Positions 1-64,000 of a stretch of DNA of 64,000 bases are shown one piece after another. Positions within the stretch are counted from its first letter, which is position 1. Every line of letters starts with the position of its first letter. Position numbers and translations under genes: made by a program. The notes beneath the pieces were generated by a model, which searched no databases, was not told the origin of the DNA, and saw only the letters and a list, made by a program, of their open reading frames with translations. Location of the stretch: the NCBI GenBank assembly GCA_963815215.1, contig CAWFFU010000003.1, positions 1,147,767-1,211,766 of the forward strand, given 5' to 3'. Origin of the DNA: an uncultured Trueperaceae bacterium (GTDB lineage Bacteria; Deinococcota; Deinococci; Deinococcales; Trueperaceae).

Positions 1-806
1 GGGTCTCCGGTCACTTGCATCACGATCGCCATGCCGGCGACGGCAGAGCCGAGGCAGGCGATCCAGCTCACGACGGCGACCATCGCCTTGTGCGCCCAGC
101 CCCGCTCCTGAAGCAGCCCGACGGCGACCGCCACGAGCACCGGGACGACCACGCCCAGGTCCATGAACTTCACCAGCCAGAACACCGCAGGGTCCGCCAG
201 ACTCGCGGTCCCCGGCGGCTGCGCCCCGAACGAAGCGATGAGTCCGGGCAGATGCAGACCGATGGCCAGGAACGCGGCGATCACCAGCACGAAGCCCGCC
301 ACGAAGCGCGTGAAGCGGTGCGAGAGGGGCGGCAGCCGTGCGCCGTCGAGGCCCGTCCAGGCGCGCACCAGGAGCGCCCCGGCGAGCACGAACAAGGCGA
401 GGAACAGCAGGAAGAAGCGCTCACTGTTGCCCGGGTAGCGCACGAAGTCCCCGCCCAGAGCGAGTTGGACTTCCGTGTACAGGACGTAAGCGGACGGCCC
501 GAGCGCCAGCACCGGCCCCGCCGGGTTCCGCCGCAGCACCAGCACACCCGCGACGATCGCCGCCGGGGCCACGAGCAGCAGTCCTGCAACATCGCCGCCC
601 AGGATCTGATTCACCGCCCCCTCCGACGCGTGATAACGGATCGCACCCAGTCCCAGCGGTCCCAGCAGCGTCACCATTGCCGTGCCCAGTCCCAGGACGA
701 TCGCGCCGACCCCGAACGCGGATCCGCCGCCGCTGTCCGCTCTCGGGCGCCCACCCCCGCGGCCCCTCGCATCCGTCCGGTCTGTGTCCGTCCTCGTCGT
801 CTCCAT
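1..806 (-). CDS. Polytopic membrane protein of unknown function (3' end runs off the window)
   Basis: Not in the ORF track. Manual translation from ATG at 806 (purine-rich GGAAGGTGG upstream) gives METTRT...FGVGAIVLGLGTAMVTLLGPLGLG...LALGPSAYVLY...FFLLFLALFVLAG, with several hydrophobic helices. The + strand ORF 15..941 looks like its antisense shadow. Confidence 0.75.
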   Translation of the reverse strand, partial: METTRTDTDRTDARGRGGGRPRADSGGGSAFGVGAIVLGLGTAMVTLLGPLGLGAIRYHASEGAVNQILGGDVAGLLLVAPAAIVAGVLVLRRNPAGPVLALGPSAYVLYTEVQLALGGDFVRYPGNSERFFLLFLALFVLAGALLVRAWTGLDGARLPPLSHRFTRFVAGFVLVIAAFLAIGLHLPGLIASFGAQPPGTASLADPAVFWLVKFMDLGVVVPVLVAVAVGLLQERGWAHKAMVAVVSWIACLGSAVAGMAIVMQVTGD

Positions 807-985
807 CGGTACGTCCCACCTTCCAGTGGCTTCGCTGGCAGTGTGGGGGTGCACGCGAACCGTCCCAAGGGCCGAACGTCCCGCGCCCCTGTTGGACGTG
901 CCGCTACCGCTCACCGCCAACGACGTCCTCACCGGACGTGACGTGCTCGCGGCCTGGTTGCGGAACCTGGAGCCCTAGGCCGGCG

Positions 986-1933
986 TCACGTGGCCGCTGC
1001 CGACGCGCGCCCCGCGAGTGCGGCGAAGGCGTCCCGCAGCGCCTGGGGGCCGTGCACGCGCAACGGGCACCCGAGGCCGAGCAGCATCGCCGCGAACGGC
1101 TCGAGCTCGTCGCGCGTGCACCGGAGCAGCGTGCCTCCGTCGGCGGCCTCCAGCGACACCCTCCAGGGCTCCAGCCGCCGGACAGCGGCCTCGGGCGAGA
1201 GACCGAGCCATACCTCGACGTCGTGCGGCTCCTTCACGAACGGCAGCGACGCGACGAGGAACTGGCGCGCGTCGAACGCGGCGGGGCGCTCGAATGCGCC
1301 GTCGGCCTCGACCACGTCCGTCACGCGATCCAGTCGAAACGTGCGCAGGGCGCGGCGCATCTGGCAGTGGCCCACCAGGTACCAGCGACCGTCCAGATGC
1401 ACCAGGCCGTACGGCTCCACCGACCGTTCGCTCGCCACCCCGTCGTGCGTCGTGTAGCGGAACCTCACCGTGCGCCTAGCGCGGATGGACGCGGCGACCG
1501 TGAGCACCGTCGCGGGGTCGATGGCCACCGTCCACCGGCCCGCCTCGAGCGTCACCGCCTCTTCGACGTCCCCGACGCGCTCCCGCACCGCATCCGGCAG
1601 CACGCGCGTCAGCTTCGCCGACGCCCCCTCCGCCGCCGGGGCGAACGCTTCCAGACCGACATGCCGGAGGGCCCGCAGCCCGAGCGCTAGCGCGAACGCC
1701 TCCTCGTCGGTGAACATCAGGGGCGGGAGCCGGAAACCGGGGCGCAGCCGGTAGGCTCCACCCACCCCGGGCGTGCCCTCCACCGGGATCCCGAGGTCCT
1801 GGAGCCGCGCCACATAGCGCTGGACCGTGCGGCGGCTCACCTCCATCCTCCGGGCGAGCTCGGGTCCCGTGACACGCTCGCGCGCCTGCAGGATCTCCAG
1901 CACCGTCAACACCCGCATCACCGGGTCGTACAT
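986..1933 (-). CDS. YafY/PafC-like HTH-WYL transcriptional regulator
   Basis: N-terminal HTH (ELARRMEVSRRTVQRYVARL), LPPLMFTDEEA linker, WYL motif (VEPYGLV..GRWYLVGHC..R..LRTFRLDRV). Leaderless: TATCCT 6 nt before the ATG. Confidence 0.95.
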   Translation of the reverse strand: MYDPVMRVLTVLEILQARERVTGPELARRMEVSRRTVQRYVARLQDLGIPVEGTPGVGGAYRLRPGFRLPPLMFTDEEAFALALGLRALRHVGLEAFAPAAEGASAKLTRVLPDAVRERVGDVEEAVTLEAGRWTVAIDPATVLTVAASIRARRTVRFRYTTHDGVASERSVEPYGLVHLDGRWYLVGHCQMRRALRTFRLDRVTDVVEADGAFERPAAFDARQFLVASLPFVKEPHDVEVWLGLSPEAAVRRLEPWRVSLEAADGGTLLRCTRDELEPFAAMLLGLGCPLRVHGPQALRDAFAALAGRASAAAT

Positions 1934-1965
1934 GCCGCGAGGATAGCGGATCTCCGCGCGCCGGA

Positions 1966-2002
1966 ATCGGCGTCATGTCCTGTCGCTGATCCGCGCTAGG
2001 GT
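1966..2002 (+). promoter_or_regulatory. Imperfect palindrome (candidate WYL-regulator site) next to a -10-like TAGGGT for dinB
   Basis: ATCGGCGTCA-TGTCC-TGTCGCTGAT (1966-1990, 8 of 10 arm positions complementary), then TAGGGT at 1997-2002. Confidence 0.55.
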
Positions 2003-2069
2003 GCTCGTAGCGGACTCGGCCGCCGGAACCGGCCCGGCGCGACCGTCTCCCCCCACGAGGAGCCCGACC

Positions 2070-2585
2070 ATGACGAACCTCTCTCCCACCGCCCTCACCA
2101 CCGACATGCTGCTCGAGCACTGGCAGGGCCACCGCCGCCTGACCCGGCGCGTCCTCCAGGCCTTCCCCGAAGACGAGCTGTTCACCTTCAGCGCCGGAGG
2201 TATGCGCACCTTCGGTGCGCTCGCCACCGAGATGCTGCAGATGATCGCGCCGACCATGAAGGGTGTGCTCGAGGACGACTGGACGTCCGGCGGCTACGGC
2301 GACCCCGGACCCGACACCAAGGACGACCTTCTCGACGCCTGGGACGCCGCCGACCGCGTCCTCGCCGAGAGCTGGCCGAAGATCCCGGCCGAACGCTTCG
2401 GCGAGACCGCCAACGCCTTCGGGTTGTGGACGGCGCCCGTCGTCACCACGCTGATGTACCTCATCGACAACGAGGTCCATCACCGCGGCCAGGGCTACGT
2501 CTACCTCCGCATGCTCGGCATCGACCCGCCCCTGTTCTACCAGCGCAGCCCGGCCCTCGCCGAGCCCGATGACGAAGGGGCGTGA
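2070..2585 (+). CDS. DinB/YfiT-like family protein
   Basis: HWQGHRRLTRRVL..FPEDELF, MRTFG, and C-terminal NEVHHRGQGYVYLRMLGIDPP. AGGAG RBS before ATG 2070. Confidence 0.92.
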   Translation: MTNLSPTALTTDMLLEHWQGHRRLTRRVLQAFPEDELFTFSAGGMRTFGALATEMLQMIAPTMKGVLEDDWTSGGYGDPGPDTKDDLLDAWDAADRVLAESWPKIPAERFGETANAFGLWTAPVVTTLMYLIDNEVHHRGQGYVYLRMLGIDPPLFYQRSPALAEPDDEGA

Positions 2586-3643
2586 CCGACTCCGAGAGCA
2601 TCGCCGCCTGGCGCCTCGCCTCCCAGCTGCTCGAGCCCCGCGCGCCCCTCGACCCGGCGGCCGTGGTCGCGCGCCTGTGCGGCGTCCAGGCCCAGGATCC
2701 GCGTAAGGCTCCCTGGGCCGTCGGCGTGCGCGCGCCCGGGGTCACGCTCGAGCGGGTCGACGAAGCGCTGCGCGACGGGCGGGTGATACGCACCTGGATG
2801 TTCCGGGGCACCCTCCACTACGTGGCGGCCGAAGACCTCGCCTGGCTCCGCGAGCTGCTGGCCCCGGGTGTGGTGGCCAGGGCGGCGAGGCGATACCGCG
2901 AGCTAGAGCTCGACGAGGCCACGTTCGACCGCAGCCGCGGGATCCTACAGACCGTGCTCGATGGGAAGGGCGCCGTCGGCCGGGCGGAGCTCGCCCGCCG
3001 GCTCGAGGACCACGGTATCGACACCGCCGGGCAACGGCTCCCCCACCTGCTGCAACGTGCAGCGCTCGACGGCGTGCTGGTGTGCGGGCCGTCGCGCGCG
3101 CCGGGCGCGGACTACAAAGCGGCGCCCCCCACCCCCGCGGAGCTCGTTCAGGGGTCCGAGGCGCTCGCACGGCTGGCGCGGCGCTACCTCGAAGGACACG
3201 CCCCCGCGACCGTCCACGACTTCGCGTGGTGGTCCGGGCTCTCCGTGCGAGACGCGCGCCGCGCGCTGCAGGGCTCCGGGGGCGAGGAGCTGCGCTTCGG
3301 TCCACGTACCCTCTGGACGATCGGCTCCGCTCCGGAACCGCCACCTCGGGGCGGCGTCCGGTTGCTCCCACCCTTCGACGAGTATCTCGTCGGCTACGAG
3401 GATCGGACGGCCGCTCTCGCCCCCGAGCACGCCAGGCGCGTGAACGCCGGCGGCGGCATGCTGGCGCCCACCGTGATCGTCGGCGGAGCTGTGATCGGCA
3501 CCTGGCGCTACGACGCGGCCGCCGGCGCCGCCACGGTAGACCCCTTCCGTGCGCTGAGCGTCGACGAGCGCGACGGGATCGACGTTGCAGCGGCCGAGGT
3601 CGCCGCGTTCCACCAAGCGGCGCGGGGCGCGCGACCGGTGTGA
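2582..3643 (+). CDS. AlkZ-like (HTH_42 winged-helix) DNA glycosylase family protein
   Basis: GVQAQD (QxQ motif), TWMFRGTLH, DFAWWSGL, LLPPFDEYLVGY, GGAVIGTW. GTGA overlap with dinB. Confidence 0.88.
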   Translation: MTDSESIAAWRLASQLLEPRAPLDPAAVVARLCGVQAQDPRKAPWAVGVRAPGVTLERVDEALRDGRVIRTWMFRGTLHYVAAEDLAWLRELLAPGVVARAARRYRELELDEATFDRSRGILQTVLDGKGAVGRAELARRLEDHGIDTAGQRLPHLLQRAALDGVLVCGPSRAPGADYKAAPPTPAELVQGSEALARLARRYLEGHAPATVHDFAWWSGLSVRDARRALQGSGGEELRFGPRTLWTIGSAPEPPPRGGVRLLPPFDEYLVGYEDRTAALAPEHARRVNAGGGMLAPTVIVGGAVIGTWRYDAAAGAATVDPFRALSVDERDGIDVAAAEVAAFHQAARGARPV

Positions 3644-3742
3644 GCGCGACCGGTGCGAGCGCGACCCCTGCCGGCGCCGCCAACGCCACCGTGGCCCGGT
3701 CGTCAGGGATCTCTGTCGGGAGCGGGCCCCGCCGCTCAGGGG

Positions 3743-3771
3743 TTGACGCCGGGGCCTCATGGTCCTATATT
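3743..3771 (+). promoter_or_regulatory. Sigma70-type promoter for a leaderless marR
   Basis: TTGACG (3743-3748), 17-bp spacer, TATATT (3766-3771); in-frame GTG at 3779. Confidence 0.75.
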
Positions 3772-3778
3772 TAACGTC

Positions 3779-4330
3779 GTGCGAACTATCAACGCGGCAC
3801 AAACGAATGACACCGAGGCGAAGGACCGCCTGATCGCGGAAGTCGTCGACGCCTTCACGGCCATGCGCGAGCGTGGCATGCGCGGCCTCCACCGGATCCG
3901 CCGCGACGTCGCCAGCATGGGGCACCTCCAGGTGCTGGTGCGCTTGCAGGCCGACGGTCCCCTCCCCGCCGGTGCCGTGGCACGCTCGTTGGGCATGTCC
4001 GCCGCCAGCGCCACGGGCATGCTCCGGCGGATGGCCGAACGCGGCCTGGTGCGGCGCGTCCGCGACGAGAAGGACCGGCGTGTGGTGCGCATCGAGCTGG
4101 CGCCCGCCGGCACGTCTCTCCTGGAGAAGCTGAGCCGCAGCCGTTCCGGCCTCCACCGGAGCCTGGCGCGTCTCGACGAGGACGAACTGAGGCAGCTCCG
4201 CAACGGCCTCAACGCGCTCAATCGGGCCACGCATGAGCTGGCCGAGGACGAAGACACCGAGCCGGGCGATGAGGAACGCCGCCCCAACCGACACCGGGAG
4301 AGGCCCCATGCTTCTGAGGATCCTGAATAG
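3779..4330 (+). CDS. MarR family transcriptional regulator
   Basis: GAVARSLGMSAASATGMLRRMAERGLVRRVRDEKDRRVVRIELAPAG winged HTH. Start inferred from the promoter position. Confidence 0.9.
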   Translation: MRTINAAQTNDTEAKDRLIAEVVDAFTAMRERGMRGLHRIRRDVASMGHLQVLVRLQADGPLPAGAVARSLGMSAASATGMLRRMAERGLVRRVRDEKDRRVVRIELAPAGTSLLEKLSRSRSGLHRSLARLDEDELRQLRNGLNALNRATHELAEDEDTEPGDEERRPNRHRERPHASEDPE

Positions 4331-6035
4331 CTTCACCCGCCCCTACCGGGGCTCGATGGCCATTATCGTCGCGCTTCAGCTCGTGGGCACGCTGGCGTCC
4401 CTCACGCTGCCGAGCATCAACGCGGCCATCATCGACAACGGCGTCATCCGCGGCGACACCGGCTACATCGTGCGCGAGGGCGGCTGGATGCTGGCGGTCT
4501 CGCTGCTGCAGATCGTGTGCACCATCGGTGCCGTCTACCTCGGCGCGCGCACAGCGATGGCGTTCGGCCGCGACCTGCGCTCGGGCATCTTCCGCCACGT
4601 CGGCGCGTTCTCCAGCCGCGAGCTGGCGCACTTCGGCGCGCCCTCGCTCCTCACCCGCAGCACCAACGACGTGCAGCAGGTCCAGATGATGTTGATGATG
4701 GCGTTCACCATGCTGATGGTGGCGCCCATCATGATGATCGGCGGCGTGATCATGGCGCTGCGCCAGGACGTCGGGCTCGCCTGGCTGGTGGCCGTCGCCG
4801 TGCCCGTGCTGGCCGGGCTGGTGGGCATCGTCATCTCGCGCATGGTGCCCGGCTTCCGGCGCATGCAGAAGCGCATCGACCGGATCAACGAGGTCCTGCG
4901 CGAGCAGATCGGCGGCATCCGCGTCATCCGCGCCTTCGTGCGCGAGCCGTTCGAACGCACGCGCTTCGGTCGCGCCAACGCCGAACTCACCGACGTGACG
5001 CTCTACGTCGGCCGCTGGATGGCCCTGATGTTCCCCCTGGTGATGCTCGTGACCAACGTCTCGAGCGTCGCGGTGCTGTGGTTCGGGGGCCTGCGCGTCG
5101 CCTCCGGCGCCATGGAGATCGGCTCGATGACGGCCTTCCTGAGCTACCTCATGCAGATCCTCATGGCCGTCATGATGTCGACGTTCATGTTGGTGATCCT
5201 GCCGCGTGCCGCCGTGTCGGCCGATCGCATCGGCGAGGCGCTCGACACCGAGCCCACGGTGGTGCCGCCCGCGCACGGCGCCACCCTGGCGCCCGAGCGC
5301 GGCCACCTCGAGCTCCGCGGAGTCGGCTTCAGCTACCCGGGAGCCAGCCATCCGGTCCTCGAGGACGTCGATCTCGCCGCCCCTGCCGGCCAGACGGTGG
5401 CCATCATCGGCTCCACCGGGGCGGGAAAGACCACCCTGCTCAACCTCATCCCCCGCCTCTTCGACGCCACCGAGGGCAGCGTTCTCATCGACGGTATCGA
5501 CGTCCGCGACTTCGAGCCCGAGGCTCTGTGGGCGCGCATCGGGCTGGTGCCCCAGAGGGCCTACCTGTTCACCGGCACGATCGCCAGCAACCTCCGCTAC
5601 GGCAAGCCGGACGCCAGCGCGGACGAGATGTGGCGCGCCCTCGAGATCGCGCAGGCTCGCGACTTCGTCGAAGCCATGGAGGGCGGCCTCGACGCGCCCA
5701 TCGCGCAGGGCGGTACCAACGTGTCCGGCGGCCAACGGCAACGGATCGCCATCGCCCGCGCCCTCATCCGAGACCCCGAGGTCTACCTCTTCGACGACTC
5801 CTTCTCGGCACTCGACGTTGCGACCGACGCCAGATTGCGGCGTGCGCTGGCGCCGGTGACGCGTCACGCCACGGTGGTGATCGTTGCCCAACGGGTGGCG
5901 ACCATCATGGACGCCGATCAGATCGTCGTGCTCGAGGACGGCCGCGTGGTGGGCCGGGGGAGCCACGACGAGCTGCTCGCTTCGTCCGTGACCTACCGCG
6001 AGATCGTCGAGTCGCAACGGCAGGCCGCGGCATGA
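4308..6035 (+). CDS. ABC exporter, TMD-NBD half transporter (degenerate subunit of a heterodimer)
   Basis: Walker A GSTGAGKT, NVSGGQRQR, Walker B YLFDD (Asp in place of the catalytic Glu), switch Q in VAQR. Confidence 0.95.
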   Translation: MLLRILNSFTRPYRGSMAIIVALQLVGTLASLTLPSINAAIIDNGVIRGDTGYIVREGGWMLAVSLLQIVCTIGAVYLGARTAMAFGRDLRSGIFRHVGAFSSRELAHFGAPSLLTRSTNDVQQVQMMLMMAFTMLMVAPIMMIGGVIMALRQDVGLAWLVAVAVPVLAGLVGIVISRMVPGFRRMQKRIDRINEVLREQIGGIRVIRAFVREPFERTRFGRANAELTDVTLYVGRWMALMFPLVMLVTNVSSVAVLWFGGLRVASGAMEIGSMTAFLSYLMQILMAVMMSTFMLVILPRAAVSADRIGEALDTEPTVVPPAHGATLAPERGHLELRGVGFSYPGASHPVLEDVDLAAPAGQTVAIIGSTGAGKTTLLNLIPRLFDATEGSVLIDGIDVRDFEPEALWARIGLVPQRAYLFTGTIASNLRYGKPDASADEMWRALEIAQARDFVEAMEGGLDAPIAQGGTNVSGGQRQRIAIARALIRDPEVYLFDDSFSALDVATDARLRRALAPVTRHATVVIVAQRVATIMDADQIVVLEDGRVVGRGSHDELLASSVTYREIVESQRQAAA

Positions 6036-8056
6036 GTCGGCCCGGCGGCACGGGGCGTCCACCCGACTCCCACCCCACGCCGACGCAACCCGGCAACGCG
6101 CCCAAGGTCATGCAGTCCACCGAACGGGTGCGCGTCGGAGGGGGCCCCGGCCACGGCCCTCCCGGCATGGTCGGCCAGAAGGCCCAGAGCTTCGGGCCGT
6201 CGCTCCGCCGGCTGGCCGCGAGACTGCGCCCGGAACGACTCAAGGTGACGCTGGTCGTGCTGGCCGCGGTGGTCTCGGTGGCGCTGACCGCCGTCGGCCC
6301 CCGCGTGCTGGGCCACGCCACCGACCTGCTCTTCGCCGGCGTGATCGGCCAGCGCCTGCCCGCCGGCATGACCAAGGCGCAGGCCATCGCGGCCGCCCGT
6401 GCCGCCGGGCAGGGCAAGATGGCCGACCTGCTGTCGGGCATCAACCTGGTGCCCGGGCAGGGCGTCGACTTCACCGCTATCGGGCACGTGCTGCTGCTGG
6501 TCCTGGCCATCTACCTCGGCTCGGTGGCGCTGCAGTACCTGCAGGGGTACCTGCTGAACGACGTTGTCCAGGGCACGGTCTACCGCATGCGAGAGCAGGT
6601 GGAGGACAAGCTCAACCTGCTGCCGCTCACCTACTTCGACCGCCAACCCCGCGGCGAGCTGCTGAGTCGCGTCACCAACGATATCGACAACGTGTCGCAG
6701 AGTCTGCAGCAGACGATGAGTCAGCTCCTGACCTCGTTGCTCACCATCGTCTTCGTGGTCACGATGATGATCTCCATCTCCCCGTTGCTGGCGCTGGTGG
6801 CACTGGTCACCATCCCGCTCACCATGGCGATGGCCGGATTCATCATGAGTCGCTCCGGCAAGCAGTTCATCGCGCAGTGGCGGCGCACCGGCACGCTCAA
6901 CGCGCAGGTCGAGGAGGCCTACACCGGGCACGCCCTGGTGAAGGTCTTCGGGCGCCAGGCGGACGTTCAGAAGGCTTTCGAGGTCGAGAACGAGGCGCTC
7001 TACCAGGCGAGCTTCCGGGCTCAGTTCCTGTCCGGCCTGATCATGCCGGTCACGATGTTCGTCGGCAATCTGAACTACGCCGCCATCGCGGTGCTGGGCG
7101 GCCTCAAGGTCGCCAGCGGGACCATCAGCCTGGGCGACGTCCAGGCGTTCATCCAGTACACCCGCCGCTTCACGCAACCCGTGACACAGGTGGCGTCGAT
7201 GGTGAACCTGCTGCAGTCCGGCGTCGCTTCGGCCGAGCGGGTGTTCGAGCTGCTCGACGCCGTGGAGCAGCAGCCCGAGGTCGCCGACGCGACGCTCCCG
7301 GCCGTGCCGCGGGGAAAGGTGCGCTTCGAGCGCGTCGCGTTCCGCTACGAGCCCGATCGACCGCTCATCGAGGACCTGTCGTTGACTGCGGAGCCGGGGC
7401 AGACCGTGGCGATCGTGGGACCCACCGGGGCCGGCAAGACCACGCTGGTGAACCTCCTGATGCGCTTCTACGAGCTCGACTCGGGCCGCATCACCGTCGA
7501 CGACATCGACATCACCCGGGTGCGGCGCGACGACCTGCGCTCCCGCATCGGGATGGTCCTGCAGGACACCTGGCTGTTCCGTGGCACCATCCGCGAGAAC
7601 ATCGCCTACGGCCGACCCGACGCCAGCGAGGAAGCGATCCTGACCGCGGCCCGCTCGGCATTCGTCGACCGCTTCACGCACAGCCTGCCCGAGGGCTACG
7701 ACACCATCATCGACGACGAGGGGGGAACCGTCAGCGCCGGTGAGAAGCAGCTCATCACCATCGCGCGCGCGTTCCTGGCCGACCCCCCGCTACTGGTGCT
7801 CGACGAGGCCACCAGCTCCGTCGACACCCGCACGGAGCTGCTGGTCCAGGAGGCCATGACCGCGCTGCGCGGCAACCGCACCAGCTTCGTGATCGCCCAC
7901 CGGCTTTCCACGATCCGCAACGCCGACGTCATTCTGGTGATGGAGGACGGCACGATCGTGGAGCAGGGCACGCACGACGAACTCATCGCCGCGGGCGGAG
8001 CCTACGCGACCCTGTACCAGGCGCAGTTCCAGGGGCCGGAGGAACGGGCGGCCTGA
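6032..8056 (+). CDS. ABC exporter, TMD-NBD half transporter (second subunit)
   Basis: ATGA overlap; GPTGAGKT, VSAGEKQ, LVLDEATSSVD, IAHRLST. C-terminal part of ORF 4517..8056. Confidence 0.95.
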   Translation: MSRPGGTGRPPDSHPTPTQPGNAPKVMQSTERVRVGGGPGHGPPGMVGQKAQSFGPSLRRLAARLRPERLKVTLVVLAAVVSVALTAVGPRVLGHATDLLFAGVIGQRLPAGMTKAQAIAAARAAGQGKMADLLSGINLVPGQGVDFTAIGHVLLLVLAIYLGSVALQYLQGYLLNDVVQGTVYRMREQVEDKLNLLPLTYFDRQPRGELLSRVTNDIDNVSQSLQQTMSQLLTSLLTIVFVVTMMISISPLLALVALVTIPLTMAMAGFIMSRSGKQFIAQWRRTGTLNAQVEEAYTGHALVKVFGRQADVQKAFEVENEALYQASFRAQFLSGLIMPVTMFVGNLNYAAIAVLGGLKVASGTISLGDVQAFIQYTRRFTQPVTQVASMVNLLQSGVASAERVFELLDAVEQQPEVADATLPAVPRGKVRFERVAFRYEPDRPLIEDLSLTAEPGQTVAIVGPTGAGKTTLVNLLMRFYELDSGRITVDDIDITRVRRDDLRSRIGMVLQDTWLFRGTIRENIAYGRPDASEEAILTAARSAFVDRFTHSLPEGYDTIIDDEGGTVSAGEKQLITIARAFLADPPLLVLDEATSSVDTRTELLVQEAMTALRGNRTSFVIAHRLSTIRNADVILVMEDGTIVEQGTHDELIAAGGAYATLYQAQFQGPEERAA

Positions 8057-8071
8057 GGCGACCGCGGGCGC

Positions 8072-8452
8072 TCACGCCAGCCGGGGCATGTCCCGGCTGG
8101 CCACCACGTCGACCCCCGTGCCCAGCGCATCGGCCAGCACCACAGCCCCCAGCGCCACCGGCGCCGTGAGGGTCAGGGCGTGCAGGGCGCGGCACAGGGC
8201 CAGCACCTCGGCCTTGGGGACCGCCTCTCGCGTCCGCACCGGCAGGCGCGCCCACCGGCCCCCTTCGATCCGTACCGTGGTGGCCACCATGCGGCGCGGG
8301 TCGCTGTGCTCCTGGTGAGCGAACTCCAGACCGCGCTTGCAGGAGTTGCCGCGCACCTCCACCCCGCCCGTCGCGTCCTCCTCCACCTCGAGCCGGCACC
8401 CCAGCGGACATCCGATGCAGAGGTACTCGCTCCGATCGCCGCGCGCGCTCAT
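8072..8452 (-). CDS. DUF1667 domain protein (small CxxCxxxC subunit)
   Basis: CIGCPLGC...GNSCKRG...P.RMVATTV. Confidence 0.88.
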
Positions 8453-9726
8453 GCCGTCCCCTCCTCGCGGGGCACCACGTCGACGCGCAGGGTGTCGCCG
8501 TGGAAGGCCTCCAGGAAACGCGGGCGCACCTTGAGCGTGACGGTCTCGCCCGGGACCACGTAGCGCAGCGGGCGTTCATAGACGTCGCCCAGCCGCAACG
8601 TGCAGGGCTTGAGCGAGCGGCTCACCCGCAGGTACACCACATGCTCGCGATCGGTGGTGATGGTGTGCGGCACGCACGAGTGCACGTTCTCGCCCGGGAC
8701 CAGGCGCACGTTGTCGGAAGCCGCCGGCGTTCCCAGCGCGAAGGCCCCGGCGCTGCGGCCCGCCAGTAGCGACTCCTCGGTCACGTAGTCGACCAGATCG
8801 TGGATGTGCACCACGTTTCCGCACGCGAACACCCCGTCGCGCGAGGTCTCCATGCCGCTCGTCACCACCGGACCGGTCGTCACCGGGTCGAGGCGTAGCC
8901 GCAGGCGACGCGACAACTCGTTCTCAGGGATCAGCCCGATGGACAGCAGCAGCGTGTCGCACGGCACCTCCCAGCCGCGCTCCGGCAGCGGCCGGAAGGC
9001 CTCGTCGACGGGCGCCACGCTCACGCGCTCGACGCGCTCCCGGCCGTGGATGCGGGTGACGGTGGTGGACAGGTGGAGCGGGATGTCGAAGTCCTGCAGG
9101 CATTGCACCACGTTCCTTGACAGGCCGTTGACGTGCGGCAGGATCTCGAAGACCCCCAGCACCTCCGCCCCCTCGAGCACCAGCCGGCGCGCCATGATCA
9201 GGCCGATGTCACCCGAGCCCAGCACCACCACCCGACGGCCCGGCAGGTACCCCGCCTGGTTGACGAGCTTCTGGGCGAACCCGGCCGTCATCACGCCGGC
9301 AGGGCGCTGACCGGGGATGCGTACCGCGCCTCGGGTGCGCTCCCGCGCCCCCATGGCGAGCACCACGGCTCTCGCCGCGACCTCGCGGACACCGTGCTCG
9401 GGCGACATCAGCGCGGTGCGACGGTCGCTGTCGATGTCGAGCACGTAGGCGTCGGTGAGGACATCGACATCGTGTTCGACGACCTGCTCGAGGAAGCGCT
9501 GAGCGTACTCGGGGCCGCTGAGCTCCTCCTTGAAGTGGTGCAGACCGAAGCCGTTGTGGATGCACTGGTTGAGGATGCCGCCGGTCTCCGGCTCGCGGTC
9601 GACCATCAGCACGCGCTCCGCACCCGCCTCACGCGCCCCCAGCGCGGCGGCCATGCCCGCGGGACCGGCCCCTACCACCAGCACGTCGTAACTCGAGCGG
9701 AGCTGGAGCGGACGGGCGCTAACCAT
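8449..9726 (-). CDS. NAD(P)/FAD-dependent oxidoreductase
   Basis: [45 protein letters not shown]. Confidence 0.9.
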
Positions 9727-11170
9727 GGCCCACCTCGGGAGCCAAGCGCTCTTTGCGCTCGCATGCGATCCAGGACCCGTCTCCGCGCTTGGTGAGGGCG
9801 GGAACCGGCGTGCCGGTAGCCTCCGACAGCAGGGACAGACAGCGCCACGTGCAGAAGCCGCCCTGGCACCGGCCCATCCCCGCCCGGGTGCGGAACTTCA
9901 GGCCGTCGAGGGTGCGGGCGCCGCGCGCCACCGCCTCCAGGACCTCGCCCTCGGTGACGTTCTCGCAACGGCAGGCGATGCGGGCGTAGCGCGGGTCGCT
10001 CGCCGCCAGCTCCGCCAGCGCCTCGCGATCGAGCCCCGCGACCTGAATCGGAGGGTCCAGCGTGCCCACGAAGGCGTCGTCGGGCTCCAACACCAGCCCC
10101 TCGGCGGCCAGCAACTCCGCCACCTGCTCGGCGATGGCCGGGGCCGCCGTCAGGCCCGGAGATTGGATGCCGGCCACGTTCACGAAGCCGCGCGCGCGGG
10201 TCGGACCGATGAGGAAGTCCTCGTCGTCCAGTACGGCGCGCAAGCCGGCGAACTCCGCGATGCAGTCGCGCTCGCTGATGCCGGGGACCAGCCTGCGCGC
10301 GCCGGCGAACGCCTCCTCGGCGCCCTCGGCCGTGGTGGACAGGTCGTCCTTGGCCGCCATATGCGCGGTAGGCCCCACCATCAACGTGCCGTCGAAGGTG
10401 GGGATCACCAGGATCCCCTTCGAGTGCGGCGTCGGGCAGGGGAAGATGAGCCGGTTCACCATGCCGGCGAGCCGCTTGTCGAGCAGGTACTCCTCACCCT
10501 TGCGCGCCCGCACCGTGAAGGGCTCGACACCCGCCAGCTCCGCGACACGGTCGGCATGGAGGCCGGCGGCGTTGATCACGAAGCGGCTGCGCACGGTGCG
10601 TTCTGGGGTGAGGAGGTACCATCCGTCCGGATCCCGGTCGATGGCCTTCACCGACTCTCCGCACGCCAGCTCGACACCGTTTCGCACCGCGCTCTCAGCC
10701 AGCGCGAAGCACGCCTCGTAGGGATTGACGACGGCGGCGGTCGGGGCGTGCAACGCCTCCGTGATCTCATCGGAGAGGTTCGGCTCCTCGCGGCGCACGC
10801 GTTCGGCAGGCCACAGTTCGAGTCCGGGCACGCCTTTGCCACGTCCCTGCTCCTGCAACACGCGGAGGGTGCGACGGTCCTCCTCGTCGAACGCCACGGT
10901 GAGCTCGCCGATGCGGCGGAAGCCGAATCCCAGCGCCTCGGCCAGGGCCGGCCAGCGTTGGTTCCCCTCCCACTCCAACCGGCCCTTGAGCGTGGTCGAC
11001 GCGCTGTGGTGCCCGGCGTGGATGATGCCGCTGTTGGCCTTGCTGGTGCCGAATCCGACCTCGGCAGCGCGCTCCAGCACGAGCACACGGAGGCGGTAGC
11101 GGCTGAGCTCGCGCGCGATGGCGCAACCTATGACGCCGCCTCCGATGATGGTCACGTCGACCGAGAGCAT
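9719..11170 (-). CDS. FAD-dependent oxidoreductase with C-terminal BFD-like [2Fe-2S] domain (GlpA/LhgO-like)
   Basis: [39 protein letters not shown]...[12 protein letters not shown]. Confidence 0.9.
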
Positions 11171-11570
11171 GGCGACCCTTCCGTTACGGACAGGGTTCGG
11201 GTGAACGCCAACGTCATCATGGCACGTGAACGTCCGGCCGTCAGGGACGGCCGTCCCCAGTTATCGCGATGCCGGCTCCGGCAGCGGAGCGAAGTCGGGC
11301 GCATTTCACGGCGGGCTCAGGCCGGACCGACTAACCTCGAACCGTAGTCGACGGGCACCGCCGCCGCGAACTCCTGCCGGCAGGGGAACACGGCGTCGGG
11401 TCAACCCTCCATCAGGACTTCAGGCCGAACGAACCCGCTCCCGTGAGGGCGGGTTCGGCCTGTTCTGCGGCTGCGATCGCTCCCCCGCACGCGGTTCCAC
11501 CGCGGACAACGCCCCGGCCACGGCGCGCCCGACCCACTTGCGCGTACGCTGGATCCGTGGAGGTACGGTG

Positions 11571-12449
11571 ATGACCCGCCAACGCCCGGCCACCCCGCGA
11601 ACGCTCGCCATCGTTGCCGACAGCACCTGCGATCTCACGGCCGACGAGGCCAGCGACCTCGGTGTCGACATCATGCCGCTGCACGTGGAGTTCCGAGGTA
11701 AGACCTATCTCGACGGCGTCGACATCACGACCGCCGACATCCTGGCCGGGATCGCCGCCGGGGCCGACCTGCCCAGCACCAGCCAGGTCACGCCGGACGC
11801 CTTCCTGGGCGCCTTCCAGAGGGCGGCCGACGCGGGGGCGGAGCAGGTACTCTGCATCACCCTGAGCTCCGAGCTCTCCGGGACCTACGCGTCGGCCTGC
11901 CACGCGGTCGAAGGAGCGCCGCTCCCGGTCACCGTCTTCGACACCCGTGCAACAACCGCAGGCCATGGCGACGTGGTCCGCAAGGCCGCGGAGCTTCGCA
12001 ACCAGGGGGCGGAGCTGGCCACCATCCTCACCAGGATCGAGCCGATCCGGGACACGCTCAAGCCCCTGTTCGCCGTCACCAACCTCGAACACCTTCGCCG
12101 CGGCGGCCGCATCGGCCGGGCCAGCGCCCTGCTGGGCAGCCTGCTGCGGATGACGCCGATCCTCACGCACGAAGGATCCGGCGCCGTGCCGGTGACGACC
12201 GTGCGCGGCACGGCCGCCGCCATCCGCGAGATCGTGCGACACGTCCGGGCCTTCGTGAGCGAGCACGCCGGAACCCTCACGTTGACCTTCATGCACGTTC
12301 AGAACGCGGCGAGCGCCGAGCGCCTGGCGCAGGCGCTGCGCGACAGCGGGCTGACGTTCGCCGGCGGGGCCATCCGCGCGATCGGTACGTCCGTCGCCAC
12401 CCACGTGGGGCCGGGAACGTTCGGTGTCTACATGCACACCGAGCCCTGA
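11571..12449 (+). CDS. DegV family fatty-acid-binding protein
   Basis: IVADSTCDL, PSTSQ, LSSELSGTY, LRRGGRIG, THVGPG. GGAGG RBS. Confidence 0.93.
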   Translation: MTRQRPATPRTLAIVADSTCDLTADEASDLGVDIMPLHVEFRGKTYLDGVDITTADILAGIAAGADLPSTSQVTPDAFLGAFQRAADAGAEQVLCITLSSELSGTYASACHAVEGAPLPVTVFDTRATTAGHGDVVRKAAELRNQGAELATILTRIEPIRDTLKPLFAVTNLEHLRRGGRIGRASALLGSLLRMTPILTHEGSGAVPVTTVRGTAAAIREIVRHVRAFVSEHAGTLTLTFMHVQNAASAERLAQALRDSGLTFAGGAIRAIGTSVATHVGPGTFGVYMHTEP

Positions 12450-12526
12450 AGGCGGAAGCTGCCCGCGGGCCCGCGTTGCGAGACGCCGCTCCGGGATTCC
12501 GGCGCGGCGGCCGACGAGGAGGAAGC

Positions 12527-12961
12527 ATGAACATCAGCGACTTCGTCACGCTCGACCACGTTCGCGAAGCCTGCCACGATCTCGGGATCGGCGACTGGAC
12601 CGAACGTGTCGACACACGCGTCGAGGCCGACGAGGCCGAGGCGATCCGCCAGGCGGTCGGCGCCGAAGCCCTGGAGGTCTCCCTCGAAGCCTTCCGACAG
12701 GGTCTCGAGGTCGAGCTGGAGCACGGCCTGCAGTTCCCCGACGCCAACGTCACCAACAACCACCCCATCCTCACCGGTCGGGTCGTGCTCGCCCACCTCA
12801 AGGAGATGCTCGACTACTACGCACGCCTCGAGGTCGCCGAGCTCGAGGGCGACCTGCTCAAGGCGTCGAGGGCGGGCGACGCCGCGCGGCTCGCACGGCT
12901 CTACCCGCGCTGGATCGAGGCCCGCGCGAAGCTCAGCGCCTCGGAGACCTCCGAGGCGTAG
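12527..12961 (+). CDS. DUF5661-like protein
   Basis: FRQGLEVELEHG...NVTNNHPILTGRVVLAHLKEMLDYYARL. GAGGAGG RBS. Confidence 0.75.
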   Translation: MNISDFVTLDHVREACHDLGIGDWTERVDTRVEADEAEAIRQAVGAEALEVSLEAFRQGLEVELEHGLQFPDANVTNNHPILTGRVVLAHLKEMLDYYARLEVAELEGDLLKASRAGDAARLARLYPRWIEARAKLSASETSEA

Positions 12962-13052
12962 GGACCGTCGACAGGCAACGGCCCCACCGGCGCCAGCCTC
13001 TCACTCCCGGGTCGCCGCCCCCAGACCTCGTCCGCCGGCATGGCGCAAGGAC

Positions 13053-14711
13053 TCAGGCTCGCTGCGCCTCCCGGTGGCGGTAGACCGGTGCGTCGCTCGG
13101 CGGGAGCGGCGTGTCTCCGCGGATCAGATCGGCCGCCTTCTCGGCGATCATCATCACCGGCGCGTAGATGTTGCCGTTGGTGATGATCGGCATGACGGAG
13201 GCGTCCACCACCCGCAGGCCCTCGAGGCCGTGGACCTTCATGGACGAGGGGTCCACGACCGCCATCGCGTCGGTCCCCATCCTGGCGGTGCTGCAGGGGT
13301 GCAGCGCCGTCTCCGCGTCGCGGGCGACCCACGCGAGGATCTCCTCGTCGGTCTCGACCGACGGTCCCGGCGATAGCTCGCCGCCGTTGTAAGGCTCGAA
13401 CGCCGGCTGCGTGAGGATGTGGCGGGCCGTGCGCACCGCCTCCAGCCACTCGCGCCGATCGTTCGGCGTGGACAGGTAGTTGAAGCGCAGCGACGGCTTG
13501 ACGCGCGGGTCGGTCGACACGATCTTCAGCTCGCCACGCACGTCGGAGAACATAGGGCCGACATGCACCTGGTAGCCGTGGCCGGACGCGGGCGAACTGC
13601 CGTCATAGCGGATGGCGAGCGGCAGGAAGTGGAACATCAGGTTGGGCCAGGCCACCTCGTCGTTCGAGCGCACGAAGCCGCCTCCCTCGAAGTGATTGCT
13701 GGCACCCGCACCACTCCGGAAGAACAGCCACTGGAACCCCACCCACGGCCGCCGCCACCACTTCAACCAGGGTGCGACCGAGACAGGCTGCTTGGAGGCG
13801 TACTGGATGTAGACCTCGAGATGGTCCTGCAGGTTCTGCCCCACGCCAGACAAGTCGGCCACCGGCGCGATCCCCAGAGAGCGCAGGTGCTCCGCCGGAC
13901 CGACCCCGGAGAGCTGCAGCAACTGCGGCGTGTTGATGGACCCGCCGCTGAGGATCACCTCGCCCGCGTCGACGCGCCGGAGCTGACCGCCGTGCTCGTA
14001 CTCAACGCCGGTGGCGCGCGCGCCGTCGAAGAGGACGCGGGTGACGAAGGCGCGGGTGCGAACGGTGAGGTTCGGCCGGCGGCGGACCGGGTCGAGGTAC
14101 GCCTTCGAGGCCGACCAGCGCCTGCCGCGGTGGATGTTCCGGTCGAACGGCGCGAAGCCTTCCTGTCGGTAGCCGTTGACGTCGTCGGTGAGGGAGTACC
14201 CCGCTTGCCGCACGGCCTCGAAGAACGCGCCGAAGAGTGGATTGGTGGCCGGGCCCCGCTCGAGGATGAGCGGACCGTCCCCCCCACGCCAGGCATCGGC
14301 GCCCGCCAGGCAGGTCTCCATCCGCTTGAAGTACGGAAGGCAGTGAGCGTAGTCCCATGCTTCCATGCCCGGCGCCTGTGCCCAGCGGTCGTAGTCCATC
14401 GGGTTGCCGCGTTGGAAGATCATGCCGTTGATGCTCGAGGAGCCGCCGAGCACCTTGCCGCGCGCATGGTAGATCCGGCGCCCATCCATGTGGGGTTCCG
14501 GTTCGGTCTCGTAGCGCCAGTCGTAGCGCGGGTTCCCGATCGGGAACGGCAACGCCGCCGGCATGTGGATGAACACGTCCCAGGGCCAATCCGCACGCCC
14601 CGCCTCGAGGACCAGCACGCTCGCGGAAGCGTCCGTGCTCAAACGGTTCGCGATCGCCGAGCCGGCCGAGCCTCCACCCACGACCACCACGTCGTGTCGC
14701 TCGCTCTCCAT
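13053..14711 (-). CDS. betA: Choline dehydrogenase (GMC oxidoreductase)
   Basis: [66 protein letters not shown] before ATG 14711. Confidence 0.88.
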
Positions 14712-14927
14712 GGCTCGCTCCTTCCCGCGGTGGTCCTGGTCGGAGCCGTCCCGACCGTGCCGCCGCGTGCCCACCCGGCTCGCCCGGACCCCATCGACCC
14801 CGCCGGACGGGGCCTGACCGACCCTGGACGCTACCGATGGTACCAGGCGTCCTCCCGGGCCCATCGTCCCGGCCGTGCCCCGCGTCGGCCGACGCATCGC
14901 AAGGAGGGCCCAACGGCGTCCCCCGCA

Positions 14928-14967
14928 TTGACGAAGGGCCGGCCCAGGTTGTATGTTGTCAGACAAC
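14928..14967 (+). promoter_or_regulatory. Promoter with overlapping FadR/GntR-type operator
   Basis: TTGACG (14928-14933), 18 bp, TATGTT (14952-14957); perfect palindrome GTTGTC-A-GACAAC at 14955-14967. Confidence 0.7.
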
Positions 14968-15014
14968 CGACGTCTGATAAGAGTAGGCCCGCCCTGCTCG
15001 CTACCTGGAGTCCC

Positions 15015-15749
15015 ATGCTCGAGGTCATCCCCACATCGAGGCTGCACGGAGTCATCCAAGACCGGCTCCGACGGTTCATCCTCGACAGTCAGCTCCGGCC
15101 CGGTGACAAGCTCCCCACCGAGAAGGAGCTGTCTGGCCGGCTGGGAGCGAGCCGGAGCGCCGTCCGCGAGGCGCTGCGCTCGCTCGAGGCGCTGGGCATG
15201 ATCGAGGTCAAGCACGGCAAGGGTCGCTTCCTGCGGGCGTTCGACGTGGCCTCCATCGCGAGCAACCTGGCCTACTCGTTGACCTTCGACGCGGCCAGCA
15301 TCCGCGACCTGCTGGAGGTTCGGCGCACGCTCGAGACGTCCTTCATCGCTCAGGCCACGCGGAAGCTCGAGGCCTCACGCATCGATAGGCTCTACGCCAT
15401 CGTGGAACAGATGGCCCTCAGCGCGGACGCCGGGCGAGCGTTCATCGAGGAAGACATGGCCTTCCACAAGGTCCTGTTCGGCGCCCTCCACAACGAGGTC
15501 CTGAAGAAGATCCTCGATGTGTTCTGGGGGCTCTTCCAGCACCTTCACGCTCGGAACGTGCTGCCCCCGGGCGAAGCCGCCGCCACGGTGGCGTACCACC
15601 GCCAGATCGTGGACGCCATGGCGGCGAAGGACGTGACGAGCGCGCGCGAAGCGCTCGACGAGCACTTCCGCGACGTGGAACGACGCCTCGAGTCCGCGAT
15701 CGAGGCCACGGGTGAGGAGGTGTCCCTGCCTACCGAGTTCGTTTCCTGA
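15015..15749 (+). CDS. FadR/GntR family transcriptional regulator
   Basis: [13 protein letters not shown]...[18 protein letters not shown]...HGKG; FCD-type C-terminus ([14 protein letters not shown]). Confidence 0.93.
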
Positions 15750-15811
15750 GGATCCGGACCCACGCCCGTCGTGCGCCCGGAACAGACCCGTCGACCGGAC
15801 AAGGAGACATC

Positions 15812-17074
15812 GTGACACCAGCATCACGCTTCAAACGCGTCGTTCTGATGACCCTCGGCGCCCTGCTACTGGGCACCGTACTGCCCATCTCACAGGCGTT
15901 CGCGCAAGGGAACAAGACGGTCGTCAACTACTGGCTGTGGCTGGACGACTCCACGGACCCGGTGTGGCCGGACCTCGTCAAGGAGTTCAACCAGACCCAC
16001 CCCAACATCGAGGTGAAGTACCAGACCATCCCGCTGAGCCAGTACCACGACCGGCTCCTGACGGCGATCGGTTCCGGCAGCGCGCCCGACGCCGCACGCT
16101 TCAAGGACTGGTGGCTGGGCGAGTTCGTCTCCAACGACCTGTTGCAGCCGCTCACCTCCTACATCCAGCAGTGGCCGGGCTCCAGTGACGTCATCCAGAA
16201 CCTGTGGTCGACCGGCAAGACCTCGGCGGACAGCCCTGTCTACATGCTGCCTGCCCAGTACATCACCTTCTACCTGTACTACCGGGCGGACCGCCTGAAG
16301 GCGGCCGGGCTCGAGCCTCCCAAGACCTTCGCCGAGTTCGTGCAGGAAGCCAAGACGCTCACCGATCCGGCGAAGAAGCAGTACGGCTTCGCCCTCCGCG
16401 GCGGTGCCGGCGGCCAGGACCAGTGGTACGCCTTCATGCTGGCCCTCGGGTGCCACCTCGTGGACGGCAGTGGCGCCGTGGTGGCCGACAGCCAGGCCTG
16501 CGTCGACGCCAACCAGAAGTACATCGACCTGTTCCGGGTCGACAAGGTCACGCCACCGACCGCCCCCTCGGACGGCTTCGCCCAGATCATCGGCGGCTTC
16601 GAGTCGGGCATCACGACCTTCGCCGCGCACCACGTCGGTAGCTCGAAATCCCTGACGGAGAAGCTCGGCAGCGACCTGGGCGTCACCAACGTCCCGCCGG
16701 CCGATCCCAACAAGCCGGCGACGATGATGGCGATGAGCGGGAACGTCGTGTTCGGGAGCTCCAAGGAGAAGCAGGCCGCCTTCACGTTCATCTCGTGGCT
16801 CGACACCCAGGGCCCGATGGACAAGATGAGCCGCTCGGCGAACGGGCAGCTCCCGGTCCTGACGTCCGTCGCCTCCGAGCCCTACTACCAGAACAACCCG
16901 TTCTTCAAGCTCTCGCTCGATCAGGCCAACTACGCGGTCGCCTGGCCGCCCCTCCCGGGCGTCGGGTACGTAGCGTCGCAGCTCTGGCAGGCGAGCATGC
17001 AGCAGGCCTTGCTCGGACAGATCACCAGCCAGCAGATGATGACGCAGATCGCCACCGCCCTGAAGCAGAAGTAG
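15812..17074 (+). CDS. Carbohydrate ABC transporter (CUT1) substrate-binding protein
   Basis: Signal peptide ending AFA-Q; FNQTHPNIEVK, GSAPD, LYYRAD, PKTFAEF. AAGGAG RBS. Confidence 0.9.
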   Translation: MTPASRFKRVVLMTLGALLLGTVLPISQAFAQGNKTVVNYWLWLDDSTDPVWPDLVKEFNQTHPNIEVKYQTIPLSQYHDRLLTAIGSGSAPDAARFKDWWLGEFVSNDLLQPLTSYIQQWPGSSDVIQNLWSTGKTSADSPVYMLPAQYITFYLYYRADRLKAAGLEPPKTFAEFVQEAKTLTDPAKKQYGFALRGGAGGQDQWYAFMLALGCHLVDGSGAVVADSQACVDANQKYIDLFRVDKVTPPTAPSDGFAQIIGGFESGITTFAAHHVGSSKSLTEKLGSDLGVTNVPPADPNKPATMMAMSGNVVFGSSKEKQAAFTFISWLDTQGPMDKMSRSANGQLPVLTSVASEPYYQNNPFFKLSLDQANYAVAWPPLPGVGYVASQLWQASMQQALLGQITSQQMMTQIATALKQK

Positions 17075-17084
17075 AGGTCGCTCC

Positions 17085-18002
17085 ATGGTCCGCACCAGCG
17101 CACCACGCAACAGGTGGTTGAACCCGCGGCTCCGCCGACGCCTTGTCCCGGCACTGCTGCTGGCGCCGGCGGCACTGCTCCTGGTGTTCGTGATCGGCTA
17201 CCCGCTGGTGCGGGCCATCCTCTTGACCTTCCAGAACTTCAACATGCTGCAGCCCTCCCGAACCACCTGGGTCGGGCTGCAGAACTTCGTCCAGGTCTTC
17301 CACAATCCGGTCTTCTGGATCGCCATGCGCAACACCCTGGTGTGGGTGGCGAGCGCGGTGTCGCTGCAGCTCGTCTTCGGCTTCATCGGGGCACTCCTGC
17401 TCAACCAGTCGTTCTTCGGCCGCGACGTCGTCAGGGGCGTGCTCCTCATCCCATGGGCGACCCCCAGCGTGCTGGTTGCGTTGATGTGGATGTGGATGCT
17501 CGACGGGAACTACGGCATCGTCAACGAGATCCTCGTGCGCGTCGGGATCCTGAAGACCTTCTTCCCCTTCCTTTCCTCGCCCCACACGGCGCTACCCACC
17601 CTCATCATGATCGACGTGTGGCAGGGGATCCCGTTCTTCGCAGTCATGCTCCTCGCCGCCCTGCAGGCCATCCCGTTGGAGCTCGAGCAGGCGGCGCGGG
17701 TCGACGGAGCCAACCCGGCGCAAGTGTTGTGGCACGTGAAGGTCCCCCTGCTCCTCCCGACCATCCTGATCACGACCATCCTGCGGCTCATCTGGACCGC
17801 CAACTACATGGACCTGATGTTCGTCATGACGAACGGCGGGCCGGGCTACGCCACCACCACCATGCCGTTCTTCGCCTATACGGAGGCCTACCGGCGCATC
17901 CACTTCAGTACCGGCGCCACCGCGGCGTTCGTCCAGGCGCTCCTGCTGGGCCTGGTCATCATCGTGTACATCCGTATCCTTCGCCGACAGCAGGTGGTGT
18001 GA
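17085..18002 (+). CDS. Carbohydrate ABC transporter permease
   Basis: VGLQNF, LLIPWATPSV, EAA-like loop EQAARVDGAN. Confidence 0.93.
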   Translation: MVRTSAPRNRWLNPRLRRRLVPALLLAPAALLLVFVIGYPLVRAILLTFQNFNMLQPSRTTWVGLQNFVQVFHNPVFWIAMRNTLVWVASAVSLQLVFGFIGALLLNQSFFGRDVVRGVLLIPWATPSVLVALMWMWMLDGNYGIVNEILVRVGILKTFFPFLSSPHTALPTLIMIDVWQGIPFFAVMLLAALQAIPLELEQAARVDGANPAQVLWHVKVPLLLPTILITTILRLIWTANYMDLMFVMTNGGPGYATTTMPFFAYTEAYRRIHFSTGATAAFVQALLLGLVIIVYIRILRRQQVV

Positions 18003-18003
18003 C

Positions 18004-18888
18004 ATGACAGGCACCTCGCACCGATCGACCGGCCTCGGCCGGACCCGTCCCCGGCCGCGCTTCCGCTGGCGCTGGGGTCGAGCGGGTCTGGGCATCGCCA
18101 TCCTCGGGTGGTTGACGTTCGCCCTCGGGCCCTACGTCTGGATGTTCCTGACATCGCTCAAGCCCAAGAGCGAGCTGTACACATCGCCCGTCCAGGTGCT
18201 GCCCCACTCCGTTACCTTCCTCGGCTACAAGCTGCTGGTCACCACGACGCCGTTCCTGCGCTACTTCCTGAACAGCGCCATCGTCTCGGCGGGCACCGTG
18301 GCGCTGGCCACGGTCGCGGCGGTGCTGGCGGCGTATGCGCTCTCACGCTTCCGGATCCCCGGGAAGACCTACATCCTGATCGGCCTGCTGGTCACGCAGC
18401 TCATCCCCTCGGTCCTGATGGTGATGCCACTCTTCCTCACGCTGAGGACGATCGGCCTGCTGAACACCTGGTGGGGCCTCATCCTCGTGGACACCGCCTT
18501 CGCCCTGCCGTTCACGACCTATCTTCTGACGGGCTTCATGGACGCCGTACCCAAAGAGCTCGACGAGGCCGCCATGATCGACGGCTGCAACGAGATCACG
18601 GCCTTCCGCTGGGTGCTGGCGCCGCTGCTGGTACCCGGTATCGCGGCGTCATCGACGTACGTGTTCATCTACTCCTGGAACGAGTTCATCTACGCCTTGA
18701 CGTTCACCTCGACCACGGTGTCGCGCACGCTGCCCGTGGGCCTGCGAACGTTCATCGGCGAGTATCTGATCCGCTGGGACCTGCTGACCGCCGGCGGCGT
18801 CATCTCGGTGATCCCGACCATCCTGTTCTTCATGCTCGTGCAACGTAATCTCATCGCCGGCCTGACCGCCGGTGCCGTCAAAGGCTAG
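18004..18888 (+). CDS. Carbohydrate ABC transporter permease
   Basis: AAYALSR, PKELDEAAMIDG, SWNEFIYA, GLTAGAVKG. Confidence 0.93.
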   Translation: MTGTSHRSTGLGRTRPRPRFRWRWGRAGLGIAILGWLTFALGPYVWMFLTSLKPKSELYTSPVQVLPHSVTFLGYKLLVTTTPFLRYFLNSAIVSAGTVALATVAAVLAAYALSRFRIPGKTYILIGLLVTQLIPSVLMVMPLFLTLRTIGLLNTWWGLILVDTAFALPFTTYLLTGFMDAVPKELDEAAMIDGCNEITAFRWVLAPLLVPGIAASSTYVFIYSWNEFIYALTFTSTTVSRTLPVGLRTFIGEYLIRWDLLTAGGVISVIPTILFFMLVQRNLIAGLTAGAVKG

Positions 18889-18931
18889 TCACCCATCCCT
18901 GGCAGCAATCCCGGAACCGAGGAGCTGGCAC

Positions 18932-19819
18932 ATGCAGACCGTCGCCGAACAACCCCACGACCTCGTCGCGCTGGAGGGCCTCGCCCGACAGATCCGGCGC
19001 GACAGCATCCGCATGATCGCCGGCACGGGCTCGGGCCATCCCGGCGGCGCGCTCGGTGCGGCCGAGCTGATCGCGGCGCTCTACGGCGCGGTCCTGCGGC
19101 ACGACCCGCGGCGGCCCGACGACCCCGACCGGGACCGCTTCGTGCTGAGCAACGGACACATCTGCGCAGCGTTCTACTCGGCGCTGTGCCGTACCGGCTA
19201 CCTGGAACCCGCTGAGCTCGCCACCTTCCGGAAGCTCGACAGCCGCCTGCAGGGGCATCCCGCCCGGGTGGATCTCCCGGACCTCGTCGAGACCTCCTCG
19301 GGCCCGCTGGGCCAGGGGCTGTCGGTGGCCAACGGCCTGGCGCTGGCGGCGCGTCTCGACGGCAGGGACTCCCGCGTGTACTGTCTCGTCGGCGACGGCG
19401 AACTCCAGGAGGGCCAGATCTGGGAGGCCCTGATGGCGGCCGCCCATCACCGGCTCGGCAACCTCACCCTGCTGATCAGCGACAACGGTCTGCAGATCGA
19501 CGGCGAGGTGGAGCACGTCAAGCACATCTCACCGCTCCCCGACAAGCTCCGCGCCTTCGGCTGGCATGTCGACGAGATCGACGGGCACGACCTGCAGGCG
19601 ATCCTCGAGGTCCTCGCGGGCGCGCCTCGCGCTGTGGCGGCCGACCGGCCGCACGCGGTCATCGCACGCACCGTCATGGGCAAGGGCGTGCCCTTCATGG
19701 AGAATCTCGCCAAGTGGCACGGAACCGTGCCGTCGCTCGACGAAGCCCGTCGGGCCCTGGAGGCCATCGGCCCGTCCGACGGCTACCTGGACTTCCCCCT
19801 TCAGGAGGTCGAGCTGTGA
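18932..19819 (+). CDS. Split transketolase, N-terminal (ThDP-binding) subunit
   Basis: SGHPGG, DRDRFVLSNGH, LQGHP, GPLGQG, GDGELQEG...N, KGVPFME..KWHG. Confidence 0.93.
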   Translation: MQTVAEQPHDLVALEGLARQIRRDSIRMIAGTGSGHPGGALGAAELIAALYGAVLRHDPRRPDDPDRDRFVLSNGHICAAFYSALCRTGYLEPAELATFRKLDSRLQGHPARVDLPDLVETSSGPLGQGLSVANGLALAARLDGRDSRVYCLVGDGELQEGQIWEALMAAAHHRLGNLTLLISDNGLQIDGEVEHVKHISPLPDKLRAFGWHVDEIDGHDLQAILEVLAGAPRAVAADRPHAVIARTVMGKGVPFMENLAKWHGTVPSLDEARRALEAIGPSDGYLDFPLQEVEL

Positions 19820-20781
19820 ACCTCAACGACCCCATGCCCATCCGGGAGGCCTTCGGCAAGGCGCTCGTCGAGCTCGGCGCCACCGAGCCCGACCTCGTCG
19901 TGCTCACGGCCGATCTGGCCGAGGCGATCAAGGTGCACTGGTTCGCGGAGGCCTACCCCGAGCGCTTCTTCCAGATGGGCATCTCCGAGAGCGACATGAT
20001 CGGCACCGCGGCGGGCCTGGCGCTCGCCGGGAAGATCCCGTTCGCGACGACCTTCGCCGTGTTCGCCACCTCGCTGGCGAACCAGGCGGTGCGGCTGTCC
20101 GTCGCCTACAACCGCACCAACGTCAAGATCGCCGCCAGCCACGGTGGGCTCCAGGTCGGCGAGGACGGGGCGACCCACCAGGCCATCGAGGACCTCGCGC
20201 TCATGCGCGTGCTCCCGGGCATGACCGTGATCGCGCCCTGCGACGCGCGCGAGGCCGTGAAGGCGACCGTGGCGGCCGCACGCCATGACGGCCCGGTATA
20301 CCTGCGGCTGGGACGCATCCCCACCCCCATCGTCACCGCCGAGGACACCCCCTTCGAGATCGGCAAGGCCGTCACGCTCCGCGAGGGGGGCGACGTCGCA
20401 CTCCTCAGCATCGGGACCATGATCGGTCCGGCGCTGGAAGCGGCCCAAACGCTCTCCTCGGCAGGCATCGAGGCCGCCGTCGTCAACGTCCACACGCTCA
20501 AACCGCTGGACGAACAGGCCGTGCTCGAGCACGCACGCGCCTGCGGAGCCCTGGTCACCATCGAGGAGCACACGATCCTCGGCGGCCTCGGCGGCGCGGT
20601 AGCCGAGACCCTGGCCGGAGCGAGGCCGACGCCGCTCGAGAGGGTCGGGATCCGCGACACGTTCGGCGAGTCCGGACCACCGGCGGCGCTGTTCGAGAAG
20701 TACGGACTCACCGCCAAGGACATCGTGGCGGCCGCGTTACGGGCCGTAGGGCGGAAACGGGACCTGGCGGTGAGCCTATGA
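19816..20781 (+). CDS. Split transketolase, C-terminal subunit
   Basis: MGISESDM, GEDGATHQAIED, GPVYLRLGR, TIEEH..GGLG. Confidence 0.93.
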   Translation: MNLNDPMPIREAFGKALVELGATEPDLVVLTADLAEAIKVHWFAEAYPERFFQMGISESDMIGTAAGLALAGKIPFATTFAVFATSLANQAVRLSVAYNRTNVKIAASHGGLQVGEDGATHQAIEDLALMRVLPGMTVIAPCDAREAVKATVAAARHDGPVYLRLGRIPTPIVTAEDTPFEIGKAVTLREGGDVALLSIGTMIGPALEAAQTLSSAGIEAAVVNVHTLKPLDEQAVLEHARACGALVTIEEHTILGGLGGAVAETLAGARPTPLERVGIRDTFGESGPPAALFEKYGLTAKDIVAAALRAVGRKRDLAVSL

Positions 20782-21581
20782 CGGGCGGCCCAGCCGGCCG
20801 ACGGCCCTGGCATGTGCGCGAACCGCGCGAGGAGGGCCGCCGGACCTTGATCGAGCGTGGCGAGGGTGGCGCCCGCGAGCTGGAGCTCCAGCGCCTGCGG
20901 CTCGGCGAAGGGAAGCGCCAGGAGCTTCACTTCCCGGGATGCGAGGCTGTCGTGGTGCTGCTGGACGGCACGGTGGAGTTCGCCGCCGACAAGACCGTTC
21001 ACGGCGCGAGCCGCTCCGACCCGTTCTCGGGTCCTGCCAGCGCTCTCTACCTGCCCCCCGATGCGACGGCGACGGTCCGAGCGATCTCGAACGATTGCGA
21101 GCTCCTGGCGGTCACCACACCGTGCCACACGCCGGGCTCGATCCGCTTCGTGGCCCCCGACGAGGTCGAAGTCGTGGACCGCGGCGTCGACGGCTACCGG
21201 CGCGAGGTCCACAACATCCTCGTCGACGACGACGTGGCACAGCGGCTGTTGGTCGGTGAGACTTTCAACCCGCCCGGGGGCTGGTCGAGCTTCCCTCCGC
21301 ACAAGCACGACGGCGAGAACGGCGAGCCCTACCTCGAGGAGGTCTACTACTACCGGACCGATCCCCGGCGCGGCTTCGGCTTCCAGGGCCTGTACGCCAA
21401 CGACGGCACGCTCGACGAGGCGACACGCGTGCTGGACGGGGACGCGGCCCTTCTTCAGCGCGGTTACCATCCCGTGGCCGCGGCCCCCGGCTACCGCCTG
21501 TACTACTTCTGGGCGCTCGCCGGAGAACAGCGCAAGCTGGTGGTGTTCGAGGACGAGGCGCACGCCTGGATCGGCCGCTAG
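20778..21581 (+). CDS. IolB/KduI family isomerase (5-deoxy-glucuronate isomerase-like)
   Basis: GGWSSFPPHKHD, LEEVYYYR, GFGFQ, GYHPVAAAPGY.LYYFWALAG. ATGA overlap with the transketolase gene. Confidence 0.88.
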   Translation: MTGGPAGRRPWHVREPREEGRRTLIERGEGGARELELQRLRLGEGKRQELHFPGCEAVVVLLDGTVEFAADKTVHGASRSDPFSGPASALYLPPDATATVRAISNDCELLAVTTPCHTPGSIRFVAPDEVEVVDRGVDGYRREVHNILVDDDVAQRLLVGETFNPPGGWSSFPPHKHDGENGEPYLEEVYYYRTDPRRGFGFQGLYANDGTLDEATRVLDGDAALLQRGYHPVAAAPGYRLYYFWALAGEQRKLVVFEDEAHAWIGR

Positions 21582-21763
21582 GCGCTCCGACCGGCCCCCG
21601 ACGGCGCCGATCCCGGCGCCTCGGGCCGCACGCACAACCGTTCAAGACAAGCAGGGCGCTCTCCGCCTAGGATCCCCCTCGATGCGCGTAGCCCTCGAGG
21701 GGGACGCCCGGGCTCCCGCCCGTATGCACGGCGGCCTCCCTCGGAGCGGAAGGTGAGGCCGTC

Positions 21764-22636
21764 ATGCCCATCGGATTCATCGGTCTCGGCGTCATGGGGT
21801 TGCCCATGGCCCTGCGACTCGCTGGAGCAAACGTCGAGCTCGTCGTCTGGAACCGCTCGCCGGAGAGGTCCGAACGACTCCGCGCGGCCGGAGCAACGGT
21901 AGCGCCCAGCCCGGCCGGAGTCTTCGCGCGGGCGCGCACGGTGATCCTCATGCTGGCCGACGCAGACGCGACCGACGCCACCTTGGGCCGCGGCACCCCC
22001 GCGTTCGCCGCCAACGTGGCAGGACGAACGATCGTGCCCATGGGCACGACCACGCCCGGCTACTCGCACCGGCTCGAAGCCGACGTCCTCGCTGCCGGCG
22101 GTCGGTTCGTCGAAGCCCCGGTCTCCGGGTCGCGGGGACCCGCCGAGGATGGCACCCTGGTCGCGATGCTGGCCGGCGAGCCCGCCAGTATCGAGCGGGT
22201 CCGACCGCTCCTCGATCCGATGTGCCGGGACTCCGTCGTGTGCGGACCGGTCCCCACGGCGCTGCTCATGAAGCTATCTGTCAACGTCTTCCTGATCGGG
22301 ATGGTCACGAGCCTGGCGGAGTCCGTGCACTTCGCCGAACGCCACGGGCTGGACTTGAGCCTGCTCCGGACCGTGATCGACGCCGGACCGATGGCGAGCG
22401 TCGTGTCACGGGCCAAGATGGCCAAGCTCGTCGAACGAGACTTCACTGTGCAGGCCGCGATCCCGGACGTGCTCAAGAACGCACGGCTCATCACCGACGA
22501 GGCGCGCGCGGCCTCCCTGGCCTCGCCCTTGCTGGACGTCTGCCACGCCCTGTATGCCGAGGCCCTGACGCTGGGCTTCGGCCGGTCCGACATGGCTGCC
22601 GTGCTCCACGCGATCGAGGGTCGTACCGACGCGTGA
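21764..22636 (+). CDS. NAD(P)-dependent beta-hydroxyacid dehydrogenase family protein
   Basis: [23 protein letters not shown], catalytic Lys in MKLSVN. Confidence 0.9.
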
Positions 22637-22709
22637 TCCGCGTGATCCCATCGGCGTGATCCCATCTGCGTGATCCGATCCCGGCCGTGCTGACCCCACG
22701 GATCGACCG

Positions 22710-23606
22710 CTATCCCGGCGCGGAGCTCCCCGCGGCCCGCCCCCGCACCGCGGCGGCCCATGCCGCGGGCGTCAGACCGTAGGTCCGTTTGAACGACCGA
22801 GACATGTGGCTCTGGTCGGTGAACCCGGACTCCAGGGCCACGGCAGACAGCGGCATGCCCGCAAGCATCATGCGGCGCGCCCGGTCCAGTCGCCGCATCG
22901 TGCAGAAACGGCTCGGGCTGGTGCCGAAGGCCTGCCGGAACCGCCGCGCGAGCGTCCACCGGTCCAGACCCGAGATCCGCTCGAGCGCCTCGACCCGGTG
23001 CCGTACCGTCGGATCCTCAACGATGATCTCCCTCACGCGCAAGAGCTGGGCCCACGGCAGCGGAGACGGGCGGGGCGCCGACGCGCCGGCGTGCCGCTGC
23101 AACGAGGCGGCGACGGCCACCGCGACGTCCACGCGCTCGACCTCCCCGAGAGGCTCATCGATCCGCCGCAGGTATGCGCCCAGCGTCGGATCCATCTGCG
23201 CGCGCCCGATGACCGGATCGGCCACGAACGGGAGCGCCCGCCCCCCCAGCGCTTCCTGCACGAGTGCGGGGTCGATGTAGAGGATCGCATAAGCGAACCC
23301 GTCCTCCGTGCCGGCGCCACCGTCGTGCACCTCATCCGGGTGGAGGACATGTCCTTCCCCCGGCAGGCACACGCGCCGTCGACCGCGGTATCGGAACGTC
23401 TGCACACCCGCCAGCGTCACCCCGATGGCGTACGTGTCGTGCCGATGCGGCGCGTATGCCAGGCCCCGGAGGCGCACCGCGACACGCTCGACGCCCTCGG
23501 CTCCGGCACCGAGCTTCAGCCACAATCCGCTCGCTCCGCGTTCGCCGACAGGCTCGGACAGCCCGCGCAAAGGGGCGTCGGCATCCGTATCCAGGCTCAC
23601 TCTCAC
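22710..23606 (-). CDS. AraC family transcriptional regulator (cupin + HTH)
   Basis: PHRHDTYAIGVT, HPDEVHDG, RFRQAFGTSP, GFTDQSHMSRSFKRTYGLTP. Leaderless start inferred (TAGCTT 7 nt before GTG 23606). Confidence 0.9.
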   Translation of the reverse strand: MRVSLDTDADAPLRGLSEPVGERGASGLWLKLGAGAEGVERVAVRLRGLAYAPHRHDTYAIGVTLAGVQTFRYRGRRRVCLPGEGHVLHPDEVHDGGAGTEDGFAYAILYIDPALVQEALGGRALPFVADPVIGRAQMDPTLGAYLRRIDEPLGEVERVDVAVAVAASLQRHAGASAPRPSPLPWAQLLRVREIIVEDPTVRHRVEALERISGLDRWTLARRFRQAFGTSPSRFCTMRRLDRARRMMLAGMPLSAVALESGFTDQSHMSRSFKRTYGLTPAAWAAAVRGRAAGSSAPG

Positions 23607-23786
23607 CGCACTCAAGCTACACCAGGGCGGACCCCGGCGGGCCCGCCGGAAGGCCGCACCATGACGGGCGCTCGGCCGCTCGACACGGCCCGGCCACAGG
23701 GGAGGAACCACGCAGCCAACGGGACAATCGCACCTCTCGACCACGCGCGAAGCGGACCTACCCTGAGCCGACGGCTGCGAGGTCCC

Positions 23787-24773
23787 GTGCACATCCCTGA
23801 CGGCTTCATCTCCCTTCCCACTTCGCTCGCTGCCGCCGCGGCGGCAGCGGCGGGCGTGGGCGTGGCCTTGCGACGGAGCGACGCCGCCCTGGAACGGAGG
23901 GCCGTCCCCCTCGCCGGGCTCCTCGCTGCGTTCATCTTCGCCGCCCAGATGCTCAACGTCCCCATCGCGGCCGGCACCAGCGGCCACCTCCTGGGCGCAG
24001 GCCTGGCGGCCGTCCTGCTGGGGCCGTGGCTCGCCACGGTCAGCTTGACGGCCGTCGTGCTCGTGCAGGCCTTGCTGTTCGCGGACGGCGGGATCGTGGC
24101 CCTCGGCCTCAACGTGCTCAACATGGCGGTGGTGGCGCCCTGGCTGGCCTGGGGCGCGTTCCGCCTCGCCCAGGCGACCCTGCCGCGCAACTCAGCGTCC
24201 GACGCGACCGCCACGTTCCTCGCGGGCGCGCTCGGAGTCGTGGGTGCGGCCGGCGCCTTCGGCCTCGAATACGCGCTGGGCGGCGTGGGTGGCGTCCCCG
24301 TGTTGCTGGTGGCAGGCACCATGCTCGGCGTCCACGCCGTCATCGGGGTGGGGGAGGGACTGATCACGGCCGCCGCGGTCGGCACGATCCGCTCGCTCCG
24401 TCCCGATCTCGTCGCGAGCGCCGGCCCCAGGTCCGCGCGTGCCGCGCACGGAGCGCGCCGCCGACGCCTGGCGGGCGCCGCCGCGGTCCTGGCCGCCCTG
24501 GCACTGGCCGCTGCCGCGGGCCCACTGGCTAGTACCTTGCCGGACGGCCTCGAGCACGTGGCGTCGACGCTCGGATTCGCGGGCCACGAGCGCCTCAGTC
24601 CGGTCGCCGCCGGACCGCTGGCGGGCTACTCCATGCCCGGCATGGCCGCCGCCGTGGCGGGAACGTCGCTGGCCGGGGTGTTGGGCGTGCTCGCCGTACT
24701 TGCCGTGACCGCGGCCGTGCGGGGCCTGCGGAGCCTCCACGCCCGCGGAACCGAGGAGCGCGACCCGACGTGA
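23787..24773 (+). CDS. nikMN: ECF Ni/Co transporter S component, NikM-NikN (PDGLE) fusion
   Basis: Starts MHIPDGF; FAAQM, GTSGH, QALLFADGG, GVGEG; C-terminal LPDGLE motif. Confidence 0.88.
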   Translation: MHIPDGFISLPTSLAAAAAAAAGVGVALRRSDAALERRAVPLAGLLAAFIFAAQMLNVPIAAGTSGHLLGAGLAAVLLGPWLATVSLTAVVLVQALLFADGGIVALGLNVLNMAVVAPWLAWGAFRLAQATLPRNSASDATATFLAGALGVVGAAGAFGLEYALGGVGGVPVLLVAGTMLGVHAVIGVGEGLITAAAVGTIRSLRPDLVASAGPRSARAAHGARRRRLAGAAAVLAALALAAAAGPLASTLPDGLEHVASTLGFAGHERLSPVAAGPLAGYSMPGMAAAVAGTSLAGVLGVLAVLAVTAAVRGLRSLHARGTEERDPT

Positions 24774-25627
24774 GGCCCGTTCGCGTGAGGCCCGTTCGCG
24801 TGAGGCCCCGTCGCGCAGCGCCCGAAGCGGGCCATGCCTCGGCCGCGACCCACACCGCGACCCAGACCGCGACCCAGGCCGCGACGATACCGGGAGCGGT
24901 CCCTCCGGGCTGGACCCGTCTCGCCCCGCAGGCCAAGCTCGCCTCCATGCTGGCGACGGCGGTCGCCGTGGTGGCCCTGCCGGTCACGGCCTACGCCGCC
25001 TTCGTGGCCATCGCGGCCGTCCTCGCGGGATTGCTCGTCTCAGCCCGTATCCGGCCGCGTTGGCTGCTCCGGCGCATCTGGATCGGTACCCCTGTCGCGC
25101 TCTACGCGCTCCTCCTGCCCTTCACGCACGCGCACCCCACCTCCACCCTGGTGGGCTTGCCGTGGTCGCCCGTCGGCGCCCAGGCGGGCGCCGCCCTGTT
25201 CATCAAGGCTGTCCTGTCGCTGCTGGCAGCGTCGCTGGTCGCTGCCACGACACCGAGCGCGGACCTGCTCGTAGGAGCGCAGCGCCTCGGTTTCCCGCCT
25301 CGGCTCATCGAGGTGGCCGGCTTCATGTTGCGTTATCTCGATCTCGTGACGGCCGACCTTCAGCGGACCCGCACGTCGATGGCGGCCCGCGGCTTCCGCG
25401 GCCGGGGCGCCGCAGCCGCCCGCCTGCTGGCTCCTCTTCTGGGACACCTCTTCGTGCGCACGTTCGAGCGAGGCGAGCGCGTCTACCAGGCGATGCACGC
25501 ACGCGGATACGACGGCCGCGTGCCCGACCTGGGGCGTCGGTCCGTGAGCGTCGACGCGTGGTTGACGGCCGGTCTCGTCCCGGCGTTCGCGTGGGGGTGC
25601 TACGCGTGGGCGCACCTCGCCCGCTAG
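24770..25627 (+). CDS. ECF Ni/Co transporter T component (NikQ/CbiQ)
   Basis: FMLRYL, MAARGF, RTFERGERVYQAMHARGYDG. Confidence 0.9.
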   Translation: MRPVRVRPVRVRPRRAAPEAGHASAATHTATQTATQAATIPGAVPPGWTRLAPQAKLASMLATAVAVVALPVTAYAAFVAIAAVLAGLLVSARIRPRWLLRRIWIGTPVALYALLLPFTHAHPTSTLVGLPWSPVGAQAGAALFIKAVLSLLAASLVAATTPSADLLVGAQRLGFPPRLIEVAGFMLRYLDLVTADLQRTRTSMAARGFRGRGAAAARLLAPLLGHLFVRTFERGERVYQAMHARGYDGRVPDLGRRSVSVDAWLTAGLVPAFAWGCYAWAHLAR

Positions 25628-25634
25628 GCCCGCC

Positions 25635-26468
25635 GTGACCCGGGACCGTCGCCACGCCGCCGGTATCACCGCTGCGGGCGCCTCGCCCGCCGACCCCGGC
25701 GGCGAAACGGCGCCGACTCGCGAAGGCCGGGAGCTGCTCGCCGTCGACGACCTCTGGTACGACTATCCCGACGGCACGGCCGCCCTGAGCGGCGCCTCGC
25801 TCCGGCTCCGGAGCGACGAGCGGCTGGCGCTGCTCGGGCCGAACGGCTCCGGCAAGACCACGCTCGTGCTGCACTTGCTCGGCGTCCTTCGCGCCGCCAG
25901 CGGCAGCATCCGCGTCCTGGGAAGGCCGCTCGACTCCTCCGGCATCGACGCCGCGGGCGGCCGGCTAGGGGTCCTGTTCCAGGAGCCGCGCGACCAGCTC
26001 TTCATGGCGCGGGTGTGGGACGACGTGGCGTTCGGCCCCGCCAACCAGGGGCTGAGCGGCGACCCCCTCGACCGTCGTGTCGAGGAAGCGCTGTGCACCG
26101 TCGGCCTCGCGGGCGCCGGCGAACGCTCGCCGGCCCATCTGAGCGTCGGGGAGCAGCGCCGCGCCGCACTGGCAGCCGTGCTCGCCATGCGGCCCGAGGT
26201 CCTGGTGCTCGACGAGCCCACGGCGAACCTCGACCCTTCCGGACGCCGCGATCTGGCGCGCCTGCTCATCGACCTGCAGATCCCGCTGCTGTTGGTGACG
26301 CACGACCTGCCGTTCGCCCTCGAGCTGTGTCCGAACGCGCTCGTCATGGACGGCGGACACATCGTCGCCGGCGGCCCCACGGCGACACTCCTGGGCCAAC
26401 GCGAGACCATGCGACGGCACCGTCTCGAGTTGCCCTACGGCTTCGACCCTGGGGCCGGTCGGGGGTAG
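25635..26468 (+). CDS. ECF Ni/Co transporter ATPase (NikO/CbiO)
   Basis: GPNGSGKT, DQLF, HLSVGEQRR, LDEPTANLD, VTHD. Confidence 0.92.
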   Translation: MTRDRRHAAGITAAGASPADPGGETAPTREGRELLAVDDLWYDYPDGTAALSGASLRLRSDERLALLGPNGSGKTTLVLHLLGVLRAASGSIRVLGRPLDSSGIDAAGGRLGVLFQEPRDQLFMARVWDDVAFGPANQGLSGDPLDRRVEEALCTVGLAGAGERSPAHLSVGEQRRAALAAVLAMRPEVLVLDEPTANLDPSGRRDLARLLIDLQIPLLLVTHDLPFALELCPNALVMDGGHIVAGGPTATLLGQRETMRRHRLELPYGFDPGAGRG

Positions 26469-26640
26469 CACGGGGACACGCTAGGCCGCGGGGCGCGGCC
26501 GAGGTCCGGAAGCCCCCACCAGCGGTCCCGCCCGAGCCGTCGCGTCAAGCGTTTGACGGTGCGCCGCGGCCGAGCGCTGCACGATGGTCATCGCTGACCC
26601 CCTCCCCCATCCTCATCGGCGGACCCAGCAGGAGGAGACC

Positions 26641-28032
26641 ATGAGCGAACCCTACGACGTCATCGTGATCGGAGCCGGCCAGGGCGGTGGCCCACTCGCC
26701 GGCAAACTCGCCAAGGCCGGGCAGCGCGTCGCCCTCGTCGAGCGCCAGCACGCCGGCGGTACCTGCGTCAACGAGGGCTGCACCCCGACCAAGACCATGA
26801 TCGCCAGCGCCCGCGTTGCCCACGTCGCACGCCGCGCCGCCGAATACGGCGTTCACACCGGCGACGGTGGCGTCACCATCGACCTGGAACGCGTGCGCCA
26901 ACGCAAACGCGACATCGTCGAATCGTTCCGTGACGGCTCCGAGGCCAGCCTCCGGAAGATCGAGCCGCTCGACCTCCTCATGGGCACCGCCCGCTTCACC
27001 GCACCCCACGAGATCCACGTGGACCTCAACGACGGCGGGCACCGCGCCCTGACCGCCCCAACCATCGTCATCGACGTCGGCACGCGGCCGACCGTCCCAC
27101 CCATCGACGGCCTCGACAGCGTCGACTTCCACACCAACGCCAGCATCATGGAGCTCGCCGAGGTCCCCGAGCATCTCATCATCATCGGAGGCGGCTACGT
27201 CGGCGTCGAGTTCGGCCAGATGTTCCGCCGCTTCGGGAGCCGCGTCACCCTCGTCGACCGCGGCCCTCAACTCCTCGCCCACGAGGACGCCGACGTCGCT
27301 GACGCCCTCACGGGCATCCTCCGCGACGAAGGCATCGATGTCTGGCTGAACGCCGAAACGCGGTCGGTGGGCACCGTCGACGGCGGACTGTACCTCACGG
27401 CCACCGTCGACGGTGAGCGCCGCAGCGTCCGCGGGAGCCATCTGCTCGTCGCCACCGGGCGCCGCCCGAACACCGACGGCCTTGGGATCGAGCACGCCGG
27501 CATCACGCCCACCGAGCACGGTCACATCCGCGTGGACGATCGCCTCCGCACCGGCGTCGAAGGCATCTATGCCCTCGGTGACGTCACCGGTGGACCCGCC
27601 TTCACCCACACCTCGTACGACGACTACCGCATCCTCGCCTCCGACCTCCTCGGCGACGGCGGGTACCGCGGCCGTAGCGAACGGCTGCTCGCCTACACCG
27701 TCTATAGCGACCCCCAGCTCGGGCGCGTCGGTCTCACCGAACGACAGGCGCGCGCCACCGGACGCGACGTGTGGGTAGCCACCCTCCCCATGAGCCACGT
27801 GGCCCGCGCCCTCGAGACCGACGAGACGCGCGGATTCATGAAGGCCATCGTCGACGCCGGCTCGGCCCGCATCCTCGGCGCGGCCGTCCTCGGATCGGAA
27901 GGCGGCGAGCTCGCGGCCGCCCTGCAGATCGCCATGCTCGGCGACCTTCCCTACACCGCGCTGCGGGATGCGCCCCTCGCCCACCCCACCTACGCCGAGT
28001 CCCTGAACAACCTCTTCGCCCGCGTCCCGTGA
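26641..28032 (+). CDS. Pyridine nucleotide-disulfide oxidoreductase (MerA-like/RclA-like, no C-terminal Cys pair)
   Basis: GAGQGG, GGTCVNEGCTPTK, GGGYVGVE, HPTYAESLNNLF at the C-terminus. AGGAGG RBS. Confidence 0.88.
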   Translation: MSEPYDVIVIGAGQGGGPLAGKLAKAGQRVALVERQHAGGTCVNEGCTPTKTMIASARVAHVARRAAEYGVHTGDGGVTIDLERVRQRKRDIVESFRDGSEASLRKIEPLDLLMGTARFTAPHEIHVDLNDGGHRALTAPTIVIDVGTRPTVPPIDGLDSVDFHTNASIMELAEVPEHLIIIGGGYVGVEFGQMFRRFGSRVTLVDRGPQLLAHEDADVADALTGILRDEGIDVWLNAETRSVGTVDGGLYLTATVDGERRSVRGSHLLVATGRRPNTDGLGIEHAGITPTEHGHIRVDDRLRTGVEGIYALGDVTGGPAFTHTSYDDYRILASDLLGDGGYRGRSERLLAYTVYSDPQLGRVGLTERQARATGRDVWVATLPMSHVARALETDETRGFMKAIVDAGSARILGAAVLGSEGGELAAALQIAMLGDLPYTALRDAPLAHPTYAESLNNLFARVP

Positions 28033-28250
28033 AGGGGGAAGCGCCACGATTGTGGCCCGAGGGAACCCGCACACCGCGTTCGTGGCTGGCGTCGGCAGGG
28101 CTGTCGATCGCCGTCGTAGCGGTGATGGTGGTCGCGAGCGTCTTCCTGAATCCGCTTCTAGGCCGCGTCGTCCACTGGCGCCGCATCGACATCGGTGCGC
28201 CCATCGCCACACTCGTCTTCGCACTGGCGTTCCGACGCCGCTGGCTCTGA
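28029..28250 (+). CDS. Small two-helix membrane protein
   Basis: GTGA overlap with the oxidoreductase stop; AGLSIAVVAVMVVASVFL and IGAPIATLVFALAFRRRWL. Confidence 0.55.
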   Translation: MKGEAPRLWPEGTRTPRSWLASAGLSIAVVAVMVVASVFLNPLLGRVVHWRRIDIGAPIATLVFALAFRRRWL

Positions 28251-28290
28251 GGGAACGCGGATGCGCTCGCCCCGTTCGGGAAGGTCGTCC

Positions 28291-28647
28291 ATGAACAAGA
28301 TCGCCGTCCTCATCCTCGCCGACACCGAGACCCACGGCGATCTCGGAAGGGCCGTCAACGCCCTGGAAGTCGCTAAGGAGTTCAAGGAAGCCGGGGACCA
28401 GGTCGCCATCGTCTTCGACGGGGCCGGCACCCGCTGGATCGCCGAGCTGTCGAATCCCGAGCACAAGCGGCACGCGCTCTTCGAATCGCTGCGAGATGTC
28501 ATCCTCGGCGCCTGCGCCTTCTGCTCCGCCGCCTTCGGGGTGAAGGACGCCGTCGTCGCGGCGAACGTCAGCCTGTTGAGCGCGTTCGAGCAGCACCCCA
28601 GCATCCGCTCGCTCGTCAACGAGGGTTACCAGGTCATCACCTTCTGA
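28291..28647 (+). CDS. DsrE/DsrF-like family protein
   Basis: ALEVA...VAIVFDGAG, GACAFCSAAFG (CxxC), EGYQVITF end. Confidence 0.8.
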   Translation: MNKIAVLILADTETHGDLGRAVNALEVAKEFKEAGDQVAIVFDGAGTRWIAELSNPEHKRHALFESLRDVILGACAFCSAAFGVKDAVVAANVSLLSAFEQHPSIRSLVNEGYQVITF

Positions 28648-28711
28648 TCGCCTGGGCCGGTGGCAGGGCGCCACGAAGCTCCATGCCACAGCCCACGGAA
28701 GGAGCTGTCGA

Positions 28712-28834
28712 GTGCCGGATACCGCTGTCACCTTCGAGAACCGGCGGGGCGAGCGCCTGAGCGCCCGCCTCGCGCTGCCCGTCGATCGAGCGCCGGCAGC
28801 GTACGCGCTGTTCGCGCGCTGCTTCACCTGCTCA
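28712..28834 (+). pseudogene. 5' remnant of an alpha/beta-hydrolase(-OsmC fusion) gene
   Basis: AAGGAG RBS then MPDTAVTFENRRGERLSARLALPVDRAPAAYALFARCFTCS, resembling the FAHCFTC N-terminus of this family. The resemblance ends at the stop codon of the convergent Crp gene. Confidence 0.7.
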
Positions 28835-29527
28835 GCCGTCGGCCAGCGAGTCCGCCAGCGACGCCAGCGCGGCAGCGTGCACCCGGTAGGTCCCCCGGCT
28901 CCCCTCCACCAGGCCGCGCTCACGCAGCTCCCCCATGGCCATCGTCACGGACACCCGCGTCGCCGACACCATCGAGGCGATCTCCTCGTGCTTCAGGCTC
29001 GATGCCACCGTGACCCAGCCTTCGTCGTCCGCTTCGCCGAACCGCTCGGCCAGGCCCAGCAGCGCCTTCGCCACCCGCACCATCACCGGGTCGAAGCCGC
29101 TCGCGAGTTGCGCACGGCAATCGAACAGGTGCCCGGACAGGATCTCGCACACCCCCAGCACGAAGCCCGGCGCCTTCAACGACATCTGCAAGAACTGATC
29201 GCGGGAGATCGGACAGGTCACGACGTCCGTGAGCGCCACCGCCTCCGCGCGATACGCCGCTCCCTCCGCCACGAAGGCGTCGCCGATGAAGTCGTCGGGC
29301 CCGCACAGGGCCAGGATCCGCTCCTCCCCCTCCGGCGTCGCCACCGATACCTTCACGCGTCCCCTGGCGATCACGTGCATCTCGCTCGCCGGGTCCCCCG
29401 CCCGGAACACCGCGTCCCCCCGGCCGTACGGGCGCTCCGGACACACCCGCATGAACACGTCCATGTCCTGACGGGCGATGACTTCCGAGAACCGGGTATT
29501 GCGAACGACGAACGGACGATCACTCAT
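28832..29527 (-). CDS. Crp/Fnr family transcriptional regulator
   Basis: VFRAGDPA..MHVIARGRVKV, cNMP-binding-like domain, HTH LKHEEIASMVSATRVSVT. Confidence 0.92.
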   Translation of the reverse strand: MSDRPFVVRNTRFSEVIARQDMDVFMRVCPERPYGRGDAVFRAGDPASEMHVIARGRVKVSVATPEGEERILALCGPDDFIGDAFVAEGAAYRAEAVALTDVVTCPISRDQFLQMSLKAPGFVLGVCEILSGHLFDCRAQLASGFDPVMVRVAKALLGLAERFGEADDEGWVTVASSLKHEEIASMVSATRVSVTMAMGELRERGLVEGSRGTYRVHAAALASLADSLADG

Positions 29528-29740
29528 GGTGGCCCGATCATAGCGTCCGGCACATCTCCCGGCCGGATTCCGGACGTACGCGACCTGCGGCGCCCCGGCC
29601 CGCGGCTACGCCTGTTCACGAGGAGCTCACGAGGAGCTGGGAGCGGCGGCCGACCGGACCCGCACCCCGTGCACGCGGTCAACTGCCGAACAGACGCGCT
29701 CGGCGGATGCGCCTACGATCAAAGCGAACCCGGAGGCGAC

Positions 29741-30172
29741 ATGGCATCGAGAGGCCTGCTATTCACGTTCCTGATCAGCGCCCTGGCGCTCGCGCCCATC
29801 GCCGCCGCCGGCACGCCCAGGAGCGGCACGCCCAGGAGTACCGTCGGCGAGAACGTTCCGGCGCCGCCGCTGCCCTTCCCCAGCCACAACGACCCCTCGC
29901 TGTGCGGCATCCCCCAACCGATGGGCAAGGGCGTCACAGGGGTGCTCGACGGGCGCTACCGCGGCGCGCTGGTCGAGCCGACCGTCTACCTCTACGACAG
30001 CCACCTGCGCAAGGCCGTCACCGGCGAGGCGCCGAGCGGAACGCCCGTCCGCGTGCTCTACTACCAGAGCAATCCCACGCTGGACTACTACATGGTTCGC
30101 GTGAAGACCTCGACTGGTAGCTTCGAAGGGTGGGTGCCCGCGCCGTTCCTGCGGGGCGTGACAACCCCCTGA
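29741..30172 (+). CDS. Secreted protein of unknown function (possible SH3-like C-terminal domain)
   Basis: GGAGG RBS, signal peptide MASRGLLFTFLISALALAPIAAA, ends YYMVRV...EGWVPAPFL. Confidence 0.7.
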   Translation: MASRGLLFTFLISALALAPIAAAGTPRSGTPRSTVGENVPAPPLPFPSHNDPSLCGIPQPMGKGVTGVLDGRYRGALVEPTVYLYDSHLRKAVTGEAPSGTPVRVLYYQSNPTLDYYMVRVKTSTGSFEGWVPAPFLRGVTTP

Positions 30173-30329
30173 GCAGGCTTCGGCGCTGCGCAGCGCGCTC
30201 GGGCCAGCAGCCCTCACACGTGGCGCCGCGAACGATCGAGGGCTCCGCCCCGGCGCCGCCGATCCGCTGTCGAGATCGGCGGCGCAACATCCCATGGCCG
30301 GCTCCCGCGGAGCCGAACCCGGGAGACGC

Positions 30330-31040
30330 TCAATCGTCGCCCGGCACGGGCAGCAGCGGCACCCCCAGACCCCGCGCACGGCGCACGCCCAGGAACAACA
30401 CCGTCCCGAACAGGATATGCGCAAGGTACACCGTGACCGCGAACTTCGCGCCCAGCGCCGCCCCGAAGAACCCCGCCCCCAACGCCTTCGGCACCGGACT
30501 CATCAGGAACCCCGTGCCCACCAGCAGCGCGTACGGGAACGCCAGCCACGGCTGCCTCCGCCCGAACACCAGCATGTAGATCAGCACGAATGCCACGCCG
30601 TTGTACACGTGATCGGCCCACCCCAGCAGGTTCGACGCCAGGTCCGGGCCGACCATGATCCGGTTCGTCAACAACACCCCCATCAGCATCGGCATCGACC
30701 CCGGCATGGCGTGGAACGCCCGGAACCCTACGATGCGCACCAGCTCCAGGCCCGCCGTCGCCACGATCCCCACGCCGACACCCACCAGCAACGTGCGCCA
30801 CAACCCGTTCCACTTCACCGCCGCCGCCACGACACCGATCACGAAGAGCACGCCGATGGCGGGGAGCGTCACCTCCACCGCCAGGCGCGAGAGCGAGGCG
30901 TACCCCGCCTCGCTCACCGCGAACAGCACCGCGCCCGACAACCCGGCCGCGACGACGGCCACGACCCTCACGGCACGCTCCACGACCAGGCTGCCCGACC
31001 GACGATGGGAAGACGTCAGAGTACGACCTGCACGGTCCAT
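30330..31040 (-). CDS. Polytopic membrane protein of unknown function
   Basis: GGGAGG RBS; about 6 hydrophobic helices; MPGSMPMLMG and two intramembrane His (GWADHVYNG, YLAHILFG). Confidence 0.75.
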   Translation of the reverse strand: MDRAGRTLTSSHRRSGSLVVERAVRVVAVVAAGLSGAVLFAVSEAGYASLSRLAVEVTLPAIGVLFVIGVVAAAVKWNGLWRTLLVGVGVGIVATAGLELVRIVGFRAFHAMPGSMPMLMGVLLTNRIMVGPDLASNLLGWADHVYNGVAFVLIYMLVFGRRQPWLAFPYALLVGTGFLMSPVPKALGAGFFGAALGAKFAVTVYLAHILFGTVLFLGVRRARGLGVPLLPVPGDD

Positions 31041-31065
31041 GGCCGTCCCTCCCTCGTCCCCGACC

Positions 31066-31536
31066 TCACTGCGTCGCCTGCGACAGGATCTTCGCGAACA
31101 CCCCGTCCATCATCGCGCCCGCCTTCGCCAACTCCGGTGACACTCCCGCGAACAGTTCTGACGGCTTGAAGTACCCGATCTCCGTCTTGCCGGCCGCGTC
31201 CACCCAGACGTACATGCGCAGCGGGATCACGGCGCCCGCCGCGGCGTCCATCTCGAACAGCTTCTTGCCCGCGACGGGGTTGCCGATGAAGAACGACTCC
31301 GCCCCCTGCAGGTTCAGACCCGTCGTCGACAACGCACCCTTCTGGTTCAGATTGCCCAGCACCATCATCCCGTTCGACGCCACCGCCTTCTTCAAGCTCG
31401 ACACGGTCGCATCGAACGACGCACGCGAGGACGCATGCAAGAACTCGGGACTCCCCTGCGCCGCCGCCGTCCCCAGGACCGCCATCACCACGAGAACCAG
31501 CGCCACACCACGAAGCGAACTCAACCATCCACGCAT
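31066..31536 (-). CDS. Secreted DUF302 domain protein
   Basis: Signal peptide ending AAA-Q; SFDATV..LK..V...G..V, IGNP, PLRMYVW, IGYFKP. AAGGAG RBS. Confidence 0.8.
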   Translation of the reverse strand: MRGWLSSLRGVALVLVVMAVLGTAAAQGSPEFLHASSRASFDATVSSLKKAVASNGMMVLGNLNQKGALSTTGLNLQGAESFFIGNPVAGKKLFEMDAAAGAVIPLRMYVWVDAAGKTEIGYFKPSELFAGVSPELAKAGAMMDGVFAKILSQATQ

Positions 31537-31749
31537 CGGACACTCCTTCGATCGATGAGATCGGCCGGGAAGCCCGGCCCGCCGGCGCCGTTGCACCGAC
31601 CCGACCACCTTGAGGCATCCGTGCGAACCGTTCGGTCAAACGTTTGACGCGGGATCATGGGCGGATCGTCATCACGGTCTGATGCGGGGCAGGGGCTCTC
31701 GGGCAGACGCCGCTTCCGCGGTCGCCCGCCCGTTGAGGCTGCCGCGGGC

Positions 31750-32454
31750 TCAGGCTCCCGCGAGCGCCTCCTCGACCGCGGCCTCGGCATGGAGCGTGGT
31801 GGTATCGAACAGCGGCACGGTGCTGTCCTCGGCACCCACCAGCAGCATGATCTCGGTGCAGCCGAGGATGATCCCCTCCGCTCCGCGGTCGACCAGACGA
31901 GCGATCACTTCGCGGTAGGCCGCGCGGGAGACGGGCTCCACCCGCCCCTGCACGAGCTCGTCGTAGATGATGCGGTGGACCGTGGCTCGATCGTCGGCGT
32001 CGGGAACGAGCACCTCGAGGCCGAAGCGCGCCTCAAGCCTGCCGCGGTAGAAGGGCTGCTCCATGGTGAAGGCCGTGCCGAGCAAGCCCACGCGTCGGAT
32101 GCCCGACGCCCGGATCCGCTCGCCCGTCGGATCGGCGATGTGGAGAAGGGGGACCTCGACGGCGGCTTCGATCTCCTCGGCCATCAGGTGCATGGTGTTG
32201 GTACAGATGACCAGCAGATCCGCTCCCGCCGCCTCGAGGCGGCGGGCGGCATCGACCATCAGGGCCGTCGCGTCGTCCCACCGACCTTCGTGCTGGAGGG
32301 TCTCGATCTCCGCGAAGTCGAACGACCACAGTAGACAGCGAGCGGACGCCGCTCGCCCCAACCGCTCCTGGACACGCTGGTTGACGATCCGGTAGTACTC
32401 CGCCGAGCTCTCCCAGCTCATCCCGCCGAGCATGCCGATGACCTTCTGCCGCAT
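31750..32454 (-). CDS. Aspartate/glutamate racemase family protein (YgeA/RacX-like)
   Basis: IGMLGGMSWESS, ICTNTMH, LLGTAFTM, ILGCTEI. Confidence 0.93.
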   Translation of the reverse strand: MRQKVIGMLGGMSWESSAEYYRIVNQRVQERLGRAASARCLLWSFDFAEIETLQHEGRWDDATALMVDAARRLEAAGADLLVICTNTMHLMAEEIEAAVEVPLLHIADPTGERIRASGIRRVGLLGTAFTMEQPFYRGRLEARFGLEVLVPDADDRATVHRIIYDELVQGRVEPVSRAAYREVIARLVDRGAEGIILGCTEIMLLVGAEDSTVPLFDTTTLHAEAAVEEALAGA

Positions 32455-32679
32455 GGATCCTCCTCGATCGGCCGTGCCTCGTCGGGCGAGCCGACGACCC
32501 TTCCAGCATGCGACCGTCGGCGCCGCCGCGCAAGGCCGTGCCACGCCTCGGACCACGGCCGGCAGGGTGCTCGACGCCGGCTCTCGCTACGACCCCCGCC
32601 TGTTGGCGGCGTGCCAGGATCCGCCGCCGGCTTCATCGACCGTCGATATCGCCCCCCAGTTCACACATTGGACAGACCC

Positions 32680-32738
32680 TTGACAAACTCTCCGTATCTC
32701 TGTACACTCTATTCAAACCTTGGACGAAGTGTCCGAGG
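32680..32738 (+). promoter_or_regulatory. Near-consensus sigma70 promoter plus downstream inverted repeat
   Basis: TTGACA (32680-32685), 17 bp, TACACT (32703-32708); CCTTGGAC-GAAGT-GTCCGAGG at 32718-32738. Confidence 0.75.
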
Positions 32739-32761
32739 CGTTACCGTGAGGAGGAAACGCC

Positions 32762-32998
32762 ATGCGTACTATCAAGATGATCTCGCTGGTGCTCGTGATC
32801 GTAGGCGCGCTCAACTGGATGCTCGTCGGGCTCTTCGGGTTCGACCTGGTCGCAACCCTGACAGGCGACTCGTTCGGCCAGACCAACGTCCTCTCGTCGA
32901 TCGTCTACGTGCTCGTCGGGATCGCCGGCATCGTGCTCGTGCCGAACGTCTTCGGACGTGACCCGGCGCACGCCGCGGCGGCGCCGCGAGCCCGCTAG
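32762..32998 (+). CDS. DUF378 domain membrane protein
   Basis: LVIVGALNWMLVGLFGFDLVA...IVYVLVGIAG. GAGGAGG RBS. Confidence 0.92.
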   Translation: MRTIKMISLVLVIVGALNWMLVGLFGFDLVATLTGDSFGQTNVLSSIVYVLVGIAGIVLVPNVFGRDPAHAAAAPRAR

Positions 32999-33119
32999 CC
33001 GACGCCACCGCGCCCGTTTGAGGGCGTCCCCCGACCGCTGCGCGCGGCCGGCCGAGACCATCGGCCGGCCGCGCGCTCCCTTACCGGCCCTCGCGCAACG
33101 CTGTGGGCGGGACGCGCGC

Positions 33120-34910
33120 CTAGCCGAGACGCTCGGCCAGGAACGCCTCCAGTTCGCGGTAGAAGTCCGCGACGGTCTCCGCGGTCGACCAGCCGTGGCC
33201 CTCGTCCTCGTAGACCGTGTAGCTGTGCTGGATGCCATGGCGTTCCAGCTCCCTCACCAGGGCATCGGCGTCGGTCCTGGCCACCACCGCGTCCTTGCCG
33301 CCCTGGAACAGGTGGAGCGGATCGCGGATGGCGGCGGCGAGCGTCACCGGGGAGCGCTGACGATAGGCGGGAAGGGCCTCCGGCAACGGGCCGACCAGCC
33401 CGTCCAGGTAGCGGCGCTCGAGCTTGTGGGTCCGACGGGCGAGCCCCAACAGGTCGGCGACCCCGAAGAGCGAGACCCCGGCGCCGAACCGGCCGGGCCG
33501 CGTCGCCAGGGCCATCAGCGTGGTGTATCCGCCGGCGCTTCCCCCCATGATCGCCACCGTCCGTTCGGCCGCGAGGCCTTCGCGCACCAGCCAATCGGCG
33601 GCAGCGCTGGCATCCTCGACGTCGGCGATGCCCCATTGGCCGTCGAGCGCTTCACGGTACAGCCGGCCGTAGCCGGTCGAGCCCCGATGGTTCAGCAGCA
33701 GCACCGAGTAGCCCCGCGTGGAGAGGAATTGCGCCTGCGCGTCGTACGCCAACCCACGCATGGACGTGGGACCGCCGTGGACGCTGATCACGGTCTTCGG
33801 CCGGGACGCCTCGCCGCCGACCGCGGGGTAGAGCACGCCGTAGAGCGCGCGCCCATCGTCGGTGGGGATGGTGACGTGGGCGGGTTCGGAGAGCGCTTCA
33901 CGGTAGCGTTCCGCCGAAGCGTAGCGCAACACCCTCCACTCGGCTCCCTGCCAGGCCACCACGCGCGGCGCACGCACCGGGCTCTCGGCCACGGCCACCA
34001 GCCGCTCGGCGTCACCGGTGGGCTGGCGCAACCAGCGGTACCCCGCCAGCGGCAGCCGCTCACTCCGTCCGTCGGGCTCCACCCGCACGAGGGCCGCCTC
34101 GCCCTCGCGGACCACCTTCACGTAGAGCGCGCCGTCCGGGCCCAGGGTCATGGACCGCAGGCCCTGGGCGAACCCCGGCTCCATGACGGCCCCCCGCAGC
34201 AGCACCTCGCGCGCGCCGCTGCTCAGCTCGAGCCGCACCAGGCGGTCGGTCTCGCCCTCGTTGTCGACATAGAGGAGCGCACCGCCGTCGGGAGAGAACA
34301 GCGGCTGGTACACCCCGACGCCGGGCGTCCCGGCCACCTGCTCCACGGACGTCAGCCGTCCGTCGGCGTGGCGCCCGATCATCACGCGCGACGAGGTCCA
34401 GGCCATGGCGGGGAAGTCCCATTCCACCCACGCCAGCCGGTCACCGGAGGGCGACCACACGGGCTGCGCGTAGAAGTCGGCGCCCTGAGCCGCGATGGCC
34501 GGCCACGCGCGGCCCGACGCGTCGACGATGGCGAGCCGGTCCGTGTCGTCCTCGCGGTGGACGTAGGCGACCCAGCGACCGTCCGGCGAGATGGTGGGCG
34601 AGGCCACCTTGCCGAAGCTCGGGGTGAGGCGCTCGGCGGGTCCGGCGGCCAGCGGCTGACGCCAGAGCGCGTCGCCGCTGACGAACACGACCCACTCGGC
34701 GGAGACATCGAAGTCACCGCCGCCGTACCCCAGGCTCGAGCCCACGTCCATACCGACGGTGAGGTCCTGGGGCGTCCCACGCCAGCGCACCAGCACGCCG
34801 CGGCCGCCGCGCCGCTCGAGCCATACGACCTGGCCCGCCACAGCGCGCACGTCCCGTAGCTCGACCGCGTCGGTGAGGGCCTCGATGGGCAGCGGCGTCG
34901 ACGTCGTCAT
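33120..34910 (-). CDS. S9 family peptidase (beta-propeller + hydrolase)
   Basis: SPDGRW/WSPSG propeller repeats, HGGPT, RGSTGYG, GGSAGG nucleophile, GGKD, EGHG. Confidence 0.92.
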   Translation of the reverse strand: MTTSTPLPIEALTDAVELRDVRAVAGQVVWLERRGGRGVLVRWRGTPQDLTVGMDVGSSLGYGGGDFDVSAEWVVFVSGDALWRQPLAAGPAERLTPSFGKVASPTISPDGRWVAYVHREDDTDRLAIVDASGRAWPAIAAQGADFYAQPVWSPSGDRLAWVEWDFPAMAWTSSRVMIGRHADGRLTSVEQVAGTPGVGVYQPLFSPDGGALLYVDNEGETDRLVRLELSSGAREVLLRGAVMEPGFAQGLRSMTLGPDGALYVKVVREGEAALVRVEPDGRSERLPLAGYRWLRQPTGDAERLVAVAESPVRAPRVVAWQGAEWRVLRYASAERYREALSEPAHVTIPTDDGRALYGVLYPAVGGEASRPKTVISVHGGPTSMRGLAYDAQAQFLSTRGYSVLLLNHRGSTGYGRLYREALDGQWGIADVEDASAAADWLVREGLAAERTVAIMGGSAGGYTTLMALATRPGRFGAGVSLFGVADLLGLARRTHKLERRYLDGLVGPLPEALPAYRQRSPVTLAAAIRDPLHLFQGGKDAVVARTDADALVRELERHGIQHSYTVYEDEGHGWSTAETVADFYRELEAFLAERLG

Positions 34911-35201
34911 GCGATCCTCGCTTCCGGGGCAGGCCCGCGTCGAGCGCGGCACACCCTGAGGAACGGTAGCCCCGGGCCCCCGAACCGTCAAGCGCTCGTC
35001 GTGGCCTGCGGGCGTTCCCGTGGAACGGGCGCCTCCTGGCGCCCCGTGGGATCCAGGCGGGTCACCCGGCGCAGGCGCTCGCGCACGCAGGTGACGGCAC
35101 CGCGAGTGTGCCGTACCCTGAGGCTCGAGCAGCGGCCGGAGCCGTTCCCCGAGCGTCCGGAACCTGGACCCGGGCGGCGCCCCAGCCACGGGAGGAGCAG
35201 C

Positions 35202-36179
35202 ATGGACGAAGTTCGATTGGGACGTTCCGGCCTGAAGGTCTCCAGGATCGTGCTGGGTTGCATGAGCTTCGGCAGGCCGGACGCGGGCGGCCACCCGTGG
35301 TCGGTCGACCTCGACGAGGCGCGGCCGCTCATCCGCAAGGCCTGGGAGGCAGGCATCACCACCTTCGACACCGCCAACGTCTACTCGCAAGGGACCAGCG
35401 AGGAGATCACCGGCAAGGTGCTCGGCGAGATCGCCCGCCGCGACGAGGTCGTCATCGCCACCAAGGTCCACGGCCGCATGGGGCCGGGACCCAAGGGCGG
35501 CGGGCTGTCGCGCGCGGCCATCTTCGCGCAGGTCGACGCCAGCCTGAAGCGGCTGGGAACCGACTATATCGACCTCTACCAGATCCACCGCTACGACCCC
35601 GAAACGCCCATCGAAGAGACGCTGCAGGCACTCGACGACCTCATCCGTTCGGGCCGGGTGCGCTACATCGGCGCCTCCTCGATGGACACCTGGAAGTTCG
35701 TCCAGGCGCAGTACCTCGCCGACCTGCACCGCTGGGCCCGCTTCACCTCGATGCAGGACCAGTACAGCCTGCTCATGCGCGAGGAGGAACGCGAGATGCT
35801 GCCCTTCTGCCATGACCAGGGGGTCGGGGTACTGCCGTGGAGCCCGCTGGCGCGCGGACGGCTCGCCCGCCCCTGGGCGACCACGACGACGCGCAGCGAA
35901 CAGGACGCCTTCGGCCAACGCCTCTACCGCCAGGCAGAGAACGCCAGCCAAGCCATCGTGGACGCCGTCGGGCAAGTCGCCGAAGAACGAGACGTCACGA
36001 GGCCGCAGGTCGCGCTCGCCTGGCTACTCCACCAGCCCGCCATCACCGCACCCATCGTGGGCGTGACCCAGGCCTCCCACATCGACGACGCCGTGGCCGC
36101 GGTCGACCTCCGACTCAGCGACGAAGAGCGCCATCGGCTCGAAATGCCCTACGTTCCGCAACGGCCCGAGGGGTACTGA
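35202..36179 (+). CDS. Aldo/keto reductase (YajO/IolS-like)
   Basis: LGCMSFG, FDTANVYS, IATK, DLYQIHR, PWSPLARG. GGAGGAG RBS. Confidence 0.93.
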   Translation: MDEVRLGRSGLKVSRIVLGCMSFGRPDAGGHPWSVDLDEARPLIRKAWEAGITTFDTANVYSQGTSEEITGKVLGEIARRDEVVIATKVHGRMGPGPKGGGLSRAAIFAQVDASLKRLGTDYIDLYQIHRYDPETPIEETLQALDDLIRSGRVRYIGASSMDTWKFVQAQYLADLHRWARFTSMQDQYSLLMREEEREMLPFCHDQGVGVLPWSPLARGRLARPWATTTTRSEQDAFGQRLYRQAENASQAIVDAVGQVAEERDVTRPQVALAWLLHQPAITAPIVGVTQASHIDDAVAAVDLRLSDEERHRLEMPYVPQRPEGY

Positions 36180-36445
36180 AGCGTCCGATCGAACCACGCC
36201 CACGCGTGGGTGGGCTCCTTTCACGCTCGGGCAGAGAGCGGGGGGTCATGACCCCAACTCACAACGTTCCCTCGCCCCTGTCGAACCTCGCTCGACGCTC
36301 GTACGCTGATGAGTGCGCCCCTTCACCAGGCCGCTCCTCCGCGGTCGCTACGTGCGGAGGCCGGCTGTGAGGAGAGGTACTCTGTCCGGCTTGTCGGGGC
36401 ACCGGGTGTCGTTCCGCGCTGAAGCGCGAGCGAAGGAGAAGAACC

Positions 36446-36592
36446 ATGCTGGTGTGGATCGCGGTCGTCTTGATCATCCTCTGGATTCTCGGGCTCGTTA
36501 CGTCGACGACCCTAGGCGGCGTGATCTACGTCCTCCTGGTCGTTGCGGTAGCCCTTCTGCTGATACGTGTCTTCCGCGGTCGGCGCGCCTGA
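36446..36592 (+). CDS. Small lmo0937/DUF5670-like membrane protein (48 aa)
   Basis: Below the ORF-track cutoff. AAGGAG RBS; MLVWIAVVLIILWILGLVTSTTLGGVIYVLLVVAVALLLIRVFRGRRA. Confidence 0.8.
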   Translation: MLVWIAVVLIILWILGLVTSTTLGGVIYVLLVVAVALLLIRVFRGRRA

Positions 36593-36813
36593 TGGATCCG
36601 GCAGCCACGTCCATGTGCACGAGTGTCGCGGAGCGGCTGAGACCGCTGTACCGGGCGGTCCGGAACGCGAGGTTGGATCGCGAAGATGCGTTCTGGGTCG
36701 TGTACGACGAGGCGGTCGTCCAGGTCTCGAGAGCGCGGAACGACAGCGAGATCAACACGAAGTCGGTGGCCCGCGATGAACTGCAAGAGATCATGAATCT
36801 GGTCATGACCTAG
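36592..36813 (+). CDS. Small hypothetical protein
   Basis: TGATG coupling to the upstream gene; MDPAATSMCTSVAERLRPLY...ELQEIMNLVMT. Confidence 0.45.
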   Translation: MDPAATSMCTSVAERLRPLYRAVRNARLDREDAFWVVYDEAVVQVSRARNDSEINTKSVARDELQEIMNLVMT

Positions 36814-36850
36814 GAACCGACCCGAGACGTGCGTCGCCCTGTCAGAGGTC

Positions 36851-37834
36851 GTGTCGACGAAGCGTCGCATCATGGTGGACATCGTGAGCGAAGCCAGGAA
36901 TGTCCTGCTCATCGTGAACCCGGTGGCCGGAGGGGGCGGCCATGAGGCGTTGCGCCAGCTCGTCGGGGCGAGACTCGGGGGGACGGGCGCAAGCTACGAG
37001 GTGCGCGTGACCGGGAAGCGCGGGGACGCCTTCGCCTGGAGCCGCGACAGCGCGGCCGATCTGGTGATCGTAGGCGGTGGCGACGGGACCGTCATGGAGG
37101 CGATGAGTGGCCTGATCGCGAACGAGCGCACCATCCCGCTGGCCATCATCCCAGGGGGCACGGCCGATCTTCTGGCCCGAGCCTTCGGCATAAGCACCGA
37201 TCCGGAGGAGGCCCTCGAGACGGCGATGACGGGTGTCGCGGTGACGCTGGATGTCGGATACCTGCCGACGCAGGATCGCTTCTTCGCGTTGGTGGCAGGA
37301 GCGGGTTGGGACGCACAACTCATCGCGGATACAACCCGAGCCCGCAAGGACTGGCTGGGACGGTTCGCGTACGTGGTGTCCGGCGTGAAGAACCTCTTCG
37401 CGCTGAAACGCTCACGGGTCGATCTCGAGGTCGACGGGGTGCGGCGATCGTTCAACGCGCACACGGTCATGATCTTCAATGTCGGTGCGTTTCCCGGCCT
37501 CGGTATCGACTTCGGGCGCGGCGTCAGCCCGCACGACGGCACGCTCGACCTGGCCGTCATGACTGCTACGAGCGCCTTCGGGCTGGCCCGATCGGCGTAC
37601 CGAGTGCTCATCCGGCACGTCAGGAACGACCGAGGCATCACCACGTTCTCGGCATCGCGCATCCGCATCACCGCCACACCCCCGCTGGAGGTTCAGGTCG
37701 ACGGCGAGCCGCTCGGTCGCACGCCACTCGATGCGGAGGTCAGACCGGGCGCCGCGACGATCATCGTGCCCATCGCCTACGCTGTAGCGAACGGCCTGGC
37801 GACAGCTGTCGAGACGCCCGATGCGCCGACCTGA
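36851..37834 (+). CDS. Diacylglycerol kinase family lipid kinase (YegS/BmrU-like)
   Basis: IVNPVAGGG, GGGDGTV, PGGTAD, QVDGE. Start uncertain. Confidence 0.88.
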   Translation: MSTKRRIMVDIVSEARNVLLIVNPVAGGGGHEALRQLVGARLGGTGASYEVRVTGKRGDAFAWSRDSAADLVIVGGGDGTVMEAMSGLIANERTIPLAIIPGGTADLLARAFGISTDPEEALETAMTGVAVTLDVGYLPTQDRFFALVAGAGWDAQLIADTTRARKDWLGRFAYVVSGVKNLFALKRSRVDLEVDGVRRSFNAHTVMIFNVGAFPGLGIDFGRGVSPHDGTLDLAVMTATSAFGLARSAYRVLIRHVRNDRGITTFSASRIRITATPPLEVQVDGEPLGRTPLDAEVRPGAATIIVPIAYAVANGLATAVETPDAPT

Positions 37835-38279
37835 TCGCGGTCACGTGACCTCCATAGGCGCCGTCCAGCAACGCGCGTTCGCCAGCTACGTGGCAGCCAC
37901 GTCCGGACGCTGCCTCGAACTCCTGTCTTCAGCGCTGAGGTCACGACCCCACCCCGGATCCCCACCACGCCTCTAGTCCGCCGAGCGACGCGAACCTAGG
38001 CTTGAGGGCGAGCACCCCGGTACTCACCACATCGAAACGTATGCCCTACCCGAGGGCGCTTGGCGGCAGCCGCCGATTTGCCATGCATCACACGCCGGCC
38101 AAGGACGGCGCGTTCCGGGAGCACCACCCGTGGGGGAGGCGAAGAGCATGCGGATCCCAGCGCACCGCGCACCGACGCCGCACCTCGCTGAAGCCGGAGA
38201 GCCGCCGACCGTCCGGCGCGGCCTCGCATCCGGCTCTACCGACCCGGCTCCCCATCATTGGGTCCTCCTCCGGCCGTCG

Positions 38280-38456
38280 ATGGCGATCAAGCTCCACCTT
38301 GGGACCTGGTACCTCGACGAGGGCGAAGTGCTGGAAGGAACGCTGATCCGTCACCCCATCAACACCTCCCGGAAGATCATCATCCAAACCACTCGGGGCA
38401 CCTTCAACGTCAACGAGGAGGACGTAGCCGAGGTCTCGAGCGTCGAATCCGCCTAG
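38280..38456 (+). CDS. Small hypothetical protein (beta-rich, 58 aa)
   Basis: MAIKLHLGTWYLDEGEVLEGTLIRH...IIIQTTRGTFNVNEEDVAEV; GC3-rich codon usage. Confidence 0.5.
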   Translation: MAIKLHLGTWYLDEGEVLEGTLIRHPINTSRKIIIQTTRGTFNVNEEDVAEVSSVESA

Positions 38457-38500
38457 CGCAACACCGTTCGAAGCCTCTGCGCGTTAAGGAGAGAATCGAC

Positions 38501-38614
38501 ATGCTCGTCAGCATCGCTGCCATCCTGACCATCCTGTGGCTCCCGTGGCTCATCATCCCGACCGCCTTCCGGGGGTTCAACTACGCCTCCAGGGCATCGG
38601 AGCGCTCCTCCTGA
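38501..38614 (+). pseudogene. Degenerate paralog of the lmo0937-like small membrane protein
   Basis: AAGGAG RBS; MLVSIAAILTILWLPWLIIPTAFRGFNY aligns with MLVWIAVVLIILWILGLVTSTTLGGVIY, but the second helix is missing. Confidence 0.5.
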
Positions 38615-38766
38615 TCGTCCGCACCCTCCAGGGTCGGCACCTGTAGCCGCGCTGGAACGGCCCCATCCCCTGCGACCCCTAGCGGAGTCCCCCCACTCGG
38701 CTCGGGGTCGCCCCACGTCACGACCCGCCACCCGGCACCGCCCCCGAGTGCGGCGTAGAGTCGGGG

Positions 38767-39779
38767 ATGAGCGATCGGCGACCCCGAGCCCAACGACGCG
38801 CCACACGTCAAGACCAACGCCTTGGAGCGAACCTCCGCGGGCACCTCACGAGGTCGGCATGCCTCATCGCCTGCGCCATGCTGACGACCTCGGCACTAGC
38901 CGCGGGGCAAGACTTCACCATCCACGTGTTGCACAACGCCCGGGTCGATCCCGCAGCCAGCGACCCAAACCGGGTCAGCTAAACGGGGATCGACCGAGCC
39001 GCGTCTCCTCGCGATGCCGTACTCGTTCTCCTTGGAGGGACCGCAAGCTCCCCTTCAGGCTACAAGCTCTTCGCCGAAGAGGCCCTGCGCCAGGGCTTCC
39101 ACGTCATCGTGCTCGACTACCGCGACGCGACCTCGGTGGGCAGCCTGTGCCGTGACGACCTGGCCTGCTACGGTCACGTACGACAGGAGATGATCGAGGG
39201 CGTCGACACCTCCCCGTCGTCCAGGTCTACAAGGACGATGCCATCCTCGGCCGACTCGGTCACGCCCTGCAGTACCTGTCCACGGAACTCCCGGCGGAGG
39301 GCTGGAACGCCTACCTTCGCGCCGGCCGCATCGACTGGTCCCACGTGCTGATGGCGGGATTCTCCCAGGGCGCCGGTCACGCCCTCTGGATCGCGAAGCA
39401 CTATCCGCTCAGAGGCGTCATCCTCTTCTCGGGCCCGGTCGACGGCAGGATCCACTCACCCTACCGAGCGGCACGATGGATCACCGCCGACGAACGATGG
39501 GCGACAGCCAAGAGCCGGATGAAGCTGGTCGTCAGCACCCAGGACGGCTACTACCCGGCGATCCGAGCGAATCTCATCGCGCTCGGCTTCGACCCATCCG
39601 CATCGGGTGTGAACGTCGATGACGGCCTGGTCACCTCCCGCGCGGGCGCCCTCTTCCTCACCCACGCGGCGAGCCCGCGGGCCCATGTCAGCGTGATCGA
39701 GGACGCCGCCACCCCCGGGGCGCCGAACGGAACCGCCAGGTATGCGCCCGTCTGGGACGCTCTCCTCACGGGGTATTGA
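38767..39779 (+). pseudogene. Disrupted secreted alpha/beta-hydrolase (BPSS1187-like)
   Basis: Signal-like segment, in-frame TAA at 38980-38982, then VLLGGT..GFHVIVLDY; frameshift at the C-run 39212-39215; then IDWSHVLMAGFSQGAGHA (GxSxG). Confidence 0.72.
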
Positions 39780-40118
39780 GCGACTGGAGTCGCTCCCCCT
39801 TCGCGAGCACTCCTCCGTTCGAGGTCCAACCTCGAGACACCCCTCGCGAGACCCAACGACTTCCGAACAAGCGCCTGCCGCCCAAGCGGGACCGCGTCCT
39901 CCGAACGGGACCAACTCCGCCACGCGCCTCCGACCGACCCTCACCACGCAATGCGGGGGAGCCCGAAACGTCTCAGCCAGCCCTTCCTTCCGGCATCGTA
40001 GGCGGATACTGTCTGCCCCTCACGTGCTCCAGCGAGGCGGCCGCCCCGCCGCGTTCCACGGCGTAAGATCGCATGGCGGGAATTCTCCCCGCGATCCCAT
40101 GGCTAGGCAGGTAGTGCA

Positions 40119-40781
40119 GTGTCAAGAGAAGTAGCGTCCGAGCGCCGGAGCTCCGCCATCGCATCGACTCCAGAGATCATCGAGGAGATCCGTCAGGGGC
40201 GGATCGTCATCGTGGTTGACGATGAGTCTCGGGAGAACGAGGGTGACTTCATCCTTGCCGCGCAGCACACCACGACCGAGAAGCTGGCGTTCATCATCCG
40301 GTATTCGGGCGGCATCGTCTGTCTTCCCATGAGCAACGCGAGAGCCGACCGACTCGACTTACCGCCGATGGTCGAGCACAACACCTCGAGCCGCGGTACG
40401 CCGTTCACGGTCTCGATCGAGGCCGCCGACCTCGAAAGCACCGGGATCTCGGCGAGTGATCGCGCCCACACCATTCGCAGGTCCGTCGAACGCGACGCCA
40501 ACGGTGACACCATGGTTCGACCCGGACACGTGTTCCCCCTGCGGGCGCACGACGACGGCGTGCTCGGCCGCGACGGACATACTGAGGCCGCTGTCGACCT
40601 ATGCAGGCTTGCAGGCCTCGAACCGGCCGCTGCGATCTCGGAAGTCATGCACGATGACGGAACGATGATGCGCCTGCCAGCGATCCTCGTGTTCGCTGAG
40701 CAACACGGCCTGAAGGTGGGCACGATCGAAGACCTCATCGCCTACCGTCAGCAGCGTGATCCGGTTCGTCACCCGAGATGA
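40119..40781 (+). CDS. ribB: 3,4-dihydroxy-2-butanone-4-phosphate synthase
   Basis: DDESRENEGD, GIVC, TPFTVSIEA, TGISASDR, RPGHVFPL, R.GHTEA. Confidence 0.93.
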   Translation: MSREVASERRSSAIASTPEIIEEIRQGRIVIVVDDESRENEGDFILAAQHTTTEKLAFIIRYSGGIVCLPMSNARADRLDLPPMVEHNTSSRGTPFTVSIEAADLESTGISASDRAHTIRRSVERDANGDTMVRPGHVFPLRAHDDGVLGRDGHTEAAVDLCRLAGLEPAAAISEVMHDDGTMMRLPAILVFAEQHGLKVGTIEDLIAYRQQRDPVRHPR

Positions 40782-40855
40782 TCCGATCGAACAGCTAACG
40801 ACGGGCCGCCAACGTCGCCTACTCTCGCCGGCCTCCAGCCCGACGAACCCAAGAA

Positions 40856-40880
40856 GTGGGGGCCCGCGAAGGGCCCCCAC
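40856..40880 (-). terminator. Intrinsic terminator of the apiose operon (possibly bidirectional)
   Basis: GTGGGGGCCC-GCGAA-GGGCCCCCAC 10-bp perfect stem, followed by TTCTT on the minus strand, about 24 nt after the SBP stop. Confidence 0.75.
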
Positions 40881-40903
40881 ACTCGATCCAGCGGGAAGAA
40901 CCT

Positions 40904-41965
<1,062 letters not shown>

Positions 41966-41972
41966 CTACCGA

Positions 41973-43034
41973 TCACCCCCTCTCGGCCGCAGCGCGTTCG
42001 GCGCGCCGTTGGAGTTGATCGATGACGACCGCCAGGATGATGACGGCACCCGTGATCACGGTCTGCCAGAAATCGGAGACGCCCAACAGGACCATCCCGT
42101 TCCAGAGAACGCCGAGGACGAACGCCCCGATGATGGTGCCTCCAACGGTACCAACGCCTCCGAACAGAGACGTGCCTCCGAGCACGACCACAGCGATCGC
42201 TTCCAACTCATAGGAGGTGCCCGTGGCCGGATTCGAGGCAGCGAGCCTGGACGCGATGATGAGCCCGGCGAGGGCCGCGCAACCGCCGGCGATGGCGTAG
42301 GTGAGGATCTTGACACGGTCTACACGAACACCCGAGAGCTGCGCCGCAGGCTCGTTGCCACCCACGGCATACACCTGGCGACCGAAGACCGTACGCCCTG
42401 CGAGCAACGCCGCCAGGATCGCTACCAACACCATGATCCAGACCGACACCGGGAGCTCGAGGAACCGCGCCGTGCCGAGCGCCAGGAATCCCGTGTTGCC
42501 CAACGACGCGCGCCCCGTCAGGTCACCGTAGGTGGCGCCGTTCGAGATCAGCTCGGCCGCGCCCCGCGCCACATAGAGCATGCCGAGCGTCTGGATGAAC
42601 GGCGTCACGCGTAGGCGCGTGATGAAGAACCCGTTGAGAACGCCAACGAGCGCTCCCACGAGCAGGGTGATCAGGCCGACGATCCACACGTTGAAGAACA
42701 ACACAACGTGCAGACCTGGCACCAGCAACCCCTGCGAGATCAACGCACCGGCCAACATGGCCGCAAGACCGGTCACCGAGCCCACCGAGAGATCGATGCC
42801 GGCTGCGAGGATGACGAAGGTCTCACCAACGCCCATGATGGCGAACACGGCGACCTGCTCGGCCACGATGACCAGGTTCCTTGCGGTCAGGAAGCTCGGG
42901 GCCATGATCGAGAAGAGAATGACCAAGAGCACGAGTGCAACGTAGGCCCGAAGGCGCAGCAGCATCAGCCGTACGGACGGCCCCCTCTTGTCCCCTGTCG
43001 CGGAACCGGACGTCGAGAGCACGGTCTTCGCCAT
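41973..43034 (-). CDS. Monosaccharide ABC permease (RbsC-like)
   Basis: GIDLSVGS, PFIQTLG, YAVGGNE.AA.LSG, YELEAIAVVVLGGTSLFGG.G. Confidence 0.93.
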   Translation of the reverse strand: MAKTVLSTSGSATGDKRGPSVRLMLLRLRAYVALVLLVILFSIMAPSFLTARNLVIVAEQVAVFAIMGVGETFVILAAGIDLSVGSVTGLAAMLAGALISQGLLVPGLHVVLFFNVWIVGLITLLVGALVGVLNGFFITRLRVTPFIQTLGMLYVARGAAELISNGATYGDLTGRASLGNTGFLALGTARFLELPVSVWIMVLVAILAALLAGRTVFGRQVYAVGGNEPAAQLSGVRVDRVKILTYAIAGGCAALAGLIIASRLAASNPATGTSYELEAIAVVVLGGTSLFGGVGTVGGTIIGAFVLGVLWNGMVLLGVSDFWQTVITGAVIILAVVIDQLQRRAERAAAERG

Positions 43035-44599
43035 CACGCTACCTCCCGCTGCCCGGTTCGATGGACCTGTGAAGCTTGCACGAGTTTCTCCTCGGTCAAC
43101 TCGGCTCGGGACAGATCGGCCGTGATCAGCCCCTGCGCAAACACCAGCACTCGATCGGCAGCTCCCATGATCTCCTTGAGTTCCGAGGACGCGAACAGGA
43201 CGGCGTAACCGTCCCCAGCGAGCCTGTCCACGATCTCGAAGATCTCCCTCTTGGCCTTCACATCGATGCCACGCGTCGGCTCGTCGAGCAGCAGCACACG
43301 AGGAGCGGTGAGAAGGTTCTTCGCGAACACGACCTTCTGTTGGTTGCCGCCGCTCAACGCCGACACCAACGTCTCCGGACTCGGGACCTTGATCGACAGG
43401 TCCTGGATAGCTTTCCGGATGTCCCGGTGCATCACCGATCCTGCCAGCCAGCCAAGGCGTGCGTACCGGCTCAGGTTGGCGAGTACGATGTTGTCTCCGA
43501 CGGAGCGAGACTGGACCAATCCTTGGAGCTGTCGATTCTCAGGGACGAGCGCAAGTCCAAGTGCGAGCCGGTGGCTGATCGTGTCGCGAGGCGACAGCAT
43601 CTTGCCTGCGAGAGAGATCCGGCCACCGCTCGGCGCTCGCAAACCGACGAGCGTCTCGAACAGCTCCGTGCGCCCTGCGCCCATGAGGCCGTACAGGCCG
43701 ATGACTTCGCCGGCACGTGCCCGCAGCGAAATGCCGTCCAACAGGTAGCCGCCGAAAGGACGCGGCACCGTCAGGTTCTCGACGACGAGCACATCGGACC
43801 CGGGAACGTGCGGACTCTTTGGGAACTCCTCGTCCACGAGCTGACCCACCATCCGCTCCACGATCCACGAGAGGCTTACGTCCCGATCGTCCTTGCGGGC
43901 GACCAACCGCCCATCGCGCAATACGGTGAAGGTGTCCCCGATCTCCAGCACCTCCTCGAGGCGGTGAGAGATGTACACGATCGAGACTCGTTGCCTCTTG
44001 AGTTCGTCCAGCACGCCGAAGAGCGTCTCCACCTCGGCCTCGCTGAGCGACGATGTCGGCTCGTCCAGAATCAGGACACGCACGTCCCGCGCAAGCACCT
44101 TCGCGATCTCCACGATCTGCTGCTTGCCGATGCTCAAGTCCTGGACGAGCGTATGGACATCGATGTCCTGATGGAGACGGGCCAGCGCCTCGCGTGCGAC
44201 GCGAACCTGTTCGGCGAACCTCACGCCGCCGAGGTACGTGGCCAACTCGTGCCCCACGAAGATGTTCTCCGCCACGCTCAGATTGGGGAAGAGGTTCAGC
44301 TCCTGGTGGACGATGCCGATGCCGTTGGCCATGGCGTCCCGAGGGCCGTGCAGCGTCAGCGGCACACCGTTCAGCTCGAGATGTCCAGACGTAAGGGGCT
44401 CGATGCCGGCGAGGATCTTCATCAGTGTCGACTTGCCGGCTCCGTTCTCCCCGACCAGGACATTGACCTTCGCCTCGTGGACCTCGAAGTCCACGCCGTC
44501 CAACGCAACGGTGCCCGGAAAGACCTTGCGGATTCCGGTGGCCCGCATCACGGCGTTCGCTGGCTGCGGCGCACCGACGGCTGTCGGGTCGGCGGTCAC
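43034..44599 (-). CDS. Monosaccharide ABC ATPase (RbsA-like, tandem NBD)
   Basis: GENGAGKST, LDEPTSSL, YISHRLEE, LSGGNQQKV, LDEPTRGID. Confidence 0.95.
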   Translation of the reverse strand: MTADPTAVGAPQPANAVMRATGIRKVFPGTVALDGVDFEVHEAKVNVLVGENGAGKSTLMKILAGIEPLTSGHLELNGVPLTLHGPRDAMANGIGIVHQELNLFPNLSVAENIFVGHELATYLGGVRFAEQVRVAREALARLHQDIDVHTLVQDLSIGKQQIVEIAKVLARDVRVLILDEPTSSLSEAEVETLFGVLDELKRQRVSIVYISHRLEEVLEIGDTFTVLRDGRLVARKDDRDVSLSWIVERMVGQLVDEEFPKSPHVPGSDVLVVENLTVPRPFGGYLLDGISLRARAGEVIGLYGLMGAGRTELFETLVGLRAPSGGRISLAGKMLSPRDTISHRLALGLALVPENRQLQGLVQSRSVGDNIVLANLSRYARLGWLAGSVMHRDIRKAIQDLSIKVPSPETLVSALSGGNQQKVVFAKNLLTAPRVLLLDEPTRGIDVKAKREIFEIVDRLAGDGYAVLFASSELKEIMGAADRVLVFAQGLITADLSRAELTEEKLVQASQVHRTGQREVA

Positions 44600-44603
44600 G
44601 GCC

Positions 44604-45338
44604 TCACCCCTCGACCTTCAGGTGGACTGGCGTGATCGTGATGGAATCCAGGGACTGAAGTGCGAAGGCACCCCAGAACTCCACCTTCTTGCCCTCGAGG
44701 CTCGTCGGCGACGCGTCCTTGAACGCGACCGAGAGCGCCCTCTTGTTCAAGGCCTGCGACACGGTGGCGTACTGCACCTGATTGGTGAAGTCATTCAGAG
44801 AGATGAACGGCAGCGAGTCCCTGAGCGCGGTCCCGAGCACCAACGGCCCCACCGCGATCTCCACATCGGACGAGACTCCCGGGACGTCGAGCTTCAGCAC
44901 GCCCACCGGCGTCGAGGTGTCCACGCCCTTGACGACGCCCACCACATGGACATCGAAGGCGTACGGAACCGACGTCCCAGCCGACACACCGTACTTGTTC
45001 GAGGCGGCAGTCTCGTCCTGCCTCAGCGCGGTCACCAGCTTGGGTAGATCCACCGCCTGCGAATCCACGGTCGGCACGACCTTGGAGCTCCAGATCGAGG
45101 CCACATAGTCGTCGGCATTGAAGTCGCTCAAGCTGAACTTCTGATTCGTAGCGGAGCTGTTCACCGCCTGCTTCTGCTCGTAGACGACCTTACCGGTCGC
45201 AGGATCGACCTTGCGCACCGACACGAGCTTGCACGACGTGAGCAGCGGAATCGCGAGCAGAAGGACGCCTAGGAACCGGCCGCCGCGGCGCCAGGTGAAC
45301 GCGTACCTGTGGTCCCGCCCTACGTTCGACAAACCCAT
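44604..45338 (-). CDS. DUF2291 family lipoprotein
   Basis: Lipobox LLTSC; GP...GTALRD..PFI..NDFTNQVQYA, F.GAF. Confidence 0.85.
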   Translation of the reverse strand: MGLSNVGRDHRYAFTWRRGGRFLGVLLLAIPLLTSCKLVSVRKVDPATGKVVYEQKQAVNSSATNQKFSLSDFNADDYVASIWSSKVVPTVDSQAVDLPKLVTALRQDETAASNKYGVSAGTSVPYAFDVHVVGVVKGVDTSTPVGVLKLDVPGVSSDVEIAVGPLVLGTALRDSLPFISLNDFTNQVQYATVSQALNKRALSVAFKDASPTSLEGKKVEFWGAFALQSLDSITITPVHLKVEG

Positions 45339-45339
45339 G

Positions 45340-46347
45340 TCAGCTCTCCGATCCCACGCGCGCAAGACCTTCGTCTTCCACGCTAGCGGCGCTCGAGCCC
45401 ATGCCAGCCAGGGCGGCCGCCGTCACCGCGTCGGTGATCAAGACATTGACCCAGCGCCCTCGCACGGCGCCGGCTATCGCCTCGAGCTTCCTCGCTCCGC
45501 CCGCGATACCCACGGAGCGGCGAACTTCACGAAGTTGTTCGAGTTCCATGCTGATCACTCTGTCCTGCACGTCCGACGTCACCGGCACGCCTCCTGTGTC
45601 GAAGAAGCGCAGGCAGATGTCTCCGACGGCCCCCTTCTCCCGCAACTGGTCCAGTTCCCCGGCCGTGAAGACGTTGCCGCTGCTCGCCAGCAGCTTGGAC
45701 GGCGTGATGGCTCCGATCCCGACTAGCGCAAGCGTGACCTCGGAGAACCTCCGGACCGCTTCGGCCACGTAGGGATCGGCCAGCAACACGTCTCTGGTCG
45801 CGCGAGACCCGACGATCCCGGGCGCGGGGAGCATCGTGACGTCTGCGTGGAGAGGCTCTGCGAGTTGCCGTGTCAACTGCGACGCATGCGTCTCACCGAC
45901 CGGATTGCCTACTCCGCCGAGGATCTGGAGCACGCGACTGCCTGCCGGACGGCCGGCCGGGTGGAGCGCCCGCGTCATGGCGAGAAGGGTCTCGCTCCAC
46001 GACGAGATGCCGATGACTTCGTTGCGATCGAGGGTGGACTCCACGTAGAACGCGGCAGCAGAACCGAGGTTCCGGAGCATCTCCCGTTCGCTGTGACCGG
46101 GATCCACCACGATGACCTCGTGCAACCCGTAGCGGTCGCGGACCGCATCCTCCAGGTCGGGAAAGGTCCCCGCGGGAGTCAACACGGTGATGCGCACGAT
46201 GCCTTCGTCTTCCGCTCGGCGGAGCGCCCGCGACACCGATGCCTGCGACAGGCCGAGCCGTGCCGCGACCTCGGTCTGCTTGAGTCTGTGCTCGTAGTAG
46301 AGGCTCGCAACTCGCGCCCACAGACGAAGTTCTTCCGGTCGTGCCAT
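45340..46347 (-). CDS. SorC/DeoR-type sugar-binding transcriptional regulator
   Basis: VASLYYE..LKQTEVAARLGLSQASVSR, IGISSWSETL, LVGIG, GAVGDIC.RFFD, IAGG..K..AI, LITD. Confidence 0.92.
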   Translation of the reverse strand: MARPEELRLWARVASLYYEHRLKQTEVAARLGLSQASVSRALRRAEDEGIVRITVLTPAGTFPDLEDAVRDRYGLHEVIVVDPGHSEREMLRNLGSAAAFYVESTLDRNEVIGISSWSETLLAMTRALHPAGRPAGSRVLQILGGVGNPVGETHASQLTRQLAEPLHADVTMLPAPGIVGSRATRDVLLADPYVAEAVRRFSEVTLALVGIGAITPSKLLASSGNVFTAGELDQLREKGAVGDICLRFFDTGGVPVTSDVQDRVISMELEQLREVRRSVGIAGGARKLEAIAGAVRGRWVNVLITDAVTAAALAGMGSSAASVEDEGLARVGSES

Positions 46348-46348
46348 G

Positions 46349-47848
46349 TCACGCCGCGGACTCGCGGCCCCTCCTCCCGTGATGGATCGCGGTCTCGACC
46401 CCGGCCCGCCAATGCTGCCGGGCGTCGCTCCTGCGTTGAGCGCTCCAGTGCGGCTCGAACTCGTCCATGGAGCTCGGAAGGGCGTGCAGCGCATCGATCG
46501 ATGGCCACATGCCTACTTCCAGTCCCGCCAGAAAGGCCGCACCGAGAGCCGACAGGTGCTGGGAATTGTTCCGCACGACGGGAACACCCAGAACGTCGGC
46601 CTGGAACTGCATGAGCACGTCGGACCGGCTGGCGCCGCCATCGGTCAGGAGTCGAGTTCCACCTCCAGCCTCCGTGAATGCGTCGAAGACGTCGGCGATC
46701 TGGAACGCAACAGCCTCGAGCGCCGACCGGGCCAGATGTTCTCGACCCGTCCCCTGCGTGATACCGGCGAAGAGCCCGCGCGCCGAGCTGTCCCAATACG
46801 GGGCTCCCAGACCGTTGAACGCCGGAACGAAGACCACCTCTTCGCCGCGAAGCTCGCCCCCCGCCAACACCAGGAGGGCTTCCGCGTTCTCGACGCCCAG
46901 GAGCTTCACCATCCACTCGATGGCCGCGCCGCTCGACGTGATGTTGCCTTCGAGCGCGAAGGCGGACTCCGGGCGCGCCCACGCCACCGTCGTCGCCAGG
47001 GACCGCACTTCCTTCGGCGCACCGGATACGGCACCCATCAACGAGGAGCCCGTACCGTATGTCGCCTTCACGGCGCGCGGATCCGATGCCAGGTGACCGA
47101 ACAACGCTGCGTGCGAATCGGCTACCACCGCGGCGATGGGCACGCCACCGGGCATGCCGACTCCCCCCACGGTCTCGCCGTAGACGCCGGAGGTCGACCG
47201 GACCTCGGGCAACGCTGCCCTCGGCACGCCGAACAGATCGAGAAGCTCGGAGTCCCATGCGCCTGACGCCAGATCGAACAGTTGCGTGCGAGATGCGTTG
47301 CCTGCATCCGTCGCAAACACCGACCCGCCCGACAGCTTCCACAAGAGCCAGGCATCGACGGTTCCCAGACACAGCTCGCCGGCACGTGCCCGCCGGAGTC
47401 CAGCGGGCACGTGCTCCAGGAGCCACGCCATCTTCGTGGCCGAGAACGTAGCGTCGATGGGTAGCCCTGTCTTGCGGCGAACGACCTCGGCGTCGGGCCC
47501 CGCCCGCAGCCGGTCGCACCGATCCGCCGTACGCCGGCATTGCCAACTGACCACCGGCCCGACCGGTCTTCCCGTCTTGCGCTCCCAGGCGACTACGGAC
47601 TCTCGCTGGTTGGTGATGCCGATCGCCCGGATGTCCGGTTCACGCACCGTGGCCAACGTCTGCTCGACGGTCGAGCACACGCTGCGCCACAGCTCCTCGG
47701 CATCGTGCTCGACCCAGCCGGGTTGCGGGTAGCTCGAAGCCACACTCGCCGAGCTCACGCCCTGCAACTCCCCATCGACGCTCACCAACACCGCCTTCGT
47801 GTTGGTCGAGCCTTGATCGATGGCGAGCACATAGGGCTTGCTAGGCAT
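46349..47848 (-). CDS. FGGY family carbohydrate kinase (apulose kinase AplK-like)
   Basis: IDQGSTNTK, ITNQRES, WQCRRT, NASRTQLF, ADSHAALFG, ATYGTGSS, DGG. Glycerol-kinase-like but diverged. Confidence 0.8.
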   Translation of the reverse strand: MPSKPYVLAIDQGSTNTKAVLVSVDGELQGVSSASVASSYPQPGWVEHDAEELWRSVCSTVEQTLATVREPDIRAIGITNQRESVVAWERKTGRPVGPVVSWQCRRTADRCDRLRAGPDAEVVRRKTGLPIDATFSATKMAWLLEHVPAGLRRARAGELCLGTVDAWLLWKLSGGSVFATDAGNASRTQLFDLASGAWDSELLDLFGVPRAALPEVRSTSGVYGETVGGVGMPGGVPIAAVVADSHAALFGHLASDPRAVKATYGTGSSLMGAVSGAPKEVRSLATTVAWARPESAFALEGNITSSGAAIEWMVKLLGVENAEALLVLAGGELRGEEVVFVPAFNGLGAPYWDSSARGLFAGITQGTGREHLARSALEAVAFQIADVFDAFTEAGGGTRLLTDGGASRSDVLMQFQADVLGVPVVRNNSQHLSALGAAFLAGLEVGMWPSIDALHALPSSMDEFEPHWSAQRRSDARQHWRAGVETAIHHGRRGRESAA

Positions 47849-48776
47849 GGGTCCGCGCCAACTCCTCCGCCTTGATGGCGATGTTCTCGGACGTCAACCC
47901 GAAGTGCTCGAACAGGAACTCTGGCTCCCCCGTCGGCGCAAACTCGCCAGGCACGCCGACCATCCGCATGGGGACCGGCGCCTCCTGCACGACGACCTCC
48001 GCAACGGCGCTGCCCAGGCCACCGAAGACCGTGTGCTCTTCGGCCGTGACGATGCCTCCGGTCTCCTTGGCGGCAGCCACGATCGCCTCACGATCGATGG
48101 GGCGGACGGTCGCCATGTTGAGCACGCGGGCCTCGATGCCACGGCCGGCAAGCCGGTCGGCCGCTTCGAGAGCCTTGTGCGCCATGACCCCATTGGCGAT
48201 GAGGGTAACGTCAGTGCCATCTCGGAGCACGGCAGCCTTGCCGATCTCGAAGCGGTAACCCGGTCCGTGCACCTCAGGAACGCCCATCCGGCTGATCCGA
48301 AGGAAGATCGGGCCTTGGAACTCGGCCGCAGCCCTCACCGCCTGCCGTGTCTCCTCGGGATCCGCCGGAGCCACCACGACGAGGTTCGCGATGGCGCGCA
48401 GCCACGCGAAGTCTTCGATGGAGTGGTGCGTCGGCCCCAACGCACCGTAGGCCATACCGCTGCTCATACCCACCAGCTTCACGTTGGCGTTCGAGTAGGC
48501 GACGTCGGCCTTGATCTGTTCGAGGGCGCGGCCCGTGAGGAAACAGGACGCCGAGGACACGAAGGGGACCAAGCCGGCATTGGCGAGGCCCGCTCCCGTA
48601 CCGACCAGCGTCTGCTCCGCGATGCCGACATTGAACATCCGGTCAGGGAAGGCGCTGCGGAACTCGCCAAGCTTGCTCGACCCGATGGAGTCGTTGGCCA
48701 CCGCCACGATGTCCTCGCGTTCTTTCGCCAGGGCCTCGAGGCTCTCCGCGAAGGCCAGTCGGCAGTCATGCAACAT
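47841..48776 (-). CDS. Split transketolase C-terminal subunit (apulose-4-phosphate transketolase-like)
   Basis: DCR, NDSIGSS, VGIAEQ, RALEQIKAD, YGALGPTHHSIED. Confidence 0.88.
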   Translation of the reverse strand: MLHDCRLAFAESLEALAKEREDIVAVANDSIGSSKLGEFRSAFPDRMFNVGIAEQTLVGTGAGLANAGLVPFVSSASCFLTGRALEQIKADVAYSNANVKLVGMSSGMAYGALGPTHHSIEDFAWLRAIANLVVVAPADPEETRQAVRAAAEFQGPIFLRISRMGVPEVHGPGYRFEIGKAAVLRDGTDVTLIANGVMAHKALEAADRLAGRGIEARVLNMATVRPIDREAIVAAAKETGGIVTAEEHTVFGGLGSAVAEVVVQEAPVPMRMVGVPGEFAPTGEPEFLFEHFGLTSENIAIKAEELARTHA

Positions 48777-49629
48777 GCGAATCCCGCCGTTCCGTCAATT
48801 CCTGGATGGCCCTCGCGAGCTCCTCATCGCTGGGAACTCGATGGTGCCAGCCGGCCTGATCCTCCATGAAGGACACGCCGCGACCCTTGTGCGTGTGCGC
48901 GATGATAGCGGTAGGCCTACCGGCCGTCACAGGCATCTCACCGAGTAAGGAGGCCAGGGCCTCGATGTCGTGTCCGTCGACCTCTCTTACGGTCCAGCCG
49001 AAGGCCGTGAACTTGTCGGCCAGGGGCTCCAAGCCCACGGTGTTGGCAACCGAATCCCCTTGCTGGAACCGGTTGCGGTCGACGATCAAGGTCAGGTTGT
49101 CGAGCCCATGGTGTGCTGCGTTCATCGCCGCTTCCCAGTTGCTCCCCTCCTGCAGTTCGCCGTCGCCGGTGAGGACGAACGTCCGCCAGTCCTTCTTGCG
49201 TAGTCTCGCGCCCAGGGCCATGCCCAACGCCACGGGCAACCCGTGCCCGAGCGGGCCTGTGTTCGTCTCGACGCCAGGCACCTTCTTGCGATCCGGATGT
49301 CCGTTCAGACGCGACAACGGCTGCATGTAGCTCGCGAGTTCGTCCGTGGGGAAGAAGCCCGCATGCGCGAGGGTCGTGTAGAGCGCACCCGAGCAGTGCC
49401 CCTTGCTCATGACGAAGCGGTCGCGATCAGGGTTGGTGGGATTCGCGGGATCGATATCCAAGACGCGGAAGTACAGCACCGTGAGGATGTCCATCGCCGA
49501 CATGTCGCCTCCGGTGTGCCCCAGTCCGGCCCCGTGGATCATCTGGAGGTCGCGGATCCGGAGGTCGTAGGCCAACCTCCGCAATCCTTCCGTAGACAGC
49601 GTTCCCTGAACGTCCGTGACCCTGCTCAT
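48766..49629 (-). CDS. Split transketolase N-terminal subunit (apulose-4-phosphate transketolase-like)
   Basis: GHTGGDMS, DRFVMSKGH, LNGHP, GPLGHG, GDGELQEGSNWE, WHHRVP. Confidence 0.9.
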   Translation of the reverse strand: MSRVTDVQGTLSTEGLRRLAYDLRIRDLQMIHGAGLGHTGGDMSAMDILTVLYFRVLDIDPANPTNPDRDRFVMSKGHCSGALYTTLAHAGFFPTDELASYMQPLSRLNGHPDRKKVPGVETNTGPLGHGLPVALGMALGARLRKKDWRTFVLTGDGELQEGSNWEAAMNAAHHGLDNLTLIVDRNRFQQGDSVANTVGLEPLADKFTAFGWTVREVDGHDIEALASLLGEMPVTAGRPTAIIAHTHKGRGVSFMEDQAGWHHRVPSDEELARAIQELTERRDSHVA

Positions 49630-49631
49630 CG

Positions 49632-50633
49632 TCACTCCCCCAGGAGTGCGGACATGACGATCTCCTGGGCCTCCAGAGCGTCCTGCCGTTGCTGCGCGGC
49701 GCGGAGCGCATCGAGGTCCATCTTGTCGATCACCGCGTCCAACCGGCGCAGGGTTCGGATGCTCGATCGCGCCGCCCGCACCGGATCCTCCCGGAACGGG
49801 AACTGGTCGAGCAGGAGCACGTCGGTCCACCCGATGCGGCGGACCTCGATCAGGAACTCGATCGTCTCCAACAGATGCACCGAGCCCACGGCCAGGTCGT
49901 CGTCCCATTCCCTCCAGTTGTCGTTGAGCTCGATGCTGGTCAGGCGCGAGCGGCTGTGCACCAGGTTCAGGGCTGCCGCCGGGGCTTCCTTGGCGAAGAG
50001 CGAGTGCCCGAGGTCCATCACGATGCCGATGTTGTCGAGCCCTGTTGCCTCGATGGCCAGCAGCGTGGTCGCCGCGTTGCTCCAGAAGAGATGAGTCCGA
50101 GGCTCCTTGACCTTGTATTCGATCGCGAACTGGACGTCCGGCGCACTGCGGGCCACCTCGGCCACGCCGTTCACGGCCAGTCCCCAGAGGTCTGCGTAGT
50201 TCACCTGGAACGGGTAGTCGAAGCCATCCTGTCCAGGCCAGAACTTCACGTACTTGGCGCCGAGCTGCCGGGCGACCGGAATCGCGTCCTTGCTCAAGGC
50301 GATCGCCCGCTTGCGAACGTCCGGATCCGGGTGCGTGAACGATCCGCGCGTGAACGTTTGGTCGTAGATGATCGGCGTGATGGCGTGGGCCCGCAGCTTC
50401 GCACGCTCGAGCGCAGCCGCGACGTCGTCGGCCGACACCCCCTCGTCGAACGGGAAGTTGATGTCGAGTGCGTCGAGCTCGCCCACCTCACCGGCCCGTT
50501 CGATGGCCTCCAGCAAGCTCACCTGGGGACCGTAGGCGTTGGTGGCGTAGCGATCGATGAACTGCCCGAACATCCAGAGGCCAGCCCCGAAGCGCATCGC
50601 GGACCTCTTCGTGCCTTTTGCGGATTCAGCCAT
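49632..50633 (-). CDS. Xylose-isomerase-like TIM-barrel sugar isomerase (D-apiose isomerase ApsI-like)
   Basis: DRYA...YG, WPGQDGFDYPFQ, IEYK.KEPR, DLGH, LND...WDDD, LDQFP.RED. Confidence 0.8.
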   Translation of the reverse strand: MAESAKGTKRSAMRFGAGLWMFGQFIDRYATNAYGPQVSLLEAIERAGEVGELDALDINFPFDEGVSADDVAAALERAKLRAHAITPIIYDQTFTRGSFTHPDPDVRKRAIALSKDAIPVARQLGAKYVKFWPGQDGFDYPFQVNYADLWGLAVNGVAEVARSAPDVQFAIEYKVKEPRTHLFWSNAATTLLAIEATGLDNIGIVMDLGHSLFAKEAPAAALNLVHSRSRLTSIELNDNWREWDDDLAVGSVHLLETIEFLIEVRRIGWTDVLLLDQFPFREDPVRAARSSIRTLRRLDAVIDKMDLDALRAAQQRQDALEAQEIVMSALLGE

Positions 50634-50711
50634 GACGACATCCCTTCAATCAGCCCAGGACAGCCTTCGCACGAAGGCGCCATGACGGCTCGAAGTGCTC
50701 CCAATCTCAAT

Positions 50712-50792
50712 GGCAGAATATATATTCTGCCCCTATGCCTTTATTCCGCCGGAACAATAGCGCTGGTCCTGCCCCGTGTCAAGGGGCAGGAC
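50712..50792 (-). promoter_or_regulatory. Apiose-operon promoter with two palindromes
   Basis: Minus strand TTGACA (50782-50777), 17 bp, TATTGT (50759-50754); perfect 20-bp palindrome GGCAGAATATATATTCTGCC (50712-50731); 10-bp inverted repeat 50766-50792 around the -35. Confidence 0.75.
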
Positions 50793-50911
50793 ACAGCATG
50801 CGCGTGAACGCGAGCCGTCTCTTGAGTCAGGAATCGATCAGGCGACGGGCCCCAACCGCGGCGCCCGCTCTCCGCCACCGCCACGGTTGCGCCGCCGCGA
50901 CCGCAATGGAA

Positions 50912-51754
50912 TCAGTCAGGAACGTAGTTGAAGTCATCTGGATGGGGACCCGTGCGGCCGGGCTCGCCACGATCCAACCCGCTCAACGCGTCCATCGCTT
51001 CACCGTCGAGCTCGAAGTCGAAGAGCGCGAAATTCTCGCGCATCCGTGACGGCGTCACGGTCTTGGGAAACACCACGTCCCCGCGCTGGATGTGCCAACG
51101 GAGCACGACCTGCGCAGGCGTCCGACCGACCAGCTCAGCGATGCCACGAACCGTCGGATCTCCCAACACCTCCCCCTGCGCGATGGGCGACCAGGCTTCC
51201 GTCACGATGCCGTGCTCCCGCCCGTACGCCCTGACCTCATCGTTGACGAAGTACGGATGGACCTCGATCTGGTTCACCGACGGCACCGTGTCTGCCTCCA
51301 GAGCCAGCCGATCGAGATGCGCGACCTGGAAGTTCGACACACCGATGGACCGTGCGCGCCCATCGCGCTTGAACTCCTCCAGGGTGCGCCACGTGGAAAC
51401 GAAGTCACCCTCATAGAGACCCGGAAGCGGCCAATGGATGAGGAAGAGGTCCACGTAGTCGAAGCCGAGGTCACTGAGCGTCTTCTCGAACGCGCGCCGA
51501 GCATCATCGGGACGATGGAACCCGTTGTTCAGCTTGGTCGTCACAAAGACGTCACCCCGCGACACATCGGAGGCGCGGATCGCTTCGCCGACCTCCCGCT
51601 CGTTCCCATACATCTCGGCGGTATCGAAATGACGGTAGCCAACCTCCAAGGCCCGCAACACAGCGCGGGTCGTCTCGGGAGCGGGGATCTGGAACACCCC
51701 GAGGCCCAGCTGTGGAATCGTGTAGCCGTCATTCAGTTCGATCGCTGGAATCAT
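50912..51754 (-). CDS. Aldo/keto reductase (2,5-DKG reductase/DkgA-like)
   Basis: IPQLGLGVFQ, DTAEMYGNE, VTTKL, LIHWP, IGVSNF, AWSPI, FPKT. Confidence 0.93.
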   Translation of the reverse strand: MIPAIELNDGYTIPQLGLGVFQIPAPETTRAVLRALEVGYRHFDTAEMYGNEREVGEAIRASDVSRGDVFVTTKLNNGFHRPDDARRAFEKTLSDLGFDYVDLFLIHWPLPGLYEGDFVSTWRTLEEFKRDGRARSIGVSNFQVAHLDRLALEADTVPSVNQIEVHPYFVNDEVRAYGREHGIVTEAWSPIAQGEVLGDPTVRGIAELVGRTPAQVVLRWHIQRGDVVFPKTVTPSRMRENFALFDFELDGEAMDALSGLDRGEPGRTGPHPDDFNYVPD

Positions 51755-52051
51755 GTCACTCCCCCTTCTATCGCGCTCGCCGTACACTCCGTCCACCCAA
51801 GGCGGTCACTTCCGTGCTCGCGGTCACTCAGAGCACACTCGGAGCCAGGCTCACGTGCACCGACGAACCACCCTTCAGGAACATCGATCGGTCGGCGCCC
51901 AACCACTGCGAGCCTGTTCGTGGAGCTCCAAGCGCGAGCGGTACGTACGGCCGCAGAGTAACCTGTAGTCCCGTCTTGATTCGACCTGGCGTCCCTTGCA
52001 CACTCATTGGCGTAAGTCGGCCTTCGACAGCAGACCCGCCCCGAGCAGGGC

Positions 52052-52078
52052 TGAACCGTACCGGGTTCGGTGGGGGCT
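52052..52078. mobile_element. Orphan IS3-family-like terminal inverted repeat
   Basis: TGAACCGTACCGGGTTCGGTGGGGGCT resembles TGAACCGCnCCGGGTT..GTGGAG ends of IS3-family elements; no transposase attached. Confidence 0.45.
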
Positions 52079-52182
52079 ACGTTCTCACGGGAACGGGCAA
52101 CCAAGCCTGGGCACCGAACGACCAAGCCGCGCCAGAGCGCTGACCTCACCGCCGGCCATACAACGATTCACCTAGCCTCGAC

Positions 52183-52272
52183 CATCCGCCAAAGGATCGG
52201 CGCTCTACCAGCGGTGGCGCGAGAAGGCTAGGCTTCAGGTTCTACACAAGGTTCGTGCAACAGCTCTTCCGC
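52183..52272 (+). repeat. ~90-bp dispersed direct repeat, copy R1
   Basis: Aligns without gaps to 60741-60830 (59/90 identical by hand count); core CGCTCTACCAGCGGTGG. Confidence 0.75.
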
Positions 52273-52321
52273 GTGCGCTGCCACCTGGCCCCTGGAGCGC
52301 GCACCGGGTCACGGCCGCCAC

Positions 52322-52783
52322 CTATCGCTCGGCCGCGAGTTCGGCGGCGAGTTCGGCGTCGCTCGGGACGCTTCCGCGGGCGAGCGCCTCGACGAGCCGT
52401 CGACTCATGCGCTCGAGGCCGTCCCTCACCCACCGCCAGGCGTCGAGGTCCAGGCCGCTCGGATCGGGCACGCTCACGTGCCGACGCGTGGTGCGCGCCG
52501 GGTAGGCCGGGCATGCCTCGTTAGCGTCATCGCACACCGTGAGCACCACATCGAAGGCCCACGGAGTGGGGACCTCGAACAGCGTCTTGCTGGTATGGGC
52601 GCCGAGGTCGACACCGACCTCCGCCATCACGGTCACGGCGTCCTCCTTCACCCTGGTCTTCTCCGTGCCGGCCGACCACACCTCGAGCTCGAGCCCGGCC
52701 TCCCGGACGTGGTGGCGCAGCCACCCCTCCATCATCTGGCTGCGGGCGCTGTTGTGGGTGCAGAGCACCAGCAGGCGCCTCAC
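52322..52783 (-). CDS. arsC: Arsenate reductase, thioredoxin-type (LMW-PTP fold)
   Basis: [33 protein letters not shown]. Confidence 0.9.
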
Positions 52784-53904
52784 TCGCCCTCCCGCCGGGG
52801 AGCCGCGGCCGACCCCCGCGAAGGCCGAACCGAGGCGCCGACCGGGACGTCCGTGGGTCCGAACCAGCGCCGACGAAGCGCCAGCGCTACGTTGACCAGC
52901 CCGATCATCACCGGCACCTCGACGAGCGGGCCGATGACGGCCGTGAACGCCACCGCCGAGCCGATGCCGAATACCGCGATCGCCACTGCGATCGCCAGCT
53001 CGAAGTTGTTGCTGGCGGCTGTGAACGCCAGCGTGGTGGTCACGGCGCCATCGGCGCCGAAACGCCGGCCCATCCAGAAGCTGACCAGGAACATGATGAC
53101 GAAATACAGCACCAGCGGCAGGGCGATGCGCAGCACGTCCAGCGGGATGCTCAGGATGAGCCCGCCCTTGAGGCTGAACATCACGACGATGGTGAACAGC
53201 AGCGCGACCAGCGTGATGGGGCTGATCACGGGCAGGAAGCGCTCCTCGTACCAGGCGCGACCCTTCACGGGGATCAGCACCACGCGACTCAGCACGCCCA
53301 ATGCGAACGGCACCCCCAGGTACAGCAGCACCGCGCGCGCCACCTCACCCATGGAGATCGCCACGACATGCCCCTGCAGCCCGAGCCAGGTCGGGAGAAG
53401 GGTCGCGAACAGGTATGCGTAGACGCCGTAGAACAGGACTTGAAAGAGGCTGTTGAGGGCCACCAGCCCGGCCGCATACTCCCGGTCACCGCTCGCCAGG
53501 TCGTTCCACACGATCACCATGGCGATGCACCGCGCCACCCCGATCAGGATCAACCCCACCATGTACTCGGGCCGGTCACGCAGGAACAGCAGCGCCAGGC
53601 CGAACATCAGCAGCGGCCCGATGACCCAGTTCTGCACCAGGGACAGTGCCAGCACCCGGACGTTCCCGAACGCCCTGGGGAGCCGCTCGTAGCGCACCTT
53701 CGCCAGCGGCGGATACATCATCAGAATCAGCCCGATGGCGATGGGCACGTTGGTGGCGCCGACCTGCACGCGCTTCAACAGGTCCTCCACGCCGGGCACC
53801 AACGCGCCCAGCCCGATGCCCGCGGCCATGGCCGCGAAGATCCAGACGGTGAGGAAGCGGTCCCGAGCTGAGAGCCCGCTGGCCACAGCGGTTGGCTGGT
53901 TCAT
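52780..53904 (-). CDS. acr3: Acr3 family arsenite efflux permease
   Basis: [58 protein letters not shown]. Confidence 0.96.
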
Positions 53905-53986
53905 CGGCCCGTGTCTCCTGGAGTCGGCGCGTGCCCGGCGCGCACGTCCGTGCTTACGGTGGCCGGCGATGTCGCCGTCACATGGA

Positions 53987-54421
53987 TCAGCTCGCGGTCG
54001 CGGGCGAGCGCTCCCAACGCCCGCGGATGGGGAAGCTGCCGCCTCGCAACGAGCCGAGGACCGTGCTGTTCCGCTCGGCCAGGTCGATCAGGCGGGCGAT
54101 CCGATCGTCGGATGCGGGGCTGTCGACACGGAGCACGTAGTCGACCCCGGTGATGCTCGGGGGGCGGTCCTGCCGGGTGGCGGTAAGGTCCACGGAGGCG
54201 GCGCGCACGTCGACCTTGCTGGCCTCCGAGACCATCCCGAGACCCGTGAGCAGGCAGGTGCCGACGGCCGTGAGCAGTGTCTCGACGGCGTTCGGCCCGG
54301 CATCCGCGTCGCCCCGGTGGGCGCCCGTGTCCAGCGTGAACTGCCGGATGGTGGCACGCGCGTGCCGGCCGTCGGGACTCCGCTCGACGTGGGCCCCGTA
54401 GCGCTGACCCTCGGTCGGCAT
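53987..54421 (-). CDS. OsmC/Ohr family protein (single Cys)
   Basis: [19 protein letters not shown] in place of the usual resolving C-x-V. C-terminal part of ORF 53987..55687. Confidence 0.78.
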
Positions 54422-54426
54422 GTCGC

Positions 54427-54663
54427 TCACGGCCTGACCAGGATGCCTTCGAGTTGCTGTGGGGAGGGGACGCGGCCGGCCAGGACGACCTTCTCGTCGA
54501 TGACGAGGGCGGGTGTCGAGCTGACGCCGTAGGCGAGGATGTCGGCGTAGTCGGTGACCTTCTCGACGTCCGCCTGGATGCCTCTGGCCTCGAGGACGAG
54601 ACGGACGTTGGCTTCGAGGCGCTTGCAATTGGGGCAACCGGATCCGAGGACTTTGATGGTCAT
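54427..54663 (-). CDS. Small thioredoxin-like redox protein (MTH895/Thioredoxin_3 type)
   Basis: IKVLGSGCPNCK.LE, YGVSSTPALVID, GRVP. Confidence 0.92.
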   Translation of the reverse strand: MTIKVLGSGCPNCKRLEANVRLVLEARGIQADVEKVTDYADILAYGVSSTPALVIDEKVVLAGRVPSPQQLEGILVRP

Positions 54664-54711
54664 GCTGTGAGCCTCCTGCTCGTAGGATGGGCGGCGGCAC
54701 GCCGCGGAAGG

Positions 54712-55755
54712 TCAGAGTATGGCGTTGAAGAGGAAGCCGGTGGCGAGGATCCCCGTACCCACCACGGCCACGTAGACGGCGATGAGTCGCGGCTTGAGCA
54801 CGCGCCGCAGGATGATCATCTCGGGAAGGGACAGCGCGACGACCGCCATCATGAACGCGAGGGTGGTGCCCATGGCGAGCCCCTTGGCGTGGAGCGCTTC
54901 GACCAGCGGCAGGATGCCGGCGGCGTTGGAGTACAGCGGGATGCCCAGCAGCACGGCCACGGGTACGGCGAGTGGCTGGCCGGGGCCGGCGTAGCGCAGG
55001 AAGAAGCTCTGCGGCACCCAGCCGTGGATGGCGGCGCCCAGGCCGATGCCGACCAGCAGGTAGGGCCAGATCTTGCCGAGGATGGTCCTCACCTCTTCGA
55101 CGCCCATCTGCACGCGCTCTGGCCAGGTGAGCTGGCGGCTGGGGTCGAGGACCTGGCCTCCGAGGCGGGTCTCGAAGACGAACGGTTCGACCCACTTCTC
55201 CAAGCGGAGCCGACCCAGGATCATGCCGGCGACGATGGCCAGGATCAGGCCGCTGGCGAGGTAGAGCGCGGCGACGGTCCAGCCGAACATGCCGAAGAGC
55301 ATGACGAGGGCGATCTCGTTCACCATGGGGCTGGCGATCAGGAAGGACAGGGTGACGCCGAGCGGAACGCCGGCGGCGACGAAGCCGATGAAGGCGGGTA
55401 CGGCGCTGCACGAGCAGAAGGGCGTCACGACGCCGAGGCCGGCAGCCAGCGCGTTGCCGGCGCCCTCGCGCCGTCCGCCGAGCAGCGCGCGGGTGCGCTC
55501 GACGCTGAAGAAGCTGCGCAGCACGGTCACGAGGAAGATGATGCCCACCAGCAACAGCACGATCTTGACGCTGTCGAACAGGAAGAAATGCACGGCGTCG
55601 CCGAGGCGCGTGCCCGCCGGCAGGCCGAGGCCGCGGTAGACGAACCAGTCGAAGGCCGGTCCGTTGGCCGCGTAGAGCAACACCCACACCACGGCGGCCC
55701 CGGCCAGGGCAGCCGGGAGCGGCACGCCCCGACGCTGTGCCAGCCGCGCCCTCAT
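54712..55755 (-). CDS. arsP: ArsP/DUF318 family permease
   Basis: HFFLFD, TPFCSCSAVP, FLIASPMVN, GIPLYSNAAG, ALSLPEMIIL. Confidence 0.85.
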   Translation of the reverse strand: MRARLAQRRGVPLPAALAGAAVVWVLLYAANGPAFDWFVYRGLGLPAGTRLGDAVHFFLFDSVKIVLLLVGIIFLVTVLRSFFSVERTRALLGGRREGAGNALAAGLGVVTPFCSCSAVPAFIGFVAAGVPLGVTLSFLIASPMVNEIALVMLFGMFGWTVAALYLASGLILAIVAGMILGRLRLEKWVEPFVFETRLGGQVLDPSRQLTWPERVQMGVEEVRTILGKIWPYLLVGIGLGAAIHGWVPQSFFLRYAGPGQPLAVPVAVLLGIPLYSNAAGILPLVEALHAKGLAMGTTLAFMMAVVALSLPEMIILRRVLKPRLIAVYVAVVGTGILATGFLFNAIL

Positions 55756-56132
55756 CCTGCCACGCCCTCGTGGGCGCAGGCGTCCATGCAGGTCCCGAGG
55801 TCGAGCCCGAGCCGGGCCGGGTCGGGCGGAAGGGCCCCAGCCAAACGCCCGAGGGCCGCGGCGTTCAGGCTGTAGTCGATCCAGCGGCCGCGTCGTTCCC
55901 CCTCGATCAGGCCCGCCTCGCGCAGCACCTTGAGGTGGTGGGAGAGCAGGTTCGGCGCGATGTCGATGACCTCTTGGATCTCGCACACGCAGTGGGTTCC
56001 GTCGGTGAGGGTGGCGAGGATCCGCAAGCGGGTGGGGTCTCCGAGCGCCTTGAAGGCGCTCGCGAGGATTTCGGCGGTATCTCCGGGACCCGCTTCAACA
56101 AGAGTTGTTTCAACGGCTATTGATGCAACCAT
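55752..56132 (-). CDS. arsR: ArsR/SmtB family repressor
   Basis: FKALGDPTRLRIL, HCVCEI, LSHHLKVLREAGL, C-terminal CMDAC. Confidence 0.93.
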   Translation of the reverse strand: MVASIAVETTLVEAGPGDTAEILASAFKALGDPTRLRILATLTDGTHCVCEIQEVIDIAPNLLSHHLKVLREAGLIEGERRGRWIDYSLNAAALGRLAGALPPDPARLGLDLGTCMDACAHEGVAG

Positions 56133-56167
56133 GTTTGTAGCGTACTGCCGAGACCGGCGGCCGTCAA
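56094..56167 (-). promoter_or_regulatory. Leaderless ars promoter, with ArsR-type boxes inside the first codons
   Basis: TTGACG (56167-56162), 17 bp, TACGCT (56144-56139), 6 nt, ATG; TCAA-N6-TTGA at 56110-56123 and CAAC-N4-GTTG just downstream. Confidence 0.7.
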
Positions 56168-56299
56168 GAGGCTCGCTCCGGGACGCGAACGAGCTCGACG
56201 CCTTCGTGCTGGAGCTAGCGCTCGAAGGCTGCGCCGCGTATGGCGGGGAGGTTCACGAACCGAAGCCGCGGCTGCGCCGGTCCGTTGGCGCCACCGGCG

Positions 56300-57235
56300 T
56301 CATGTGCCGGCAACCTCGAGCCGCTCCGTGCTTCGCTCGAGTTGCGGAAGGAACGCCTCGGCAGCCGAGCGACCGATCGCGATGAGCCGCTCGAGTTGGT
56401 CGAAGTCGAAGATGCCGATCTCGGGCGGAACGGGAACGACGAGGCGGATGTCGGCCTCGTCGAACTCCTCCGTCTGGAGTTGGTGGGCGGTGATCGCGTT
56501 GGTACGGAGCAGGAGCCCGAGGCCGGTCCGGGGCATGACCGGCGCCAGCGGCGATGTGACGCTGACGGCCATCACGACGTCCGCCCCGAGCGAGCGGGTG
56601 ACGCGAACCGGCACGTTGCTGACGACGCCCCCATCGATGAGCCAACGGGATCCCCAGGGAACGGGCCTGAAGACGCCGGGCAAGGCGGCGCTGGCATGGA
56701 GGGCCCTGGCAAGGTTGCCCTCACGCAAAACCACGAGCTCGCCGGTCATCAGGTCGGCGGAAGTGGCCGCGAACGGCGTGGCGAGCTCCTCGATGGCGCG
56801 GTGCGCCGCGATGGCGTCGAGATGGCGCTCCAGGCGCGCGCCGGAATCCCGTCCCAGACCGAAGAGATCGTGCTCGAGGTAGCTTGCGGCCTCGACCAGG
56901 CCGGCGGCCCGCTGGCGGAACGAACCCGGCCGCCAGGGGTTGCCCGGAGCCTCCGAAAGGAGCTCGGCCAGGCGGGCGGGCGCATCCACGATTCCAGGGT
57001 CCGCCGCGTACAGACCCCCGACGATGGCGCCGATGGAGGCCCCTGCGATGACGTCGATGGCGACACCGGCTTCTTGGAGGACCTGGAGGACTCCCACGTG
57101 CGCGAGACCGCGCGCCCCACCACCACCCAGGGCGAGGCCCAGCCGATCCGACGGTCCGACGCTTCGCGTCTGGAAGCGTACCGGGGGCCGGAGGCCCCGA
57201 TCGACGCCCTCCCCGAGTGCCAGCTCTGCGCTCAT
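56300..57235 (-). CDS. Patatin-like phospholipase
   Basis: LGGGGARG, GASIG, ASAALPG, DGG. Confidence 0.93.
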   Translation of the reverse strand: MSAELALGEGVDRGLRPPVRFQTRSVGPSDRLGLALGGGGARGLAHVGVLQVLQEAGVAIDVIAGASIGAIVGGLYAADPGIVDAPARLAELLSEAPGNPWRPGSFRQRAAGLVEAASYLEHDLFGLGRDSGARLERHLDAIAAHRAIEELATPFAATSADLMTGELVVLREGNLARALHASAALPGVFRPVPWGSRWLIDGGVVSNVPVRVTRSLGADVVMAVSVTSPLAPVMPRTGLGLLLRTNAITAHQLQTEEFDEADIRLVVPVPPEIGIFDFDQLERLIAIGRSAAEAFLPQLERSTERLEVAGT

Positions 57236-57250
57236 GACGGCACCACCTCT

Positions 57251-57919
57251 CTAGCGGTCCGGGTCCGGCAGGATCACGGTCCGGGTGATGGCCGTGATCA
57301 GCCCGTCCGCGTCGACGTCGGGCCCGAAGAGCGCTTCGAACAGGACTGTGTCGAGGAAGGTCCGGGCGACGGCCTGCGCGATCTCGGGCTCGATCCTCGG
57401 GTCCACGGCTTCGCTCAGCGCATGCCCGAGGTCGGCGAAAGCGCGCTCGCGCGTCTCGTTCCAGTGCGCCCGCACCTGCTCGCGCTGAAGGATCTCCCGC
57501 ACCATGATGCGCAGCATCGGGGCCGAATGCCTCGCCATCGGGTAGATGCTGGTGCCCACCCGCCGCAGTAGCTCGTACGAGTCCGGCCGGGGATCGCTCG
57601 CGGCGATGTCGTCGATGGTCGCGCTCAACCGAGGAAACGCCGTGCGCTCATCGATGAGCGCCTCGAGCAGACCCTCCTTGGCGCCGAAGTAATGGAAGAT
57701 CAGCCCGGTCGCCACGCCCGCGGAATGCGCGATCCTGGCGATCGGGGTGCCGTCGAATCCGCGTTCGGCGAACAGCTCCATCGCCGCATCCAGGATGGCG
57801 GCGCGCGTCTCCGCTCCGCCTCCGGCTTCCTTCGGCCTCCGACCGAGCGGGCGCTTCCCGGACGCCGGGGCCTTACGGCGCGTCGCTGCCTCCGCCTCTT
57901 CTCCGCCACGCTTCACCAT
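57251..57919 (-). CDS. TetR/AcrR family regulator
   Basis: ILDAAMELFAERGFDGT..IA..AGVA.GLIFHYFG.KEGL. Confidence 0.93.
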   Translation of the reverse strand: MVKRGGEEAEAATRRKAPASGKRPLGRRPKEAGGGAETRAAILDAAMELFAERGFDGTPIARIAHSAGVATGLIFHYFGAKEGLLEALIDERTAFPRLSATIDDIAASDPRPDSYELLRRVGTSIYPMARHSAPMLRIMVREILQREQVRAHWNETRERAFADLGHALSEAVDPRIEPEIAQAVARTFLDTVLFEALFGPDVDADGLITAITRTVILPDPDR

Positions 57920-58094
57920 CGCCCCGCCCCGTTCAGGACGGTGTGCCCGTCGCGAGAGCCATCGCCCGAGCACGGAGCGAATCGGCTGGGGGTGCGCTCC
58001 TTGGAGCGCACCCCCAGACCCACCTTCGCCCCTCGTTCCGCTTCCCACGCAACGCGGACGCCGACGCCCAACCGCCACGACGTCGCGAACACGA

Positions 58095-58454
58095 TCATGC
58101 CGGCGCGGCGGTTCTCTTGGCGCCGCCGATGGCCGTCAGGGCCACGATCGCAGCAAGCGCAACGACCACACCGAGGATCCAGGCATTCCACGCCGCGGAG
58201 GCCACCCCCGCGAAACCGAGCAGCCACGGCGCGACGAACACCCACGCCGCCGAGATCACCAGCCACCACTGAGCGCCACGCGAACCGGGCACGGCCAGCG
58301 CCCACAACGCGAACGCCGTCACCGCCAACCCGAGGATCCAAGCGTTCCACGCGGCCGAAGAGCTGCCCGCGAAACCGATCAACCACGGCGACACGAACAG
58401 CCAGGCTCCCAGAATCAGGTTCGTCCAGTCTTGCCAGCGTGACCAAGCCTTCAT
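58095..58454 (-). CDS. SPW repeat membrane protein
   Basis: Two repeats: GAWLFVSPWLIGF..AAWNAWILG and AAWVFVAPWLLGF..AAWNAWILG. AAGGAGG RBS. Confidence 0.9.
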   Translation of the reverse strand: MKAWSRWQDWTNLILGAWLFVSPWLIGFAGSSSAAWNAWILGLAVTAFALWALAVPGSRGAQWWLVISAAWVFVAPWLLGFAGVASAAWNAWILGVVVALAAIVALTAIGGAKRTAAPA

Positions 58455-58480
58455 TGCGTACCTCCTTCGGCCAGCTATCT

Positions 58481-58526
58481 AACTGACCGGTCAATTCATA
58501 TTAGTCGTGGGCGGCCGTGCCGTCAA
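58481..58526 (-). promoter_or_regulatory. Promoter and TetR-type operator of the SPW-tetR-patatin operon
   Basis: TTGACG (58526-58521), 17 bp, TAATAT (58503-58498); palindrome AAcTGACCGGTCAaTT at 58481-58496. Confidence 0.75.
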
Positions 58527-59050
58527 GCCCCCCCGGGGGATATATCCCGGCCGTCCAGCCAATCCAGAGAACGTCCCTGGACGCTCCGTCGAACTGGCCG
58601 TATCATCCTGATCGTTCGGGACCGGCCGATGCCGGGCCGTAGGCCGGCGGTTCCGATGGGGTTTGAGCCCCCTCCCCAGTTGCGCGGTCCGCTTGCGAGC
58701 CACGCACAGCCGCAAGCGGAGGCCACCGCATGCCACAGAGGAGGTAGCTTGACCGGGGTTGCCGTCCACGAGAAGGTCCGGGTGGTCCTGCGACTGTCGC
58801 GAGGCCAGGGTCGGGGCCTTCATAGGAGGGATACGTGGAGCGCAAAGGCGCCGAAGGCCGCCCGTACCGCGGGGTCTCCTGGCTGCGACCGGAGCCGTGG
58901 GCCCAAGCGGCTTGCGACCACGCCAAGGCTCGCAGGGCGGGGGCGCGACCGACACAACCGAGGTCCTACATCCAGGCCCCGGGCCCGCGCCGTTGCGAAC
59001 CCATACCGTCCGTTCCACCCCCTTCACGAAGCTTCGAAGTGAGGTAGCCC

Positions 59051-59824
59051 ATGTTGGTTCCCTGGACCGTTGTGCTCATCGCCGCCGTGGTCGTCGGCTT
59101 CGTCACCTCTGCCCTGCGCATCTGGATCGACCGAGTCTTCTTCGTCATCATTCTGCTCACACTGGGCCACCTGCCGATCAGGGAGGCTATCGCCTTGAAC
59201 GTCCTGGTCTTGGTCCTCGCCTCGCTCTCCCACGGGCTCGTGCGCCGCGAAGGCTGGATCTGGGGGGAGTTCGGCCGCTTCCCGTCCTGGGAAGGCTGGG
59301 CGGCCGTCGTCGCGGGATTCGCGGGAGGAGTCCTGGGATGGGCATGGGGGCTTGGCCTCGCAGGCAAGGTCCTGCTCGGCGCGCTCGGCCTCTATGCCAT
59401 TGCGATGGCGATCCGCCTCGTAGTGGTGAAGCCGGGAAAGGGCCGGTCAAGCGCCGTGCACCCAGGCTGGATCCTGCCGATAGCCCTCGGTGCCGGTGCC
59501 CTCACCGGGCTACTATCGGCGGGCGGCAAGCCGTTCGCGGTGCCGCTCTACAACCGAGCTCTCGGCCACCATTGGCCGGTCGCCTACGCCATCGCTACCT
59601 TCGGTACCATCGGTGCCGCCATCGGCGCAGGCTTGACCGAACTCGCGCTGAACGGTTACAGCGTTCCCGCAGTGGAGACCGCCCTCGCTGCCTGGGCGGG
59701 CATCTCACTGTTCGCGTGGCTCACCGATCTGATCTGGAGCCCCAAGCTGATGAAGGCCACCACGCTCGCCGTGGCGGTCGTGCTCCTTGTGGTCGGCATT
59801 CGATTCAGTCTGGCCGCCTTCTAG
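59051..59824 (+). CDS. TauE/SafE-like membrane protein
   Basis: About 8 TM helices, AGALTGLLSAGG..AVP motif, GAGG RBS. Divergent family member. Confidence 0.65.
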   Translation: MLVPWTVVLIAAVVVGFVTSALRIWIDRVFFVIILLTLGHLPIREAIALNVLVLVLASLSHGLVRREGWIWGEFGRFPSWEGWAAVVAGFAGGVLGWAWGLGLAGKVLLGALGLYAIAMAIRLVVVKPGKGRSSAVHPGWILPIALGAGALTGLLSAGGKPFAVPLYNRALGHHWPVAYAIATFGTIGAAIGAGLTELALNGYSVPAVETALAAWAGISLFAWLTDLIWSPKLMKATTLAVAVVLLVVGIRFSLAAF

Positions 59825-59920
59825 GGTGCGGGCGGACGCCGGCGTCTCCGTGCCGATCGCCAAGTGACCCGCGAAGGAGGTGGCAATCGCGCGCCGCCTC
59901 GAAGGTCGGGGCCGGCCGCG

Positions 59921-60337
59921 TCAGGACTCCACGAACGGATTACGCACCAGCACGCCTTCGATCTCCCGACCGTCGTTCAGGTCCTCCGTGAGCAGCTCGT
60001 GGCAACCGCCGCGTTTAGCGGCGATCGCTATGGCAGCGTCCCAGAGCGCCAGGGGGGTCCGGCGGGCGAGGTCGATGGCCTCTTCGACCAGGCTCGCGTC
60101 GACCGCAACAACGTCGACCGCGCGGGCCAGCTCGCGCACCATGGCGTGGGCCTCGTCCGCAGGCAGGGGCGGCCGCAGCTTCCGGGTCGCCGTCCAGTAG
60201 AACTCCTCGAGCACCTGGGCGCTCACGACCAGATGCCGTGCCTCGCTCGCGAGAATGGCCAGAGCCGCCGCCCGCTTGCGCGGGTCGAAGGCGTCCACAG
60301 CGTACACGAGGACGCTGGTGTCTAGGAACGAGGCCAA
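59921..60337 (-). CDS. PIN-domain toxin (VapC-like)
   Basis: FLDTSVLVYA, SAQVLEEF, LWDAAI, LLTEDL, NPF. Confidence 0.92.
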   Translation of the reverse strand: MASFLDTSVLVYAVDAFDPRKRAAALAILASEARHLVVSAQVLEEFYWTATRKLRPPLPADEAHAMVRELARAVDVVAVDASLVEEAIDLARRTPLALWDAAIAIAAKRGGCHELLTEDLNDGREIEGVLVRNPFVES

Positions 60338-60576
60338 CGAACGCGCCCCTCGTACAGCTCCTCGCGCGTCCAGTCACGACCGCCCCCCTCGGCGCCGGCA
60401 ACGCTCGCGCGTGCGCGTTCGACGAAACGGCGGCGGGCCCCGCGCCGCTCCTCTTCAGAGGTGTAGCTTTCGAGGAACTCCCGCACGACCGCGTTCACCG
60501 TGGTGCCTCGCTCAAGCGCGCGGATGCGCGCCCGTCGCAACAAGTTCTCGTCGATGGAAAGCGTCACATTCGCCAC
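60322..60576 (-). CDS. RHH-type antitoxin (DUF6364-like)
   Basis: MANVTLSIDENLLRRAR..A..RGTTVNAVVREFLE...WTREELY; leaderless (TG-C-TACACT, 6 nt, GTG). Confidence 0.88.
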   Translation of the reverse strand: MANVTLSIDENLLRRARIRALERGTTVNAVVREFLESYTSEEERRGARRRFVERARASVAGAEGGGRDWTREELYEGRVRWPRS

Positions 60577-60740
60577 GGGTTCAGTGTAGCACGGGACCCG
60601 TGGCCAGCCGACCGACCGGGACCGACACGGACGTAATCGCGGGCCCATGACGGCCACCATTCGTGACGCCGCCTGGATACCCGCTGCTCGCGATCTGACT
60701 CGAGGCAACGTCCGGGGACACCACCGGGCGGCCCGTTGAC

Positions 60741-60830
60741 CATCTACCGAAGAATCATCGCTCTACCGGCGGTGGTGCCGAAGTCCTAGTTCTTACGTCT
60801 TATACGAGGTTTCTGTGACTATTCTTGCGC
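60741..60830 (+). repeat. ~90-bp dispersed direct repeat, copy R2
   Basis: CATCTACCGAAGAATCATCGCTCTACCGGCGGTGGTGCC...CTAGTTCTTACGT...TTCTTGCGC. Confidence 0.85.
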
Positions 60831-60934
60831 AGGTACCCTCTGTACGCCCACGACCACCGGATGAACCGTAACCGTTGCCGCGGCCTGATCACCGGAAGCC
60901 CGTCGAGGGTCGCGGCGCCATGCCATGCTGGCAC

Positions 60935-61219
60935 ATGCCACGATCCGAACACGCCGCGCCCTACGTCCTGCTCGAGCGGCTCCCGACCCCAGAGGAATAC
61001 CGGCGCCTCTGTGAGGCGGTCGGTTGGGGCCCAGTCATGAACTTCGAGGCGGCACCGACCTCGCTCGAGCGCTCCTTGTACAGTGTGGTCGCGTTCCCAG
61101 CCAACAGGGCTGATACGAAGTCTCATCAAAGGGCCGAACCCTGCATGCAGCCTCGGAACCCTCAACGACCGCACGCCGAGCCAGGTCTCGGGCCCGCAAC
61201 GCAACGTCCCAGCCACTGA
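60935..61219 (+). pseudogene. Truncated GNAT acetyltransferase-like gene
   Basis: LERLPTPEEYRRLCEAVGWG...SLERSLYSVVA is a typical GNAT N-terminus; resemblance is lost after about 61096 and no acetyl-CoA motif follows. Confidence 0.6.
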
Positions 61220-61270
61220 GATCCCCACACCCTAGGTGGATCAACCTCAAGGGCCGTGTCACATCCGTAT

Positions 61271-61360
61271 CCGCCGCCGAAAACGCATCGTTCTACCAGC
61301 GGTAGTGCCGCTTTGCTAATTCTTACGTTCTGGACGTGGGTTATGCGATGCTTCCTGCAC
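61271..61360 (+). repeat. ~90-bp dispersed direct repeat, copy R3
   Basis: GCCGAAAACGCATCGTTCTACCAGCGGTAGTGCC...CTAATTCTTACGT. Confidence 0.85.
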
Positions 61361-61400
61361 GGCAACGCTTGATCCCCCAAGGGTTGCAGACGGCAATGCC

Positions 61401-61436
61401 ATAACGTTCGACGTTATTAACGCGATGCGTTATCAT
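61401..61436 (+). promoter_or_regulatory. Tandem HigA-type operators overlapping the higBA -10
   Basis: ATAACGT-TCG-ACGTTAT (61401-61417), TAACGC-GAT-GCGTTA (61418-61432); TATCAT (61431-61436) 5 nt before the GTG. Confidence 0.8.
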
Positions 61437-61441
61437 CGGAC

Positions 61442-61723
61442 GTGATCAAGGGCTCCCGGGACGGCAACACCCAGCAAGTCTTCGAGCGGCGTCCCATCCG
61501 GCGCTGGCCGCAAGATCTGCAACGTCGCGCCCTCCGGAAACTCCTCATCCTCGACGCCGCCGAAACGCTCGCCGACCTCCGCGTTCCGCCCGGCAACCGA
61601 CTCGAGAAGCTCACCGGCGACAGGACCGGCGAACACGGCATCCGCATCAACGACCAGTGGCGTGTCTGCTTCCGGTGGAAGGGCGGCAACGCTCACGCCG
61701 TCGAGATCACCGACTACCACTAG
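61442..61723 (+). CDS. higB: HigB (RelE/ParE superfamily) toxin
   Basis: RKL..LDAA..L.DLRVPPGNRLEKL.GDR.G.H.IRINDQWRVCFRW...VEITDYH. Confidence 0.93.
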   Translation: MIKGSRDGNTQQVFERRPIRRWPQDLQRRALRKLLILDAAETLADLRVPPGNRLEKLTGDRTGEHGIRINDQWRVCFRWKGGNAHAVEITDYH

Positions 61724-61731
61724 GAGAAACC

Positions 61732-62037
61732 ATGAGTTCCGACGCAAGAACGAACGCACCCATCCACCCCGGCGAGATCCTCCTTGAGGAGTTCCTCGAG
61801 CCGATGCACGTCACGCAATACCGCCTGGCCAAGGACATCTCCGTGCCACCCCGGCGCATCAACGAGATCGTCCACGGCAAGCGGGCCATCACGGCCGACA
61901 CCGCCCTACGCCTAGCCCGCTACTTCGGCACCACCGAACGCTTCTGGCTCAACCTCCAGGCACGCTACGACCTCGAGATCGCCAAGGACCGGCTCGGAGA
62001 CAGACTCGAGCGAGAGGTCACCATCGCAGCGCGCTGA
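61732..62037 (+). CDS. higA: HigA antitoxin (XRE HTH)
   Basis: PIHPGEILLEEFL, RRINEIVHGKRAITADTALRLARYFGT..FWLNLQ. Confidence 0.95.
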   Translation: MSSDARTNAPIHPGEILLEEFLEPMHVTQYRLAKDISVPPRRINEIVHGKRAITADTALRLARYFGTTERFWLNLQARYDLEIAKDRLGDRLEREVTIAAR

Positions 62038-62089
62038 AGAACCTTCAACTAAGCGCCCCTGCGGACCACAGGCCCCCGGCACCCTAGAC

Positions 62090-62179
62090 CACCTGCCGAA
62101 GAATCATCGCCCTACCAGCGGTAGTGCCAATTGCCTAGTTTTTACGTGCAGCACAGCGTTATTGCGACCATTCTTTCGG
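62090..62179 (+). repeat. ~90-bp dispersed direct repeat, copy R4
   Basis: CACCTGCCGAAGAATCATCGCCCTACCAGCGGTAGTGCC...CTAGTTTTTACGT...TGCGACCATTCTTTCGG. Confidence 0.85.
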
Positions 62180-62540
62180 CTTTGGCATCGAACCGTCAAC
62201 TCCCAATGCAAACGCGCGAGCTCGCTCTTACGTGCGCCATCAACCGAACCACCACCCCACCGTCGCTCACGCAACGGCCGTTAACCCGTCGGCCGCCGAA
62301 CGAATGTGTCGCGGGTCCGAACCTCCTTGGCGGCCGAACGTTAGACTCGCGCCCTGAGCAGTCGAACCTGAACGGTACCGCCTGAACGGCCCTATCCGAG
62401 CGGCTCTACCTGCAAGGTCCTACACGTCGTGATCGCAGCCGTCTCGGGCAGGTACCGATGGGCAGCCTCTGGGGAAACGTCACAGAACCCTAGCGAGCGA
62501 GTCGATATCGAGCGGATGGCGCCACCTTCCGGAGGCAATC

Positions 62541-63860
62541 GTGAACCACCGTCGTCCCCTCATCGCCGCAGCGCTCACCCTGACCCTCCTCATCGCAGGC
62601 TGCAGCCAACAACCCACCCCGATACCGACCATCGCGTCGTTCTCATCGGGCGCAACGAACCTCAACACAACCGGTGCCTCCGTGACGCTCACCTGGAACG
62701 GCAACGCCGTCACCGACTACAGCCTCACCGTGAGCCCAGCCACCGGCGTGAAGGTCAACGGCACCGCCTACACGGGCGCCGTCGACCTCAAGACGGCCAC
62801 TACCGCAACCGTCACGCTGCCGAGCAACAGAACCAGTAGCACAAGCGCGGCCTACACCTTGACCCTGACGGCCACAGGCGGAACCGGCACCACCCCCACC
62901 ACCCAGACCACGAGCGTCACGGTGGCCCCCGGCGTCGTGGTGTACTCCGGCAGCAATTACGGCTTCAGCACCCCTGTCGCGGCGGTGGCGGACGCCAACG
63001 GCAACATCTGGATCACCAATTATACGGGGACCACTGTGACGGAGCTCCCAGCGGGCAAGTACACCAACCCCATCCAGTACTACGGTTTCCACACACCCAC
63101 CGGGGTAGCGGTGGACGCCAACGGCAACATCTGGATCACCAACCAAACCGGGGCCAGCGTGACGGAGCTCCCAGCAGGCAACTACCACAACGTCATCAAC
63201 TACTCCGGCAGCGGTTACGGCTTCCAGAACCCCTATGGGGTGGCGGTGGACGCCAACGGCAACATCTGGATCACCAACAAGGGCGGGGCCAGCGTGACGG
63301 AGCTCCCAGCAGGCAACTACCACAACCCCCACGTCTACTCAGGCGGAGGATACAGCTTCAGCTTTCCCGAGGGGGTGGCGGCGGACGCCAACGGCAACAT
63401 CTGGATCACCAACTTCAATGGGGGGAGCGTGACGGAACTTCCGGCAGGCAACTTCGCCAGCCCCCACGTCTACTCAGGCAGTAGCTACGGTTTCTACTAC
63501 CCCTCCGCAGTGGCGGCGGACGCCAACGGCAACATCTGGATCACTGATTACGGCGTGGCCGGCACCAACTATGGCGGAACCACCGTTACGGAGCTCCCAG
63601 CAGGCAACTACACGAACCCCCACATCTATACCGGCTTCAGCTCCCCCACGGCGGTGACGGCAGACGCCAACGGCAACATCTGGATTGCCAACGGCGGAGC
63701 GCCCAGCGTGACGGAGCTCCCAGCAGGCAACCCCACCAACCCCACCGCCTACGCCGGCAGCACCTACGGCTTCAACGGAGCCTATGGGGTGACGGTGGAC
63801 GCCAACGGCAACATCTGGATCACGGACAACGGCGGCGACAGCGTGACCGAGATCCGTTAA
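62541..63860 (+). CDS. Lipoprotein with Thr-rich Ig-like stalk and 7 NHL-like repeats (beta-propeller)
   Basis: GGAGG RBS, lipobox LIAGC, seven F..P.GVAVDANGNIWITN..G.SVTELPAGNY units. Confidence 0.88.
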   Translation: MNHRRPLIAAALTLTLLIAGCSQQPTPIPTIASFSSGATNLNTTGASVTLTWNGNAVTDYSLTVSPATGVKVNGTAYTGAVDLKTATTATVTLPSNRTSSTSAAYTLTLTATGGTGTTPTTQTTSVTVAPGVVVYSGSNYGFSTPVAAVADANGNIWITNYTGTTVTELPAGKYTNPIQYYGFHTPTGVAVDANGNIWITNQTGASVTELPAGNYHNVINYSGSGYGFQNPYGVAVDANGNIWITNKGGASVTELPAGNYHNPHVYSGGGYSFSFPEGVAADANGNIWITNFNGGSVTELPAGNFASPHVYSGSSYGFYYPSAVAADANGNIWITDYGVAGTNYGGTTVTELPAGNYTNPHIYTGFSSPTAVTADANGNIWIANGGAPSVTELPAGNPTNPTAYAGSTYGFNGAYGVTVDANGNIWITDNGGDSVTEIR

Positions 63861-63900
63861 CGGCCTAGCCAGCGACCGCCCCCCGCCCAAGTAGCCGGCG

Positions 63901-64000
63901 TGAGTTGACCCGTTTTGACGGACTGCACACCTGCGGCTAGTAGGCTGCGGGGGATGGAGTCTGTCATGGCTAGCAGATATTCGGAGGAGTTCAAGCGGGA
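63901..64000 (+). mobile_element. IS3-family element, left end and start of orfA (truncated by the window)
   Basis: Begins TGAGTTGACCCGTTTTGACGGAC (5'-TG end); GGAG RBS; ATG 63966 gives MASRYSEEFKR, typical of HTH_Tnp_1. Confidence 0.75.

Follow-up and report, generated by a model that had tools for sequence, protein, structure and literature searches.

The locus lies in the distal part of a 64,000-nucleotide stretch of DNA (the window) from an uncultured Trueperaceae bacterium, where four repeats divide a set of accessory genes into successive modules. Located by profile searches and delimited by nhmmer with a 33-copy profile, the repeats R1 (52163..52277), R2 (60722..60865), R3 (61267..61386) and R4 (62078..62215) all lie on the plus strand. 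A preliminary description had reported four co-oriented, intergenic repeats of about 90 bp, and these proved to be real: all four share one orientation, lie between the called genes, and align without gaps at 72% mean column identity over 150-nt windows. The consensus quoted there is correct, but the length was underestimated, as conservation spans ~135–150 nt, from TTGACC to GTCAAC, and some copies extend ~100 nt more. A repeat-family search returned one four-copy family of 97 nt at 52175, 60733, 61263 and 62082, with 64–74% identity to the reference copy; the start points given earlier fall 8 nt inside these family starts. The repeats have a 17-nt core, termed O below, found at 60763-60779 in R2 (with two mismatches), at 61293-61309 in R3 and at 62112-62128 in R4, and as an O-like core at 52204-52220 in R1, the most diverged copy.

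Immediately upstream, a Rossmann-type gene is represented by a degenerate 5' fragment (VNRCMAGGEV..., 52084..52174, minus strand) that abuts the P' part of R1 (see below). The fragment was recognized by blastn of 52043-52231 against four loci of relatives (L045, L053, L040 and L050) and from translations, and has no Pfam match; homologous fragments precede a subset of the repeats in relatives. Most of the gene content previously proposed for the modules is borne out by Pfam. Module 1a (52304..59844, genes on both strands) is an arsenic-resistance-to-TauE block comprising, on the minus strand, an arsC-like gene (LMWPc/ArsC, 52322-52783), ACR3 (SBF/ACR3, 52780-53904), a Thioredoxin_3 protein (54427-54663), an ArsP permease (ArsP_1, 54712-55986), ArsR (55752-56132), a patatin (56300-57235), a TetR regulator (57251-58078) and an SPW protein (58095-58454), followed on the plus strand by TauE (59051-59824). 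Module 1b (59887..60721, minus strand) is a VapBC-type cassette, in which the PIN toxin (59921-60337) is confirmed, but the supposed VapB partner (60322-60708) gives just a weak ribbon-helix-helix match. Module 2 (60866..61266) spans ~400 bp with no confirmed gene: its ORFs at 60875-61219 (plus) and 60800-61228 (minus) match nothing in Pfam or NCBIfam, and the GNAT remnant once proposed here finds no Pfam match even at E<=10. Module 3 (61387..62077, plus strand) is a higBA operon, as first described, encoding HigB (61442-61723) and an HTH_3 antitoxin (61657-62037) behind its own promoter-like site at 61408-61436, detected by a promoter scan. Module 4 (62216..63900, plus strand) carries an NHL-repeat protein (62541-63860, Pfam), after which the contig breaks.

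A profile built from the four window copies was run on the whole 3.32-Mb genome (G000). It recovered those copies at E 9e-29 to 2e-25, with R1 at 2e-25, and its other matches at E<=10 were two full copies on contig C8 (E 1e-23 and 9e-22), a partial copy on C11 (E 5e-4) and a weak match at C8:8300 (E 0.23). Matches of this strength far exceed chance expectation, and the copies group together. Six full copies form one co-oriented set, running from the end of contig C3 to the start of C8, and one diverged copy is solitary; six of the seven full-length copies thus belong to a single array, which argues against dispersal of the REP or MITE kind. Short repeat motifs are also confined to the array in this genome. 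The repeats lie at no insertion-sequence end and do not sit at the ends of a transposase gene. Rfam 15 has no family at gathering score in the window and nothing overlapping the repeats at E<=10.

A short-form AMP nucleosidase gene (amn) anchors the array, which stops at the 3' end of this gene; in G000, amn lies on the next contig. The gene assignment is supported by NF005500 (318 bits against a cut-off of 264), and amn is full length and free of stops in five array genomes (G000, G003, G006, G019 and G049). A full repeat is ordered as P' (27 nt), O (17 nt) and a P arm of ~100 nt or more. P' reads TTGACCACCTGCCGAAGAATCATCGCC; O reads CTACCAGCGGTAGTGCC, lies within a 19-bp near-palindrome and corresponds, in every copy, to the amn stop codon and last five codons; the P arm contains CTAGTTTTTACGT, an inverted copy of a 13-mer of P', and GTCAAC. 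A Shine-Dalgarno-like AGGTGG and the beginning of a Rossmann pseudogene also fall within P'. The copy at amn consists of the P'-O half only, with ~45 nt in common with the repeats. This half copy overlaps the stop and last codons (..IRHYRW*) of minus-strand amn and ends the array in G003, G005, G006, G019, G049 and one metagenome contig. O is ordinary amn coding sequence in 30 of 30 family loci examined, and P' follows it in 4 of the 29 loci with downstream sequence, all four from array-bearing genera. The layout is that expected when integration occurs at the end of a gene: the repeats, all in one orientation, are confined to one side of amn and bound strain-variable modules, and each direct repeat includes the target gene's 3' end while the gene itself is intact. 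Since the last amn codons recur in every repeat, the repeats are identified as att-type junctions. In Burkholderia, amn is described as a phage integration site (PMC5247547).

Among 128 genomes of the family, the repeats occur in 10, belonging to 3 of 36 genera, and always as co-oriented clusters. These genomes hold ~50 modules, each with a non-host P arm on the same side. The spacing of 35 modules has a minimum of 530 bp and a median of 2,195 bp, with 24 below 3 kb; across the three genera, module size ranges from ~0.5 to 13 kb and is mostly 0.5–3 kb. The cargo includes toxin-antitoxin systems, abortive infection genes, arsenic and copper resistance, c-di-GMP/signalling enzymes and transporters. 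Module boundaries in related genomes coincide with repeats, and the same modules appear at other positions. The whole of module 1a is 91% identical to a block in G004 (L049:15673-8118) that also follows a repeat. Module 1b is 90% identical to a cassette with repeats on both sides in G003 (L045:4880-3955), so that the R1-R2 interval is composite, with a boundary at 59844-59887 that lacks a repeat in G000 and has one before the VapBC part in G003. Module 3, internal in G000, is 82% identical to the amn-adjacent module of G003 (L044:12300-13011).

Rearrangements were also found at the repeats. One metagenome contig has the order AbiE cassette-P'-O-amn, while G006 has an AbiE cassette 94% identical to it in the order AbiE cassette-P'-O-P-12.9 kb-P'-O-amn, which places an insertion or deletion exactly at O. 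Two repeats are mosaics with a switch near O: left-side and P-arm identities are 94% and 56% between R5 and one G003 copy, and 69% and 96% between R4 and another G003 copy. The R4 P arm is 96% identical to the P arms of one G003 copy and one G004 copy, and from ~62221 on this near-identical arm gives way to different DNA in G000 versus G003 and G004. Strain variants on contigs of metagenome run X2 have the VapBC cassette immediately beside an R4-type repeat, with 1,448 and 1,247 bp skipped. A backward joint (62159->59887) in contigs of two public runs is ambiguous.

The reading that we favour, with confidence only a little above even, is that small non-autonomous cassettes integrated site-specifically, one after another, at the amn 3' end and that the repeats are the resulting att junctions. 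The attP of a circular cassette would be P'-O-P, and crossover with the chromosomal amn end, probably within O, would insert the cassette and rebuild the gene end. Each insertion, presumably at the amn-proximal site, would displace older junctions outwards and yield the product [P'-O-P]-cassette-[P'-O-P]-...-[P'-O]-amn. The earlier proposal that the repeats are recombination sites or accretion scars partitioning cassette-like modules is supported, as the repeats are neither scattered over the genome nor ends of a known insertion sequence, and as boundaries in relatives fall at them.

The main rival is homologous recombination by RecA between the repeats, which we judge possible, though clearly less probable. 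It supposes one or a few ancient site-specific integrations whose integrase was lost, leaving repeats of 150–250 nt that now act only as portable homology; unequal crossing-over, Campbell-type insertion of circles and natural transformation would then delete, duplicate and exchange modules. Direct repeats of 45–150 nt could explain all the indels and mosaics equally well, and the repeats combine length with identities of up to 96%. A homology breakpoint that falls within the extended P arm and not at O, and the module boundary without a repeat, also suit this reading. The amn-adjacent AbiE cassette is 87% identical between genera and amn ~86%, which fits vertical descent of at least the AbiE module, and the AGGTGG and pseudogene start within P' suggest that P' may be native flanking DNA, part of one long homology block. 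RecA leaves unexplained, however, the non-host P arm on the same side of ~50 modules in 10 genomes, and offers no source for new cargo with new flanking repeat copies. In displaced, non-coding copies, moreover, O and P' are much better kept (77% mean pairwise identity) than the P arm (59%). G000 and G003 also share a segment at 98.6% identity, compared with ~89% for flanking housekeeping genes, which indicates recent transfer, although transformation could also have achieved this.

Serial integration calls for an enzyme, and the preliminary description had placed the recombinase outside the window; none linked to the array was found inside or outside it. No integrase, resolvase or transposase family was detected among the 136 ORFs scanned (of 175 picked) in the arrays of relatives, nor among 24 of the 33 ORFs of the G049 array, and in G000 such matches comprised only fragments of IS3 and part of a group II intron reverse transcriptase. 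No cognate integrase lies in the modules beside the att sites: PF00589 matches occur on other contigs or far away, with one or two tyrosine recombinases per genome in G003, G004, G005, G006 and G019, none of them near an array. PF00239 detects no serine recombinase in the six genomes searched, control genomes being positive. Copies of the repeat were not found in phage records, plasmid records or viral contigs, and the three contiguous arrays (G006, G019 and G049) have no integrative and conjugative or mobilizable element (ICE/IME) at amn or in its vicinity. Most genomes are fragmented metagenome bins, in which a helper element could escape recombinase searches. We infer that a trans-acting recombinase performs the exchanges, encoded elsewhere or on a helper element missing from the assemblies. 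The region thus looks like an integron-style gene-capture array without a findable recombinase gene.

The one recombinase group that recurs is Xer-like, present in G000, G004, G005, G006 and G019, i.e., five of six array genomes, with no G003 member recovered and the 349-aa PF00589 match of G003 left out of the grouping; it is not plainly linked to the array. That this is the sole common recombinase, and that no serine recombinase was found, is compatible with RecA acting alone. It also suits cassettes that, like IMEX elements or pdif modules, hijack the host chromosome-dimer resolvase, which would explain the absent integrase. We consider such hijacking very unlikely. The repeats have no 28–30-bp dif-like site of two arms around a 6–8-bp centre, in agreement with the first description, ATAA-N6-TTATG occurs nowhere in the genome, and the target is a gene end rather than dif. 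The best dif-like candidate, a palindrome AAACCTGATAA-CTCGTC-TTATCAGGGTT directly upstream of the Xer-like gene (G000:C3:330581), is unlike the repeat.

A strict integron, or an attC-like site recombining as folded single-stranded DNA, would account for arrays of small, toxin-antitoxin-rich modules, for the orientation bias (in 27 of 37 cases the P'-side gene has the orientation of the repeat) and for the nested inverted repeats TTGAC/GTCAA and GAAGAATCATCGC/GCGACCATTCTTC. The best IntI-type match (TIGR02249), at 42.5 bits, is far below the cut-off of 265, and the anchor copy and the repeats have ~45 nt in common instead of a 7-nt box. Folding energies of the four copies as DNA are no better than those of shuffles on either strand (z -1.97 to +1.05); over 35 copies, 78.5% of cells pair versus 78.0% when shuffled, and covariation is 0.126 versus 0.119, with 104 of 500 shuffles scoring as high. 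The repeats are thus not attC, as had been noted from their sequence, and this explanation ranks as the least probable of those considered.

Scarcely more credible, and below Xer hijacking, is a cis-regulatory element, i.e., a common promoter, leader or small RNA upstream of accessory genes. R4 does have two minus-strand promoter-like sites, TTGACG-18-AAGAAT and TTGGCA-16-GATGAT, the region scanned holds 3 sites versus 0.2 in shuffles, and vapBC and abiE begin just left of R2 and R6. Only ten of the 37 P'-side neighbours, however, point away from the repeat, no Rfam family and no fold or covariation signal is present, and the amn-end copy in each repeat would be left unexplained. Promoter activity could be a secondary property of the site.

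Several known systems share parts of this organization. Cassettes of the staphylococcal cassette chromosome (SCC) type insert at the last bases of rlmH/orfX, where direct repeats hold the gene end and inverted repeats adjoin; they are usually tens of kb, are moved by CcrAB or CcrC serine recombinases, and form composite arrays with ccr-less pseudo-SCC elements. Gene-end insertion, direct and inverted repeats and recombinase-less elements in the array are common to both, whereas no Ccr-type large serine recombinase was found here (PF00239, 0/6) and the taxon and target gene differ. The CIMEs of streptococci are att-flanked, integrase-less tandem segments at a gene 3' end, thought to be mobilised in trans by the integrase of a resident ICE or IME. 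The amn modules resemble them, but G006, G019 and G049 have no such resident element at or near amn. Chromosomal integrons and CALINs hold small, co-oriented, toxin-antitoxin-rich cassettes with one site and no recombinase each, insertion being presumed at one array end; the modules here are similarly small, mostly co-oriented and toxin-antitoxin-rich, each with one site and no recombinase, but there is no IntI, the site is not attC, and the anchor is a gene 3' end instead of attI beside intI. IMEX elements at dif and pdif modules are also integrase-less, bounded by repeated sites and served by a host recombinase; the amn modules share the first two traits but have no dif-like core, the repeat being unrelated to the candidate dif next to the Xer-like gene.

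A close parallel is found in the ssrA islands of Dehalococcoides, as described in PMC3146451, which also mentions the term CIME and SCCmec/CcrB. Many islands lie there in tandem downstream of one conserved gene, with strain-variable content and a direct repeat of the gene 3' end (20 bp plus a 15-bp motif); 16 islands have a CcrB-like serine recombinase (DsiB) beside attL, and 15 have no integration module and were suggested by the authors to be cis-mobilizable (PMC3146451). The tandem array, the target-gene 3'-end repeats with extra conserved bases and the variable content recur at amn. The amn array differs in having no recombinase in any of ~50 modules, no serine recombinase in six genomes, a conserved unit of 135–250 nt, a protein-gene target and modules mostly of 0.5–3 kb. 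The suggestion of an unrecognised class of site is fair for the site sequence and the total absence of integrase genes, but too strong for the principle, tandem att arrays being known (PMC3146451).

In the three genera with an amn-anchored array, none of the ~50 modules carries a recombinase. To our knowledge, integrons alone among well-understood systems have a dedicated chromosomal site that collects small recombinase-less cassettes, and the other arrays that we know of (SCC, ssrA islands, ICE/CIME accretion) always include recombinase-carrying elements. Tentatively, the amn end may be a second, independent integron-like platform: a site reserved by a Deinococcales clade for promoter-bearing cassettes of 1–3 genes, each with an attP-type site of 150–250 bp and moved by an enzyme that is neither IntI nor Ccr nor cassette-borne, belonging to the host or to an unrecognised family. 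If a trans-acting enzyme exists, the array would be a new platform for gene capture, and its site and recombinase a new pair; if there is no such enzyme, old att sites would persist as portable homology and the hotspot would stay fluid. P'-O-P beside amn provides, for metagenome bins of this clade, a concrete marker of accessory genes.

A repeat search of the window recovers one repeat family, with four 97-nt copies at 52175, 60733, 61263 and 62082 (64–74% identity to the reference copy), designated here R1 (52163–52277), R2 (60722–60865), R3 (61267–61386) and R4 (62078–62215). The preliminary description had claimed that four co-oriented, ungapped repeats of about 90 bp partition accessory genes into cassette-like modules. 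The repeats are present and align without a gap, and a profile of the four copies, run over the whole source assembly (3,316,786 bases, 14 contigs), places them well outside chance, with E-values of 9e-29 to 2e-25. The length was underestimated: alignment of 35 copies delimits a conserved unit of about 135–150 nt, from TTGACC to GTCAAC, and in some copies conservation extends about 100 nt further. Beyond R1–R4, the profile matches only four places in the assembly at E ≤ 10. Two are full copies on contig C8, R5 and R6, which lie on the same strand at C8:1153 and C8:3224 by profile (1142–1272 and 3220–3353 in L006, a stretch of that contig); the others are a partial match at C11:419121 and a weak match at C8:8300. 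The window corresponds to C3:1147767–1211766, its end coinciding with that of contig C3, and the two C8 copies stand at the start of their contig, on the same strand, so that the copies are clustered rather than scattered across the genome. The last bases of contig C3 (window 63966–64000) hold the opening codons of an ORF, MASRYSEEFKR.., which by eye looks like the start of an IS3-family OrfA and probably explains the assembly break. The end of C3 likely joins the start of C8, where the array continues with two full repeats enclosing an AbiEi/AbiEii module, followed by a LuxR fragment, an ABC-2 fragment, an LRR protein, IS3 fragments, a partial group II intron reverse transcriptase and amn, a short-form AMP nucleosidase gene. 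The first 798 bases of C8 are 98.6% identical to the start of a contig of the relative G003, against roughly 89% for the flanking housekeeping genes. Short repeat motifs, sought near integrase genes and elsewhere in the source genome, were found only within the array.

Relatives carry the same repeats as co-oriented clusters, each closed by a half copy that keeps only the first ~45 nt, TTGACCACCTGCCGAAGAATCATCGCC then CTACCAGCGGTAGTGCC, before a conserved gene on the opposite strand. The CTA of this half copy is the stop codon of the gene, and the following 14 bases encode ..HYRW. The anchor gene of the source genome is amn (C8:8301–9176 in L006, opposite strand to the repeats), which matches PNP_UDP_1 and whose product scores 318 bits with NF005500, the short AMP nucleosidase model (cut-off 264). 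The 3′ end of amn was compared at 30 family loci, 29 of them with downstream sequence. A 17-nt segment, O, is ordinary amn coding sequence found at all 30, and a 27-nt segment, P', follows it at only 4 of the 29 (in G003, G006, G019 and G049), all from array-bearing genera. Since O is coding at every locus and P' is confined to these genera, full repeats are read, on this sequence comparison, as P'-O-P, with a P arm of about 100 nt or more, and the copy at the gene as P'-O followed by the amn body. All five array genomes in which the gene was located have it at full length and stop-free. In the terminal copy of the source genome, P' is replaced by other DNA, after the partial reverse transcriptase and the IS3 fragments.

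As read from the sequence, O lies within a 19-bp near-palindrome, GCCCTACC-AGC-GGTAGTGC. Tyrosine recombinases use paired arms around a short centre, and the palindrome may alternatively be divided into two 6-bp arms and the 7-bp centre CCAGCGG, a geometry that would resemble theirs. The unit also contains inverted repeats, GAAGAATCATCGC with GCGACCATTCTTC and TTGAC with GTCAA; these conserved motifs are most simply putative protein-binding sites on duplex DNA. A degenerate, displaced copy in G007 (contig C5; L051 5870–5923) extends beyond P'-O by about 60 nt of further amn 3′ coding sequence, so the duplication at one or more old junctions took in more of the gene. The C11 match is one diverged, solitary full-length copy, and a longer profile gave no further places in the source genome. 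This copy (C11:419099–419319; about 2100–2320 of L007) comprises P', an extended P arm and an O from which 3 nt are deleted, and it lies distant from amn with unrelated ORFs on both sides.

Comparison by blastn of R4 with 128 family genomes, including one flagged as unpublished that gave no match, places the repeats in 10 genomes and 3 of 36 genera: 7 of the 9 other genomes of the window's genus, together with G019 and G049. An exact-pattern scan of species genomes returned four stretches, all in relatives already identified, and a scan of metagenomes returned twelve, most of them 99% identical to relatives' contigs, with new information from contig L112 only. Altogether, 51 copies were collected from 17 stretches; the 35 neighbour spacings range from 530 to 13,604 bp (median 2,195 bp), 24 of them under 3 kb. 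The modules carry toxin–antitoxin and abortive-infection pairs (VapBC, HigBA, MazEF, AbiE, RES), as well as ars and cop genes, GGDEF/EAL proteins, ABC transporters with two-component systems, and lipoproteins. Pfam bears out the gene content first described for the window, except that the supposed GNAT remnant has no match even at E ≤ 10 and the VapB partner is a weak ribbon-helix-helix match. The 135-nt periodic direct repeat at 62943–63878, in the NHL gene, represents NHL propeller blades and is ordinary.

The proposal that module boundaries fall at the repeats is supported in relatives, modules being shared, displaced or missing at these positions. The higBA module (61400–62128) is 82% identical to G003 L044:12300–13011, where it adjoins amn, and homology stops at the end of O. 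VapBC (59887–60798) is 90% identical to a G003 module with a repeat on each side. The 7.5-kb block from ars to TauE has a 91% identical counterpart in G004, likewise preceded by a repeat, and the AbiE module enclosed by the two C8 copies has a 94% identical one in G007. Metagenome contig L112 has the order repeat-AbiE module-P'-O-amn; in G006, the same AbiE module (94% identity) precedes P'-O-P, then 12.9 kb occupied by other modules, then P'-O-amn, and the two sequences diverge exactly after GGTAGTGCC. Individual repeats are mosaic, with a switch near O: R5 is 94% like a G003 copy on the left and 56% in P, and R4 is 69% like another G003 copy on the left and 96% in P. Contigs from one public metagenome run fuse the VapBC module to an R4-type repeat, omitting 1,448 and 1,247 bp. 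A joint that goes back from 62159 to 59887, present in assembled contigs of two runs from two studies, may represent a strain with a repeat before VapBC, as in G003, or a circle. Three results run against the simple picture: a repeat was looked for at the boundary between the TauE block and VapBC in the source genome (59844–59887) and none was found; the G003 higBA module has no detectable repeat on its left; and the R4 P arm is 96% identical to G003 and G004 copies, yet the DNA differs after about 62221.

Rfam gave nothing in the window at gathering score and nothing on the repeats at E ≤ 10 (51500–63000); on contig C8, it gave only an IS3 ALIL frameshift element (L006:6125–6241) and no group II intron RNA. 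R4 has no blastn match among phage and plasmid records, nor did a pattern scan of viral contigs yield one. A true integron, with attC-like folded sites, is very improbable: single-stranded fold z-scores of the four copies range from −1.97 to +1.05 over both strands, and the best whole-genome match to the integron integrase model reaches 42.5 bits against a cut-off of 265. Across 35 copies, pairing within five drawn inverted-repeat helices extends to 78.5% of cells (78.0% when shuffled), with a covariation score of 0.126 against 0.119, a value reached by 104 of 500 shuffles. RNAalifold on 6 and on 33 copies drew only weak stems without covariation, and a hairpin of the right 13-mer with GTCAAC looked covarying by eye, yet only 57.9% of its cells pair. 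A regulatory role could draw on two promoter-like sites on the minus strand of R4. The gene on the P' side is co-oriented with the repeat in 27 of 37 cases, a bias that is indicative only, the related genomes being non-independent (the P side gives 18 versus 16), and this orientation counts against a minus-strand promoter as the main function; we hold a regulatory element to be scarcely probable.

In single-recombinase Xer systems, dif adjoins the xer gene. The best dif-like candidate, a 30-bp AT-rich palindrome AAAACCTGATAACTCGTCTTATCAGGGTTT (AAACCTGATAA-CTCGTC-TTATCAGGGTT; L088 about 2582–2611), lies directly upstream of an Xer-like gene (C3:330609–331670) and resembles this layout, which would leave it a putative dif. 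The palindrome is unlike the repeat, and the core ATAA-N6-TTATG, which according to the preliminary description the repeats lack, is absent from the whole source genome; hijacking of Xer by the cassette sites is thus highly unlikely. No dif sequence for Deinococcus appears in the available portion of an FtsK paper on that genus (PMC9764985). Elsewhere in the window, an AT-rich perfect palindrome, GGCAGAATATATATTCTGCC (50708–50735), lies between xylose-isomerase-like TIM-barrel and aldo-keto reductase genes and may be an operator. Three colinear inverted-repeat pairs of 68–89 nt (71–72% complementary; 19532–20421 and 48183–49026, about 28 kb apart) suggest, from their sequence, diverged paralogous genes in opposite orientation.

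For the recombinase search, ORFs were picked by codon-position GC content, and those scanned comprised 136 of 175 from twelve relative stretches (39 far outside the arrays were dropped), 24 of 33 from G049, 23 from the window and 20 from C8. Among these, no integrase, resolvase or transposase family occurs in the modules except the IS3 fragments and partial group II intron reverse transcriptase of C8. Three arrays run unbroken from flank to amn (G006, G019, G049), and they contain no integrase, resolvase or transposase genes. Tyrosine recombinases (PF00589) occur at five places in the source genome, none near the array, and at one or two places each in G003, G004, G005, G006 and G019. Besides the Xer-like gene, those of the source genome include genes at C11:199994–201232, C10:327854–328849 and C11:192349–193908. 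Grouping by blastp, from which the G003 match was left out, gave an Xer-like group with members in the source genome, G004, G005, G006 and G019, and a second group in G005 and G006 only; the larger integrases of the source genome and G003 share at most 34% identity. PF00239 has no match in these six genomes, and control genomes were positive. A helper element could have escaped these assemblies, most of which are fragmented bins. Recurrent array ORFs were rejected as hidden recombinases: the 205-aa family is a lipoprotein, and the rest either encode secreted proteins or are of doubtful status as ORFs. G071 has an integrase 19 kb from amn, with neither an amn-end repeat nor a profile match there; it is therefore not part of an island at the amn site.

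The missing recombinase and the long repeats fit the main alternative, possible though rather unlikely, in which the sites are fossils and RecA-dependent recombination with natural transformation does all present shuffling. In some repeats, R1 and the terminal G019 and G049 copies among them, conservation covers 100–130 extra bases on the P' side; on the minus strand, these bases read as the degraded beginning of a Rossmann-type gene (..VKRLITGGDAGF.. in G019). The AGGTGG that precedes this start is located inside P', so P' may be native DNA, a piece of the interval that formerly separated amn from its neighbour; target and cassette would then have a long block in common, which would make homologous recombination easier to envisage. 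Fossil sites leave unexplained the non-host P arm found on the same side of every module, and the mean pairwise identity of O and P' (77%, against 59% for P) in copies that no longer code. Nor do they account for new cargo gaining new repeat copies.

Systems that bear comparison include SCC arrays at rlmH, CIME accretion in streptococci, integrons, and IMEX or pdif modules. The closest described case, as far as the available portion of its account extends, is that of Dehalococcoides, in which many tandem ssrA islands lie downstream of a single gene and a 20-bp repeat of its 3′ end bounds each of them; sixteen carry a CcrB-like integrase module and fifteen, suggested to be cis-mobilizable, do not (PMC3146451). 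AMP nucleosidase genes are a reported integration site of Burkholderia phages in the portion of the source available (PMC5247547). A search of the published literature for an amn cassette array found no description. The array differs from known systems in its small modules, its long conserved site and a recombinase encoded in none of about 50 modules, and its taxon and target gene are new. The reading towards which we lean is that non-autonomous cassettes were integrated serially and site-specifically at the amn end, through a recombinase acting in trans. Successive circles carrying P'-O-P would each recombine, inside O, with the amn end, and the order that results would be [P'-O-P]-module-[P'-O-P]-...-[P'-O]-amn.
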